A stretch of DNA of 64,000 bases. Origin: Selaginella moellendorffii. Lineage: Eukaryota > Plantae > Lycopodiophyta. Position 1 is the first letter of the stretch; each line of letters starts with the position of its first letter. This document shows, one piece after another, positions 1 to 64,000 of this stretch. The notes beneath the pieces are model-generated. The model was not told where the DNA came from, ran no database searches, and worked only from the letters and a program-made list of their open reading frames with translations. The translations under genes and the position numbers were made by a program. The stretch is from contig NW_003314277.1 in assembly GCF_000143415.4 (NCBI RefSeq), positions 1,000,224-1,064,223 on the forward strand, read 5' to 3'.

Positions 1-29
1 AAAGATTAACTCCTGATACTAAGGGAGGC

Positions 30-455
30 TTGGGGTGAAAGCCCAAAGCATGTGTTTCTCAAAGTGGTGGGGTGGGGGGCAGCTATAGAGGGTTCCAAAT
101 GTATAGTAAGGATAATAGGTAGGTTGGGCATGGCCGACTAACCTGAGGCATAGTCTAGCTCTTAGTTGCATGTTTGTTCTTGTTCTGCATCCAGTTTGGG
201 TCTAAACCCAAGTTCCATACCATGCTAGTTGGTGGAGTACCCATATCTTTATGTTAAGCCACTAGTATGCTGAAATAGCACTAAACTCTATTTGGCTCCA
301 TTTTGTGTGTTAGTCCTGGCATTGGGATGCTGATTACTCTAGAACTATTCCAAGTCGCTCCGCACTCCTGTCCTTGCGCTCTATGCTAGAATGCTCGAGA
401 GTTGCTCCGTGGTCTGGTTCCGTCACTCCTTGGCTCCATGCTTAGGAGTTGCTTC
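30..455 (+). mobile_element. LTR-retrotransposon LTR fragment (family A), preceded by a G-rich PPT-like tract
   Basis: Module ggggtgaaagcccaaagc...ggggggc/tatagagggttccaaatgtatagt recurs in the window. Near-identical inverted copy at ~1605-1980 and a decayed direct copy at ~7575-8000. Confidence 0.7.
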
Positions 456-1059
456 ACTATCAACCACTTTGGGGTTGATCATCATTTAACCAAGCAATTT
501 TGTAAACACATTACTCATTGTCACATGGATATGATATAAAAAATCATAACGATTTGATTATCAATTAAGCAACACTACAAACAATACCCATGTCATTACT
601 TCAAAGGTTTATGTGATTATCAAGTGCCAACTCGATTTGACAAAATGCAACATAAATGCCACACTCCACCAATAGAGATTTACAACACCCAACACCACTA
701 ACTTTTATTCACAACACAGATAAGCTCATGCCACTCTCTTTTCAACCAAACTCAAAACTAATCCAACACCAAACTACTCAAGGAGCAATAGCAAGGTTTC
801 TTGGAAAAGAATTGAGCATTGCAACCCAAATCTTTAATAGCAAACCTAAACAATATGGTATAGCATTTCACCATTATCCATCCCGCAACTCACCATTTGT
901 AAAACCATCATTTTCAATATGCATCAAGGTAGGGATTCTTGATTGCATAATGTGAATACGAGCAATGAGTTACACTTTGTTGCAAATCATCTCTCCAAGA
1001 AGAGAAGATGATTTACGTATTTAATCCTTCGTCTTTGACGACTCTATTTTCAGTCTCAT

Positions 1060-1503
1060 CTTTGACTAAACCTCAAGTTTGCATGCACATTGCTTTTAGT
1101 CCAATCCAAGAAAAGTTTATAAGAGAGTATGGCAATGACTACCTGAACCAATAAACTAATCCCTACAGTCTTGGTTGATCCACTTGTAATCATGCCTAGG
1201 AAGGATCCACTAGTGCCATGCTAAACAGCTATAGACCAACTTATTTGCCACTCATAGTAAATCTAGGGAAGGTTTACTTTCACCCACCCAAAGAATGAAT
1301 GTAAAGTCTTAGCACCCAAATGTGTACCCACTCGGATCATTATTTTCATCTTTGCGTATGCAACGAGACTAGTTGTGGCATGTGGCATGTGGCATATGAC
1401 ACGTGGCCCATGGAGGGTTTAGGTTCTACTTTATGGTTATCCTATGGTAAATCACTATAGGATAAAAGGTAAAAAGCACGTGCGTTACATTTGGTATCAG
1501 AGG
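1060..1503 (+). mobile_element. LTR 3' end followed by tRNA-iMet primer binding site
   Basis: ...tgcgttaca ending ~1489 is followed by tttggtatcagag (TGGTATCAGAG PBS). Left boundary uncertain. Confidence 0.6.
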
Positions 1504-1604
1504 ATACGTCTCAGCGAGTATTATTCAATGAGATTGGGAATGTCCAAAGGATAGTGGCGTGGAACCTAAGTTTCAAGGGCTTGGGCCACTAAACGAAGGA
1601 ACAG

Positions 1605-1980
1605 TGCCAAACTCCTAAGCATAGAGCCAAGGAGTGATAAAACCAAACCACGGAGCAACTCCTGAGCGTATAACCCAAGGAACGAAGGGACAAGAGTGTG
1701 GAGCGACTTAGAATAGTCCTAAAGCAACCAGCATCCCAATGCCAGGACTAACATGCAAAATGTAGCCAAACAGAGTTTAGTGCTATTTCAGCATATCGGT
1801 GGCCTAACGTGAGGATATGGGTATTCCACCAACTAGCATAGTATGGAACTTGGGTTTAGACCCAAGCCGGATGCAGAACAAGGACAAATATGCAAACGAG
1901 AGCTAGACTATGCCTCAGGTTGGTCGGCCATGCCCGACCTACCCACTATCCCTACTATACATTTGAAACCCCCTATATCT
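1605..1980 (-). mobile_element. Inverted copy of LTR family A
   Basis: Reverse complement of ~80-455, e.g. agctagactatgcctcaggt vs acctgaggcatagtctagct. Confidence 0.75.
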
Positions 1981-2324
1981 ATGTGATAGTGAGTAATGTG
2001 TTTACGAAGTTGTTTGGTTAAATGATAATCAACCCCAAATTGGTTGATGGTGAAGCTAGTCTACTTGCATGTAGTAGCATTGAAGTAACTTTGAGTGGAT
2101 TCTCAAAGATGATCCATTATGCTAAGCTGGTATCTTGTTTCCTAAGAGTTTGCCTATTAAGATGTTATGAAAGGGTTATAGCATTCACTTGCTATGACTT
2201 GTCAGTTGATCCATTAACATTTGGAGTAGATTGTTGGATAGAGAAGGTGTGTAGTTGAGGCATTGACATCACTAACACTTGTGTTAGTGGAAGTGGTATT
2301 GTTGATTCAAGTGATGAGAAGTTT

Positions 2325-3455
2325 TGTAAGGAACCAACTCACCAAGGTGTCGTAGGCTAAAGGATCCCCGAAAGCATGACCAAAATAACAAAGAGTTCAT
2401 TAGATGGGACCAAGTCCAAGACTGACTTTGAGACCGAGTTCAAGATAGAGTCCGGGATCGAGTCTGAGACCAAATCGGAGACCGAGTTCGAGACCGAGTT
2501 CAAGACCGAGTTCAAGACAGAGTCCAAGATCCAAATCGGGTCCGAGACTGAGTCCGAGGTTGAGTCCGAAGTTGAGTCCGAGATCAGGTCCGAGATCGAG
2601 TCCGAGACCGAGTCCGAAGTCAGGTCCGAGATCGAGTCCAAGATCGAGTCCGAGACCGAGTTCGAGTACTAATACGGGTCAAGGGGTGAAAGCCCAAAGC
2701 GTGCGTCTCCCGGGGGGGGCTGTAGGGGGTTCCAAAAGTATAGTAGGGATAGTGAGGTCCAGGAAACAGTTTTGAAAGAACTCTCCAGTGGCGCTTCCAA
2801 ACTGACTTGAGGTTGAGACTGGGGCCGAGGGGCCTTGGGTGGGAGTGAGCATGGACTCGAGTGGTGCCGGAGGGGCCACCCAAGGAAGTGCTCAAGAGCA
2901 GCTCCCACTCCTAAAAGGGAAACCGACTGCGGTGCTCCCGGCTCATGTGGAGTGGTGCCCCATTTGAGTACCTTGTGGCTCATTGGTCCTTGCCCTTCCT
3001 AGGGGCTTAGGCCTTCCTTTCGGAATAGAAGTGGGGGCGTAGAGGTACCCATACCGGGCGGTTAGACCATGGTGTTTCGCCCCGGCATCCCGAAGAAAAT
3101 GTTGCATCCAAGGCTTGGGATTTAGAGGGTCCTATGATCAAGTCTTGTTGTACCAAGGGATGTTAGGAACCTGGAGGTTTGGTATGCTTGGTTGCTTGTG
3201 CCTGCGGGGAGTGTAGCCGAACTTTAAGTATAGTCTAACCTAGGGAGGGGGATTGGGAGAGATTTGGGAATCCGTGGATGGATGGCTAACACTTCGTTGC
3301 TCGTGTAGTGAGTAGCTAAATTCAAGTAGGACCAAGTAGGAGCTGGTACAATAGGCGGGAACCTTGGCGAGGAAACTTAGCAAAAGCCAAAGGCAATGTT
3401 GGTCAAATAGACGAGATAAGCTGGCAAATTGGAAACGAAAAATTTGTGGCTTACA
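2325..3455 (+). mobile_element. Long LTR (tgtaag...cttaca) with internal 6/12-bp tandem repeats
   Basis: TG...CA termini with short inverted ends. Homologous copies at ~10445-10798 (partial) and ~11588-12742 (inverted). No target-site duplication seen. Confidence 0.75.
2405..2668. repeat. Degenerate 6/12-bp tandem repeat (gagtcc/gagacc/gagttc/aagatc)
   Basis: Directly visible periodicity. The same array occurs at ~10525-10765, ~12375-12660 (rc) and a related one at ~29680-29875. Confidence 0.9.
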
Positions 3456-4417
3456 CCCCCCTCTCTTGAGGAATGCATGCTTTGGGCTTCCACCTTAGTC
3501 CTAGGAGTTAGTCTCTCTGATAAGTTTGAAACTTACTAAATATAGAATGGCACTAAATTATGAATTGAGATGCAGAATGGGGTTTAGAATATTCTCTACA
3601 TTCTGTAGATATGCCTTGAAGTAAATCTAGACACTTGCCATAAATAGTATATGAATTTGGAATAGAACGAATATATGGGGTATGATAGCAAAAGTGTTTG
3701 GTATATATAGTAAGCTCTCATATAATGATATTAAGGGACTAAACTCAATATTATGAGGGTTCCCAACACTAGCAAGTGCAAGTCAATGCAGAAGTTTCTC
3801 TAACCAAGTTAAGTATGCCTAACTAATAGCATTTAAGAATGCTATCCTTATGCTCTTCATCTAATCAAATGCACATGCAATGACCAATTTCTCAACTAAC
3901 TTGGTTGGAGATCATAAAAAGAAACTAGTAGTACCCATCTCCTGTTATCAAAGCAATAAGGAAAGAGTGTCCATAAGGACTAGCCGATAAGTATCTTTTG
4001 ATACCCAAAATCACATTCGTACCATGTAAAACTGATCAAATAGAGAGATCTATTATCTTTTTTCCTCTCGGAAAATAAGCTTATCAAATTTACCACTCAG
4101 TTGTTTGTGAAATAAGAAGTTTGAGCATTTTTTTGACAAGGTGATGAGCTACTGATCATCAACTCAAAAGCTTGAGCACTTTCGACCTATCCATTCAAGG
4201 TCAAACCAGTTCACAGCACAATATCACAACAAGTTGAAGCTATCTAATCTTATCTAAAACCTTATGACCTTCCTCCATACTTCCACAGCTAGTACATCTC
4301 CACTAGCACACTTGGTACAAACACCATAGACAAAGTGACACTCCAATCCCGAGTGAAGAAACTTTGGCAATTGATTTGGCAATGCCACCACCATCACCAT
4401 CTTCTTTCACTACTCTC

Positions 4418-5010
4418 TGTAAGCAACCAAAGGGAACGATTCGAGAGACGATCCATGGGGTTCAAATATAGAGGGAAAGGGCCCATGAACAAGAGTGCAC
4501 CCCCTTTTCCAATCGGTCAAGGGTCTTGGGATAGTTGGAGTTAATCGTCCTTGGGTTTGAATAGTACTGGGCTGGGTGACCTCCCGGGAAGTCCAAATTC
4601 AGGAGCTTACATTTGGTATCAGAGGGGTCTTGGGTCCGACTCTGTTGGTTGGCTAAGGGAATCGCACCACATATTGATTGACATCTGGCTGGTCCAGTTT
4701 GCTCCCGCTGGGCTCGACCCGAGGGGTAGAGTGTCAAGAGAGCGAGGCTCTCGGGAGAGCTGCGGCTCTCAGCTTCCGTTCACGAGGGCGTGAACTTGCA
4801 GGGAAGCGTGGTGGATTGTAAGCAACCAAAGGGAACGATTCGAGAGACGATCCATGGGGTTCAAATATAGAGGGAAAGGGCCCATGAACAAGAGTGCACC
4901 CCCTTTTCCAATCGGTCAAGGGTCTTGGGATAGTTGGAGTTAATCGTCCTTGGGTTTGAATAGTACTGGGCTGGGTGACCTCCTGGGAAGTCCAAATTCA
5001 GGAGCTTACA
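4418..5010 (+). mobile_element. Complete Cassandra-type TRIM (non-autonomous LTR retrotransposon with 5S rRNA-derived promoter in its LTRs)
   Basis: 194-bp LTRs at 4418-4611 and 4817-5010 (tgtaagc...gcttaca, one difference seen). PBS tggtatcagag at 4614, purine-rich PPT before 4817, 5-bp TSD ctctc (4413-4417 and 5011-5015), and a 5S-like box in each LTR. Confidence 0.93.
4539..4594 (+). promoter_or_regulatory. 5S rRNA-derived Pol III internal control region (A box-IE-C box); also at 4938-4993 and 5297-5352
   Basis: agttaatcgtccttgggtttgaatagtactgggctgggtgacctcccgggaagtcc aligns without gaps to the 3' half of plant 5S rRNA as recalled (AGTTAAGCGTGCTTGGGCGAGAGTAGTACTAGGATGGGTGACCTCCTGGGAAGTCC). 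Confidence 0.88.
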
Positions 5011-5570
5011 CTCTCTACAAGCACACCTTTGAAACCACAATAAAGGTTTGAGCATGTTTGGATTTGTAAGTCTCCTTTGCTATGTATGGCGTACTATTGG
5101 ATCAATGCATTCCATGGCACTACATCATGGAAGGCTATGCTGACAAGATCATCTATACCTGGCCACATGTCATTTCCCACAAATTAACATAAATAACAAA
5201 ATTAAGGATTGCATGGGGTTCAAATATAGAGGGAAAGGGCCCATGAACAAGAGTGCACCCCCTTTTCCAATCGGTCAAGGGTCTTGGGATAGTTGAAGTT
5301 AATCGTCCTTGGGTTTGAATAGTACTGGGCTGGGTGACCTCCCGGGAAGTCCAAATTCAGAAGCTTACACTCTCTACAAGCACACCTTTGAAACCACAAT
5401 AAAGGTTTGAGCATGTTTGGATTTGTAAGTCTCCTTTGCTATGTATGGCGTACTATTGGATCAATGCATTCCATGGCACTACATCATGGAAGGCTATGCT
5501 GACAAGATCATCTATACCTGGCCACATGTCATTTCCCACAAATTAACATAAATAACAAAATTAAGGATTG
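4853..5570 (+). repeat. Tandem duplication of 359 bp (4853-5211 / 5212-5570) covering most of the 3' LTR plus flanking DNA
   Basis: Near-identical direct repeat; both units start catggggttcaaatatag and end ttaaggattg. Confidence 0.92.
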
Positions 5571-5826
5571 TTTCAATGTAATGTGCACCAAATTATTTTC
5601 TACTAGAAGAGCCAGTTGTCTATGCATCGATAGATTTTCTAGACGAGGATTATGTATATATAAAAGAAAGATATTAAATATAAAATATATAATATAAATA
5701 ACTGTTCCTAAACATAAAGTGAATATTTTATATTTAAAATATTTCATCGAAAGAAGTGTTAATTAAAATTGTTTTTAAAATCTATTTATAAATATAGAGT
5801 TCAAATACATTCATTTAGCGCTTTCA

Positions 5827-6752
5827 ATGAAATACATAAATTTTATTATAACTATTTATTCATGTTGTTATATAGCTTATGCTCCAAAAGAATATCATCA
5901 AGAAATTTATGGAGTTAATGGAGCAATTCCAAAACAAATCAATATGGATTTAATAGTTTTATCTTTTATTAATTTCATAGAGACATCAATGCCCTCAAAT
6001 AGAAATACACCAGAAAGTTCTACATTTTATACATCCTATGTTGACATGCTTTCAGATCACACAACCTTAATTATAGATTTATACCTTTTTGTTATATCTG
6101 CTGGTAATCATTGCCCAACAAACAATAATGGAATTCGTCAAGTTGATAATAATGATGCTACAGGTTTGATATTAAGAGTTGCTAGGCAAGTTTATCTTTC
6201 TTTTCGAAATGAAAGAGCATCATATTTTATAAGTATTATTGTTCAGCATGATATTGGTATTTTTGCCATAGTGTATATGATATGTGGATATGAGCTTAGA
6301 ATAACTCCTCTTTATAGTATGATTTATTCATTTCCCAATCCATATAAAATTTGTAACTTTTTTAAAAGTACATTACTTAGTGGATATAAAAGTTTGTTTA
6401 TAGCCACACTTCATGCTGGTGAGTTTTTAACACATCTTTATAAAGCATATGTATTTTTAGTACAACAAGATTGTAATGCTGTATATTACTACAAAAATAT
6501 AGTTTTATGGAATACTAAAACATATGGAATGAGTTTTGATTGTAAATTCAGATTACAAGAAGATGGAAATTTTGTTTTATATTCAGCATTTGATTTGAAA
6601 CCCTTATATGCAACTAAAACTTACTGTAAGAAATTTAAATGTGTAAACCATCAATGTTAGTTTTACAGTTAGATTGTAATTTAGTTTTATATGAAGATGG
6701 AAAACCTTCTATAAGCATGTGGTCAACTAACACAATATGTTATGGTTATTAA
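5827..6752 (+). CDS. AT-rich intronless gene: hydrophobic N-terminus, unknown domain, C-terminal bulb-type (GNA) mannose-binding lectin domain; frameshifted near the 3' end
   Basis: 277-aa ORF has QQDCNAVYY and QEDGNFVLY motifs. The third motif VLQLDCNLVLYEDGK...MWSTNT lies in a shifted frame at 6660-6752. Confidence 0.7.
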
Positions 6753-7574
6753 GTAAATTAAATATATTTTATATTTAATTATTAAAATAGTTAATTTCAA
6801 AACTTATAGATTATAGAGAAGACTTCCTTATCCAGATATCTACATGAAATTTGATTTTATATTCCTGTAAGTCAAAGAGATTGAATATTCTGTTTATATT
6901 ACCTAGAACTTGAAACTTTCATTTTGAAAAATCTAGCTAGGCCACAATAACTCTAGTGAAACAGAGGTGCCAAACTTCAAAGGGCTGCATGACAAGTACT
7001 TAAGGCTTAACTTGGTCACACACATAAAAACCATGTAACACTTCTCTTTCTAATTAGAGTTTCAAGAAGTAGAGAATTGTGGCTTGCTCAAGTTGTTGGG
7101 TGGAGTACTACAGCATAAAAAGAGGTTATATGGATATGTTGTGTGCTTGGCTTCAGCCTATAAATTCTATATAAATTTACTCAAAACAAACAAGGTTGCA
7201 TTTAGCCATTTCTCCCATTCTCCACCACATTCTATTAGAGCAATGGTCTTTTAGTTTAGGGTTCTTCAGTTTTCTTTGCCAGTGAGGCTTAATGTTCTTG
7301 TTTCTTCATAAGTTGTGAGGCTTGACTTCTCTTTACAATAGTATTAGAGATATAGGTTAGAATTTTAGTTTTTTTTTTTTTTAATGAGTAGTGCCTTAGA
7401 TTCTAGGACAAGATGGCATCTCCCAGAGAAATGGAGCAATTCAATAGAACAAATTTCCTCACCTAAAAAGAATGTGCTCAATTCTAGTTCAGAAGATTTG
7501 GATTCAAAACATGCCTACCAAAGGATGATCATATTGATCAATACAATAGGTGGCAAGATTTTGATGCAAGAGGA

Positions 7575-8050
7575 GGGGAAGGGGCAAGGGGGTTGTGGGG
7601 GTTCCAAATGTATAGTAGGGATAGTGGGTAGGTTAGGTATGGCTAACTAACCTAAGGTATAGTTTAGCTCTTGTTTGCATGTTTATCCTTGTTTTATATC
7701 TGTCTTTGGTTTAAACCCAAGATCTATACCATCTAATTAGTGGAGTACTAATAGGCTACTGGTATGCTAAAATAGTGCCAAACTTTATTTGGCTCTATTT
7801 TGCATATTAGTCCTAACATTAGGATGCTAAAAGCTCTAGAATTATTTCAACATCACTCCATGCTTTTGTCCCTCGTTCTTTGAGTTATACATTCAAGAGT
7901 CACTCCATGCTTTTGCTCCTTTGATCCTTGAGCTAAACACTTAAGAGTTGTTCCATGTTTCACTTCCTTCACTCTTTAGCTCTATACTCAAGATATTGGC
8001 TCTATCCCTTTGTTTAATTGCCCAAGGCCTTGAAACTAAAGTTCTATTTA
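7575..8050 (+). mobile_element. Decayed copy of LTR family A with ~46-bp internal subrepeats
   Basis: Colinear with ~75-455 but with many C>T/G>A changes. Confidence 0.7.
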
Positions 8051-9450
8051 AGCTCCACTCCATAGTTTTTTTTTTAGTGTTTTGGCTTCACATTAAATCT
8101 TGAAGGTGATTGAAGAAGAGTGTTAATGTAATATGGATATCCAAAGATATAGTCTTCATGATTGTGTCTTGGATGTTTCTTTTGCATTTTGCAGATATAA
8201 AAAATATGGGCATGTTTGATGTTTAAGCATACTGTTGGGTTATGAGAATTTATCTTGAGATGAATCTATGTGAAGTTGTTGATAAAAACAAGTTAATTGA
8301 GTTTTGAAAATTTGCATTCTAAATTAAGAGTCATTCTTTCTTTAGGGAAAATTTTCCACAAGCTTTCTTGGGCTTTCCCACTTGTTGATTTGTTGATCAT
8401 TTTTCCTAAAAACCATTTCACTTTCACAAGCCAATACAAACTAGTGAAAGGGTTGGAATTGACTTTGGTTAGATTAAACTTTAGTATATCGTTTGTATGA
8501 TGTGGTTCAAAAGGGATTTTAACTTTTGGGGCTAAGACAATTAAATTGGATAGAGTCTAGAGATGGTGTAAAAAAATGGCTGTTGCGCTTTTCTAGAAAT
8601 ATGACTCTTGTACCTTTCTTTTGTAGTATCATATTTGGTGGTAAGTTGTATTTTACATTTTGTTAGACTTTATGAGAGTAATGAGTTCTCACTAATCTTC
8701 ACTTGGCCTTAGTAGCTTTGTGTCTTGGTTAAGGATGGTGATGTCTAATTTAGTTGTTTGCGATTAAGGTGTTAATATTGTACTATAGCCTTGTGTAATA
8801 GGGGGATAATCCAAAGTTGAGTTAAGCTCACATATAACTATCTAAAAAAGTTATAGTCATCATAGTTCTTTTGTTTTCCTTGAGCTCCTTGGAAGTTTGT
8901 ATTGAAATGGCTCAAAGGAAAGTCACTATTACTTGTATTTGGCCACCTAGCATTTTATATCAATCTCCACCTTCATCCCCAAGTTTTACCAACATTCCAC
9001 CTTCACCTCTATATAACAATCTTTTTTCAATTGAGGGCTTTAGTGAAGTTGAACTAGAGCTCCCTATATATAAAATTCTAAATCTTGCTACTAGAGAGAG
9101 ATTGTTCTAGTGCTTCAAGAGCAATGCCATATATTTTTGCTATGGTGGGATTACTTGAAAGCACAAAACACTATTATATTTGGTGTCTAATATGCTATTT
9201 TTTCTTGGATAAGCCAAATGGTTCTATGGGTTTATAAACTTTTCTTGAGCACTATAACAATTGCCCAACAGTAGGTCTGGAAAGTGTGCACATGTGGATG
9301 TACAATAGATTCAAGAATGAGTTACAGACACATACCCACTATCACTTCATGGTGAGGAACAACATCTTGTTGGGAAACACTATATTGGCTAGTACAAAAT
9401 ATGGGGTTTTTAGGCCATCATACAGTGGAATGTAAGATCTAAAATTACTT
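8050..9450 (+). mobile_element. Highly decayed retrotransposon internal region (probably Ty3/gypsy)
   Basis: Follows an LTR; AT-rich, no long ORFs, only faint pol-like fragments. Confidence 0.35.
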
Positions 9451-9944
9451 TATTATACTATAGTATTGTCACTTTTAAAAGAAAAAATATACTAAAATGA
9501 TATTAGTTGTAAGTAACATACTTTGTTCTAGAAGGTGCTATCATATCACATATAATTGTTTACCAGATGTTGAAGGAGGAGATGGCAAACATATAAGCAC
9601 TACAAAGTGATGGTGATAGGTGAGAATGATAATTTGCAACTATGATATCTAACATTGACACTGTCACTAACATCTAATACTTTTACAGACATTTGACATA
9701 ATAATAAGCTTTTCATTTCATATAAGGATGCAATTAACTTTCTTCTACCTCATCATCAACATACTAATTCCTTTTATGCTTTCTCCTTAATTGGTATTGT
9801 GGGGAAGGTTCATCTTGCATATGTTGAGCCATGGCTTTTGCTAGTCAGGAAGACTTCCAAAGCCTCAAATTCTAGAAACTTCAAGTGACTGTGATCTATA
9901 AAACAAAACTAAATATATATTGAAATTTTAATAAACATAATTTA

Positions 9945-10291
9945 CCTCCTTGAAATTGGAGGCAACTCATGAAATCCTCTGAACCGACATTTGAAGAAAT
10001 GATGTTCTTCAATCGACCTACCAGAGTCACTACCTCCACCATAGAACTACTACCTGCTATCCAATCAATCACAACACCATTTGGTAGGCAATAGAGCTCA
10101 AACAAGATTTGCATTGCTGATGGAATTCGAAGTTATTACCCTGGAAATGTGTTGTGGATTTGCTCATCCACAAAGTTGGGTATGATGTTAGTGGAACTAT
10201 TGTACCCAGGCAAAACACATGTTGCATATTCACTATCACAAAACCCATCATGTGTGTTTCTACAGAAGGTATGATAGGTCCACATCATAAT
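9945..10291 (-). pseudogene. Decayed exon resembling the C-terminal SAM-binding part of a beta-class N4/N6 DNA methyltransferase
   Basis: Reads ...HNTFPG**LRIPSAMQILFELYCLPNGVVIDWIAGSSSMVEVVTLVGRLKNIISS, similar to HP.QKP..L...I...S.PGD.VLDPFAGSGTT..AA..LGR..IG. Bounded by a ttttccag acceptor and g/gtaaat donor. Confidence 0.45.
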
Positions 10292-10444
10292 CTGGAAAAT
10301 AAAAAAATTTAGAGCTTTGATAAAAATATAAAATAGATAATCACCTTTTCAAGCTTCCCTTGGACACCCCTAGTATCAACTCTAATAGGATCCATGATGC
10401 ACCCGAAAGAGAATGACTTGAAATGAACTTCTACTGCACACGTC

Positions 10445-10798
10445 TATAAGGAACCAACTCCTTGAGGTGTTGTAGGCTAAAGGATCCTTGAAAGCATGAC
10501 CAAAATAATAAAATGTTCATCAAATGAGACCGAGTTTAAGATCAAGTCTGAGACCAAGTTCAAGACCGAGTCCGAGACTGACTCCGAGACCAAGTTCAAG
10601 ACCGACTTAGAGACTGAGTTCGAGACTGAGTCCAAGATCCGAGATTGGGTTTGAGATTGAGTCCAAGATTGAGTCTGAGACAAAGTTCGAGGTCGAGTCC
10701 GAGATCAAGTCTAAGACTGAGTTTGAGATCAAGTTTGAGATCGAGTCCAAGACCACGTCCGAATACTAATACAAGTCATAGGGTGAAAGCCCAAAGCA
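10445..10798 (+). mobile_element. Partial LTR, same family as 2325-3455
   Basis: Start tataaggaaccaactc, 12-bp repeat array, ends at gggtgaaagcccaaagca. Confidence 0.8.
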
Positions 10799-10809
10799 TT
10801 TTTTAATGG

Positions 10810-11560
10810 CCATATTGGCTCTGGCCTTCTTCAGGTAGGGACATTCCCTCGAAAAGTGTCCCGCTTCACCGCAATTGTGGCATACGTTGTTTCTCACGCT
10901 GCTAGCAAACTTGACCTTCTTATCCATGGGTTTATCTCTCTTTGCTTGACTCCCTCACATACTTGTTCGCTAGCCACCGGATTTGCCTTTCCGAAACCCC
11001 GATGACTCATTCTTAGAGAAACTCTTCTTGAATTTCCCTTTGCTATATATTCCCCTTGGTTTAGCCCCTTTGTTAAACGTGGACTCCGACTCTGTCGTAT
11101 TCCCCTTTCGCAGGTTATCATTAAAATGCACTTTGATGGTCGCATCCAATGCTTCCTTGTAATTGGTCAGGTTCCAACACATCACCTCGCCACGAGCCCA
11201 GATTTGCAAACCTGATATGAAGGCATGGAACGCATCCATATCACCCATATCCGTGACAAGTATCCTCTTTGCCATAACATACTCTTGAATGGTTCCGATC
11301 TACTTCAATCTACTCAGCTCATCCCTTAGGTGTAGANNNNNNNNNNNNNNNNNNNNNNNNNNNNNNNNNNNNNNNNNNNNNNNNNNNNNNNNNNNNNNNN
11401 NNNNNNNNNNNNNNNNNNNNNNNNNNNNNNNNNNNNTTATTTGTCAAGTATGGTTTTGCACATGGGACCTTCTCCAAGCTCGGTAACCGCAACGCTTGAA
11501 AGTAGTCCTCCATATTGTAAAAACAAATTTTCCACCACCTTATAGTCATTCATTCCCTTG
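10810..11560 (-). pseudogene. Ty3/gypsy gag remnant with CCHC zinc knuckle (spans an N gap)
   Basis: MEDYFQAL and FHAFISGLQIWARGEV gag-like segments; VCHNCGEAGHFSRECP (CX2CX4HX4C) at ~10840-10890 on the minus strand. Confidence 0.8.
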
Positions 11561-11587
11561 AAGACCGGTAGGGGCTTTGTAAGCCAC

Positions 11588-12742
11588 TGTAAGCCACAAA
11601 TTTTTCCTTTCTAATTTGCTAATTTACCTCGTCTATCCGACCAACNNNNNNNNNNNNNNNNNNNNNNNNNNNNNNNNNNNNNNNNNNNNNNNNNNNNNNN
11701 NNNNNNNNNNNNNNNNNNNNNNNNNNNNNNNNNNNNNNNNNNNNNNNNNNNNNTAGCCATCCATCCACGGATTCCCATATCTCTCCCAATCCCCCTCCCT
11801 GGTTAGACTAGACTTAAGGTTCGGCTACACTCCCCATAGGCACAAATAGCCAAGCCCACTAAGCTTCTAGATTCCTGACATCCCTTGGTACAACAAGACT
11901 TGATCATGGGACCCTCTAAGTCCCAATCCTTGGGTGCAACACTTGCTTCAGGACATCGGGGCAAAAACACCGTGGCTTAACGGCCTGGTATAGGTACCTC
12001 TACTTCCCACTTCCATCACGAAGGGAAGGCCCAAGCCCTTAGGAAGGGCAAGGACCAATGAGCTGCAAAGTACTCAAGTGGGGCACCACTCCACATGAGC
12101 CGGGAGCACCACAATCGGTTTCTCTTCCGGGAGTGGGAGTTGCTCTTGAACACTTCCTTGGGTGGCCCCTCTGGCACCACCCGAATCCATGCTCACTCCC
12201 ACCCAAGGCCCCTCGGTCCCAGTCTCAACCTCAAATCAATTTGGAAGCACCACTAGAGAGTTCTTTCAAGACTGGTTCCTAGACCTCATTTTTCCTACTA
12301 CACTTTTGGAACCCCCTATAGCCCCTCCCCGGGAGACACACGCTTTGGGCTTTCACCCCTCGACTTATATTAGTATTCGGACTCAGTCTCAGACTCAATC
12401 TCGGACTCGATCTTGGACCCGAGTTCGGACTTGGTCTCAGACTCGATCTCGGACTTGACCTCGGACCCGATCTTGGAGTCAACCTCGGACGCGACCTCGG
12501 ACTCAGTCTTGGACCTAATCTTGGATCTCGGACTCTGTCTTGAACTTGGTCTTGAACTCGGTCTCGAACTTGATCTCGGAGTCGGCCTTGGACTCGATCC
12601 CGGACTCTATCTCAAACTCGGTCTCAGAGTCGGTCTTTGACTTGATCTTAAACTCAGTCCTATCCGATGAACTCTTTATCAATTCGGTCTTGCTTTCGGG
12701 GAATCTTTAGCCTACGAAACCTCGTGGAGTTGGTTCCTTATA
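11588..12742 (-). mobile_element. LTR (inverted copy of 2325-3455) upstream of the gag remnant; spans an N gap
   Basis: Reverse-complement colinearity with 2325-3455; ORFs 12058-12282 and 2669-2983 are near-identical. Confidence 0.85.
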
Positions 12743-13279
12743 GCNNNNNNNNNNNNNNNNNNNNNNNNNNNNNNNNNNNNNNNNNNNNNNNNNNNNNNNN
12801 NNNNNNNNNNNNNNNNNNNNNNNNNNNNNNNNNNNNNNNNNNNNACTTCTGTTTTAGCCCCAATATTTTTATTAGGGAACAAAAACAAGCAAGATTTCTA
12901 GATGGTGTTTGCTGTATTGCTCCAACACTGATGCTAACCACATAAAGTATCTTAAAGACATTATAGTGATAAAATCTGATGCAATACCTAAAAATGGCTA
13001 ATTGCTAATAGGGTCGCACTCACCTTGAATGAGATTGAAAACCTTAAGAAATTTTGTTTCAATCTTGAGAGGAGAGTTGAAAACATGAGCAATAGAACTA
13101 ACACTATTCCCATAGAGATGCACATGAGACCAATAAAAAAAGGTAAGGCAATTAAATTTATTGGTACCATTTCCATGCAAAAGTAAAGTAAAATACACTA
13201 TTTTTACCATAACATATAAATGTATGGTTTTAGCTCAAATGCTTGAGTATGAGATTCTCTCCACAAAATACATCACTAT

Positions 13280-13480
13280 ACTTGCAAAAGAGTATATAGT
13301 CAAAATAGAAGGTGAAGAGTACACAATTGTCATTTAAGATTTTCTTTGCAAATGTCCAAACTTTATTAAATGGAAAGGCATATACTCCTTGCAAGCATAT
13401 ATACTACATTTTTATCAACTCCTTACACTAAGATCTTAAAATGGACATTTATATACTTTACTATTACTGAATTATAGAAG
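13280..13480 (+). pseudogene. SWIM zinc-finger remnant, possibly from a Mutator-like element
   Basis: CKCPNFIKWKG then, after a frameshift, TPCKHIYYIF, giving CxC...CxH. Confidence 0.5.
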
Positions 13481-14639
13481 ATTTTTGGAGCTAACAAGAT
13501 TTGCTAAAACTATCAATGTTTATTCTCTATACTTTATATAATTAAAAATAATACTTTTATTTCATATACTTGTGAGTGTTCTTCTCATATACTCATGTGT
13601 CTCCATTTCTAACTTTACCATCTCAAAAATATTTCATAGTAGTCTTTTGGGTGTGTGATGTTGCAACATATCGCAAGAGTATATATATTGTGATATTAAT
13701 TATCATTATTGTTTCCACCGGAAGCTAAAAAATATATAAGACATTTCTTGAAAGTCACAGAATTGTAACTTTCTAAAATAAGTAGAAGGGCATTCTAATT
13801 TGTTGCACCTTATATCATTGTGTTTATCTCAAACTTATAATCACTATCTTTATTGTCCTCTCTCTTTTTTTTTTATGTATTTTAGTTGTGTGTAATGGTA
13901 ATTCTTAGCTTTTAATTTATTACCTAGGGAAAAAAGATTACATGAGTTCAAATTACTAACACTAAATCCTACATACATTTTATGTATATTTCCTCTTTTC
14001 AAATGAAAGTGTGAATGAAGATCCATAAACTTTAAACACTATGCTATGATAAACCCCTTAAAAAAGTATTCTAAAGAGAATGCATTGAATAGAGGATAGA
14101 ATCTCCTACTCTCAGCTTGAGTTTGTCGAGTTGTCAAACAACAATGGGTGATTAGCCAACTCTCTCAAATGTCAAACAGAATGTCAAGCACTGTTTGTAT
14201 TGGTGTTAATGGGAGAATTAAATCTCTCTTTGATATTCAATAAACTTGTATCAATGGTTGTTTTTCCCTTTCAAATAGTTATATGACCTTGCAAAAGAAT
14301 TTTATTTCAAATTCAATCATTTTAAAATTATTTTAAATATGATATTTAAAAACCAAAAAGCATATAGTACAGATTTTAAGAAAATGATAAAATTACTTTT
14401 TCTGTAAATAAATTTTATCTTGTTTTATATTCTAGCAAACCTTCCTATTATAGCATACATGTAATTCAATTTTAACTAAGGATGCATATCTAATTAAAGT
14501 TCATATTCAACACTTGTCACTGAAGGAAACTAAGATCTTAAGAGCTCATGTCTAAAAGATGTTAAAGAAAGGTGTTATTTGAAAGTGTTAAAGTCCTTCA
14601 TCTTATGTCAAAGCCTAATAGAAATATTAGTTATGCATC

Positions 14640-16640
14640 AATTATTATTTGTTAAATAATGTATCCTAAATATATACCCTCTTACTCACATTACCAATTT
14701 CTTGGATAATCTTAGGTGAAACCATTAGTTCACTAAGTTATATCTTGCTTCTGAATGCTAATGGCTAAGGAAAATATTCCTAATATTATTTTCCATTCAC
14801 CATTTGGTTTTTATAGGTTTTTAGTGATGCCATTTAGTTAGAGGTTTTCTAGTGGATGATGGAAGATGTTCTTTTTGATATATTAAAGATGATTACTAAT
14901 TTTATTAATGATATTTTGATTTGTTCAAAGGGGACAAAGAGGAGCACATTCATGATGTTTGCAAAATATTAAATTAGCTATAAGAAATTTGTTTGAAACT
15001 CACTTGCATTAAACCAAAACCTTTCCCCATCCATGTTCCCAATCTAAATGCACGTTTGGATCTAAGGACTTTGGGTTACTGCATTTCTTACAAGGGTTTG
15101 TAAATTGATTTTGATAAACTTGTGGTAAAATAGATTATAGTTAAAATATATCAAAACTGTAGGAGTCTTCAACAACTCTTTGAGATTCATAAATGCTTAT
15201 TCACTCCCTTTAGTTTTGAACTTTTTTATACCAAAGCATGTGAACAATATGCAACACTTCTTTAACAAGGTACAATATGTTAGATGTTTTGTTAATCAAT
15301 CTTTTTTATTACATTACATCATGAAGATTGCAATTAGGCATTTTCAAATCTTAAGGTAGTGTTGATAGCTCCATTAATTTTAACATACCTTAACTATATT
15401 CAGCCCTTCATTTTACGTATAGATGGTTTTGATATCAATCTCTAGGGCATGAGAGTACAAGGGTCCTTCGTCAATGTTATCCTATTATATACACCAATTA
15501 TACTTTATAGCTAGTTAAGATGAATTATTCACAAATAAATAAGTGTTTAGTAGTGGTTTAGGACTTTAAGAAGCTCTATGTGTCTTTGTATTGTTTTTGG
15601 ATATTACTAAAGAGTGATCATACTGTAATCACTTTATTATTAAAGCATAAGAACATGGTTGATTGTATTGCTTGAAGCTTCAAATCTACAACTTTGAGAT
15701 TATTTATTGCTCTAGGGGTTCAATAGTTGATATTGATTTTCTATCTCAAGCTCCTTTTCCTCCTCCTCTTTCTTCTTATATTTCTAAGGAGCCTATTATT
15801 TCAATATCATTGAAATTTTAGATGAAGATTCTATACTATTGGTAATTGTTGTGCATGATGTTTAGTGTTTACAAAGTGTAAAGTTAGCTTTGCATTCCCT
15901 GGATGATGTTTAGAAGGCTCAAAGGGTTGAGTTATGGTATTGAAGGTCCTATAAGAATCTTACATCACTTACTAATAACTTATCATTTTAACATTTATAT
16001 ACTAGAAATGAGATGAAATATCATTTGATATGTATATCTTTGTAGGCCAAAATATAAGATGGAGCACCATCATAAAACTTTTAGCACAATTATAAATTCT
16101 TGAAAAAGGTTTGTGGTGCTAAGTTTATAATACTCCCTCTTGTGTTACAAAAGGACAGTTAAAATTAATTGCAATTTCCCATCCATTTGAGTTAGTGGTA
16201 TTTGATTTGATAAATTATTTTTCATGATTAATTATTAATAATGAGTATATCATAATTACTTCTTACTATCCAACTAGTTGGGTGAGTTGGTGCTCTTATT
16301 AATGCATTTACAATTGTTATTAAATACTTCTTTCTCATTTATGTGGTATTCTAACATTCTTGTCTATAGTAAATTCTCTTAAACAATGGTTCTAAATGGT
16401 CTAATATGGTTATGCATGCATGAGTTTAGTCCACAGTGTGGTCTAAAGGGTTGTATTCTATAACTATGCAATTCAAACAATTCTAAATTATTACCCATTT
16501 AAATTCTATAGTCTAAAATATAACCTTTCACACAATAGTTTGAAATTATGTATATATAACCTTAATCTTGCATTATGGCTAAGGTATTTGATGTTTGACG
16601 TATTTTATGTTTGACATCTCAATTATACCTTCTAAATACT
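14640..16640 (+). mobile_element. Highly decayed Ty3/gypsy pol (RT-RNase H-integrase)
   Basis: FINDILICSK (~14900, YxDD-type motif) followed in gypsy order by RNase H-like pieces and integrase-like PFELVVFDLI (~16180-16210). Many stops. Confidence 0.6.
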
Positions 16641-17639
16641 TATCATCTATAAATGGATGGTTTGATAGAATGGTTTGTAAAGACTTTCAAAGAGATAATA
16701 ATGAATATATAAACTTTTAACATTTAAATTGCAATAATTATTTGCATTTTCTCTGGTATATATATGTCATTATAGTGCATCCTATCTCTCTCCCCTTAGC
16801 CAACTAAAAAGGACGCAATTACTTAATGAAAGAGCCTTTAGTGGCTATTTTATCCCCATTTATCCCCTAAAGTTCTAATGATTCACGATAATAATATATC
16901 AAAATTTTATCCCATGATTACATGCATTACAGTTATGAAAGTGTAGATTTTTATTAATGCTTTACTATATAAATTTTTATATAGTTATAATTTTAAACTA
17001 TGAATAAAGTTTAATTTGCCTTCACAAATGCATAAGCTACTAATGCTACATTTTGAGATTAATATTTGGCAAGCATTTTTCCATTGATCCAAGTGAAGTT
17101 TACTTAACACTTATGCAAAAATAACATTAAAACTCTTACCATCATCCAATTGTAAAGTAGAAAGTAAATTAATTAGAATTTGTATATTTTCTCAATCTTA
17201 CTATATATGCTTTATCCAAAGGGCTCTTTCTTCAGTGTAAGTGACTATATGAAGTGTTCTGGCACAAGTTTATGAAATTTGGCACAATATTTAACAAATT
17301 GATCCTCTAAAAATTGTATATATACAATAGTTAAAATATTTCATATAAAAGGATCAAAAATTACATTACATCCGAATGTCAACATCCTTTAATAGGTGAG
17401 CTTTAGAAAGATCTGACATCCCAGGAAAAGAAATGGGACTATACATCCTTTTCTAAAAAACAGATGGAATACAAAATGTACAAAATATTTGATTACTCAT
17501 TTATATAGAAGAGTGAAATCCAGCAACAGGGCAACCAAATCTTTTTTCAGGACTAGAAAATCTGCTCCGTGATTACCCTTTGCAGGCAGATGTTTAGTTT
17601 TAATTCTTACAACAAGGGATGACCAGCTTTCTCTTTTTC

Positions 17640-19616
17640 TTACCTCTTTCTCTGCGGTGGCTTCTTTCCATTCAGACGATGGTCTCTTGCAACCAGGAGA
17701 TCAGCCTCAAAACCAAGGCTCCTTTCAAACTCGTGCAGCAAACAAACTTCAAGCTCAGAGCAGATGCTCACCACCTTTCTCGTCCAAAGAATCCTGTGCA
17801 CGCCTGCTCTCGCCAAATACCTATCCGCGGACTCGGGCATGTCAAAGTTGATAACATGCTGCCTTCCACTGTAGATTATGTTGGTGATTAGAAGCAAACC
17901 ACGCTGGCAAAAAGCCCGATTCGTCTCTTCAATGCAGTGCTGTGGCATGCCAGTGTGTGTTGCAGCCACTTCAAAACCCGCACTTTCCATCCCAGAAGCA
18001 ACCAGTTCCACCTGCGATACCGAGTTGCAGTACACTGTCACTGTATCGCTCCTGATCCGAAACAACTTCCACACTTCCCCGAGCTTGGCGAGCTTGTCAC
18101 TGGCGCTCTTGACAGCTGCATAGAAGTGCTTGACTGAGCTTAAGGTGATGCCTGGCCTGGGAATCCTTGCAGTCTCGCCCTTGCAAAACCTTGTTACAAT
18201 GTCTTCTACGTCGGGAGATGGGTTTAGGGAGTGGATCCCCAAGATCACGTCTCGGCTCCAAAGGATGGAGCATATTGCCTCCACATGTACTTTGTGTGTC
18301 GAAAGAATCACATCCGTCTCCACCAGGACCGCTCTGTGTGGCTTCCAAGTCGTGCTGGCCCCGCACAGTGCTTCCTGCATCCTGTCCGGAGTCCCGATTA
18401 CAATTCCGGGTGAAAGTTCATTCATGATCGCTGGCTCGCTGAGGTAAGTCACCTTAACTTCAAACAGTCCCAGGACGTCCACGAAGGCCTGCAACAGCTC
18501 CAAAAGCTGAGGAATCCGGTGGCCTGGAGCGAGAACTATTGAGGCGGTGCTTGTTGAATCGGGAATGAGGCCCGGCATGAAGGCCAGGATGCCAGACCAG
18601 TCCTGGCACACAACGTTGCGTCGAAACACGGAGAAATTCTGGACCGCATTGCAGAAGCACGGGTCAAGGAAACCAGAGCAACACGCTGCTTCTGAAACAA
18701 TCAAAGCGAACTCCAGATGAAGAAAACAGAAAGAAGCGAAGATACATACCTGGGAGTGACAACTCTATAGCCCGCAATAGCTCTTTGCTCATGTTGATCG
18801 CTTCCCAGGGAGCAAGGTAATTGATTACATCCACCTTGGCAGGCCTGAAAATACAAAAGTTTGGGTGAGGCTAAACAAGGAAGGCAAACCTGCAAGGGGA
18901 AGGTTTCAGTGATACCGGGAGACTGAAAAACAGGAGGGACTCTACCAGGTCCATAACCTGTCAAGCACACCGTCAGATCGACTAAAGCACTGAAAGGAGC
19001 AAAACACCTACTCGGCTGAAAAACTCGGGGTTGTCGTCGTCAACAAGAACAAGCGCTAGAAGTGTCATGCTGGCCTTCAGCTTGCGAGCCTCTTGGGGGC
19101 TCGCCACAACTATATCCAGACAATCCAGCATCCACTCGTGCTCCTCCATGCTTCCCGCCAGCTTCCAAGGGTGGTAGTAGCAACGCAAAGTGTTTCACAT
19201 TGGCTGGAGCTGTGACGACGAGCATGTTGTCAAAGACGTTGGATCTCGGCCTGACCAAACGCAGCAGTAGCTCGAGGAGGCGCACGGACTTGACCGGAGG
19301 CGGAGCGTCCTTGAACTCTACAAAAAGGAGTTTTAGATAAAAGAGAAGCTTTTTTTTACGGTTTTCTACCTTTGCAGCGCTCAATTCCGCGGTAGATCGA
19401 ACAGATGTTGTCCCAGATACTGTGCTTGGACAAGTTGCCAGGGATGACAGAGCAGTTGAGGATGATGCCATGGTAACCAAAGAGGAAATCCGAGAGAGAG
19501 AAAGCATCAGGCTCTCGTTGCAATTGAATTGGAGCTTGCCTGCGGGATAGCACCGAATGAAGGAGAAAAGGACTTGACGGCACCAGGAGCTCGAGGAAAC
19601 ACACGGGATCCTCCAT
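17640..19616 (-). pseudogene. eIF4A-like DEAD-box pseudo-helicase, copy 1 (5+ exons; frameshifted)
   Basis: 354-aa main exon aligns by eye to eIF4A. Exon 2 has an 11-bp deletion (~19186) relative to copy 3. Confidence 0.75.
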
Positions 19617-20764
19617 GCTCTATGGGGAGTATATATTAAAGGGTAAATCCACAAGGGGGAATATTTTCGATGGCTATGGCGTCGCATGGACTCTCTCGGC
19701 GGCTCTGGATTATCCCCGCTCCAACGCCGTGGCTGGATGATCGCCATGGCGATCAAATGCAAACAGGTACGGCACTTCGCATATGGGGGATCATTACAGT
19801 CACAAATCTTACTCCGCCGCCTCATCATGTTTCAGATGCACGAAACAAAGAGCGAAGAAAGTTGCAAAATGCCCGCACGTCAACGAGGATTTTTTGGCAT
19901 CAACCTCCTTTTCCTGTTTTTGTAGGGGCAGGCAGAAAAATTGAAGAGCCGTGCTAAAAAGTTGTTGGTATATAATGCTCTTAGTTGAGTCCTGAATACA
20001 GGTGCTAGATTTCGAAAAACAACTTTTAAATCTAATCGAGTGGTTGTAGCCCACAGATATCTGAATTCTTCTTTTTTCATTTCCAGTACGATTTCGAGAA
20101 GGAGAAACTTGCACTTGAGGTAGAAGAGGAGAGAAAAGCGCGGCTGGATCGTGAAAAGAGAGGAATAACAGAAGACTGAAAATCTGAGCTCTTTAGTCTT
20201 AAGAGAGGTTTTTATGTTATTTGTTCTGAAATAATCTTTTTAGCAGGTTTACGTGGCATTTTGGACGCATCAGCTAAGGTTCTGGATAAGATCATTGTTT
20301 TATGTGTCCTTATTGCTTGTTTTTAGGAATGCCTTTATTGGAGCCCGTCATTTCTGTCGCATTCTCGTGACGAAATAATAAACAACGAGCAAGGACAGAC
20401 CAAATGTTGCTGATGAAGATCGCCTAAACCAAAACTCGATGCGACTTCAAACACAGAAGACCAGGCAGTTCCGTGTAATGAGCTTGTAAGTCTTGCGTGC
20501 TGCAAAGCTTAATGCTCCAGATGCAGCAGGTCTAAATTAAAGATGGAAGGAACTCCAGGTCTAAATCCCGTTTTGATTCAAAGGTAAAAGCTCGTCTTCC
20601 TCTTCTCAATAAAATGTCACTGCTTTTTTTCAGAGCAGCGGATGCGACTGAGGAACTCCCTTATTTACTATCATAATTGAAATGGCTACTTAAGCTGCGG
20701 TGTACTCATTTATGCTTGATTTCCAGGAGCATGAAACAGCTTCCTCGAGAGAAAATACAACCAG

Positions 20765-21163
20765 CTCAATGTGGGAGGGAGAGAGAACCTGCCACTTGTA
20801 TCTTGGATCGTCAGAAGGAAGCTGGGCGTCCGAGCCTGCTGTAGGCGACAGAGAAGCCGAGCAATGGGACTGGATCTTTATGCCGTGGCCGCTGACTACT
20901 GCACTCTGGGTCTAGACGGCGAGGACATCGAAATTGAGCTGGCGTGGGATCCTGTGAGGCGAGCACCCAGGGTATGTGTCCTCGATTTCTCTGAAGCCCT
21001 TCACAACGATCGACAAGGCATTCTCTACAAGGAGAGTTTCTACCCGAGGCCGTCCCAGGAGCTGCTGTGGGCAACATTCGCGCTTCACTACAGCGATCAC
21101 AAGTTCGCGCGGTGGGTTGAAGAGATCTACAGAGGAGCTCTTCGAGAATTTCTCATAACCTAA
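20765..21163 (+). pseudogene. DUF3669-like kinase-fold gene, copy 1 (5'-truncated, internal deletions)
   Basis: GLDGEDIEIELAW...VCVLDFS...ESFYPRPSQELLW, homologous to 33280-33709. Confidence 0.75.
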
Positions 21164-21850
21164 GATCATTGTTTTTTTTTTTTAGAGATCTATGTTGTAT
21201 CAAATTCTTGCCTCTCTTGACCTAGCCCAAGCGCTACGGCGACGTACAATGTATGTTCCTTTCCTGAGTTTTGCAATATTTGGATATCCAGTTAATATGC
21301 GCGAATATTCGCCATCAATTTCTCTGGAAAGTTTAGAGTTCGTGGGTGATGGTGATAACTTATATAATTTCTCAGTTGACAATGTCTATATCACCACAAG
21401 CTTTGCAAAGAGATCACCATTTCTATTAGCCAGAGTTGCAACTATGCCAAACTCATAATACTCAAGTTTATAAAACTCGCAATTGAATTTGAAGAAATAA
21501 GTAATGAAGTTAGAGTTTTTTGGTGGATGGGCTGGGATGTAAACATCAGGCATGCACAATTTTTGGTTTGCTGAATATTAAGCCAAGTCTCCAATTGCAA
21601 GGCGTGGCCAATCGGCTCGCTAGAGAGCACGCCACGCAGCACAACTCTTCCGTGTGGCCGTTTACTCCTGATCTAAGCATTAAGGTAGTGCATCAAAGAG
21701 CTGGCTGTCAACACTGGCCTGGTGCCTCTCTAGCCTTTTGTAAGAGCTAGATGCTAAAAATAGACTCTCGGGCTAAGTATTGTATACTAATAATATAATT
21801 TACAAAAAAAGATGTATAATTATTGTTGACACCCCTTTTTCTCCTGCAAA

Positions 21851-22110
21851 GGGCAACCAGATCCTGGGACATAGAAAATCTGTTCAGTGATTACCCTTTG
21901 CCAGCAGATGTTTAGTTTTATTTCTTTTACTAGTGACCAACTTTCTTTTTTTCTTGCCTCTTTCATTGAGGTGGCTTCTTTCCACTCAGATGATGGTCTC
22001 TTGCAACCAGGAGATCAGCCTCGAAACCAAGGCTCCTCTCAAACTCGTGCAGCAAACAAACTTGAAGCTTAGAGCAGGCTCACCACCTTTCTCATCCAAA
22101 AAGCCTGTAC
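21851..22110 (-). pseudogene. Orphan 3' fragment of the pseudo-helicase gene (fourth partial copy)
   Basis: Colinear with 17529-17800 and 22290-22460. Confidence 0.8.
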
Positions 22111-22276
22111 TGCACAAACTTGTGAAGAATCAAACTCGTAATCAAAGAGGCAGTCAGAGTGGTGATGTGGATTAGGACTGTAAGGTGGTGGAGCTACAGC
22201 ACATGTAGAGGATTTTGAGATCCTGAGAATCTCAAAGCTGGAGAAGATTATAGATTCCTAGAAAATCATTATGAAC

Positions 22277-25213
22277 TTACACATTATTCTTTTTCTTGCC
22301 TATCTCTAGCCGTGGCGGCTTCTTTCCATTCAGACGATGGTCTCTTGCAACCAGGAGATCAGCCTCGAAACCAAGGCTCCTCTCGAACTCGTGCAGCAAA
22401 CAAACTTCAAGCTCAGGGCAGATGCTCACCACCTTTCTCGTCCAAAGTCTCCTGTGTACGCCTGCTCTCGCTAAGTACTCATCCGCAGACTCGGGCATGT
22501 CAAAGTTGATCACATGCTGCCTCCCGCCGCTGTAGATTATGTTGGTGATTAGAAGCAAACCACGCTGACAAAAAGCCCAATTCGTCTCTTCAATGCAGTG
22601 CTTTGGCATGCCAGTGTGCGTTGCAGCCACTTCAAAACCCGCACTTTCCATCCCAGAAGCAACCAGTTCCACCTGCGATACCGAGTTGCAGTAGACTGTC
22701 ACTGTGTCGCTCCTGGTCCGAAACAACTTCCACACTTCCCCGAGCTTGGCGAGCTTGTCACTAGCGCTCTTGACAGCTGCATAGAAGTGCTTGACTGAGC
22801 TTAAGGTGATGCCTGGCCTGGGAATCCTTGTAGTCTCGCCCTTGCAAAACCTTGTTACAATGTCTTCTACGTCGGGAGATGGGTCTAGCGAGTGGATCCC
22901 CAAGATCACGTCGTGGCTCCAAAGGTTGGAGCATATTGCCTCCACATGTACTTTGTGTGTCGAAAGAATCACATCCGTCTCCACCAGGACCGCTCTGTGT
23001 GGCTTCCAAGTCGTGCTGCCCCCGCACAGTGCTTCGTGCATCCTATCCGGAGTCCCGATTACAATTCTGGGTGAAAGTTCATTCGTGATCGCTGGGAGGC
23101 ATGCCACTTGAACTTCAAACAGTCCCAAGCCGTCCACGAAAGCCTGCAACAGCTCCGCAAGCTGAGGAATCCTGTGGCCTGGAGCGAGAACGATTGAGGC
23201 GGTGCTTGTGGAATCGGGAATGAGGCCCGGCATGAAGGCCACAATGCCAGACCAGTCCTGGCACACAACGTTGCGTCGAAACACGGGGAACATCTGGACC
23301 GCATTACGGAAGCACGGGTCGAGCAAACCAGAGCAACATGCTGCTTCTGAAACAATCGAAGCAAACTCCACCAATCACTAGAAGAAAAAAGAAAGAAAGA
23401 GAAAGAAGCGAAGATACATACCTGGGATTGACAACTCTATAGCCCGGCGTAGCTCTTTGCTCATGTTGACCGCTTTCCAGGGAGCAAGGTAATTGATTAC
23501 ATCCACCTTGGCAGGCCTGAAAATACAAAAGTTTGGGTGAGGCTAAACAAAGAAGGCAAACCTGCAAGGGGAAGGTTTCAGTGATGTCGGGAGGCTGAAA
23601 GACAGGAGGGACTCCACCAGGTCCATAACCTGTCAAGCACACGGATCAAGTAACGCACTGAAAGAAGGAAAGGAACAAAACACTTACTTGGCTGAAAAAC
23701 TCGGGCTTGTCGTCGTCAACGAGAACAAGCGCGAGAAGTGTGATGCTGGCCTTCAGCTTGCGAGCCTCTCGAGGGCTCGCCACAACTATATCCAGACGAT
23801 CCAACATCCACTGGTGCTCCTCCATGCTTCCTCCAAGGGTGGTAGTAGCAACGCAAAACCTCCACAAAGTGTCTCACATTGTCTGGAGCTGTGACGACGA
23901 GCACATTGTCCAGGACGTTGGATCTCGGCCTGACCAAACGCAGCAGTAGCTCGAGAAGGCGCACGGACTTGACCGGAGGCGGAGCGTGTTGAGATTAGAT
24001 GCTCAGGTAGATGCTTAGCTAGGCAGTTAGGATGATGTGGCATTAGGCAGTTGCCACAGCCCATGTATATATAGCTTCATATATACAATATGAGCAGTCG
24101 TTGCCAGCAGTCGCTGCCTTTTTTATCATGGTATCGGAGCACAGATCTTGAGGACCTGTGAAGGATGAAGAAGAAGAAGAAGCTTCCAGATGCCAACGGC
24201 AGAAGCAGAGTAGCCTAGAGAGCAGCAACAAAGCAATGGCAGAGCCATACCAGCAGCGAGGAGTGGCAGATAGTAGCGACTCAGAAGCCCTGGAGCGGCA
24301 GAAGATGCTGATATGCTCCAAGAAAGGAGCAGCAGAGCAGCCAAGAAGCCCAGGAGCAGCAGAGCAGTGACTCAGCAGGCCGAGAAGCAGAATGGCGGCA
24401 GGAGTGGCCAAGATGCTCGAAGAGAGGAGCAGCAGCAGCCAAGTGAGCGGTGGCAGATAGCAGCGGCAGAGTTGGCTGAGAAGCCCAGCAGTGGCAAAAG
24501 AGCTCCAAGAGAGGAGCAGCAACAGCCAAAGGAGCGATGGCAAAAGAGCTCCAAGAGAGGAGCAGCAACAGCCAAAGGAGCAATGGCAAAGCAGCCAAGA
24601 GTGGCAGAGGCAGCAAGCCCTAGAGCAACAAGATGTAGTTGCTTTGAGTGGGAGTCAGTGTCAGTTGTATGCATGCTGAGTATCTTATGTTCAGGCTTTG
24701 TCTCAGTTTGTAGACACGCCTGAGTGGGAGTGTTGAGATTAGATGCTCAGGTAGATGCTTAGCTAGGCAGTTAGGATGATGTGGCATTAGGCAGTTGCCA
24801 CAGCCCATGTATATATAGCTTCATATATACAATATGAGCAGTCGTTGCCAGCAGTCGCTGCCTTTTTTATCAGAGCGTCCTTGAACTCTACAAGAAAAAA
24901 GGATTTTTAGATCACAAAGAAGTTTTATTTACGGTTTTCTACCTTTGCAGCGCCTGATCTCCTGGTAGATCGAGCAGATGTTGTCCCAGACATTGTGCTT
25001 GGACAAGTCGCCAGGGACGACAGAGCAGTTGAGGATGATGCCATGGTAGCCAAAGAGGAAATCCTCGAGAGAGAAAGCATCAGGCTCTCGCTGCGATTGA
25101 ATTGGAGCTTGCCTGCGGGATAGCACCGATTGACGAAGACAAGGGATGCTTGACGGCACCAGGAGCTCCAGCGCTGCCGCTGCCTGCCGATGGAAACACA
25201 CGGGATCCTCCAT
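22277..25213 (-). pseudogene. eIF4A-like pseudo-helicase, copy 2 (disrupted by TRIM insertion and an 8-bp deletion in exon 2)
   Basis: 365-aa main exon; exon 1 MEDPVCFHRQ at 25213; exon 2 split at 23986/24873. Confidence 0.8.
23987..24872 (+). mobile_element. Complete young TRIM (non-autonomous LTR retrotransposon)
   Basis: Identical 142-bp LTRs 23987-24128 and 24731-24872 (tgtt...atca), PBS tggtatcggagc at 24129, PPT tgagtgggag, TSD gagcg (23982-23986 and 24873-24877). Confidence 0.95.
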
Positions 25214-25512
25214 AGCCGCAAGGGTAGAGAGAGAGTCACCCTATTGGGAGTATATACTATATAGTAAGGGATTCGAACGATACGGAGAGAGAAATGGCGC
25301 CAAATATGCATGTAATCATTGATGGCTATAGCGCTCTCGCCATTCTTCTCGCCTTGCTGTTCGTGTTTGCTGATCATCACAGTCACAAATCTTGCTGCGC
25401 CGCAGCCGCCACCGCCACTGGATCGCCAGGAATCCGACCTGCGGGAGAGCAAAGTGTCGCGCTTAGAGCTTCTCTTAGTTGAGTCCTGAAAAAGAGTCAA
25501 TCCCTTTTCCCA

Positions 25513-27620
25513 GGTACTGTGTTTGCGTATGGGCAAACCAGTAGCGGGAAGACTTACACGATGCAAGGTTCTGCTAATTATCCTGGTATCATCCGAGACG
25601 TTTTTGACAGCATATTTTACTGGAGATCGAATCTCGGAATTGTGAGTTGCTGACTTCTGTTCATTTAGAATTCTAACAGGGAGTTCCTAGTTCGTGTTTC
25701 TTACATGGACATTTATAACGAAGAGATGAACGGCCTCTTAACACGAGAATTTCAAGGTAACATTTGCAAGTATTTCTCACATTCTTACACTTCATTGTAC
25801 AGAAGGGGTTGTTTGTTGCTGGACTCAGAGAGGAAGTTGTTAACAGTCCTGACCATTCTTAAAGCTTGGAGAAGGTACTAGGAACGCCATAGAGGGGTAC
25901 TGACATTGTTGCAGCACATCGTCATTTTGGCGAGACGAACATGAACAGATACAGTAGTCGATCTCACTCTATATTTCGAATGGTATGTATCGTGAATCAC
26001 GCACACAAGTCATTGACAACAACAGAAACAGGACTCTGTTCGAGTGTGGTAAGCCTAGAATGTTACGATCTATACGTTTTCACTATAACTTGTGCTTTTC
26101 GATCTAGCCAGTTCTGAGCATGTTGCAAAAACAGGAGCTGGAGGAGTTCGACTTAAGGAGGGACAACACATTAGCAAGAGTCTCATGACTATTGGAACTG
26201 TTAGAAATAAGCTGAGCGAGGGTCCAGGAAAAGGTAACACTTTCCTCCTCCTAGCTTCATTTTTTTTTCATAAAGGTTATATAGCATACCTGGACAGCAA
26301 ACTGATGCGCATTCTTTAATCCTCTTTAGACGAACGCGCTGGACCAAAAACATGTTTTTGAAAGAATGCCGCAGTTCGATATTGAATGCAAGTTGTTTAT
26401 CCACAATGCAGAATGCTAGCTTCAGGCTACCGAATCTTTGAGAACATACCACGGTCGTTTTGGTCCAACAATGCCAAAGAAGCCACCAGAGGTTATCTTT
26501 GATCTAGGGCTCATGAACCAGGCCAAGAGATTCTTTAATGAGGTGCCACAGCGAGATCTTTGCTCGTAAGGTCACCATTACACTGGGTGACGTAACACTT
26601 CAACGACTCAGTGCGTCAAAGTTTCGTATCATCTGTTTCAGATACATACAGACGAAACAAACATAACACTTCAATTTGCCTCGAGATCGAAAAAAGCTTC
26701 ACATGCACGCACGTCAATGAGGTATGTTTTAGTTGGCTGCCTCCTTGATCCCGGAGGCGCAGTTTGCAGCTGACCAGCCTTCTCATGCGTATTTTTTCAT
26801 TTGCTGTTTTTGTAGATACAGCTCTCTTAAGCGGCAGGAAAAAGAAATTAAAGAGCTTCGTGAAAAGTTGTGGTATGTTTGCTCTTAATGTTCTTATTTG
26901 AGTCTTGAAAACTTATTTTAGGGGCTATGTTCAGACGATTAACTTTCTCCTTTTGCAGTAAGAATATCTGAGTTCTTAAGTTCAACAGCTCAAGATGACC
27001 ATTCGAAGGTGGTTTGTCCTCGGTTTGAATGGTATTTGTTCTGGAGTACTTTTATCCGTACTTTTATCAGCAGGTTACTCTCCGACAGACATGGTCCCCG
27101 CGACAAGTCATTTTGGACGCATGAGCTACAGCGAGATTAACAGAAAGGTGGTGATTTTCAGTCAGAAAACGATCGTCTTCGTGAATGTAGGACTTTGCAG
27201 GTAAATAGTTATTGTTTGATGTTGGATGTTTAACAATTTTATAATTTTAGTTGCGAGCAACTGCTTAATGAAATTCAGAAACGGAAGACAATGTATGAAT
27301 TGGCCGTTGACCCGTGTTCTCGTGGAGGACAGACGCTTAACGTGTGAATTGTTCATCGGGATATATGCTTGATTTGTAGGTGAAAGGTTTACTTTCTTAT
27401 AGGAACGCTGGGCTCTCAGATAGCAATCGATGGAACTGCAGTTACCAAACTTCAAAAAGTTCCAAAACGTGTACATAACAATTACATGAAGAGAAACACA
27501 GTCGAGGATCAAGAGGAAGCCAACAACGAGCTTAACTGTCACAGGTACCATGAAAATATCAGCGAAAAACATGTTGCGATAGCAAATAAAATTGCTTTTC
27601 CTCTTGAATTCATAGGAGCG
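25513..27620 (+). pseudogene. Kinesin-7 (CENP-E-like) motor gene, intron-containing pseudogene
   Basis: [16 protein letters not shown] (P-loop), REFLVRVSYMDIYNE, ETNMNRYSSRSHSIFR, DLASSE...EGQHISKSL, DSKLMRIL*. Stops and frameshifts present. Confidence 0.85.
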
Positions 27621-27714
27621 GAGGTATGAATTACAGATATGGAAAAGTCAAGGAGCTCTCTTTTGCGTCTTCTGCTATCCAGAAACTATGTTTTGGAGTA
27701 TTTATTGAGAAAAC

Positions 27715-28400
27715 CCCTTTTATCCGAATTACCGATCGCGTGATCCAGCTCGAACTCCTGGACAAAGGAGTGCACGGGAATATGAAGTTTGCTTTCAAGA
27801 AGAATCAGAGGAGGAGGACTTGGAGCGCGAGTATGATACGCACAAGGTCGTGTTCGAGTCATGTAGCCGCGTTTCTTCCACCGTCCAGGTCGCTCGCCTC
27901 ATCGCATTCTTTTCTAGTGCAAACGAGATTGCAAGATCGCTCAACGCTTGAAAGCCTACGATGTTCCGGTCATCGTCATGGAGAAGCTGGAGACGTTTGC
28001 CATTGTCGGTTCTCTCAGATCACTGGTGGGAGGGGATCGTCAAAAGGAAGCTGCGTGCCCGAGCCTGCTGTAGGCTTCACAGAAGCCGAAGCAATGGGAC
28101 TGGATCTTTGCGCCGTGGCCGCTGACTTGGGGTGATTCACTGCACACCTCCACCGCACTCTGGGTCTGGACGGCGACGACATCGAAATTCAGCTAGCGTG
28201 GGATCCTGTGAGGCGAGATCCGAAGGTGTGTCCTTGATTTCTCTGACGTGAAGCCCTTCACGACGATCGACAAGGCGGCGAGGAGCATTCTCTACAACGA
28301 GAGTTTCTACCCGAGGCCGTCCCAGGAGCTGCTGTGGGCAGCGTTAGTGCTTCACTACGGTGATCACAAGTTCGTGTGGCGGGTTGAAGAGAATCTATAA
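27715..28400 (+). pseudogene. DUF3669-like kinase-fold gene, copy 2 (frameshifts and stop)
   Basis: DRVIQLELLDKGVHG..AFK and GLDGDDIEIQLAW, NESFYPRP lie in different frames. Confidence 0.8.
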
Positions 28401-28669
28401 ATATCATCTATAAATAGATAGTTTGGTATCAAGACTTTCAAAGAGATTTTCAATATTTAAATGGCAGTGGTTATTTCCCTTTTCTCTAGTGTGTGTATGT
28501 CATGTTAATGCTTTACTATATAAATTTTTATATAGTCATAATTTTATCTTACCAATAAAGTATAAGCAAAATGACTTAAAAGATAATTTATAGAGTTCAA
28601 ATATAAAAAGAAAAAGCTTATAAATAAGAATGCACTTCATTTTTCAATCGATATTTAGGGTTAAGCATT

Positions 28670-30125
28670 TGTAAGTTGACTAAATTTTCCACATTTAACC
28701 ACACTTCTAACCACTTGGAGGAGTCTCACTCACAACCTCTGTAAGTTCTATTCTGGACTTAAAGACTTGTTAGCTCCAAGAATGGCATCTATGCCACTTA
28801 ACCATTACACTTGGTCTAAGTGCTCCATGTGTCAAATCCCAAAACCGACACCCTAAGGTACCATCGATATATCAGTCCGTTATGCTAAGGCTATGCCCAT
28901 TCACTTTGGTCACATCGGTGGTCTAACACCACCTACATCACAATCCCGTCTCTCAAAGATTGAGTCATCCATCCATGAGTGATCATCCTAAATCTACTTC
29001 TTAACATCTTTAGGATGCCTGCAGACAAGGGGAATAACCTTCCCCAATATCTCTTTTCCGGTCCCCACTAAGTTCCTTTTTGTCTATGGCCGCATTCGCC
29101 AATACTACCACTGGATGAAGGCTCACAGGCCCAACCACCAAGTCCCACTGTCCACTAGGACTTCCTTACTGTATGATTGTATCCTTGGTTGCCACTCCAG
29201 AGGACTACTTCTCTTCCTTTCCACAGTTTGGGATTTTAGGATAACATTTCAAAACACCGTGGCTCTACGCGAGCCTCCTGGGTACTTTCCCCACCTTCCG
29301 CCTTTAGGTGCTCTAGCCATGAGCTTAGAGCAAAGTTCTGTTGAGCCACGTCAAATATCCAAGTAGGTAGTGCCACCCACACTTGGATTAGGAGCATCGA
29401 TTATTCGATCTTTCGAGGGAACTAAAGTTGGCTTTTGAACACTTCGTCAAGCTATCCCGATTATCAGTTTATATTCACTCTAACCTTGGACTTCCCAATG
29501 GTCATCCCATCACCTAACAGCTGGGTATGGCATTCTTGGGCCAAACTGGCTCTATTGGGTTCCAACCCCCACACTCTCCCTACTATACTTTTGGAACCCT
29601 TTGCAGCCCGCACCCCCCCCCCCTTCCCCCCCCCCCCGGGGGACAATTGCTTTGGGCTTTCATTCAATAGCCTATATTAGTATTTGGACTCGGACTTGGT
29701 CTTGGTTCCGATTTTGGACTTGGACTCGGGCTCGGTCTCGGTCTTGGATCCATCTCGGGTCCATCTCAGACTCCATCTCGGGTCTATATTGGGTCCATCT
29801 TAGATTCCATCTCGAACTCCATCTCGGGTCCATCTTAGGTCCATCTTAGACTCCATTTCAACTCCATCCCAAACTCTTCCATGTGTCATGTGTTGGTCCT
29901 CTTGTGTCCCTTTTTTAAAGACTCACTTATTGCTCGTTTTGTGTTTGTTCTTCGAGCCCTTTGTTGGGAATTCCACTCTCGCTCTCGGCCTTTCAAGTTA
30001 GAACTTTTAATCCAAACGTGTTACACTCGTTTGACTTTCGCTTTGGCCACTACCACGTGGCACCTTTTCGGCTCCACTTTGGGGCTTAGGGATTTTGTGT
30101 CTCACAACATCCTTGGGTTAAAATA
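28670..30125 (-). mobile_element. LTR-type element with 11/12-bp repeat array, inserted in the third duplication unit
   Basis: Contains the rc of the shared tgaaagcccaaagc...gggg module (~29575-29665). Interrupts homology between 16650-17000 and 17020 onward. Confidence 0.65.
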
Positions 30126-30853
30126 GTACTAAATCCATGGGTTTAAATTTAAAACCTTATTTAAGACCTTACATAGAGTTTTATTTGCTTTCACAAACAC
30201 ACAAGTTACTAATGCTATGACAAGTTACTAATGTTATATTTTGAGATTAGTATTTGGCAAGCATTTTTCCATTGATCCAAGTGGAGTTTACTTAACACTT
30301 ATGCAACAATAACATTCAAACTTTTATTATCATCAAATTTATAAGTAGAAAATAGATTATTTAAAGTTAGTATATTTTCTCAATCTTACTATATATGGTT
30401 TATCCAAATGGCTCTTTGTTCAGTGGAACAGACCATATAAAGTGTTTTGACACAAATTTATGAAATTTAGCACAATATTCAATAAATTGATCCTCTAAAA
30501 ATTGTATATATACAATAGTTAAAACATTTTATATAAAAGGATAAAAAAATACATTGCCATCATTTTATGTATCCCCAATGTTAACATCCTTTAATAGGAT
30601 TTATTGCTATGAGCTTTGAAAAGATCTGACATCCCAGGAAAAAAAAATAGACTATACATTCTTTTCTCAAAAACAGATGGAATACAAAAATGTACAAAAT
30701 ATTTGATTAGTCATTTATATAGAAGAGTGAAATCCAGCAACAGGGCAGCCAAATCTTTTTTCAGGACTGGAAAATCTGCTCCGTGATTACCCTTTGCAGG
30801 CAGATGTTTAGTTTTAATTCTTAGAACAAGGGATGACCAGCTTTCTCTTTTTC

Positions 30854-32868
30854 TTACCTCTTTCTCCGCGGTGGCTTCTTTCCATTCAGACGATGGTCTT
30901 TTGCAACCAGAAGATCAACCTCGAAACCAAGGCTCCTTTCAAACTCGTGCATCAAACAAACTTCAAGCTCAGAGCAGATGCTCACCACCTTTCTCGTCCA
31001 AAGGATCCTGTGCACGCCTGCTCTCGCCAAATACCCATCCGCGGACTCCGGCATGTCAAAGTTGATAACATGCTGCCTTCCACTGTAGATTATGTTGGTG
31101 ATTAGAAGCAAACCACGCTGGCGAAAAGCCCGATTCGTCTCTTCAATGCAGTGCTGCGGCATGCCAGTGTGCGTTGCAGCCACTTTAAAATCCGCACGTT
31201 CCATCCCAGAAGCAACCAGTTCCACCTGCGATACCGAGTTGCAATACACTGTCACTGTATCGCTCCTGATCCGAAACAACTTCCACACTTCCCCGAGCTT
31301 GGAGAGCTTGTCACTAGCGCTCTTGACAGCTGCATAGAAGTGCTTGACTGAGCTTACGGTGAAGGCTGGCCTGGGAATCCTGCTCGTCTCGCCCTTGCAG
31401 AACCTTGTGACGATATCTTCTACACCAGGAGATGGGTCTAGGGAGTGGATCCCCAAGATCACGTCTCGGCTCCAAAGGATGGAGCATATTGCCTCCACAT
31501 GTACTTTCTGTGTGGAAACCAGCACATTGGTTTCTACGAGAACGGCTCTGTGTGGCTTCCAAGTCGTGCTGGCCCCGCACAGTGCTTCCTGCATCCTGTC
31601 CGGAGTCCCGAGTACAATTCCGGGTGAAAGTTCATTCATGATCGCTGGCTCGCTGAGGTAAGTCACCTTAACTTCAAACAGTCCCAGGCCGTCCACGAAG
31701 GCCTGCAACAGCTCCAAAAGCTGAGGAATCCGGTGGCCTGGAGCGAGAACTATTGAGGCGGTGCTTGTTGAATCGGGAATGAGGCCCGGCATGAAGGCCA
31801 GGATGCCAGACCAGTCCTGGCACACAACGTTGCGTCGAAACACGGAGAAATTCTGGACCGCATTGCAGAAGCACGGGTCAAGGAAACCAGAGCAGCACGC
31901 TGCTTCTGAAACAATCAAAGCGAACTCCAGATGAAGAAAACAGAAAGAAGCGAAGATACATACCTGGGAGTGACAACTCTATCGCCCGCAATAGCTCTTT
32001 GCTCATGTTGATCGCTTCCCAGGGAGCAAGGTAATTGATTACATCCAACTTGGCAGGCCTGACAGTACAGAAGTTTAAGAGAGGTTGAGGCTAAACAAGG
32101 CGAACCTGCAAGGAGAAGGTTTCAGTGATACCGGGAGACTGAAAAACAGGAGGGACTCTATCAGGTCCATAACCTGTCAAGCACACCGTCAGATCGACTA
32201 AAGCACTGAAAGGAGCAAAACACCTACTCGGCTGAAAAACTCGGGGTTGTCGTCGTCAACAAGAACAAGCGCTAGAAGTGTCATGCTGGCCTTCAGCTTG
32301 CGAGCCTCTTGGGGGCTCGCCACAACTATATCCAGACGATCCAGCATCCACTGGTGCTCCTCCATGCTTCCCACCAGCTTCCAAGGGTGGTAGTAGCAAC
32401 GCAAAACCTCCACAAAGTGTTTCACATTGGCTGGAGCTGTGACGACGAGCATGTTGTCAAAGACGTTGGATCTTGGCCTGACCAAACGCAGCAGTAGCTC
32501 GAGGAGGCGCACGGACTTGACCGGAGGCGGAGCGTCCTTGAACTCTACAAAAAGGAGGAGTTTTACATAAAAGAGAAGCTTTTTTTTTACGGTTTTCTAC
32601 CTTTGCAGCGCTCAATTCCGCGGTAGATCGAACAGATGTTGTCCCAGATACTGTGCTTGGACAAGTTGCCAGGGATGACAGAGCAGTTGAGGATGATGCC
32701 ATGGTAACCAAAGAGGAAATCCTCGAGAGAGAAAGCATCAGGCTCTCGCTGCGATTGAATTGGAGCTTGCCTGCGGGATAGCACCGAATGAAGGAGAAAA
32801 GGGATGCTTGACGGCACCAGGAGCTCCAGCGCCGCCGCCTGCCGATGGAAACACACGGGATCCTCCAT
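30854..32868 (-). CDS. eIF4A-like DEAD-box pseudo-helicase with an extra degenerate RecA-like domain, copy 3 (apparently intact)
   Basis: Five GT-AG-spliced exons can be joined in frame (MEDPVCF...CK/EFKDAPP...FFSR/VMDLIE...PCR/PAKLD...LSLP/...GFLDP...). A possible short last exon would end at ~30761. Confidence 0.75.
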
Positions 32869-32920
32869 AGCCGCGGGGTGCCGAGTATATGGGTAGACTA
32901 TTTAGGGTAAATATAGCAGC

Positions 32921-33709
32921 ATGGACTTGGATTCCTTGTTTGTCCGAGGGGAAGATCGCGTCATCCAGCTTCACTACCTCGACACAGGAACGCACGGCAG
33001 CGTTTATTGCTGGAGGAACTAGGCATTCAAGGTGGGATCCCCGGAGAATTCCCTGGGGGATCTGGAGCGTGAGTTCCAAGCGCAGAACTTGGTGTTTCAA
33101 TCGTGGGACAGTGCTTCTTCCACCATCGAGATCACCCGGCCGATCGCATTCTTCCCCCGTGCAGATAGGATGGCAGATTCCCTTGGCGTGGAGCTCCGTG
33201 GCTTGAAAGCCTACGATGTTCCAGTGATGATCACGGAGAAGCTCGAGCCTTTGCCGTCGTCGATTCTCTCCGATCAGTGGTGGGAGGGAGAAAGAACCTG
33301 CCGCTTGTATCTCGGATCGTCGGAAGGAAGCTGGGCGCCCGAGCCTGCGGTAGGCTACACAGAAGCCGAGGCAATGGGACTGGATCTTTACGCCGTGGCG
33401 GCTGACTTGGGGCGATTCACGGCACACCTCCACCGCGGCCTGGGTCTGGACGGGGACGACATCGAAATTCAGCTAGCGTGGGATCCTGTGAAGCGAGCAC
33501 CCAAGGTATGTGTCCTCGATTTCTCTGACGTGAAGCCCTTGACGACGATGGCGAGGAGCATTCTCTACAACGAGAGTTTCTACCCGAGGCCGTCCCAGGA
33601 GCTGCTGTGGGCAGCGTTCGCGCTTCACTACGGCGATCACAAGTTCGCGCGGCGGGTTGAAGAGATCTACAGCGACGAGAAGGAGGAGCTCTTCGAGAAT
33701 TTCTCATGA
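32921..33709 (+). CDS. Intronless DUF3669-like atypical protein-kinase-fold protein, copy 3 (single in-frame TAG at 33020-33022)
   Basis: LDTGTHGSVY (Gly loop), AFKV (Lys), LEREF (alphaC), CRLYLG, HLHRGLGLDGDDIEIQL, VLDFSD, NESFYPRP..LW..F...Y. Confidence 0.7.
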
Positions 33710-34030
33710 TCTAAGATCATTGTTTTTTCTTTTTCTTAGCTAGAAAACTATAGAGATCTATGGCTGTTGTATCAAATTCTTGCCTCTCTTGGTGTTAGCT
33801 AGCCCAAGAGCTACGGAAACTTACAATGTATGTTTCTTTCCTTCGTGATCGGAGTTTCGCAATATTTGGATCATCCATAGCCCGCGAATATCCAGTTGCC
33901 GGGCGAGAATATGCCAGTTTTTGTTTCCCGCGAATATTCGGCGTCAAACACACAAAAAAGTTTGTGTGGCCACGTAGGGCTTTCTCTGGAAATTTTAGGG
34001 TTCGTGGGGGGCGTGTTTGCTGGGGCGGAT

Positions 34031-34900
34031 ATGGGGATCGGCGACGCACCTTCGGATCTCTTTGCAAAGCTCGCGGCCGCGGGCGGCGCAACCAGATCCT
34101 CCTCCATCGGCGCCCGCGGCAAGAGGAAGTCGGATTGCTGCGCGCCGCTGGAATGCCCCCTCTCCATGAAGCACGCCAGGGCCGCCGACGGCTCCAAGAT
34201 CCCTAGTGCTGCTCCTACCCCCGCCGCCGGGATCGCCACTGCCAGCGCCGCCTCGCCGCCACCCAATCTTCTCCACCACCACCACAGTCACTCCGCCGCC
34301 GCCGCCGCCGCCGAGGAGGAGGAATCCGACCTCGCCCTGGCCTCCGGCGCCGCCGCGGTTGGGGCGATCGATGATTCGTATCCCTACGCTTGCGAGGGCG
34401 AGGATGGCAGCGGCAGCAAGCGGCGGATCTTGCCGCTGTGGGTGTCGACGATCGATGGCGGCGAGCACGAGTGGGAGGCGACGGCGCCCTGGAACGTCTT
34501 CACCAAGGGTTTCTTCCACGTCCGTGGCTCGGATCTTCGCGCGGGCTACTGGGTCTACTACAAGGGCCACTGCGTCGCGCGGGCGCTGGTGTGGAACGAC
34601 GAATTCGACGAGATGAGGTACGAGCACCAGGGCTACTCGCCGATGATGCGAGGATTGGACAAGGGCAGCGTGTCGGCGGTGTCGGTCGGATTGATGGCCA
34701 TCCTGGACGCCATCGCCTGGTCCAGGAGCTTGCTTCCATTCGCGCAGTGGCACATCTACGTGGACAATGTGGACGCGCTCAAGCTGGTGGACATGTACCA
34801 GAGGAACCTCCAGTTCATGAAGTTCCACCCCGAGAGGCCGCTGCTGGATCTCATCGTGGACGCTGCGCAGTCTGGCCGGATCCACTTGCACAAGAAGTGA
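34031..34900 (+). CDS. Intronless protein with low-complexity N-terminus and C-terminal RNase H1-like fold lacking catalytic residues
   Basis: GC-rich ORF. VFTKG (cf. YTDG), AGYWVYY (cf. AGYGVYF), VGLMAILDAI (cf. AELMAAIEAL), IYVDN (cf. IYTDS), IHLHK. Confidence 0.6.
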   Translation: MGIGDAPSDLFAKLAAAGGATRSSSIGARGKRKSDCCAPLECPLSMKHARAADGSKIPSAAPTPAAGIATASAASPPPNLLHHHHSHSAAAAAAEEEESDLALASGAAAVGAIDDSYPYACEGEDGSGSKRRILPLWVSTIDGGEHEWEATAPWNVFTKGFFHVRGSDLRAGYWVYYKGHCVARALVWNDEFDEMRYEHQGYSPMMRGLDKGSVSAVSVGLMAILDAIAWSRSLLPFAQWHIYVDNVDALKLVDMYQRNLQFMKFHPERPLLDLIVDAAQSGRIHLHKK

Positions 34901-35452
34901 CGGGAGTGGATTGGATCGGATCCATCGTCGCAAGAGAAGCCATGATCGATCAATCAATCCAACAGGAAGGAAAAGGAAGAACGCAAACAGAATCCAGCAG
35001 GGAGAAGGAAGCGATGAAGGCGAGAAGATGAAAATTGGATTTTTTACAGCCGAGAAAAAGGAAGGAAAAAAAAAAAAGGAGTGAAAAGAGAGCTACTTAT
35101 TCTTCGTTTCTCCTCAGTGTTTATACCCAAAGCATCAAAGAGCGCAAATTCCTTTTTGTAAATACCAAACAATAGGAAGAACACCCTCTCTTTTCTTATC
35201 AGCTTATCTATCTTGTTAACACAAAACACGCCCAAAATTTTCACAAAAAAAGAGTTAGAGAAGAAACCAAAACTTTTTTTTTTCTTTAATAGTACCTAGC
35301 CTGTGCTGCTGCGCTGCTGTTTATGCTGGCTGCCAGCAAGATGAAAGCAAAAGAACCAAGTAGAGAAGAAGTAGAAATAGAAGAAAAGTGAAGAAAAAAA
35401 ACGAGAAAAAAAAAATTTTCGCCACATACCGACGCGATGATCCATCTTTCGA

Positions 35453-37609
35453 TCAAGTATGAGCCGTTTGAGCAGCCGACGAGGACGCTGGCGGTGGCTG
35501 CTGCGAGTAAGACTCTGATCCTGGAGCACTGGCAGCAGCAGAATTCGCAGCGGCACCCTCGGCTGCTTGAACATACTGTCCCGATTGATCGTAGGCATAG
35601 GACTGATCATACTCGTAGCCATAGCCAGTAGCACCAGCGTACTCTTGATCCTGGTTGTAGCCGCCCGCCTGGTTGTATCCCGATTGATCGTAGCCTTGCG
35701 GGTACTGCTGGTCGTACGGTGCTTGCTGGTCGTAGTAGTACCCCTGCTGTCCATAGTTGTAGTTTGGATCGCCCTCGTTTTGCTGGCCGCCACCCTCCGA
35801 GTTTTGGTAGTAGTCGTAAGAGCCACCCTGCTGTTGGTTTTGGTCCCAGTAGTTTCCATACTGCTGTGAGCCGTAGCCTTGCTGCTGCTGGTAGCCATAG
35901 CCGGACTGGGACTGGGACTGGCCACCCCAGGCCGGTCGAAAGCCTTGCTGGTAGCCTCCGGCCCTCGAGCGTCCCTGCAAGGTCAGTGTATACTTAGCAT
36001 AAACAGACACAAGCACAGGCATATAGAATGCAAGGAAGAAAGTATAAGAACAAAGAAGGGTTTTCGAAAAGCATAGATAATGTGACTACTCTAGAGACCT
36101 CAAGAAACATACCATTGGGAAAAGAGTATCATGGTTTTTTTTTCACACTGCTGATGAGACGAACTTTTGCCTCCTAATGCTTACTGTTGAAGGTTAGAGC
36201 CGCACAGAGAGAACATAAAGGGGACGGCAAATTTTCGCAAGGTTGTCTTACCAAGCAAGCAAAATGAAATGGTTACAAGGCAGGAGGACGACACGACTTC
36301 CAAGAATGCTATCACCAAACCTGAAATACTGATAAGAAATACCTCTCCAATGACATCTTTGATCATGTCAGTTGCAATGTCGGTCTGTTGCTTGGTCCCT
36401 ACTAACGTCACGATCCTCTCCGTGGCACCTGGCTCCGTTTCTCTATCATGTTGCACCTAACAGGAGAAGAAAAACGTTAGGAAAATCTCCAGCCCGTTGG
36501 CTAACAAACAGCCCCTCAACTATAGATTTGATACCTGAATTCGTGCCCCGGATGTTTGTTGGAGATTTCTAATGGTCTCACCACCTTTCCCGATGATCAG
36601 ACCGACCTGTGACGAAATCTAGATTAAAATAGCTCCAGCAAAGACTGCATAAAGGACCTTGTTATTTGGAACCCGGACGTGTATTGGATCTCCAACACCG
36701 CCAGTGCCTCCACCTCCCACAGGTCCTCCCACGATACCCTGCTGCAAAACAAGCGTTACCGTCAGCTCCCTTGCAAAAGAGAAAGACCAAAAGGCCAGAG
36801 AAGAAAACAAAAAAGAAAGACTTTCGCGTACATCTCCCACGACTTCTCTGATAAGTTGCTCGGCCCGAGAAATCTGTTCAGGGGTACCAGTGAGCTCAAC
36901 CTGCCTTGTTACTGCGCCCGGATCAGCCTCGGCATCTCTGGTCACTTGAATCTTAGCACCGGATTGCTGTTGCAAGGTCCTGATAGTCTCACCTCCCTTG
37001 CCAATCACGAGCCCAACCTGCAAAACCAAAAAAACTCCATATCACCATAAGATCAAAAAAAAAAAGAAAGAAAAAGAAAAACAACAACAACAAAGGAACT
37101 TCTCGATACAAACCTTGGTATTAGGAACGTCCACTCTCTTGGTCTGGTGCTGGACGTACGAATCTGAAGGAGGCCGATCATCTAAATGAAAATTAAAAAG
37201 GGGAAGAAGATTGAGGATCGTCCTTTCTAGCAGCAATCAACCAACAGTAGCGAGTACCTTGATGCCCATAATGTCCCCCGGCGCGCTCCACATTGCTGGC
37301 CACGCCATCGTTGTCATCCGCGCTCGTCCGGGCTCTCTTGTACTCCACTTCCCCAACCAGGCGCGCGGCAATCTGCTCGGCGCGCTGCTTCGCCGCCTCG
37401 AAGCCCGAGAGAGGAGGAGGGACGCTCTTGTAAGACGGGCGCTGGCTGTCGGAAGAAGGCGGCGGCGGCGGAGGAGGACGCTGCTGCTGTGGCGGCTGCC
37501 GCGGTGGCGCCTCCACTGGCTCCTCGTATTTCCGCTTACTGGAGGCCATCCGTGGGGACGAAGATCGCCGCTCGTAGTCGCCATGAGCTGGGCGCCCGCT
37601 CTCCGCCAT
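35453..37609 (-). CDS. KH-domain RNA-binding protein (FUBP-like), multi-exon
   Basis: Two KH domains (VGLVIGKGGETIRTLQQQSGAKIQV; VGLIIGKGGETIRNLQQTSGARIQ) and a Y/Q/G-rich tail. Confidence 0.9.
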
Positions 37610-37736
37610 AGCTGCTGTACCCCCAAAGCCCTAATCCAAATGTACAAACCCTAATACTGGTGCCGGGAATATACTTCTCTCTCCTCGCTTGGGGCTTAGG
37701 GTTTATGGTCGTGAGGAGGAGCGATATTTTGCTAAG

Positions 37737-39194
37737 ATGATCGCCGACTCGGGAGGGGGATCGCGCAGTGCTGCCTCTCTCGCTGGTATCTCTCCTGGAT
37801 CGAGCGCCACATTCTCGGTTTCTATCTCGATCTCTCTGTTTGGCAGCTTGGAGGGAGTTTCTATGGGGAGGCCTGGCGTGCGGCTTCGGCGAGACGATCA
37901 TGCATCCCGTGGACACGATCAAGACGCGGCTCCAGAGCGGCTTCGGCCAGGTAGAGAGATTTCGCTCCCTTTTCTTGCGTCGGTCGATCGAGCAGAGCTT
38001 CGCTTTCGCAGAATGCGAATCTTGTCCAGGTTTCCAAGACCATCGGCGCTAGGGACGGCATCCGAGGTGCGATATTTCGATCGTTTCTTCTACCGGCATT
38101 GACGCGATTGACAGGATTCTATCGGGGAGTCTTTCCGGGTGTCACTGGATCGTTCGTAACGGGCGCCACATATTTCGGTTTCATCGAGACCACGAAGGAC
38201 TTGCTACAAGAGAAGAGGCCAAACTTACCAACACCATGGGCACTGTTCTTCGCTGGCGCAGCTGGTACTTTGGAGTTCCTTTTCTTTCTCTAAACGACGA
38301 ATTCTCGCTAATGGATCTCTGTTCTCTTTCGATTTGCTTCTTCCAGGAGATGCTCTTGGCGCGGTGGTCTACGTCCCGTGCGAAGTTATCAAGCAGCGAA
38401 TGCAGGTCCAAGGCTCTCGAAAGGCGTGGGAGACTGCGAAGCAGCAGCAGATAAAAGCTCCAGTCTTCCAGTACTACTCGGGGATGTTTCATGCGGCGAG
38501 AGCGATCCACGCGCAGGAAGGAACTCGCGGCCTTTACGCTGGGTGAGTTTCTCTGATCTGGAAGTGAGCTAACGAATGGTTTTCTTTTCTTCTTTGCAGC
38601 CTTCTCTCCACCATTGTGCGTGACATTCCTTTTGCAGGCTTGCAGGTAGTATACACTTTAACTTTGGTCGTCCGTTCTTTTGTTTTTTGTCCTGCTGACA
38701 CTTGTTTGGCGCATTTGCAGATCGTTCTCTATGAAGCATTCAGGAAGACAGCCTTGAAAGTTGCCAACGGTGATCTTTCGTGCTCGCAGGACTTTTTGCT
38801 CGGCGGAGCGGCCGGAGGTGAGAGCTCAGTGCAAATGCCCCGCTTTAACTCTTTGTTCTGCTAGGATTCAGTGCGTTCCTGACGACTCCTTTCGACGTTG
38901 TCAAGACTCGGATGCAAGTCCAAAGTACATCGGCAAGGTGTGTTACTAAAGTTTGCTTTGCCAGATCTTCGATTGCTTGCTTACTTGCGACTCATCGAAT
39001 CCAGGTACACTGGCTGGCTCGATGCGATCACCAAGATAAAGGAACAAGAAGGAATCAGGGGACTGTTCAAAGGAGCTGGGCCGAGAGTGATGTGGTGGTG
39101 TCCGGCCTCGGCACTGACGTTCATGGCCGTGGAGAAACTCCGGAGAGAGTTTAACGACCAAGGCGGGCTCCAGATCTTATCGCAGGCCGCGTAG
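37737..39194 (+). CDS. Mitochondrial substrate carrier family protein, multi-exon
   Basis: Three PxD/ExxKxRxQ motifs: HPVDTIKTRLQ, VPCEVIKQRMQ, TPFDVVKTRMQ. Confidence 0.93.
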
Positions 39195-39293
39195 GCGATT
39201 CTAGGATCAACGATTCGACCGAGAAAACGGTGAATTTTTTTTGGGCTCTCACCATCGACAATTGGATCGAGGCTCGATCGCAAACTCAGCTTT

Positions 39294-39813
39294 CTAGTTT
39301 GTTTTTCCAGCAGCTCGGATCTTGTTAGAAGAGACATTTGAATTGCGACGAAAGAGAAGCATCCAGATTATAGAACCACCTGGAAAGAAAGGAGTGAATT
39401 CAAGAAATCGAGCTAAGTGATGTTAGCAGTACCAGCGAAGATCGAGACTGTGGCGAGGTTTGAGAGAGCCATCGTCTTGTAGATCAAGAACTCGGTCACA
39501 AAGTGGCCAAGAGCGTAAACGAACGACGCGAATGTGACCCAGTAGAGCTCGCGATTCTCCAGATTAAACGCGCAAGCGAAGCAAAGCGTGCACGTTAGCA
39601 GCGTCCACACGCCAAACGTCCGCCCGTGGATTTCAGTCACTGCAAGCGAGAAAGAATGGATCGAATGGATCGAATCGGTCGCGAATCGATCATCTTACTT
39701 GAGGATTTCGAGAAGACTGCCTTGCGCAGGGCCCAAATGTCGAAGAATCCAAACCAGACTGCAGAGAGCCGCAAGATCCCAACAAGGATCAGCCATTGAC
39801 TTAGCGCTCGCAT
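39294..39813 (-). CDS. ERG28: Ergosterol biosynthesis protein 28 homolog, 3 exons
   Basis: WLILVGILRLSAVWFGFFDIWALRKAVF; HGRTFGVWTLLTCTLC...YALGHFVTEFLIYKTM. Confidence 0.92.
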
Positions 39814-40577
39814 CGCAAAGAATCTCAAGAACCCTAAATCTCTCACGAAGAGCCCTAAAAAATTAAAGCCATTTTGTTTATCTCGCCACCTTTTAGGTAT
39901 TTTTAAAGGATCACCCTGTCAAAGCTGGCGGAAGCTTCATAGCACATGTCTCGTGCACATGGCGCTTTGGAATTTTAATCAAATTCCTTCTTCTCATATC
40001 TATCATGCGCCTCTTTCATGTACCATATGGTCTTTCTCGCGTACAGTAAATGGACGACCAGATCTCGCGGCAACGTGGCAATCCAACGGCTAAAATACAG
40101 GAAGCCCTCCCGACCGTCGATGCCCAGATCGACGGCTCTGCCACAGCCTTGCGCATTCCTTGCTGGGAGACAGTTCATCGCTCCCCTGATCCGCAACACG
40201 GCGATTCTCGCGACGGCGCTGCGCTTCGTGGAGTCTTCGGCGCGGTTGGCGTTTGCGTAGCGGGATGGAAGGCGCTCCATCGGCCGCTCGCTTGCCGCTA
40301 GCTCTCTAGCTCCATTCTCAGTGATTCTTCTTTCTTCTCGGTGTTTCATCCGGTTTGTGCAGCGATATCGAGCATTGGTGCATGGCAGGCTCTCCGTGGC
40401 GGTGCTCCTGGTGGATTCGCCGCAGCACTTACCAGATTTCGAGCTCTCGCGGTCGATATTTCGAGAGCTAGGGTGTTCTTGCGTGGATCGAGCAAGGTTT
40501 TCGCGAAATATCGGGCATCGGCAGTCCAGGGAGGCCTGCATTGGCTCTAGCAGCAGAGATTTCGTCGTCGCGGCGCG

Positions 40578-41842
40578 ATGGCTCGATATTACGGCAAGAT
40601 GCGCTCCTCGTTCGACTCGGAAGGGACGAGCGCCGGGCTCTCTCCACCGCAGTCGCCGCCGCGCCATCCAGTCTACTTCGTCCAGAGCCCGTCCCGTGAC
40701 TCCCACGATGGCAACGAGAAGCCATCGTTCCACTCGACGCCCGTGATGAGCCCCATGGCGTCGCCTCTCCATCACCAGTCCTTCATCAAGCACTCGGGAA
40801 GCTTGCAGAGCGAGGCCAGCTCTGTGCCCCCTGCGCCCAAGCCAGGATCACGGAGAGTTCTTCCCCACGGCGGCTCGCTCCCTCCCCATCACAGGCCGCA
40901 CAAGAAGGGGTACAAGCAATGGATCCCGGGGACCATCATGGAGGAGGAGGAGCAGCAATCGCACGGAGAATCGGGCAAGAGGAAGCCCCTCTCGCGGTGC
41001 TGCCTGTTCTGGATCAGCGTTCTCTGCTGTGTTCTTCTCCTCAGCTTTGGAGCGCTCATCTTCTGGCTCGTCTGCCAGCCTCACTCGCCCAAGCTCGTCG
41101 TCAAGGTATGGTTTTTACTTTGCTTGCAACAAGGGAATTAATGCGCGGCTTTGTTTCTTTCCTGGCTCTAGAAAATCATCTTCCACGAGTTTACCGTCGT
41201 GGCCGGGACGGACTCGGGCGTCCCGACGCGAGTGCTTACGTCCAATTGCACGCTCATGGTGAATTTCCGCAACCCATCGCAGTACTTTGGCCTCCACGTC
41301 CACGCTGCCGACATCAATCTGGTTTTCAACGAGCTCACGATCGCTACAGGCCAGGTAAGTTTCTCTCGTTTCTCCCTCAAGTTTGCTCTAGAACGTCACC
41401 GAGTTTGATTGAGTTAGTAGAGACTTTGCTCTGGAACTTAGAACTGTAGAAGCTCTAGAACTTAAAAAGAGACTTTGCTCACTGTGAGGCTCTAGATGAG
41501 ACTTTGCTACTGTGAATTTCTAGTTTTCGCTTTGATCTTGATCTGGGCTTTGATGTGGACCAGATCCCAAAGTTCTACCAGCACAAGGACAGCATGAAAA
41601 CTTTCCCCGTGAATGTGGAGGCGATCAAGGTGCCGCTCTACGGCGCGGGGCCGGATCTAGAGGGCTACACGAGCGGCGGTGGCGACGTGCCGCTGGCGGT
41701 GACTGGAACAATCCAGTCGCGAGCCCACGTCTTCCCGCTGGTGCGCCCAAAGTACCGCACTTCCTTCTTCTGCCGCTTCAAGGTCCATACCAGCCAAGTC
41801 AAGTTCCTCCGAGTTCTCGCAAACTCCTGCGCCTACGCGTGA
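40578..41842 (+). CDS. Companion of cellulose synthase (CC1/CC2)-like LEA_2 membrane protein, 3 exons
   Basis: VYFVQSPSRDSHDG..SFHSTPVMSPMASP N-terminus, one TM segment, RNPSQYFGLHV and KVPLYGAG. Confidence 0.88.
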
Positions 41843-42060
41843 GAGCCCCCACGCAATAAAGTCGGGTTTGTTTTGTTTGGTGGGATATTCGATTTGGCCT
41901 CTTTAATTATTCTTTTAGGTCATCCAAGTTGGTTTCTACTTGACGGCGGCGGAATATCTGTAGGGATGTTTGACGGCGACGGAATATCTTCCGCATAGTT
42001 TGTTTAGTGCCTTATTTTAGGGTTTATGTTCTTCTGCTCGAGCTAACGCGCTTTGTCGGC

Positions 42061-43315
42061 ATGGATTTCCTCGGGAGAGGGTTCAAGGCGGCGAAGTGGT
42101 GAGTGGATCGTCGTCGCAGCGCCCGGCCTGGATCGGATCTGTGATTTGATGCCTGTCGTTTGATTGGAATGGATGCAGCAAGACGCTTCTCCGGCTGGCG
42201 ATGTCCCGGATCAAGCTGCTGCGCAACAGGAGGGAGCTCCAGGTGAGGGGCATGCGCAGGGAGATTGCGAATTTGCTGCAAACTGGACAGGAGCCGAGCG
42301 CCCGGATTCGGGTATGCTTGTAAAATGGAACTCAAAAGTATCCTCTCGTTTTGTTGTTCTTCATCAAATAGGTTGAGCACATTTTCAGGGAGCAAAACAT
42401 CATGGCTGCGTACGAGATTGTGGAATTGTTTTGCGAGCTCGTTGTTGTGAGGCTGCCGATCATCGAGTCCCAAAAGTAAGTCTCTCTCCGTTTTTTTTTT
42501 TTTTGTGTTTTTCTTTTCTTACCGAGCAAACTAATGCCAACCTGTTTTATATTTTCTTGCAGACAGTGTCCTCTCGATCTTAAAGAGGCAATTGCTAGCT
42601 TGATTTTTGCTGCTCCAAGGTGTTCCGATTTGCCGGAATTGCTCGAAGTACGTGGGCTCTTTGCGGTTAAGTACGGCAAGGAATTTGTGGCATCCGCTGG
42701 AGAGCTTAGGCCCGACTGTGGCGTGAATAGAAGGGTACCCTTTCCTTTTCATTGATTGGATGTACTAGACGGTTTTTTGATGGAAGCTGTGTTGTCTTTG
42801 CAGATCATAGAAAAGCTTTCGGTCCGTGCACCATCTGGAGAAGTTAAATTGAAGCTCTTGAAGGAGATTGCTGCCGAGCACAATATAGAGTGGAATGCAA
42901 GTGAAACAGAAGCTGAGCTCACGAAGCAACATGAAGACCTTCTCGTAGGTTCCTTTCGATCTTTCTTCTTTTCTCATGTTAAAGAAGTTCTTTTCAGGAT
43001 GGACCAAGTCAGTTCATATCGTCTAGCCAGAGACCACTCGCAGCGTCGTCTCGAGTTTCTAGCCAACACGCTTCTGACAACGATATGCCTTCTGTCCCGT
43101 CCCAGAGCATGCGATCGCAATTCGAATCTCGGCCTGGAAACGTTCTCCAGATGCAGGATCTAGAACCGGAAGAGATTAAGTCAAGTAAGTACGAAGAACG
43201 GCAGCCAAGTATCCGTCCGGTGTCTCCGCCACCAGAACCAGCAGCACCTCAACGAGACAACGAAAGGCAATTCGTCCCGTTTATTTCTCCCCCGCCAGTC
43301 CACAACTTTGAAACG

Positions 43316-43346
<31 letters not shown>

Positions 43347-44251
43347 CGCAGTCTGTTCCTTCATTCCACGAGGAGAAAGAACCACCGATGGAGTACAAAG
43401 ACGTCGTTGCTGCTGCTCAAGCCGCTGCGGATTCCGCCGAGCGTGCTGCCACTGCCGCCCGAGCTGCCGCGAACCTGGCCAAGGGAACGTCGTTCTCTCG
43501 AGCTAGGCCATCTCAGGAGGTTGATGCCGACGGCAGCGATGTTGAGATGCCCGCTCCGCCGGCCAGTTTCGCAAACAGATGGGACAGGACTAAACAGGAC
43601 GAAGACGAGGACGAGAGCTCCGACAGCGACGACAACCATGCAACGTCCAAGTTCACTCCGAAGAAGCCATTCTTCGACAGTGACGACGAGAGAGACGAAG
43701 ACGGGAGGAGGATGGACAGGAGAACGAGCGTGTCGCCCCCAAGAGCAGCGCAGCAGCCAGCAAAGTATGACCTCTTCGATCTCGGTGCTGAGGAGCGGAG
43801 AAACTCGGGTGGCTTCTCATCGTCGGCTCCTTACAAGCAGCAAAACAACATCCACGGCAACTTGTTTAGCGACGAAGGCCAGACGTTCTTCACCGGCATT
43901 GACGACGGCGCTCCTCCGCCCTCCTCGTCCTTCCACCGGCGAAGAGACAATCCCCCGCCACCTTCGTTCGACTTCTCGCCGACGCCTTCCATGCCTCAGT
44001 TCGACGAGCCCGAGTTTAATGGCGATGGAGACGATGGAGCATCCATTCCTCTCTCGAAAACGAGCAGCGGCAGTGGTGATCTCAAGTGGCAGAAGAGCAT
44101 CCCACCGCAGCGAGCTCCACCCGAGCTTCCAAAGCCGCCGGCGTCGCGTACGGACTCGGGCGGCTCGTCCGGCGGCCACTCCGTACACCCCAAGCTCCCG
44201 GACTACGATGATCTCACGGCTCGCTTCCAAGCGCTCAAGACGAGGAGGTGA
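42061..44251 (+). CDS. IST1-like regulator of Vps4 activity, multi-exon
   Basis: RIKLLRNRRE, ARIRVEH, LKEAIASLIFAAPRCSDLPEL, and C-terminal HPKLPDYDDLTARFQALK. Confidence 0.93.
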
Positions 44252-44409
44252 GCGAAGGTTAAAAAGAATTCATGTTGATTATAGCCGAATTTACACAAGG
44301 GCGATAGATACGATACTAGCATAGTACATAACTAGCTATGCTGCTCTCTCAAATAATCATTGATCATAAATATAGTGGCGACGTTATTTGTAAACTCCGC
44401 GATCTCTTA

Positions 44410-47181
44410 CTAGTCTCCATTGCTGTCGGTCTGATCCAAAGTCACAGTGATAAATGGAAGAAAAAAACCTCTCTTTCATACCTTTCGACGCTTGGCTTCG
44501 CTCTCTTCTTGCGGCCCCTGGCACCAAACAAAGGAAACAATGAAACACAAAGGTGGAGCGCGAATAGAGAAATGGGATTCGTAGTACCTCGGACTCTGGG
44601 GTCGTAGACATGCAACTCTCAGCGGCGCCGCCACCCTCGGCTCCTCCGGCTCGTTTGCGTGACGCTGTTCTCTCTCCCTCTGCGCCCTCCGAGGCCTGCG
44701 GCTTCACGGTGGTGCTCGCTTCCATTTGGTTTCCCTGGGATCCCTCATGGGCCTACGAACTTGTAACACCAAACTAGGATAAAAACTTCAAACACAGGAC
44801 AAACCTCGTCTTGGCGGCCTTGTTCTGCGGCGGGGAGATCCATAGGCGTTGCGCTTGCGTTTACAGCGAAGTCCATCCCGGTATCTGGAAGAGCAGAGAT
44901 TAAAACCACCAGAAAAATAGTTCTTTTACCTGCAGAGCCGTTTTGCGCATTCCCTCGAGAGCTCGTCACGTCAACTGGGATCGTCACTGCGATACCAACT
45001 GGCCGCTGTCCTTCCGACGCCTGCAGCACTGCTTGCGTCCATGGATGAGCATGAACTTGTGCCCGGATGCCAAGCACCGGGACAGTAACAGCTTCTGACG
45101 ACGACCGCAGGCCCCGGAACAAGGATGACGAGTGAAGATTGACGCTAGTGGCCGTTCGCGTCCTCATTGGTACCAGCCTCACGGAGCCGTTGTCTTGGAC
45201 TAGCAGTGCTACGCTCTGATCGGGATTCTCCAGATCACTGGGAGAGCGAGCGGGATCTGGTGACTGCCTGGCTTCGGAGCCTTCGCCCGTTTGGCCGCCG
45301 TTCTCGTCCACCGCACTAGGCTCCAAGGCGGATGCCAGTAAGTCGGATGCAGTATGCTGGAGATGACGTAGGGAGCCGCCAAATAAAGGAATGTGTGTGA
45401 AGGGTCGACGAGTAGAATCACCCGCGTTTAGGTTCATGCCGACGGTCCTGGCACTTCCAGCTTCGGCCGCTGTTCCCAACGGAAATGCTCCCAAAGGCAA
45501 GCCTGTTTGGAACGGAAGAGGCTGGAAAGGAGTATCAATCAAGTTAAGCTTAAAAAATGTAAAAAAAAGAGAATCCTTACTTGCACCATCATTGGATTTG
45601 GACCAGACGGTGAAACGAACACTGCTGGACCAGAGTTTACAACAGCTTGAGCCTGTTTACGAGACATCAGACAAGGAAGATAAGCACGAAAGACTTACTG
45701 GAGATGGCCCAAGCTGCAACAATAAAGTTGTCCGACCAAGTTCCATTAGTAGCGCACCGAGTTGTTGCATTATGTTTCCACTCCAAACAGCAGTGGATTG
45801 CAGATCTACACGAGCCGCTGTATCGGATAGTGTCGCCTCCGTTTCTAGTTGGGAAGCAAGATGCTGAATTTTGAGAATGTTAGAAAAGCATCATCAGAGA
45901 TTGATCGATTTTTACCGCAAGAGCTGAGCTGGCTTGACCATGCAAAAGTTCCTGAGCACGAGAAATAGTAGCACCCAGGGATGCTGGAGTTGGAAGGGGT
46001 CGAGAAGGTAAACCGGTCGCTGCAGACGAACTAGCGCTATTATACCTAGGCCTGGAGCTCGAGGACAAAAGGGGGTTATCTAAAGCGTCGTAGCCTGCAT
46101 ATACAAACGATGACATTCAAGCACCTGATCTGAAAGAGATATAGCATACCATATTCAGCAAAAGCTTGTTCCATTCTCGTCAAGTATTGCGATATGGTTG
46201 TTAGCGCATCTGGAACAACCTGTAAACTCGAGAGTTAATTCAAACATACACCACCAACCAAGTTACCTCTATGTTCCTAAAATGAATATTTTCGGCCGAT
46301 GCTTGCGCTGTGGAGCGTCTGCCTTCGGTGGAAGGACCAGTAGCAGCAGCAGGGGTGGAGGTAGCGGTGGCAGGAGCATTTGAGGTGGAAAGACCTGATG
46401 AAGCCACTTGCATCTATGAATCGCATGTATAAGTAAGAAAAGAGAAGAAACACAGAAAGATTCCAGCTTACCACGGCAACACCTCGTCGATTGTCCAATG
46501 CTGTAGCGCCGGAACCGACAGAATTAAGAACAGCCGAGAGAATCTGTAAAAAACAAGGTAAGTCCAAGGACAACAAGAGATCAAGGATTCGCACCCTGCT
46601 TAAGTCGGGTATGCCTCCTTCCGGTACCTCTGGAATGTTGATGGTCCCGAGTAGCAAGCTATGAGTAACATGAGAGGGGCGATGGCGAGATGTCGAGTCT
46701 GATGGCGCTTGTGTCGCAGTAGCTTCTGGAAATTCAGTCCCAAAGTACCACCAGCAATCAGTACTAGAGTACCACCAGCAAGGACGCTTACCTTCAGTGA
46801 CCGCTGGAGGTCTCGCAACCAGGTGTAAAGTGTGTCCATCTTCAACATCTGCAACACAGAAGATAAGGAAGAGAGAAAAAAATCAGATAAAAGAGCATAC
46901 TGTATGAGGAGAGAAGCTGATCGTCCTTGAGGACTCTTCCTCGGCATATCAATCTCTGGTTTTGCGAAGGAACACCCACAACAGGAGCTAGACGATCTTT
47001 CAAGGCGGGGACGGGCATCTGAAAACCCAAGAAAACGAGTTTTTTTTCCCAAATGCATCCAATTAAAGCTTACGTCTTTGTCGACCCGGACAGTGTAATT
47101 GGAGGAATCGAGAGTCCTGATTCTAATCTCCACTGTAGTCACCGACGCTTGCTCGGAGCTCGCTGGAATACTGCCCTCCAT
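44410..47181 (-). CDS. Ubiquitin-like domain protein (BAG6/CIP73-like), multi-exon
   Basis: N-terminal UBL: VEIRIRTLDS...VGVPSQNQRLICRGRVLKDDQLLSSY/NVEDGHTLHLVAR. 3' exon structure inferred. Confidence 0.85.
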
Positions 47182-47533
47182 CGGCGCTAGAGCAGACGCT
47201 ATCCAATCAATGTCAGCTGTAATCCTTCGATTGCCGCCGCGAGAAACCCTACCTCTCGCCCCAAATCTGCCCAGCGCCCCTCGATTCCACCCCCGCAATC
47301 GCTGCCCCCTGCCCTGCTCGAGATGGATCGATCGATCCGAGCGCGCAATGCTACGCTCTCCCTCTCTTTGCTCTGCCCTAGTAATATTGACAGAGGTTAT
47401 TACAAAGATCGACGGCCGGGATTGGCGAATCTGCGCCGTTGGATCCTCGAACCAAATGAATCCGACGTGTCCAATGCATTTTCAAATCTTACCTTTATTT
47501 TCTTCTCTCTCCTTTGGTTCTTCCATTAGAGCT

Positions 47534-48880
47534 ATGGACGCTCTCCAAAACCTGTATAGCCAAGCGCGAGGAGCGTCCCAATTTCGAGGAGGATCGCCAT
47601 ACAACCAGCAAGAACAATGGTTCAATCCGCCAAGATCGAGCACTCCACCACCAGGTTTCGCGCAGCAAAGACCGATGCCTCCTCCTCCAGCAGAGTTTTA
47701 CCAGCCGCAACGATCGATGCCTCCTCCTCCGCCAGAGTTTCTCCAGCAGCAAAGATCGATGACTCCACCGGAGTTCCTCCAGCGCCAGAGATCGATGGGC
47801 TTCGGCCAGCCGAGATCACTGACTCCACCACCGAGCTTCCAGCAGCAATCCTACGATTATAGCAGCTTCCACCAGCAGCCGCGATCACAGACTCCACCAC
47901 CGGGCTTCCTCCAGCAGCAAAGACCAATAACTCCTCCCCGCCACATCAATCAGCAACAGTTCTTCCAGCAGCAATTCCTCCAGCAGCAAGCTCCATATCC
48001 ACAGCAGCAGTACCAATTCTCCTACGAGCAACAATCCGGCCAGCAGCAAGCTTCTCCCTACGAGCAACAATCCGGCCAGCAAAGAGCGCCATCTCCTCCT
48101 CCTCGTCCCCAGCTCCAGCTCGGTGGAGGAGCTTCTTCCAGGCCTTCTCCAGCAACGAGAGTCTCCCAGGCCGTGGTTCCCGAGCCTTCCGCCATAGCTT
48201 CCACCTCGTCCACCCGACAGCAGGTCCACAGCACGCTCACGGAGCCCGTGTCGGTGACGCTCGCCCGCGACGCGAGAAGGGTCGCGAACAATCTCCAGCA
48301 GATCGTCGTCTTCAACTCCAACCGGAACGATCCGGCTAGAACTCTGCGCGACTGGGATCTCTGGGGACCCTTCTTCTTCATCATCGCTCTCTCTTGCATC
48401 CTCTCCTCCACCGCCAGCACCAACAAAGTAAGAACTCGTCGATCACTCAAAGCTTTGATCCACTGATTCGTGCTGTGCTTGATCGATAGTCCACAGTGTT
48501 TGCAGTGGTTTTCGCAGTGCTATCCGCTGGAGCAGTGTCTCTCACCATGAACGTAGTTCTTCTGGTAAAGCCATGCTCGAAGCTCCAAAACTTTGACAAG
48601 ACCTTCGATCGCTATGCAGGGTGGCAAGCTCAATTTCCTCCAGAGCTTGAGCGTCCTGGGCTACTGCTTGTTTCCTCTCGACATTGGAGCGATCCTCTGC
48701 GCGGCTTACAGCGGCAAGCTGTATAGAAGCGCCATGATCTTCGCGACTTTGCTATGGAGTTCCTGGTCGGTCTATCCTTTCGTCTCCACTGCCGTGAGGC
48801 CGAGTAGAAAGGCCCTGGCGGTGTACCCAGTCTTTCTAATGTACATCTCAATGGGTTTGCTCGTCCTCGCGAATGACTAG
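47534..48880 (+). CDS. YIP1-domain protein (YIP4/YIPF6-like) with long Q/P-rich N-terminus
   Basis: STLTEPV...LRDWDLWGPFFF, FLQSLSVLGYCLFPLDIG, RKALAVYPVFLMY. Confidence 0.92.
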
Positions 48881-49124
48881 AGCTAGAACTCGAGAAGATT
48901 TAAGTGAAATCTATATCAAAATGAAAAGCTTACATGGTCGTCTTCGACAGTGATCTAGTTCCTGTATGATCTATAGAGTGAATCCACCAGTGGCCATCGC
49001 CGTGACGAGCTTTCGATCTGGAGCTACCGTTCCAAAGCCACAGTCCTGGATGAACTGGCTCGACGAGGCGTGGAAGCCATGGAGCGAGCAAAGCTTCCTC
49101 TATCTTCGCCACCATGGCTGAGCT

Positions 49125-50376
49125 TCACGACGCCAAGAGAGCCTCCACTCTAGCGACGCTGGCTTCTTCCCTCTGTGCCGCTGGGCTGTGGTTCCGCTGG
49201 TCGAAGAGGTCGTGTTTCCATTCGCTAGCAGCAGCGCCCCTGGGATTCGCCACCACAGGCCCGCGAAACCTGTTGCTGTTGTTGTTCCTGGCTATGGCGT
49301 TCCTTCCTCCGGCTTCTTCCTCCCCCCATCGCCCTCGTTCCATCTGAGTTGCCACAACGTTGCCTCTGCCATTCACTCGCGGGAATCCACCTCTTCTGCC
49401 TGCCATCCTGTCACCGTCTCTGAACCTCGGGGGAGGGCCGTTTAGTCTGCCACCTTTCTTGTTTTCGAGCTCCAAGAACCGATCGTGGTGCCACCGATCT
49501 GCCTGGTTTCTTCTGCCTGGAGCTTCGGGGTTTCCTCCTTCCCAGCGCTCCTCAGGAGGCTTCCGAACTGGCCCTCGATCCTCCGGCCGACTTCCTTCGC
49601 CTGGAAAACCTGAGCACTAGCGTAAGAACAAAGAAAACTTCCAGCAGAGAAAATAGAGAACTTACAGCTCCGTGGTTTCGCAGTACCGTAGACACATGTA
49701 GAGGCAATTTAGAAACCATCTAAGACAACAAATGTGACAAGACGATACCGAATGGCCTGCGCCTGGGAGTTGTCCGTGAGCGCCAGTTGCTATTCCGATC
49801 ATCGTGCTGCAAAAGCACAAGTATGGAGTACGTCTTTCAAGTCAGCTTTAAGACTCTACCGCCACTCTACCTCGAAGAAAGCTCCCGCACGAGGGACGAA
49901 CTCGGGATTCTCTCCATTTTGAGTCTCAAATCTCCCTCTTTTCGGTCGCCTTCCACCCTCCTCGGCATTGTTGGCGTCTTCGAGAGCAACAGGGTCTTGC
50001 AAGCGGCGTCGACCCCTCCCCTCTTCTTCCACAGGAAGCTCATGCCTCTCAGTCGCCCACTTGTCCTTCCTTCTGCCCCTCACAGAAAATGTTAGAACAA
50101 AGAAATCCTGGAGCCAAGATCTCAAGCACAAGGACAAGGCAACAAGAAATCCTGGGAAACAATCGGAAAGCCAAGATCTCAAGCACAAGGACAAGGAAAA
50201 GAATGAACTCTATCAATCCAAGACCCACATTTCTCACAGGAAAGAAATTCCCTAAGTTCCGGGCCACGATCAAGACGCTTGACAAAGACATACCTGTGAT
50301 TCGCACCATCCGCCGAGGAAATGACCTTGGATTGCAGGCGCTTGGCACCACCTCCTCCTCCTCCTCGTCCTTCCAT
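49125..50376 (-). CDS. Barentsz/CASC3 (Btz)-like motif protein, multi-exon
   Basis: NPEFVPRAGAFFE/HDDR motif, WHHDRF and WKHDLF motifs, RGG-rich. Confidence 0.7.
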
Positions 50377-50546
50377 GGCACTAAGAACCCTAACCCTAAA
50401 GTGCGATGGAAAGCAACACTATCTCCATGATTTCATCCGCTCATCTGCACGGCGGCATTTGTGCCACGTCATTACAATGATGTGTTGCTAGCCAAGTCAG
50501 CTATTCTACCTCTTTTTCTTGTGTTTTCCGCGACGGGAATAAAGAA

Positions 50547-52266
<1,720 letters not shown>

Positions 52267-52694
52267 CGTCGACCTTAAATATCGCGGAACGATTCGGGGC
52301 ATATTCCACTACCTGTTTTCCCTCGCCAAGAAAGAAGCAAAGAAATTAAGCGCGTTAGGTGTCGAGTCTCTACCAAATTCTCTCTTTCCTTCTCTACCAA
52401 TAGGCTGGGAGGCGTTTTGATATTTTAGGGTTCTTGGGCATTGCGCGGCCGCCATTATCGATCGGCTTCTTGGGCGCGCAGTGGAATTTTGAATGGAATC
52501 GAGGAGGCCAGGGCGCTGCGCGTCGCCGACGAGCGATCAGCTCGTGTTCTTGCATGTGGATTGCGATTGCGAGCGCCAGGTTTTCTTGTTTCCTGCCCCG
52601 ATTGATCGATTGATTGGGAAATTGCGGTCGTTTCTTGGTATTTCAGGGCGAGGGGAATTGTTCTGCGATTCTGGCCGGGAGCTGACGGCGAGCG

Positions 52695-53848
52695 ATGGGG
52701 GAAGTAGCCTCTAGATACCGGCTGCGACGGAGCAATGCCGCGCTCATGATTTTGGCCATGCTCTGTTTTGGCGTTGCCAGCTTCTACATCGGCTCCGGCA
52801 TCCACATTCTTCACGAATCCCAGAACTCCCAGAGTGTTCTTGCGCTGTCGAGCAACTTTGTGAGTGTAAAATCTGGTTTCTTCTCTTAGTCGCTCTTGTT
52901 TCTTTGCTCCAGACCGATGGAGAGCTCACGAACCTTGCTGAGATCCTGACCAATGCTGCCATGGACGACAACAAGACCGTGATTCTAGCACCGCTCAACA
53001 GTGCCTGGGCCAAGCCTGGAGGTATTCTAGACGTGTTTTTGGAGAGCTTCCGTGTTGGCGACGGCACAGTCCCTCTGTTGGATCACTTGGTGATCATCGC
53101 TCTCGACAAGGATGCTTACGACCACTGTCTCGACACCCACAAACACTGCTTCCGGCTAGAAATCGACGGCGTGGACCTTTCCGTGGACCAGTTCTACATG
53201 AGCCAAGACTACGTGAAGATGAACAAACGAAGGCTCTACTTCCAGGGAATTGTGTTGCAGCTGGGATTCAACTTCATCTTCACGGTATGGCTCGTTATTT
53301 TCTTCTCTAGATGGTCCAGAGATTCATCGTTTCCGGGGTTCTATATCTTTTTACAGGACCTTGACATTGTCTGGCTACGCTCACCAATCAAACACTTAGC
53401 CGAGGACGCTGATTTCCAGGTGACTTGCGACCGCTATTCACGCACTACGCCCAACATGGGGCTCGTCTACGCCCGCTCCAACGAGAGAACCATACAGCTT
53501 TTCAGCTACTGGCATACGAGGAACGTGATCGACCACGAGCACAACGAGCAGGAGATTTTCATGGAGTTCCGGCACTCTCGCGAGTTCCTGGGCCTGGGAA
53601 TCAGGCTGCGCTATCTTTCCACCAGGTACTTTGGGGGGCTGTGCGACCGGAGCAGCATGGACATCAACACAGTGTGCACGATGCACGTCAATTGCTGCAA
53701 GGGGACTGCTAAGAAAGCCGCGGATCTCAAGCTCGTCATCGAGGATTGGAAGGTGTTTAAGTCGACAACAACGCCTGAGGAGCGCAAGAGGATTCGTTTC
53801 AGGGCCCCGAGGCAGTGCCGGAAGAGTCTAATCGAGTACCTCCAATGA
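52695..53848 (+). CDS. Nucleotide-diphospho-sugar transferase (GT77 family), type II membrane protein
   Basis: N-terminal TM; DVFLESFRVGDGT..LLDHLVIIALD, FIFT/DLDIVWLRSP (DxD), TMHVNCC. Confidence 0.92.
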
Positions 53849-56542
53849 TACAATCCGTGATAAAGCAGGAAAAGGTTCGCTCACATCGTCGACATCGAGG
53901 CTCTATATTGTCTTCTCAGCATTTGTACACTTTGCTGGTGGGACACAACACTTAAACTGCGGGGAGGTAAAAAGTTCCTTTGGATAGCTTCACTGATTCT
54001 TAATTCTTTTGGCCCAGCATCGTCTCATACGGAACAAAAGAAACTCTAGTCCTCTTGTTTACTGTAGTGCCGTGTGCTGAGAATATGCAACACTGCGCTT
54101 CTAGATCGTCCTGTGTCGCTGTGAATTGTGAATGGCGGAATTCTGGAGAACGTTATAACATATTAGCGTGATCCAAATAGAACATTTAGATGAACAAACA
54201 GGAATCTCTGGATAACAAACAATAACTGAGAATGCCACTTAGCAGAATGTCCGGAAAGGAACAGAATATCCAATGTTCGAATTTATGACAGGTAAGCAAA
54301 AATTCCGTACATCGTACCATACCATCGAAGCGTTAGCTCAGGCAGCGGAATTCTCAAGCTTTAGGGTTCTTTAGAGCGCCCGGATGATCGCGATCGCATC
54401 ATGAGGCGCAGTGCTACATTTTTTGCGGTGATTCTGGCTCTGGCCATGGTGGATTTCATTCTTCTTTGCAGGACAAGGAAGTAAGCAGCTCAGATGAAGC
54501 ACATGGAAATACCGCGGCTTGTAATCGGGGAATTTCACTGAGCGAGGGGGCTTCTTGCAAGATCGGGAGGCTGGCATCGAGGTTTGTGATTCTTGATCAT
54601 CGGCATGTTCCTAGAGCGCTGGAAAGATCAGAAGTCTAGAGCTTTCGCATTTGCTGTATCCTGGTTTGCTCTTTGCAGAAGAAAGAAATGGGCATCGGTG
54701 AGACGCGGGGAACTTTACTTAGCGATGGAGGAGTCCAAAACACCGAGATGCTCAAGGAGAGTGAGATTGCTGGATGTTTCCTATGTTAAGCGCGCTACAA
54801 TCTTGGTTTGTTCTGCAGAACAAAGAAACGGGCATCCCATGTCGGAAGAAGCGGCCAGTTTACCTGACCGATGGAGCCACTGGGACACTGGAGCAGAGTG
54901 TGATTGCTGGAGGCGATCATTCAGAGGTATGTGTTCGCTTGCTAGGCCATGCACTATATACAAATTTCCAAGATGTCAACCATAAGGAGAGTTATAAGGA
55001 GAGACAACGATGCTAACTGGAGCAGCTGTCAAGGTTTGTGATCAAGATATGTTCAACCATTCTAACAAGAACTTGAAACAGGGGAAGTACAAGATCAGGA
55101 AGCTTAGAAAATTTTCTCTAAATATGTAAAAACCTATGGCTGCAATCTGCTTTCTTTTTCTTAAGACAATCTTTTTTAAGCTTATACAATACAATTTTAA
55201 GTCTTATTGCTTTTAATATTGGAATAAACAATTATAAATTAGTGTTATTTTTTAAGGATAGAGTAGTGGTTATAGTGGGGGACTTTTCTAGTTAATTACA
55301 TAATCAAATTATAAGTTACTTTTTTATGGAGATGTTTTGGCATTTGGAATTGATTCTCAAAATGAAGTTCACCCTTTAAATTAATTAATTAATTAATTAA
55401 ATTATATATTAAATATAATATTATATATTTAATTGAGTAAATTATATTTTTATTATATGTATTTCTTATTAATTGTTTTTTGGGGAATCTAATATCATAA
55501 AGTTTACCAAATGTTTCAGGTAAATTCATATCAATAAAATAATATGTGTGTTTTGTGTGTAGTCCAATTATATGCCTCGATTTTTCACAAATAACAAGTT
55601 AACAAAATGAAAACATTCATTTTACGAAGATTTCCTTAAAATCTTGGTAACATAACGTATATAAAATTGTAATTTATTTATATATTATATATTTATATTT
55701 AATTCTTTAAAGGTTTTTTTATACTATTGTTATTAAAGATTTTGCAAGAACGTTCCAATAAAGCCACTTTGATATAGGTATAATTTTTAATTTAAATGTC
55801 TTTCTATTTTAATAAAATTTATTGTATTAGGTTTTATTCCTGAAATTAATTTTGCAGTGGATAGTGCATTATAACAGATTAGCCACACTTCAAGTTAAAT
55901 GTTTCTAAGGAAATTTTCAGAACTAAAATAACTATAGATTTTTATAAGCTTTTTCATTTCCTATTAACTGTAAGAATCAAAAAATAAAATTTTTAACTTT
56001 CAAAGATCTTATCTTAAATATATTTTTTGCTTGTTAGAGTGTTTGCACATTAGCAATTTCTTATAATCAATCTATCAATTCACACAGAAGCTTTGTGCTT
56101 AAATAGAGAATCCAAACATCCCTTTTCAGATAGTTTTTTAGGTTCTCTCCTATCACAAGCATGTATTATACTGACAAAGATTGCTTGCATTTAGCAAAAC
56201 ACTGATAAAATGATATACTTTGAGGCACTCAGAGATTCAGTAAAATGGCTGTTTTTGTGTGCATGTATCTATCATTGAATATGTTAAAAGGATTATAAAA
56301 ATGAAGCTTACCAACATTCTGTTGTTGCCCCTGCTTTCAGTAATCAGAGCTAGATGAACTACTAATTGTTCACTAAAACCATGACCAACCTTGTTCAACA
56401 CGTTTCTCTCCCGCTCTTGAAATTTGTTGGACTCGGAGAGCAAACACTTTACACATCGAAGACTGTAGATAAGAAATGAATACCAAAACTTATGTTCCTG
56501 ATAACATCAGGCTTTGCTAAAAAACACTATGTTTTCTTTTAT

Positions 56543-57325
56543 TTAATTACAGCTCCAAAACCTGCTGGTCTTGTTGTCTCGCGAGTACAGAGCTCCCTTT
56601 GAATACTTCACAATTGCTCCGAGAGGGTACCTGAAATGCTCGCCCATGCTGGAAGGCAGCTCTGGCACGTCTTGAAACAAGGTGGAAGTAGGCACCGAAA
56701 AGCACTCCTCCCCCCTAAGTGGATCAAAGTCTTGAATCTCTCCAGCGTAGCCAATGCATGCCTTGAAGTATAGGTTGTCTGCATCATCGATGCAGGCACT
56801 TACACCGATCACCAGCTTGACACTGGCCACCTCCATGATCCTCGCAACGTTCTCCCTCAATTTCTCGTGGCTTTCGTTGTAGAACGCTAGCTCCACCACA
56901 ACAATCGGCAGCTCCCGCTTCGTCTCTGGGCAGCGCTGAAAGAGGGCGTGATCTACCATCTTCATGTCCCCATTGGGGAACTCCACCATGAAGTTCACCC
57001 AGTGATAGACGGGGCCGCAGAGTGGATCAAGACCGAGCTTGAGGAGTTGATCCATCAGAACAATGGCTACGTACCCCTTCATCCCTGCGTGGACTTCGGT
57101 GTTGTCCCCGCAGATGCTAACCTTTCCTCCATCGTGCTCGTATGCTAATCCATACTTTCGCACGTTATCCTGATCCGCCAATCGCTGAAACTCGGCAGAC
57201 TCCACACCCGAAACACAGTGAAATGGGCCCTTTTTGAACTGCCTCTTGTAATCCTTCCTGGGATAGATCTTATCGCAAGCTACCTCACAAGCTCTCACAA
57301 GCCTATTCATAGAGATCTCCGCCAT
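56543..57325 (-). CDS. Intronless PD-(D/E)XK restriction-endonuclease-like (Uma2-type) protein
   Basis: 260-aa ORF: GKVSICG..TEVH, KMVDHAL, PIVVVELAFYNESHEKL, VKLVIGV, FSVPTSTLFQDVP. Confidence 0.65.
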   Translation of the reverse strand: MAEISMNRLVRACEVACDKIYPRKDYKRQFKKGPFHCVSGVESAEFQRLADQDNVRKYGLAYEHDGGKVSICGDNTEVHAGMKGYVAIVLMDQLLKLGLDPLCGPVYHWVNFMVEFPNGDMKMVDHALFQRCPETKRELPIVVVELAFYNESHEKLRENVARIMEVASVKLVIGVSACIDDADNLYFKACIGYAGEIQDFDPLRGEECFSVPTSTLFQDVPELPSSMGEHFRYPLGAIVKYSKGALYSRDNKTSRFWSCN

Positions 57326-58129
57326 TAGAACCCTAAATCTAAATCGCTGCGCTCGTCGCTTTGAATCATAGCCGTCCACATTAACCTTGAATACTTTCGG
57401 CGCCCAGGTACCCGAGCTTCATCGGGACGAGGAGCTCCTGGTTTTGCTGGGCCTGGACGCCCACTTTGGCCGTCAGAATTCGCCTCGCCCGCCGGAGATC
57501 CTTGTCCAGTATCGATGTGAGCAATCAGGGCCTCGTGCTCGTTCGACTGAAGAGTATGGTTGTGAGGTAGAGACTCGCTAGTGCGTACAGGCAACCCTCA
57601 AGGGACGAGAGCTTGGCGGTTAGTTCCCGGAGCTGCGATTCCTTGCGTGTGATGGATTGTGCCATGCAATCGTTTGGAACATGTTTGCCTTAGGTACCTG
57701 GGCCTCCAATGAGAGAGTTTAAGCTCGTTGCTGGCCTTCGCTTGTTGTTGATGTTATGTTATACGAGGGAGTAACTTTTTAAAGTTTAATTACGTGCAGT
57801 TTCTTTGATCAATTTCTGGAGGCTGGTGTTTTTATCTGAGAGTACTTGTAGTTTTCTTCCTGCAAGAAAGTAAAGCTATTTGACTGTGCATCTTAGAATG
57901 AAAATTATACCCACAAGGATTTCAGTTGTTCGTTTGTCCTTTGAAGCTCCTTGTTTGTGTTTACCAGTTCATGGAGCTGTGTCTTGTATTTCTCTTCCTG
58001 AGAGAATTTGCTCGTTAGACCTGCTGCGTTTTGGAGTGAACCATAAACATTTACCTGAGAGAAAAGCCTCTCCTCAAGTAGGTGTTTTTGCTTGTTTGTT
58101 CTAGCTGTATTTTCTCTCCAGCTCATTGA

Positions 58130-58800
58130 GCTTGTTCCTAGCTCACGGACATATAGATCAAAACATCATTAATGAAGTCAATAGTCATATTTGGCATATT
58201 ATAAATAATTTCATTCATCATTCACTAAAAATTATTAAAGCATTATTAAAACCAAACAGCATCACAAAAAACAAGTACAAAATAAATGATGTACAAAAAA
58301 TAGTTTTGGGAACATTTTTCTCAACCATCAATATTTGCCAGTACCTAAAAGTAAAATTTAACTTAGTAAATCAGTTATTTTTCCCAAAAAATTTAATAAA
58401 TCAATAATGTGAGGAAGAGGGTACATATTTAGGATAGTGACCTTGTTTAATAAATGATAAATGATGTAGAATTAAATACTCTTATCGGAGAATACCTAGC
58501 TCTTTTGGGTGTTAGTGGTGCCCTACATATAATGTTATTTTGCCTATATAGCCATTTTATGAGAAAAAAAGGTTTCATCACAAGATAAAGTTCATATAGT
58601 TAAAGACTTTGAGAACTTTTGGATAACTTCTGTCTTTAACATTTCTTTAACATTTATGTATAAATCTTAATCTTTTTTGGTGACCAACACCAAATGATAA
58701 CTTTAATTGAATAAACAACCCCAATTGAAAAGATTACATATTGCAATCTTAACCCCAAATGGTAGATCAAAGTCAAAGAGATTAACATACTCTTCCTTGA
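58130..58800 (-). mobile_element. Decayed Ty3/gypsy reverse transcriptase
   Basis: Minus strand YWQI, VMLFGFNNA (cf. VMPFGLTNA), FINDVLIY (cf. FIDDILIY). Confidence 0.65.
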
Positions 58801-59129
58801 GCTAGTCAATTTTTGCAGCATAAAGATTATTTGAGGGATCTAAAAAGAGAATATAAGAGCAAAAAGGAAATACAATAGAAAGTTATTATTATTATTATTA
58901 TTATGATTTTTTAAAAATCTATTTTGATTTCTAGAAACCTCAAAGTGAAGTTGAAGGTGTGCCATATAGTAATGATCGAATCAAGAGTTTAATGAGCATA
59001 ACATATTTGGACTAAAAACTCTAACTCGAAAAGTTCAAAGTAGAACTGAAACTCCTAATGAAGTGCTTAGGGAACGAGCACAAAGTAATTGATAAATGAG
59101 TCTCTGAAAAAAGGATACAAGAAAGACAA

Positions 59130-59946
59130 ACAGGAGAGGGGGGTGTTGGGTTGGGCTATAGGGTGTAGAGTGTTTAAAAGTACAATAGAGAGATTGTGAA
59201 AGTTGGATTTCAGTGGAATTAGTTTAGCCAAGAAAGGCCAATCAAACCCAAGAAAGCTATATCTATATGGTGGGTGATAATGTAACCACTAAGGAGTTTA
59301 AGACTAAAATGAATATAAATGGACAAATGGGGTAATTTAATGAAGAGTTCAAAATTAATTTTATCTCCTCTAAAAAATCAAATGGTTGATGTTTCTAATT
59401 CAAGTGTGGGTGACATTACTTACTTAGATACTTAACATGGCTTATCAAAACATCATTTTAGCCACGTGGTTAAAGTACTCAAAAGCAAAAAGTGGGAGTA
59501 TCTATGAAACTTGATAGGGTTACGGTATTTCAAAATGTCATCCTAAAGTTCTAAATTATGGAAAGGAAGAAAAATAAACATCTTGTATACTAACTAAAGG
59601 TATAATTATGTGGTGAGGAAGTCTTAAAGGTTAATAGGATTTAGTGGTCAAGCCTTTGGGCCCTAATCTAGTGGCAGTATTTGTGAGTATTGTTCTGGAT
59701 GGAAAGGGATTTAATAAGAAAAAAGAATATTAAAGAAAAGTGTTTTTTATGTCTTTGGGCATCATAAGGTGTGGTTATAAAATGACCACTTATATATGGA
59801 TGGTGAGAGTCTTTTATCTTTGAGTGTCTATAATAAAATTAAACAAATAAAGCATGTCACTCATGGAGGTTGTGATTGAAATTCTTCTAAATGGTCAAAA
59901 GTGTGGTTAAGTGACTAAAGTTGAATGGAAAAATTAATCATTTACA
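59130..59946 (+). mobile_element. Decayed LTR, inverted homolog of 28670-29620
   Basis: For example ctaattcaagtgtgggtgacattacttacttagata matches the rc of tatccaagtaggtagtgccacccacacttggattag; ends ...tttaca. Confidence 0.65.
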
Positions 59947-60585
59947 AAAATAATAATGAGACAAAAGTGATAAAAAAGAGGGAGAAACATAGGGACAAAT
60001 TAGAACAAAAGTGAGCTTTATAACTTTCATCATTATCAATTTACTTTTCTCAATGGAAGGGACTATTTAAAGTGTTATAACAAATTAGATTGCAAGTTTA
60101 TAATGTTTTATGTGATATCAATCCTCCAAAAATTATATATATGCAACATTTGAAATGCTTTATACAAAGATTAAGAAGAAATTCCACTAATGTCTATTCT
60201 TTCAAGATCTTAACCCATCAACTAGATAATTTTAAATGCCTTCCATCTTTCTGATAGGAGGAGATAATATGAAATCAAAAGGGTATAATGTCATTAATAT
60301 AGTGAGATTTCAATAGCTATTATATAATTTAAGGTTTTTAATTTAATTAAATATACATATAATACACTCATAACTACTTTATAGTTTCATTCTTTGTATT
60401 TCACAACCTTTATCCTCATTGTTCTTTCTATTAATTTGAGGTTTGTTAATCAGAATGTTTAGGTCAATTAACCGTGGAGATTCGAACAGCGCACCTCCCA
60501 AGGCTTGGACGAGTCGCTCAAGCTACGCAATTGGCGGCCCTACTCCACTTCGCGCTCGCGATCGATCTCGCCGTGGCGCTGGAGC

Positions 60586-61826
60586 ATGGGAGTTCAAGGT
60601 GCCGCCATCTCCTCCTCCTCCTCCTCCTCCTCCTCTTCCTCTCCATCTCCATCAGCTCCTTCCAGGGCGGCGGCGGTGGATCGGGTAGGCGACCGGGAGA
60701 TGCTCATGCCTATCGGCAATGACCTCGAGGATCCTCTCAAGGAGGGCGCGCCCACGCCGTCTGGGTATCACTCCGGCCGCGAGGTAAGGGATTCAATCCA
60801 CGAAATTTCGGAGAGAAATCTTTCCTCTATAGGCTTTCTACGCGGTCCTCCAGAGCTGGGCGTCCAAGAAATTCATGAGTGGATGGTAAGAGCTCTCTAT
60901 CATCTCCTCCAAGGAAGGAAATTTTTTTCCTAGCCTCGACGAATACTATTTAAGTTCTTCTTTCGTATGTGTTCTTGCTGTCTGTTCTTTGCAGTGTGAT
61001 CCTCTTTCCGCTGGCGATCACCTTCTACATCACTTGGTGGTTTGTGGAATTCGTGGATAGCTTCTTCCGGCCGGTCTATGCCCATCTGGGGATAAATTTC
61101 TTTGGTGAGTTCTTTCCCTGGATTCATTGATCTCTAAGATTTTTCTCGCGAATTGTTTAGGACTTGGATTCGTGACCACCATCGTCTTCATATTCCTGGT
61201 GGGAGTATTTGTTTCGTCGTGGATGGGAGCGTCGGTTCTTATGGTCGGCGAGTGGGTTATCAAACGAATGCCTCTCGTGAGACACATATACTCGGCGTCC
61301 AAGCAAATCAGTGCTGCGATCTCTCCAGGTATGAGGAACTTCGCACGATGGATTAGTTTTGCTTTGCTAATATTCTTTCCAACAGATCAAAATACCCAGG
61401 CTTTCAAGGAGGTGGCGATCATACGACACCCTCGTGTTGGAGAGTACGCAATTGGTTTCATCACGTCTAGCCTCATTCTCCAGGTTGATCAAGCTCAAAG
61501 CTCCAATGCTTCGTTTCATCGTCTCGTTGTCTCATTTGTTGCGTGATCTTCCAGAATGAATCTGGCGACGAGGAACTTTGCAGCATCTACGTTCCCACAA
61601 ACCATCTCTACATCGGAGATATCTTTCTCGTGAACTCGCGGGACGTGATCAGGCCCAACTTGTCAGTTCGAGAAGGCATCGGTAAGTTCTTAACAGTCTT
61701 TTTCTACTTGGTTCTTAGAACTTCGAATCTTTGGTTTTATCAGAAATTGTAGCATCGGTTGGAATGTCCATGCCGCAATCGATCACTTCCATCGACAGGC
61801 GTGATCGAAGAAGTAGCAGCAGATAA
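60586..61826 (+). CDS. COV1/LCV-like (DUF502) membrane protein, multi-exon
   Basis: SWASKKFMSG, AITFYITWWF, QAFKEVAIIRHPRVGEYAIGFITS, YVPTNHLYIGD. Confidence 0.93.
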
Positions 61827-62499
61827 ATCAGTGAATTGTTTCTTTCCTATCGTGACTACAGTTTTGGTTTTGTTCTAGTCTTGTAAACTAAATGAATCAA
61901 GAGGTGAGAGATGAAAAACTGTGTGATCCTTCAACTTGTCAGAGATTTTCTTGTTCAAAGTTTTGTCTATCACGAGATTTCTCTGAAGACCGTCGTAATT
62001 TTCTCATCATCCAAGGGAGATCGATCGAAGGAAAAGGAAGAATATCGCAAGAACATCTCTCAGACAAATGCCTCGATTCGTGCTTCACTACTAGCGGAAT
62101 TTCAAAGAGAAATCCAGCTTCTTCCGGCGTGATTCCATAGCCAGAGCACGAAGAACAATAGAACATTGCTCCGCGATAGCCATTGGGCACGCCAGGAAAG
62201 ATGAAAGCTCAGACTCGTCATCTCTTTTTGTCATCACAGAGAAAAGAATACAAAAGAAGAGCAAAGCGGTCGATGCATCAGATTTAAAAAGCTCGAATTT
62301 CCTGTAAGCCTCATGCTTTGATCGGAATTGGATCTCTTTTCTCATCATCTGCGAGGAAGAAGGCGGCATCACTCAAGCCCTAGTGCTAGAACAAGAGCCC
62401 TAGAATCCACGGCGCACATTAAATCGTCGCAGTCTCACCGTTGGATCAAAATCTAGGGCTTCAAGATCTAGAATATACTACGAATATATTTCCACTTTA

Positions 62500-63650
<1,151 letters not shown>

Positions 63651-64000
63651 TACGATCAAAAACAAAACAAAACAGAGGATCAAAAGGCATGAATCAATGA
63701 AGCAATTGCTACAGAATCTCGGAAAGGCTGAAAGAGGACAACAAAGCTAGAATAGTCGAAAAGAAGAAAGCAAGCTTTCGAAAGAAAAAGTATAACGTAG
63801 ATGGGACTTCACAAAATGCCGGAAGGAATAGACAACAAGCAACAGCCACAAGACAAGCAATGCCCGAGCAAAAGCTTTGAAAGAAACAAACATACAATTC
63901 AGCTATGGAAGCATAAAGCAAAAGCAAAAACCGAAAGAAGATGTGAATTCCACACGAAAGAATTCCAAAGATCTTCTTCCAGGACGACAAACAAGCCAAA

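Follow-up and report, generated by a model that had tools for sequence, protein, structure and literature searches.

A triplicated two-gene block in Selaginella moellendorffii

The window, a 64,000-nucleotide stretch from the genome of the spikemoss S. moellendorffii, a plant rather than a fungus, contains a block of about 4.7 kb in triplicate, with 80-93% identity between its copies. The sequence-only reading had described three tandem units, each with a minus-strand pseudo-helicase and a plus-strand DUF3669-like gene, and self-BLAST and a repeat finder confirm this layout. The array and its surroundings comprise:

17640-19616, minus strand: unit 1 pseudohelicase copy, disabled (annotated P0003); its 354-aa core ORF (17640-18704) is open
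20771-21163, plus strand: unit 1 DUF3669-like remnant (annotated P0010); C-terminal half only, with internal deletions and a frameshift
21842-22108, minus strand: additional partial copy of the helicase gene 3' end, shortly downstream of the helicase copy of unit 2
22277-25213, minus strand: unit 2 pseudohelicase copy, disabled (annotated P0004); its 365-aa core ORF (22277-23374) is open
23987-24872, no strand assigned: small LTR element of TRIM type, 886 bp, inserted in exon 2 of the unit 2 pseudohelicase
25483-26316, plus strand: kinesin motor-domain pseudogene fragments, between the unit 2 helicase and kinase-like copies
27626-28397, plus strand: DUF3669-like pseudogene of unit 2, interrupted by several frameshifts and stop codons
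28566-30221, no strand assigned: dispersed-repeat sequence (about 1.65 kb) inserted into the left flank of unit 3, relative to unit 1
30847-32874, minus strand: intact, expressed pseudohelicase gene of unit 3; its five-exon CDS spans 32868 to 30854
32921-33709, plus strand: unit 3 DUF3669-like, kinase-fold gene; ATG at 32921, in-frame TAG at 33020-33022, stop at 33707-33709
33885-35040, plus strand: highly expressed, unspliced transcript of an intronless gene, carrying the ORF 33896-34900

Both methods place the helicase segments at 17034-19616, 22288-25219 and 30222-32868 (88-93% identity), the second with 886 bp of additional sequence, and the DUF3669-like segments at 20771-21290, 27946-28397 and 33201-33877 (80-84% identity). 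The units run head-to-tail and show mosaic similarity to one another; no terminal inverted or long direct repeats were found bounding them, and the repeat finder returned no inverted repeats of at least 60 nt in the window. In unit 3 the two start codons (CAT at 32866-32868 and ATG at 32921-32923) are separated by 52 bp, as originally stated. The further description of units 1 and 2 as wrecked and unit 3 as nearly intact holds overall with two amendments: the helicase copies of units 1 and 2 are broken in their N-terminal exons, but every unit retains an open core ORF, and the kinase-like gene of unit 3 is near-intact except for the in-frame TAG in its assembled sequence.

Collinear with the window, the other haplotype (L001) has two units instead of three and a kinesin fragment annotated at the corresponding place. 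The LTR element of unit 2 has 142-bp LTRs (23987-24128 and 24731-24872) that are 100% identical and end in TG..CA, and is flanked on both sides by the 5-bp target duplication GAGCG; the allelic copy of the other haplotype lacks it. Directly after the 5' LTR stands TGGTATCGGAGC, which we take to resemble a tRNA-Met primer-binding site. The difference in unit number, the identical LTRs and several fresh lesions bear out the fast turnover proposed for this locus.

The third unit had also been credited with a dead RNase H gene. An ORF does exist at 33896-34900, with a likely start at ATG 34031, but it lies outside the repeated unit and belongs to an expressed gene; its protein is 99.7% identical to the other-haplotype copy. 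No Pfam match and no PDB sequence match were obtained for it, and its single-sequence structure model (pLDDT 38) is unusable. Protein-language-model neighbours in RNase H or RVT_3 clusters (0.86-0.90), a lead only, leave the RNase H fold as a weak lead. The gene at 33885-35040 is a separate expressed neighbour, unrelated to the array.

An expressed pseudohelicase derived from eIF4A

Transcription, correct splicing and purifying selection mark the unit 3 copy as a working gene. Its exons (32868-32601, 32544-32228, 32173-32106, 32058-31964 and 31905-30854) are separated by four GT-AG introns of 47-58 nt and join into an open frame of 599 codons. RNA contigs from three independent studies, some with zero mismatches, document transcription and splicing, and display the four joints as CT..AC, that is, GT..AG on the minus strand. 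The 599-aa product consists of a 249-aa N-terminal extension without known domain and a 350-aa dead eIF4A-like core. The copies of units 1 and 2 were disabled recently. In unit 1 (projected exons 19616-19370, 19317-19012, 18957-18890, 18844-18750 and 18691-17640) exon 2 is put out of frame by an 11-nt deletion, and in unit 2 exon 2 has suffered both the LTR-element insertion and an 8-nt deletion. The core is under purifying selection: dN/dS is 0.23-0.33 between paralogous copies, with Fisher p values of 4e-5 to 6e-10 for the three within-window pairs.

The description of this gene as a dead eIF4A-like helicase is upheld in the form of an eIF4A-derived pseudoenzyme, given its motif losses and the position of eIF4A as its nearest solved relative. 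The core ORFs of 354, 365 and 354 aa have Helicase_C (PF00271) as their sole Pfam match, at 24-25.6 bits against a cutoff of 23.5, and their best solved-structure matches are eIF4A chains (E 4.5e-9). The N-terminal DEAD domain (PF00270) gives no Pfam match in these ORFs, but the N-terminal region still aligns with RecA1 of eIF4A-I in phmmer (query 219-482 to chain 70-345). Compared with eIF4A and other minimal DEAD-box helicases (eIF4A-III/DDX48, Dhh1/DDX6 and DDX39B), the pseudohelicase shares the layout of two RecA-like domains over about 270 aligned residues. It retains the GF..P...Q of the Q-motif site, the TPxR of motif Ib and the VINFDMP..(D/E)YL.R.G stretch ahead of motif VI. Identity is only about 25%. 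The differences are the missing Pfam DEAD match, the 249-aa N-terminal extension, the placement of the entire core within one exon, the restriction to S. moellendorffii, outside which no relatives were found, and the loss of the catalytic motifs. In motif I (Walker A, AxxGxGKT) the GKT-loop residues are deleted, the site reading QDWSGI-LAFMPG; motif II has changed from DEAD to VETN or VETD, motif III from SAT to IHS and motif VI from HRxGRxGR to ARAGVHRI, and motif V is shortened. Judged by these motifs, the core is predicted to be able neither to bind nor to hydrolyse ATP.

DEAD-box-derived pseudoenzymes are few, and those that have been studied are scaffolds for RNA-processing machines. Yeast Utp25/Def (PMC9539457) and C. 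elegans MUT-15 (bioRxiv 10.64898/2026.09.04.749402) both serve as scaffolds, and the Selaginella protein is like them in its helicase fold, in lost or dispensable catalytic motifs, in an N-terminal accessory region and in being conserved as a non-enzyme. This is a likeness of type, and the Selaginella family differs in being lineage-specific, multicopy and variable in copy number, whereas each of the others is a single conserved essential gene. By this analogy, a non-catalytic role as scaffold or adaptor is the likeliest for the pseudohelicase. Plant-lineage pseudohelicases that are expressed, selectively maintained and different in copy number between the haplotypes of one individual offer a tractable example of how eIF4A can give rise to a new non-catalytic function.

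The DUF3669-like partner

The partner gene belongs to DUF3669, a family of Bud32/RIO-like atypical kinases, from whose other members it has diverged strongly. The unit 3 ORF scores 17.4 bits against PF12417, under the cutoff of 22, and matches the true PF12417 proteins P0013, P0015 and P0016 with E values of 1.6e-5 to 4e-4 in a library of 1.8 billion proteins. PF12417 is itself a loose model and takes in, in a different context, a domain of vertebrate zinc-finger proteins as well (PMC6923878). The AlphaFold2 model of the family representative P0013 (pLDDT 92), which is a model of that protein and not of the window's product, has its best structural matches in PRPK/Bud32 (Z 13.8, rmsd 3.6 Å over 189 residues; Bud32 Z 13.7), followed by RIO and APH kinases. 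Sequence similarity and this structural resemblance together bear out the proposed membership of a kinase-fold family. The qualifier "fungal-type" does not stand: Selaginella, Klebsormidium and Haematococcus have family members too, so with its presence in green algae the family is not specifically fungal, and DUF3669 kinases are better seen as old residents of the green lineage.

Over its full length the unit 3 ORF can be aligned with the fungal and green-algal PF12417 proteins, at about 24% identity. It keeps the six family-invariant residues (G, D, E, N, P and F), among them those of the LDGxDIE motif and of a DF motif at the kinase DFG position, but differs in having no internal FFxxxNFPL segment, in its premature stop and in showing no expression. 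All five copies across the two haplotypes, three in the window and two on the other haplotype, carry stops, frameshifts or deletions, and in unit 1 AT-rich sequence stands in place of the 5' half. The kinase-like copies evolve under relaxed constraint: nearly every pair gives a dN/dS of 0.4-0.8, the comparison of unit 1 with its allele giving 0.27-0.28. No RNA contigs over 32937-33741 were present in four runs, where a low-level or NMD-degraded transcript could escape detection.

Origin of the array and relation between its two genes

Both families recur elsewhere in the genome. On another scaffold (L009), an intact DUF3669 gene (P0022) lies 1.4 kb from a 518-aa pseudohelicase paralogue that is 27% identical to the window pseudohelicase and has the P-loop and motif V deletions in common with it. 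Since these derived deletions are common to so distant a paralogue, the dead state has been long maintained, and since that paralogue stands beside an intact DUF3669 gene, the neighbourhood predates the triplication. The check proposed in the sequence-only reading, whether the two families co-occur head-to-head at independent loci, comes out positive as regards adjacency but not orientation, the genes being divergent in the window and convergent (tail-to-tail) at L009. Partial helicase-gene copies are also scattered at L002/L006 and L005, and copies of about 1 kb of a canonical DUF3669 gene lie at L003, L007/L008 and L009. No member of the partner family was found next to the close paralogues of either gene at L002/L006, L005, L003 or L007/L008.

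Given these observations, we favour, at a probability of roughly 0.6, a young and unstable tandem array that holds a working pseudohelicase and a dead, passively duplicated DUF3669 partner. The two-gene block was most likely multiplied by unequal crossing-over, to which the three-versus-two copy difference and the mosaic similarity between units point. Its first gene would be a lineage-specific pseudohelicase, working in unit 3 and recently knocked out in units 1 and 2, and its second a DUF3669-like pseudogene in all copies of both haplotypes; the two would have been adjacent before the triplication and merely carried along by duplication at the array locus. In its head-to-tail units, haplotype difference in copy number, mosaic similarity and mixture of intact and broken copies, the array resembles those formed by unequal crossing-over in plant resistance-gene clusters, whereas its genes belong to no known immune-receptor class and no defence link was found.

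The main alternative is a two-gene system that couples the dead eIF4A-like protein to the DUF3669 kinase and whose adjacency is kept by selection, such as a kinase with its substrate or regulator, an immune decoy with its effector or a toxin with its antidote; the array would then be a decaying instance of it. This reading draws on the adjacency of the families both in the window and at L009, where their members are only about 25-27% identical, on the fast turnover at the array locus, and on the invariant catalytic-type residues kept by the unit 3 kinase-like copy, which indicate that the death of this copy was recent. That the two families are neighbours at loci which diverged anciently goes well beyond what chance would produce, and selection for linkage, instead of passive inheritance, could be the cause. 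However, the orientation differs between these two loci, close paralogues of either gene stand alone at the other loci, and in Klebsormidium and Haematococcus no helicase-like gene lies beside the DUF3669 gene. Neither the co-regulation nor the mutual dependence suggested by the sequence-only reading is seen at the array locus, where spliced transcripts of the helicase gene occur but the four runs gave no contig on the kinase-like gene, and where the helicase core remains under purifying selection with the partner broken in 5/5 copies. Since the helicase gene is expressed and conserved while its partner is broken in every copy, the pair here looks like duplication debris rather than a working two-part system, and we regard the coupled system as unlikely. 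If anything slightly less probable is its fuller form, an undescribed and fast-evolving Selaginella system in which the mimic and the Bud32/RIO-like kinase cooperate, for example with the mimic regulating the kinase or being acted on by it, or else serving as a decoy that guards translation initiation, with adjacency kept through an ancient duplication and the triplicated array as a birth-and-death hotspot. The repeated adjacency to an unstudied atypical-kinase family nonetheless provides a concrete, testable hypothesis for both orphan families.

That the block is cargo of a gene-fragment-capturing transposable element, and the array a product of transposition rather than recombination, appears improbable. 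The scattered partial helicase copies, the dispersed 1-kb DUF3669 copies and the kinesin gene fragment inside unit 2 are what such an element might leave, but the units lack the bounding terminal repeats and the long inverted repeats described above as missing, they are head-to-tail and collinear with the two-unit allele, as unequal exchange predicts, and the LTR element, as the sole clear transposon, sits inside a unit as an insert rather than carrying it. Least probable of all is a wholly non-functional array with transcripts as noise: although exon 2 is broken in two of three helicase copies, every catalytic motif is lost and relatives were found only within S. moellendorffii, this sits badly with a 599-codon frame open over five exons and canonically spliced in three studies, with a core dN/dS of 0.23-0.33 between paralogues that is highly significant in the tested pairs, and with derived deletions held in common with a 27%-identical paralogue.

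The analysis also brought to light that two public gene models at the array locus, P0001 and P0011 (SELMODRAFT_411830), are chimeric.

Array structure and the other haplotype

The evidence favours a locus in which a living pseudohelicase gene sits beside a kinase-like gene that is dead, the two having been multiplied and worn down by local recombination and by the insertion of a transposon. Self-BLAST and a repeat finder run on the window recovered two segments in three copies each, so that the three-unit anatomy proposed in the sequence-only reading is real. The units lie head-to-tail, and the repeat finder detected no inverted repeats of at least 60 nt at their boundaries.

Features of the array

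17034-19616, 22288-25219 and 30222-32868: helicase-bearing segment, three copies, 88-93% identity
20771-21290, 27946-28397 and 33201-33877: second repeated segment, three copies, 80-84% identity
32868 (ATG) to 30854-30856 (stop), minus strand: pseudohelicase frame of unit 3
32921 (ATG) to 33707-33709 (stop), plus strand: kinase-like frame of unit 3, with one in-frame TAG at 33020-33022
23987-24872: TRIM-like LTR element of 886 bp interrupting exon 2 of the pseudohelicase gene in unit 2
33896-34900: ORF of single occurrence, beginning past the end of the repeated sequence

The allelic locus on the other haplotype (L001, GL377566.1) shows collinearity with the window between ~12.8 kb and 36 kb and carries two units against the three in the window. 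The helicase copy of unit 2 pairs with one L001 copy (synonymous distance 0.05) and that of unit 3 with the second (0.046), the latter occupying the position of unit 1 and having unit 1's flank. Since such mosaic similarity and a copy-number difference are the expected products of unequal crossing-over and gene conversion, we infer that these two processes shaped the array. Unit 2 also contains a kinesin pseudogene fragment (25483-26316), four stop-separated pieces covering positions 75-288 of the Kinesin motor domain (Pfam E down to 3.5e-13), which is present on the other haplotype too.

A transcribed and constrained pseudohelicase

The minus-strand ORFs of all three units share 87-100% identity with S. 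moellendorffii proteins annotated as 'ATP-dependent RNA helicase eIF4A', and a word-based search outside this species returned a single weak match, a normal DEAD-box protein at 25% identity. Pfam reports Helicase_C alone, barely over the cutoff, and the closest solved relatives are eIF4A chains (E 4.5e-9), followed by eIF4A-III, Dhh1/DDX6 and DDX39B. The state of the catalytic motifs was read from an alignment to a normal DEAD-box protein.

Motifs of the pseudohelicase in the alignment to a normal DEAD-box protein

P-loop: GKT loop deleted, the site reads QDWSGI-LAFMPG
DEAD motif: VETN in unit 3, VETD in units 1 and 2
SAT motif: IHS
Motif V: shortened
HRxGRxGR motif: ARAGVHRI

Judged by these motifs, the product cannot work as a conventional ATPase. 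DEAD-box pseudohelicases with a scaffold role are already known (PMC9539457; bioRxiv 10.64898/2026.09.04.749402), and by analogy a scaffold would be the most likely mode of action for the Selaginella protein.

RNA-derived contigs from three independent studies match unit 3 at no less than 97% identity, and pieces of 467 and 470 nt do so with zero mismatches. The contigs contain four joints; read on the plus strand these have CT..AC ends, and so correspond to minus-strand GT..AG introns of 47-58 nt. When the five exons were concatenated by script, they gave one open frame of 599 codons, which encodes a 249-residue N-terminal extension, whose exons matched no Pfam family, and a 350-residue core contained within a single exon. 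At the 5' end of one contig, 21 letters are identical to the sequence immediately upstream of the start codon in unit 2 and its allele; transcription therefore extends to the copy in unit 2 or to the allele of that copy. The public gene model P0001, in which the unit 3 helicase is fused with antisense fragments from unit 2, has no RNA contig support.

Projection of the unit 3 exons onto the remaining copies located an 11-nt deletion in exon 2 of unit 1, and an 8-nt deletion and the 886-bp insertion in exon 2 of unit 2; the unit 2 allele on the other haplotype has neither unit 2 lesion. The inserted element has TG..CA ends, two 142-bp LTRs that are 100% identical, a GAGCG target duplication and a primer-binding-like site (TGGTATCGGAGC). 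Because the LTRs are identical and the other haplotype lacks the element, the insertion is very recent. The earlier description of both genes as wrecked in units 1 and 2 and intact or nearly so in unit 3 thus holds for the open helicase frame and near-intact kinase-like gene (one TAG) of unit 3, for the damaged helicase exon 2 in units 1 and 2 and for the broken kinase-like copies there, but the helicase core ORF is still open in all three units.

Selection on the core was estimated by the Nei-Gojobori method. Paralogous copies of the array and its allelic locus give dN/dS ratios of 0.23-0.33 when compared with one another and 0.32-0.50 when compared with the dispersed L002 copy; the two allelic pairs give 0.15 and 0.44. 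Synonymous sites have changed far more often than non-synonymous ones: Fisher p lies between 4e-5 and 6e-10 for the three pairs inside the window, and comparison with the respective allele gives 9e-5 for unit 2 and 0.04 for unit 3. For the N-terminal extension, dN/dS is 0.4-0.6 between paralogous copies and 0.15-0.25 for allelic pairs. The synonymous excess therefore indicates that the pseudohelicase has been kept as a protein and that the lesions of units 1 and 2 are recent.

The kinase-like gene and its adjacency to the pseudohelicase

Homologues of the unit 3 kinase-like gene align straight across its in-frame TAG. An exhaustive search with its product returned three distant relatives, all true PF12417 (DUF3669) proteins, from S. 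moellendorffii, the green alga Haematococcus and a metagenome. Starting from a Selaginella DUF3669 member, the family search added four annotated proteins from S. moellendorffii, among which are alternative models or alleles of a single gene, and same-family matches in Klebsormidium, one chytrid, one basidiomycete and many ascomycetes. The predicted fold of the family representative (P0013) is of high confidence (pLDDT 92) and matches kinases only, PRPK (Z 13.8) and Bud32 (Z 13.7) ahead of RIO kinases and aminoglycoside phosphotransferases; the family-invariant residues, including LDGDDIE and LDF, are present in the unit 3 product. The earlier family assignments, an eIF4A-derived pseudohelicase and a DUF3669 kinase-fold gene, were thus largely right, except for the label 'fungal-type': with members in Klebsormidium and Haematococcus as well as Selaginella, the family is not specifically fungal. 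A recent transfer from a fungus, or a fungal genome, can be dismissed on the same members and because the close proteins are all from S. moellendorffii.

Every kinase-like copy in the window and at L001 (five of five) is damaged: the 5' half is missing from unit 1, several frameshifts disrupt unit 2, the in-frame TAG interrupts unit 3, and both L001 copies have deletions. Nearly all pairs give dN/dS of 0.4-0.8, and unit 1 against its allele gives 0.27-0.28. No RNA contig in four runs covers 32937-33741, where most of the unit 3 kinase-like gene lies, an absence that does not prove silence. Elsewhere in the genome, copies of ~1 kb of the canonical DUF3669 gene, 84-88% identical, occur at three unrelated loci (L003, L007/L008 and L009), a pattern suggesting that the gene alone was recently dispersed at the DNA level.

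Whether the two families co-occur at independent loci received a mixed answer. They are adjacent at L009:8001-12585 (GL377634.1), where an intact DUF3669 gene (P0022, with P0023 as its alternative model) and a 518-aa gene lie 1.4 kb apart, but there they stand tail-to-tail. The other pseudohelicase-type copies, L002/L006 on two scaffolds and L005 on the scaffold of the window, all look degenerate and have no DUF3669-like sequence within 10 kb. No helicase-like neighbour was found at the canonical DUF3669 loci L003 and L007/L008, nor at those of Klebsormidium and Haematococcus. The L005 copy (L005:9989-10912, GL377581.1, outside the window) is a fourth, degenerate core copy (P0007, 238 aa, ~83% nucleotide identity).

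The 518-aa protein is a distant paralogue of the window pseudohelicase, with 27% identity overall and 31-33% in the second RecA domain (E about 1e-22). Both have the P-loop and motif V deletions; therefore the dead state is old, and the adjacency at L009 implies that the two families already lay side by side when the local triplication occurred. It is very unlikely that both adjacencies arose by chance, because each family has only a handful of loci in a genome of ~100 Mb. The simplest explanation is that both descend from a single ancestral block, with selection for linkage as the alternative. A complex prediction for the helicase core (354 aa) and the unit 3 kinase-like ORF (225 aa), run without supplied alignments, scored 0.00 and carries no weight on binding in either direction. 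That the two families are functionally linked, as in the decoy/kinase or toxin/antidote pair proposed earlier, is a minority possibility. Immediately upstream of the 518-aa gene lie Gag-like (CCHC) and RNase H-like ORFs.

The adjoining ORF and other features of the window

The ORF at 33896-34900, previously read as a dead RNase H belonging to copy 3, is real but lies outside the repeat and is expressed. High-depth contigs span 33885 to ~35040 without joints, which identifies an expressed, intronless gene; the ORF in this transcript is of 289-334 aa, and the other haplotype encodes a 99.7% identical protein. Language-model neighbours at 0.86-0.90 suggest an RNase H fold and are the only evidence for it: Pfam (a permissive threshold included) and PDB sequence searches returned no match, and the single-sequence AlphaFold2 model is unusable (pLDDT 38). 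The public model P0011 (SELMODRAFT_411830), which splices the kinase-like gene onto this ORF, has no RNA contig support. Convergent with the ORF is the end of a glutamine-/glycine-rich gene (35435-36022, minus strand), whose L001 allele is annotated with KH domains.

Downstream of the array, at 50866-53848 on the plus strand, the ADH_N (E 4.7e-9) and Nucleotid_trans (E 3.9e-44) domains mark ORFs of ordinary plant genes. Tandem copies of a ~400 bp unit, 98.7-99.5% identical, occupy 4418-5570, and Rfam reports a match to the C/D-box snoRNA SNORD36 at 62272-62354 on the minus strand (33.2 bits, gathering score 30).
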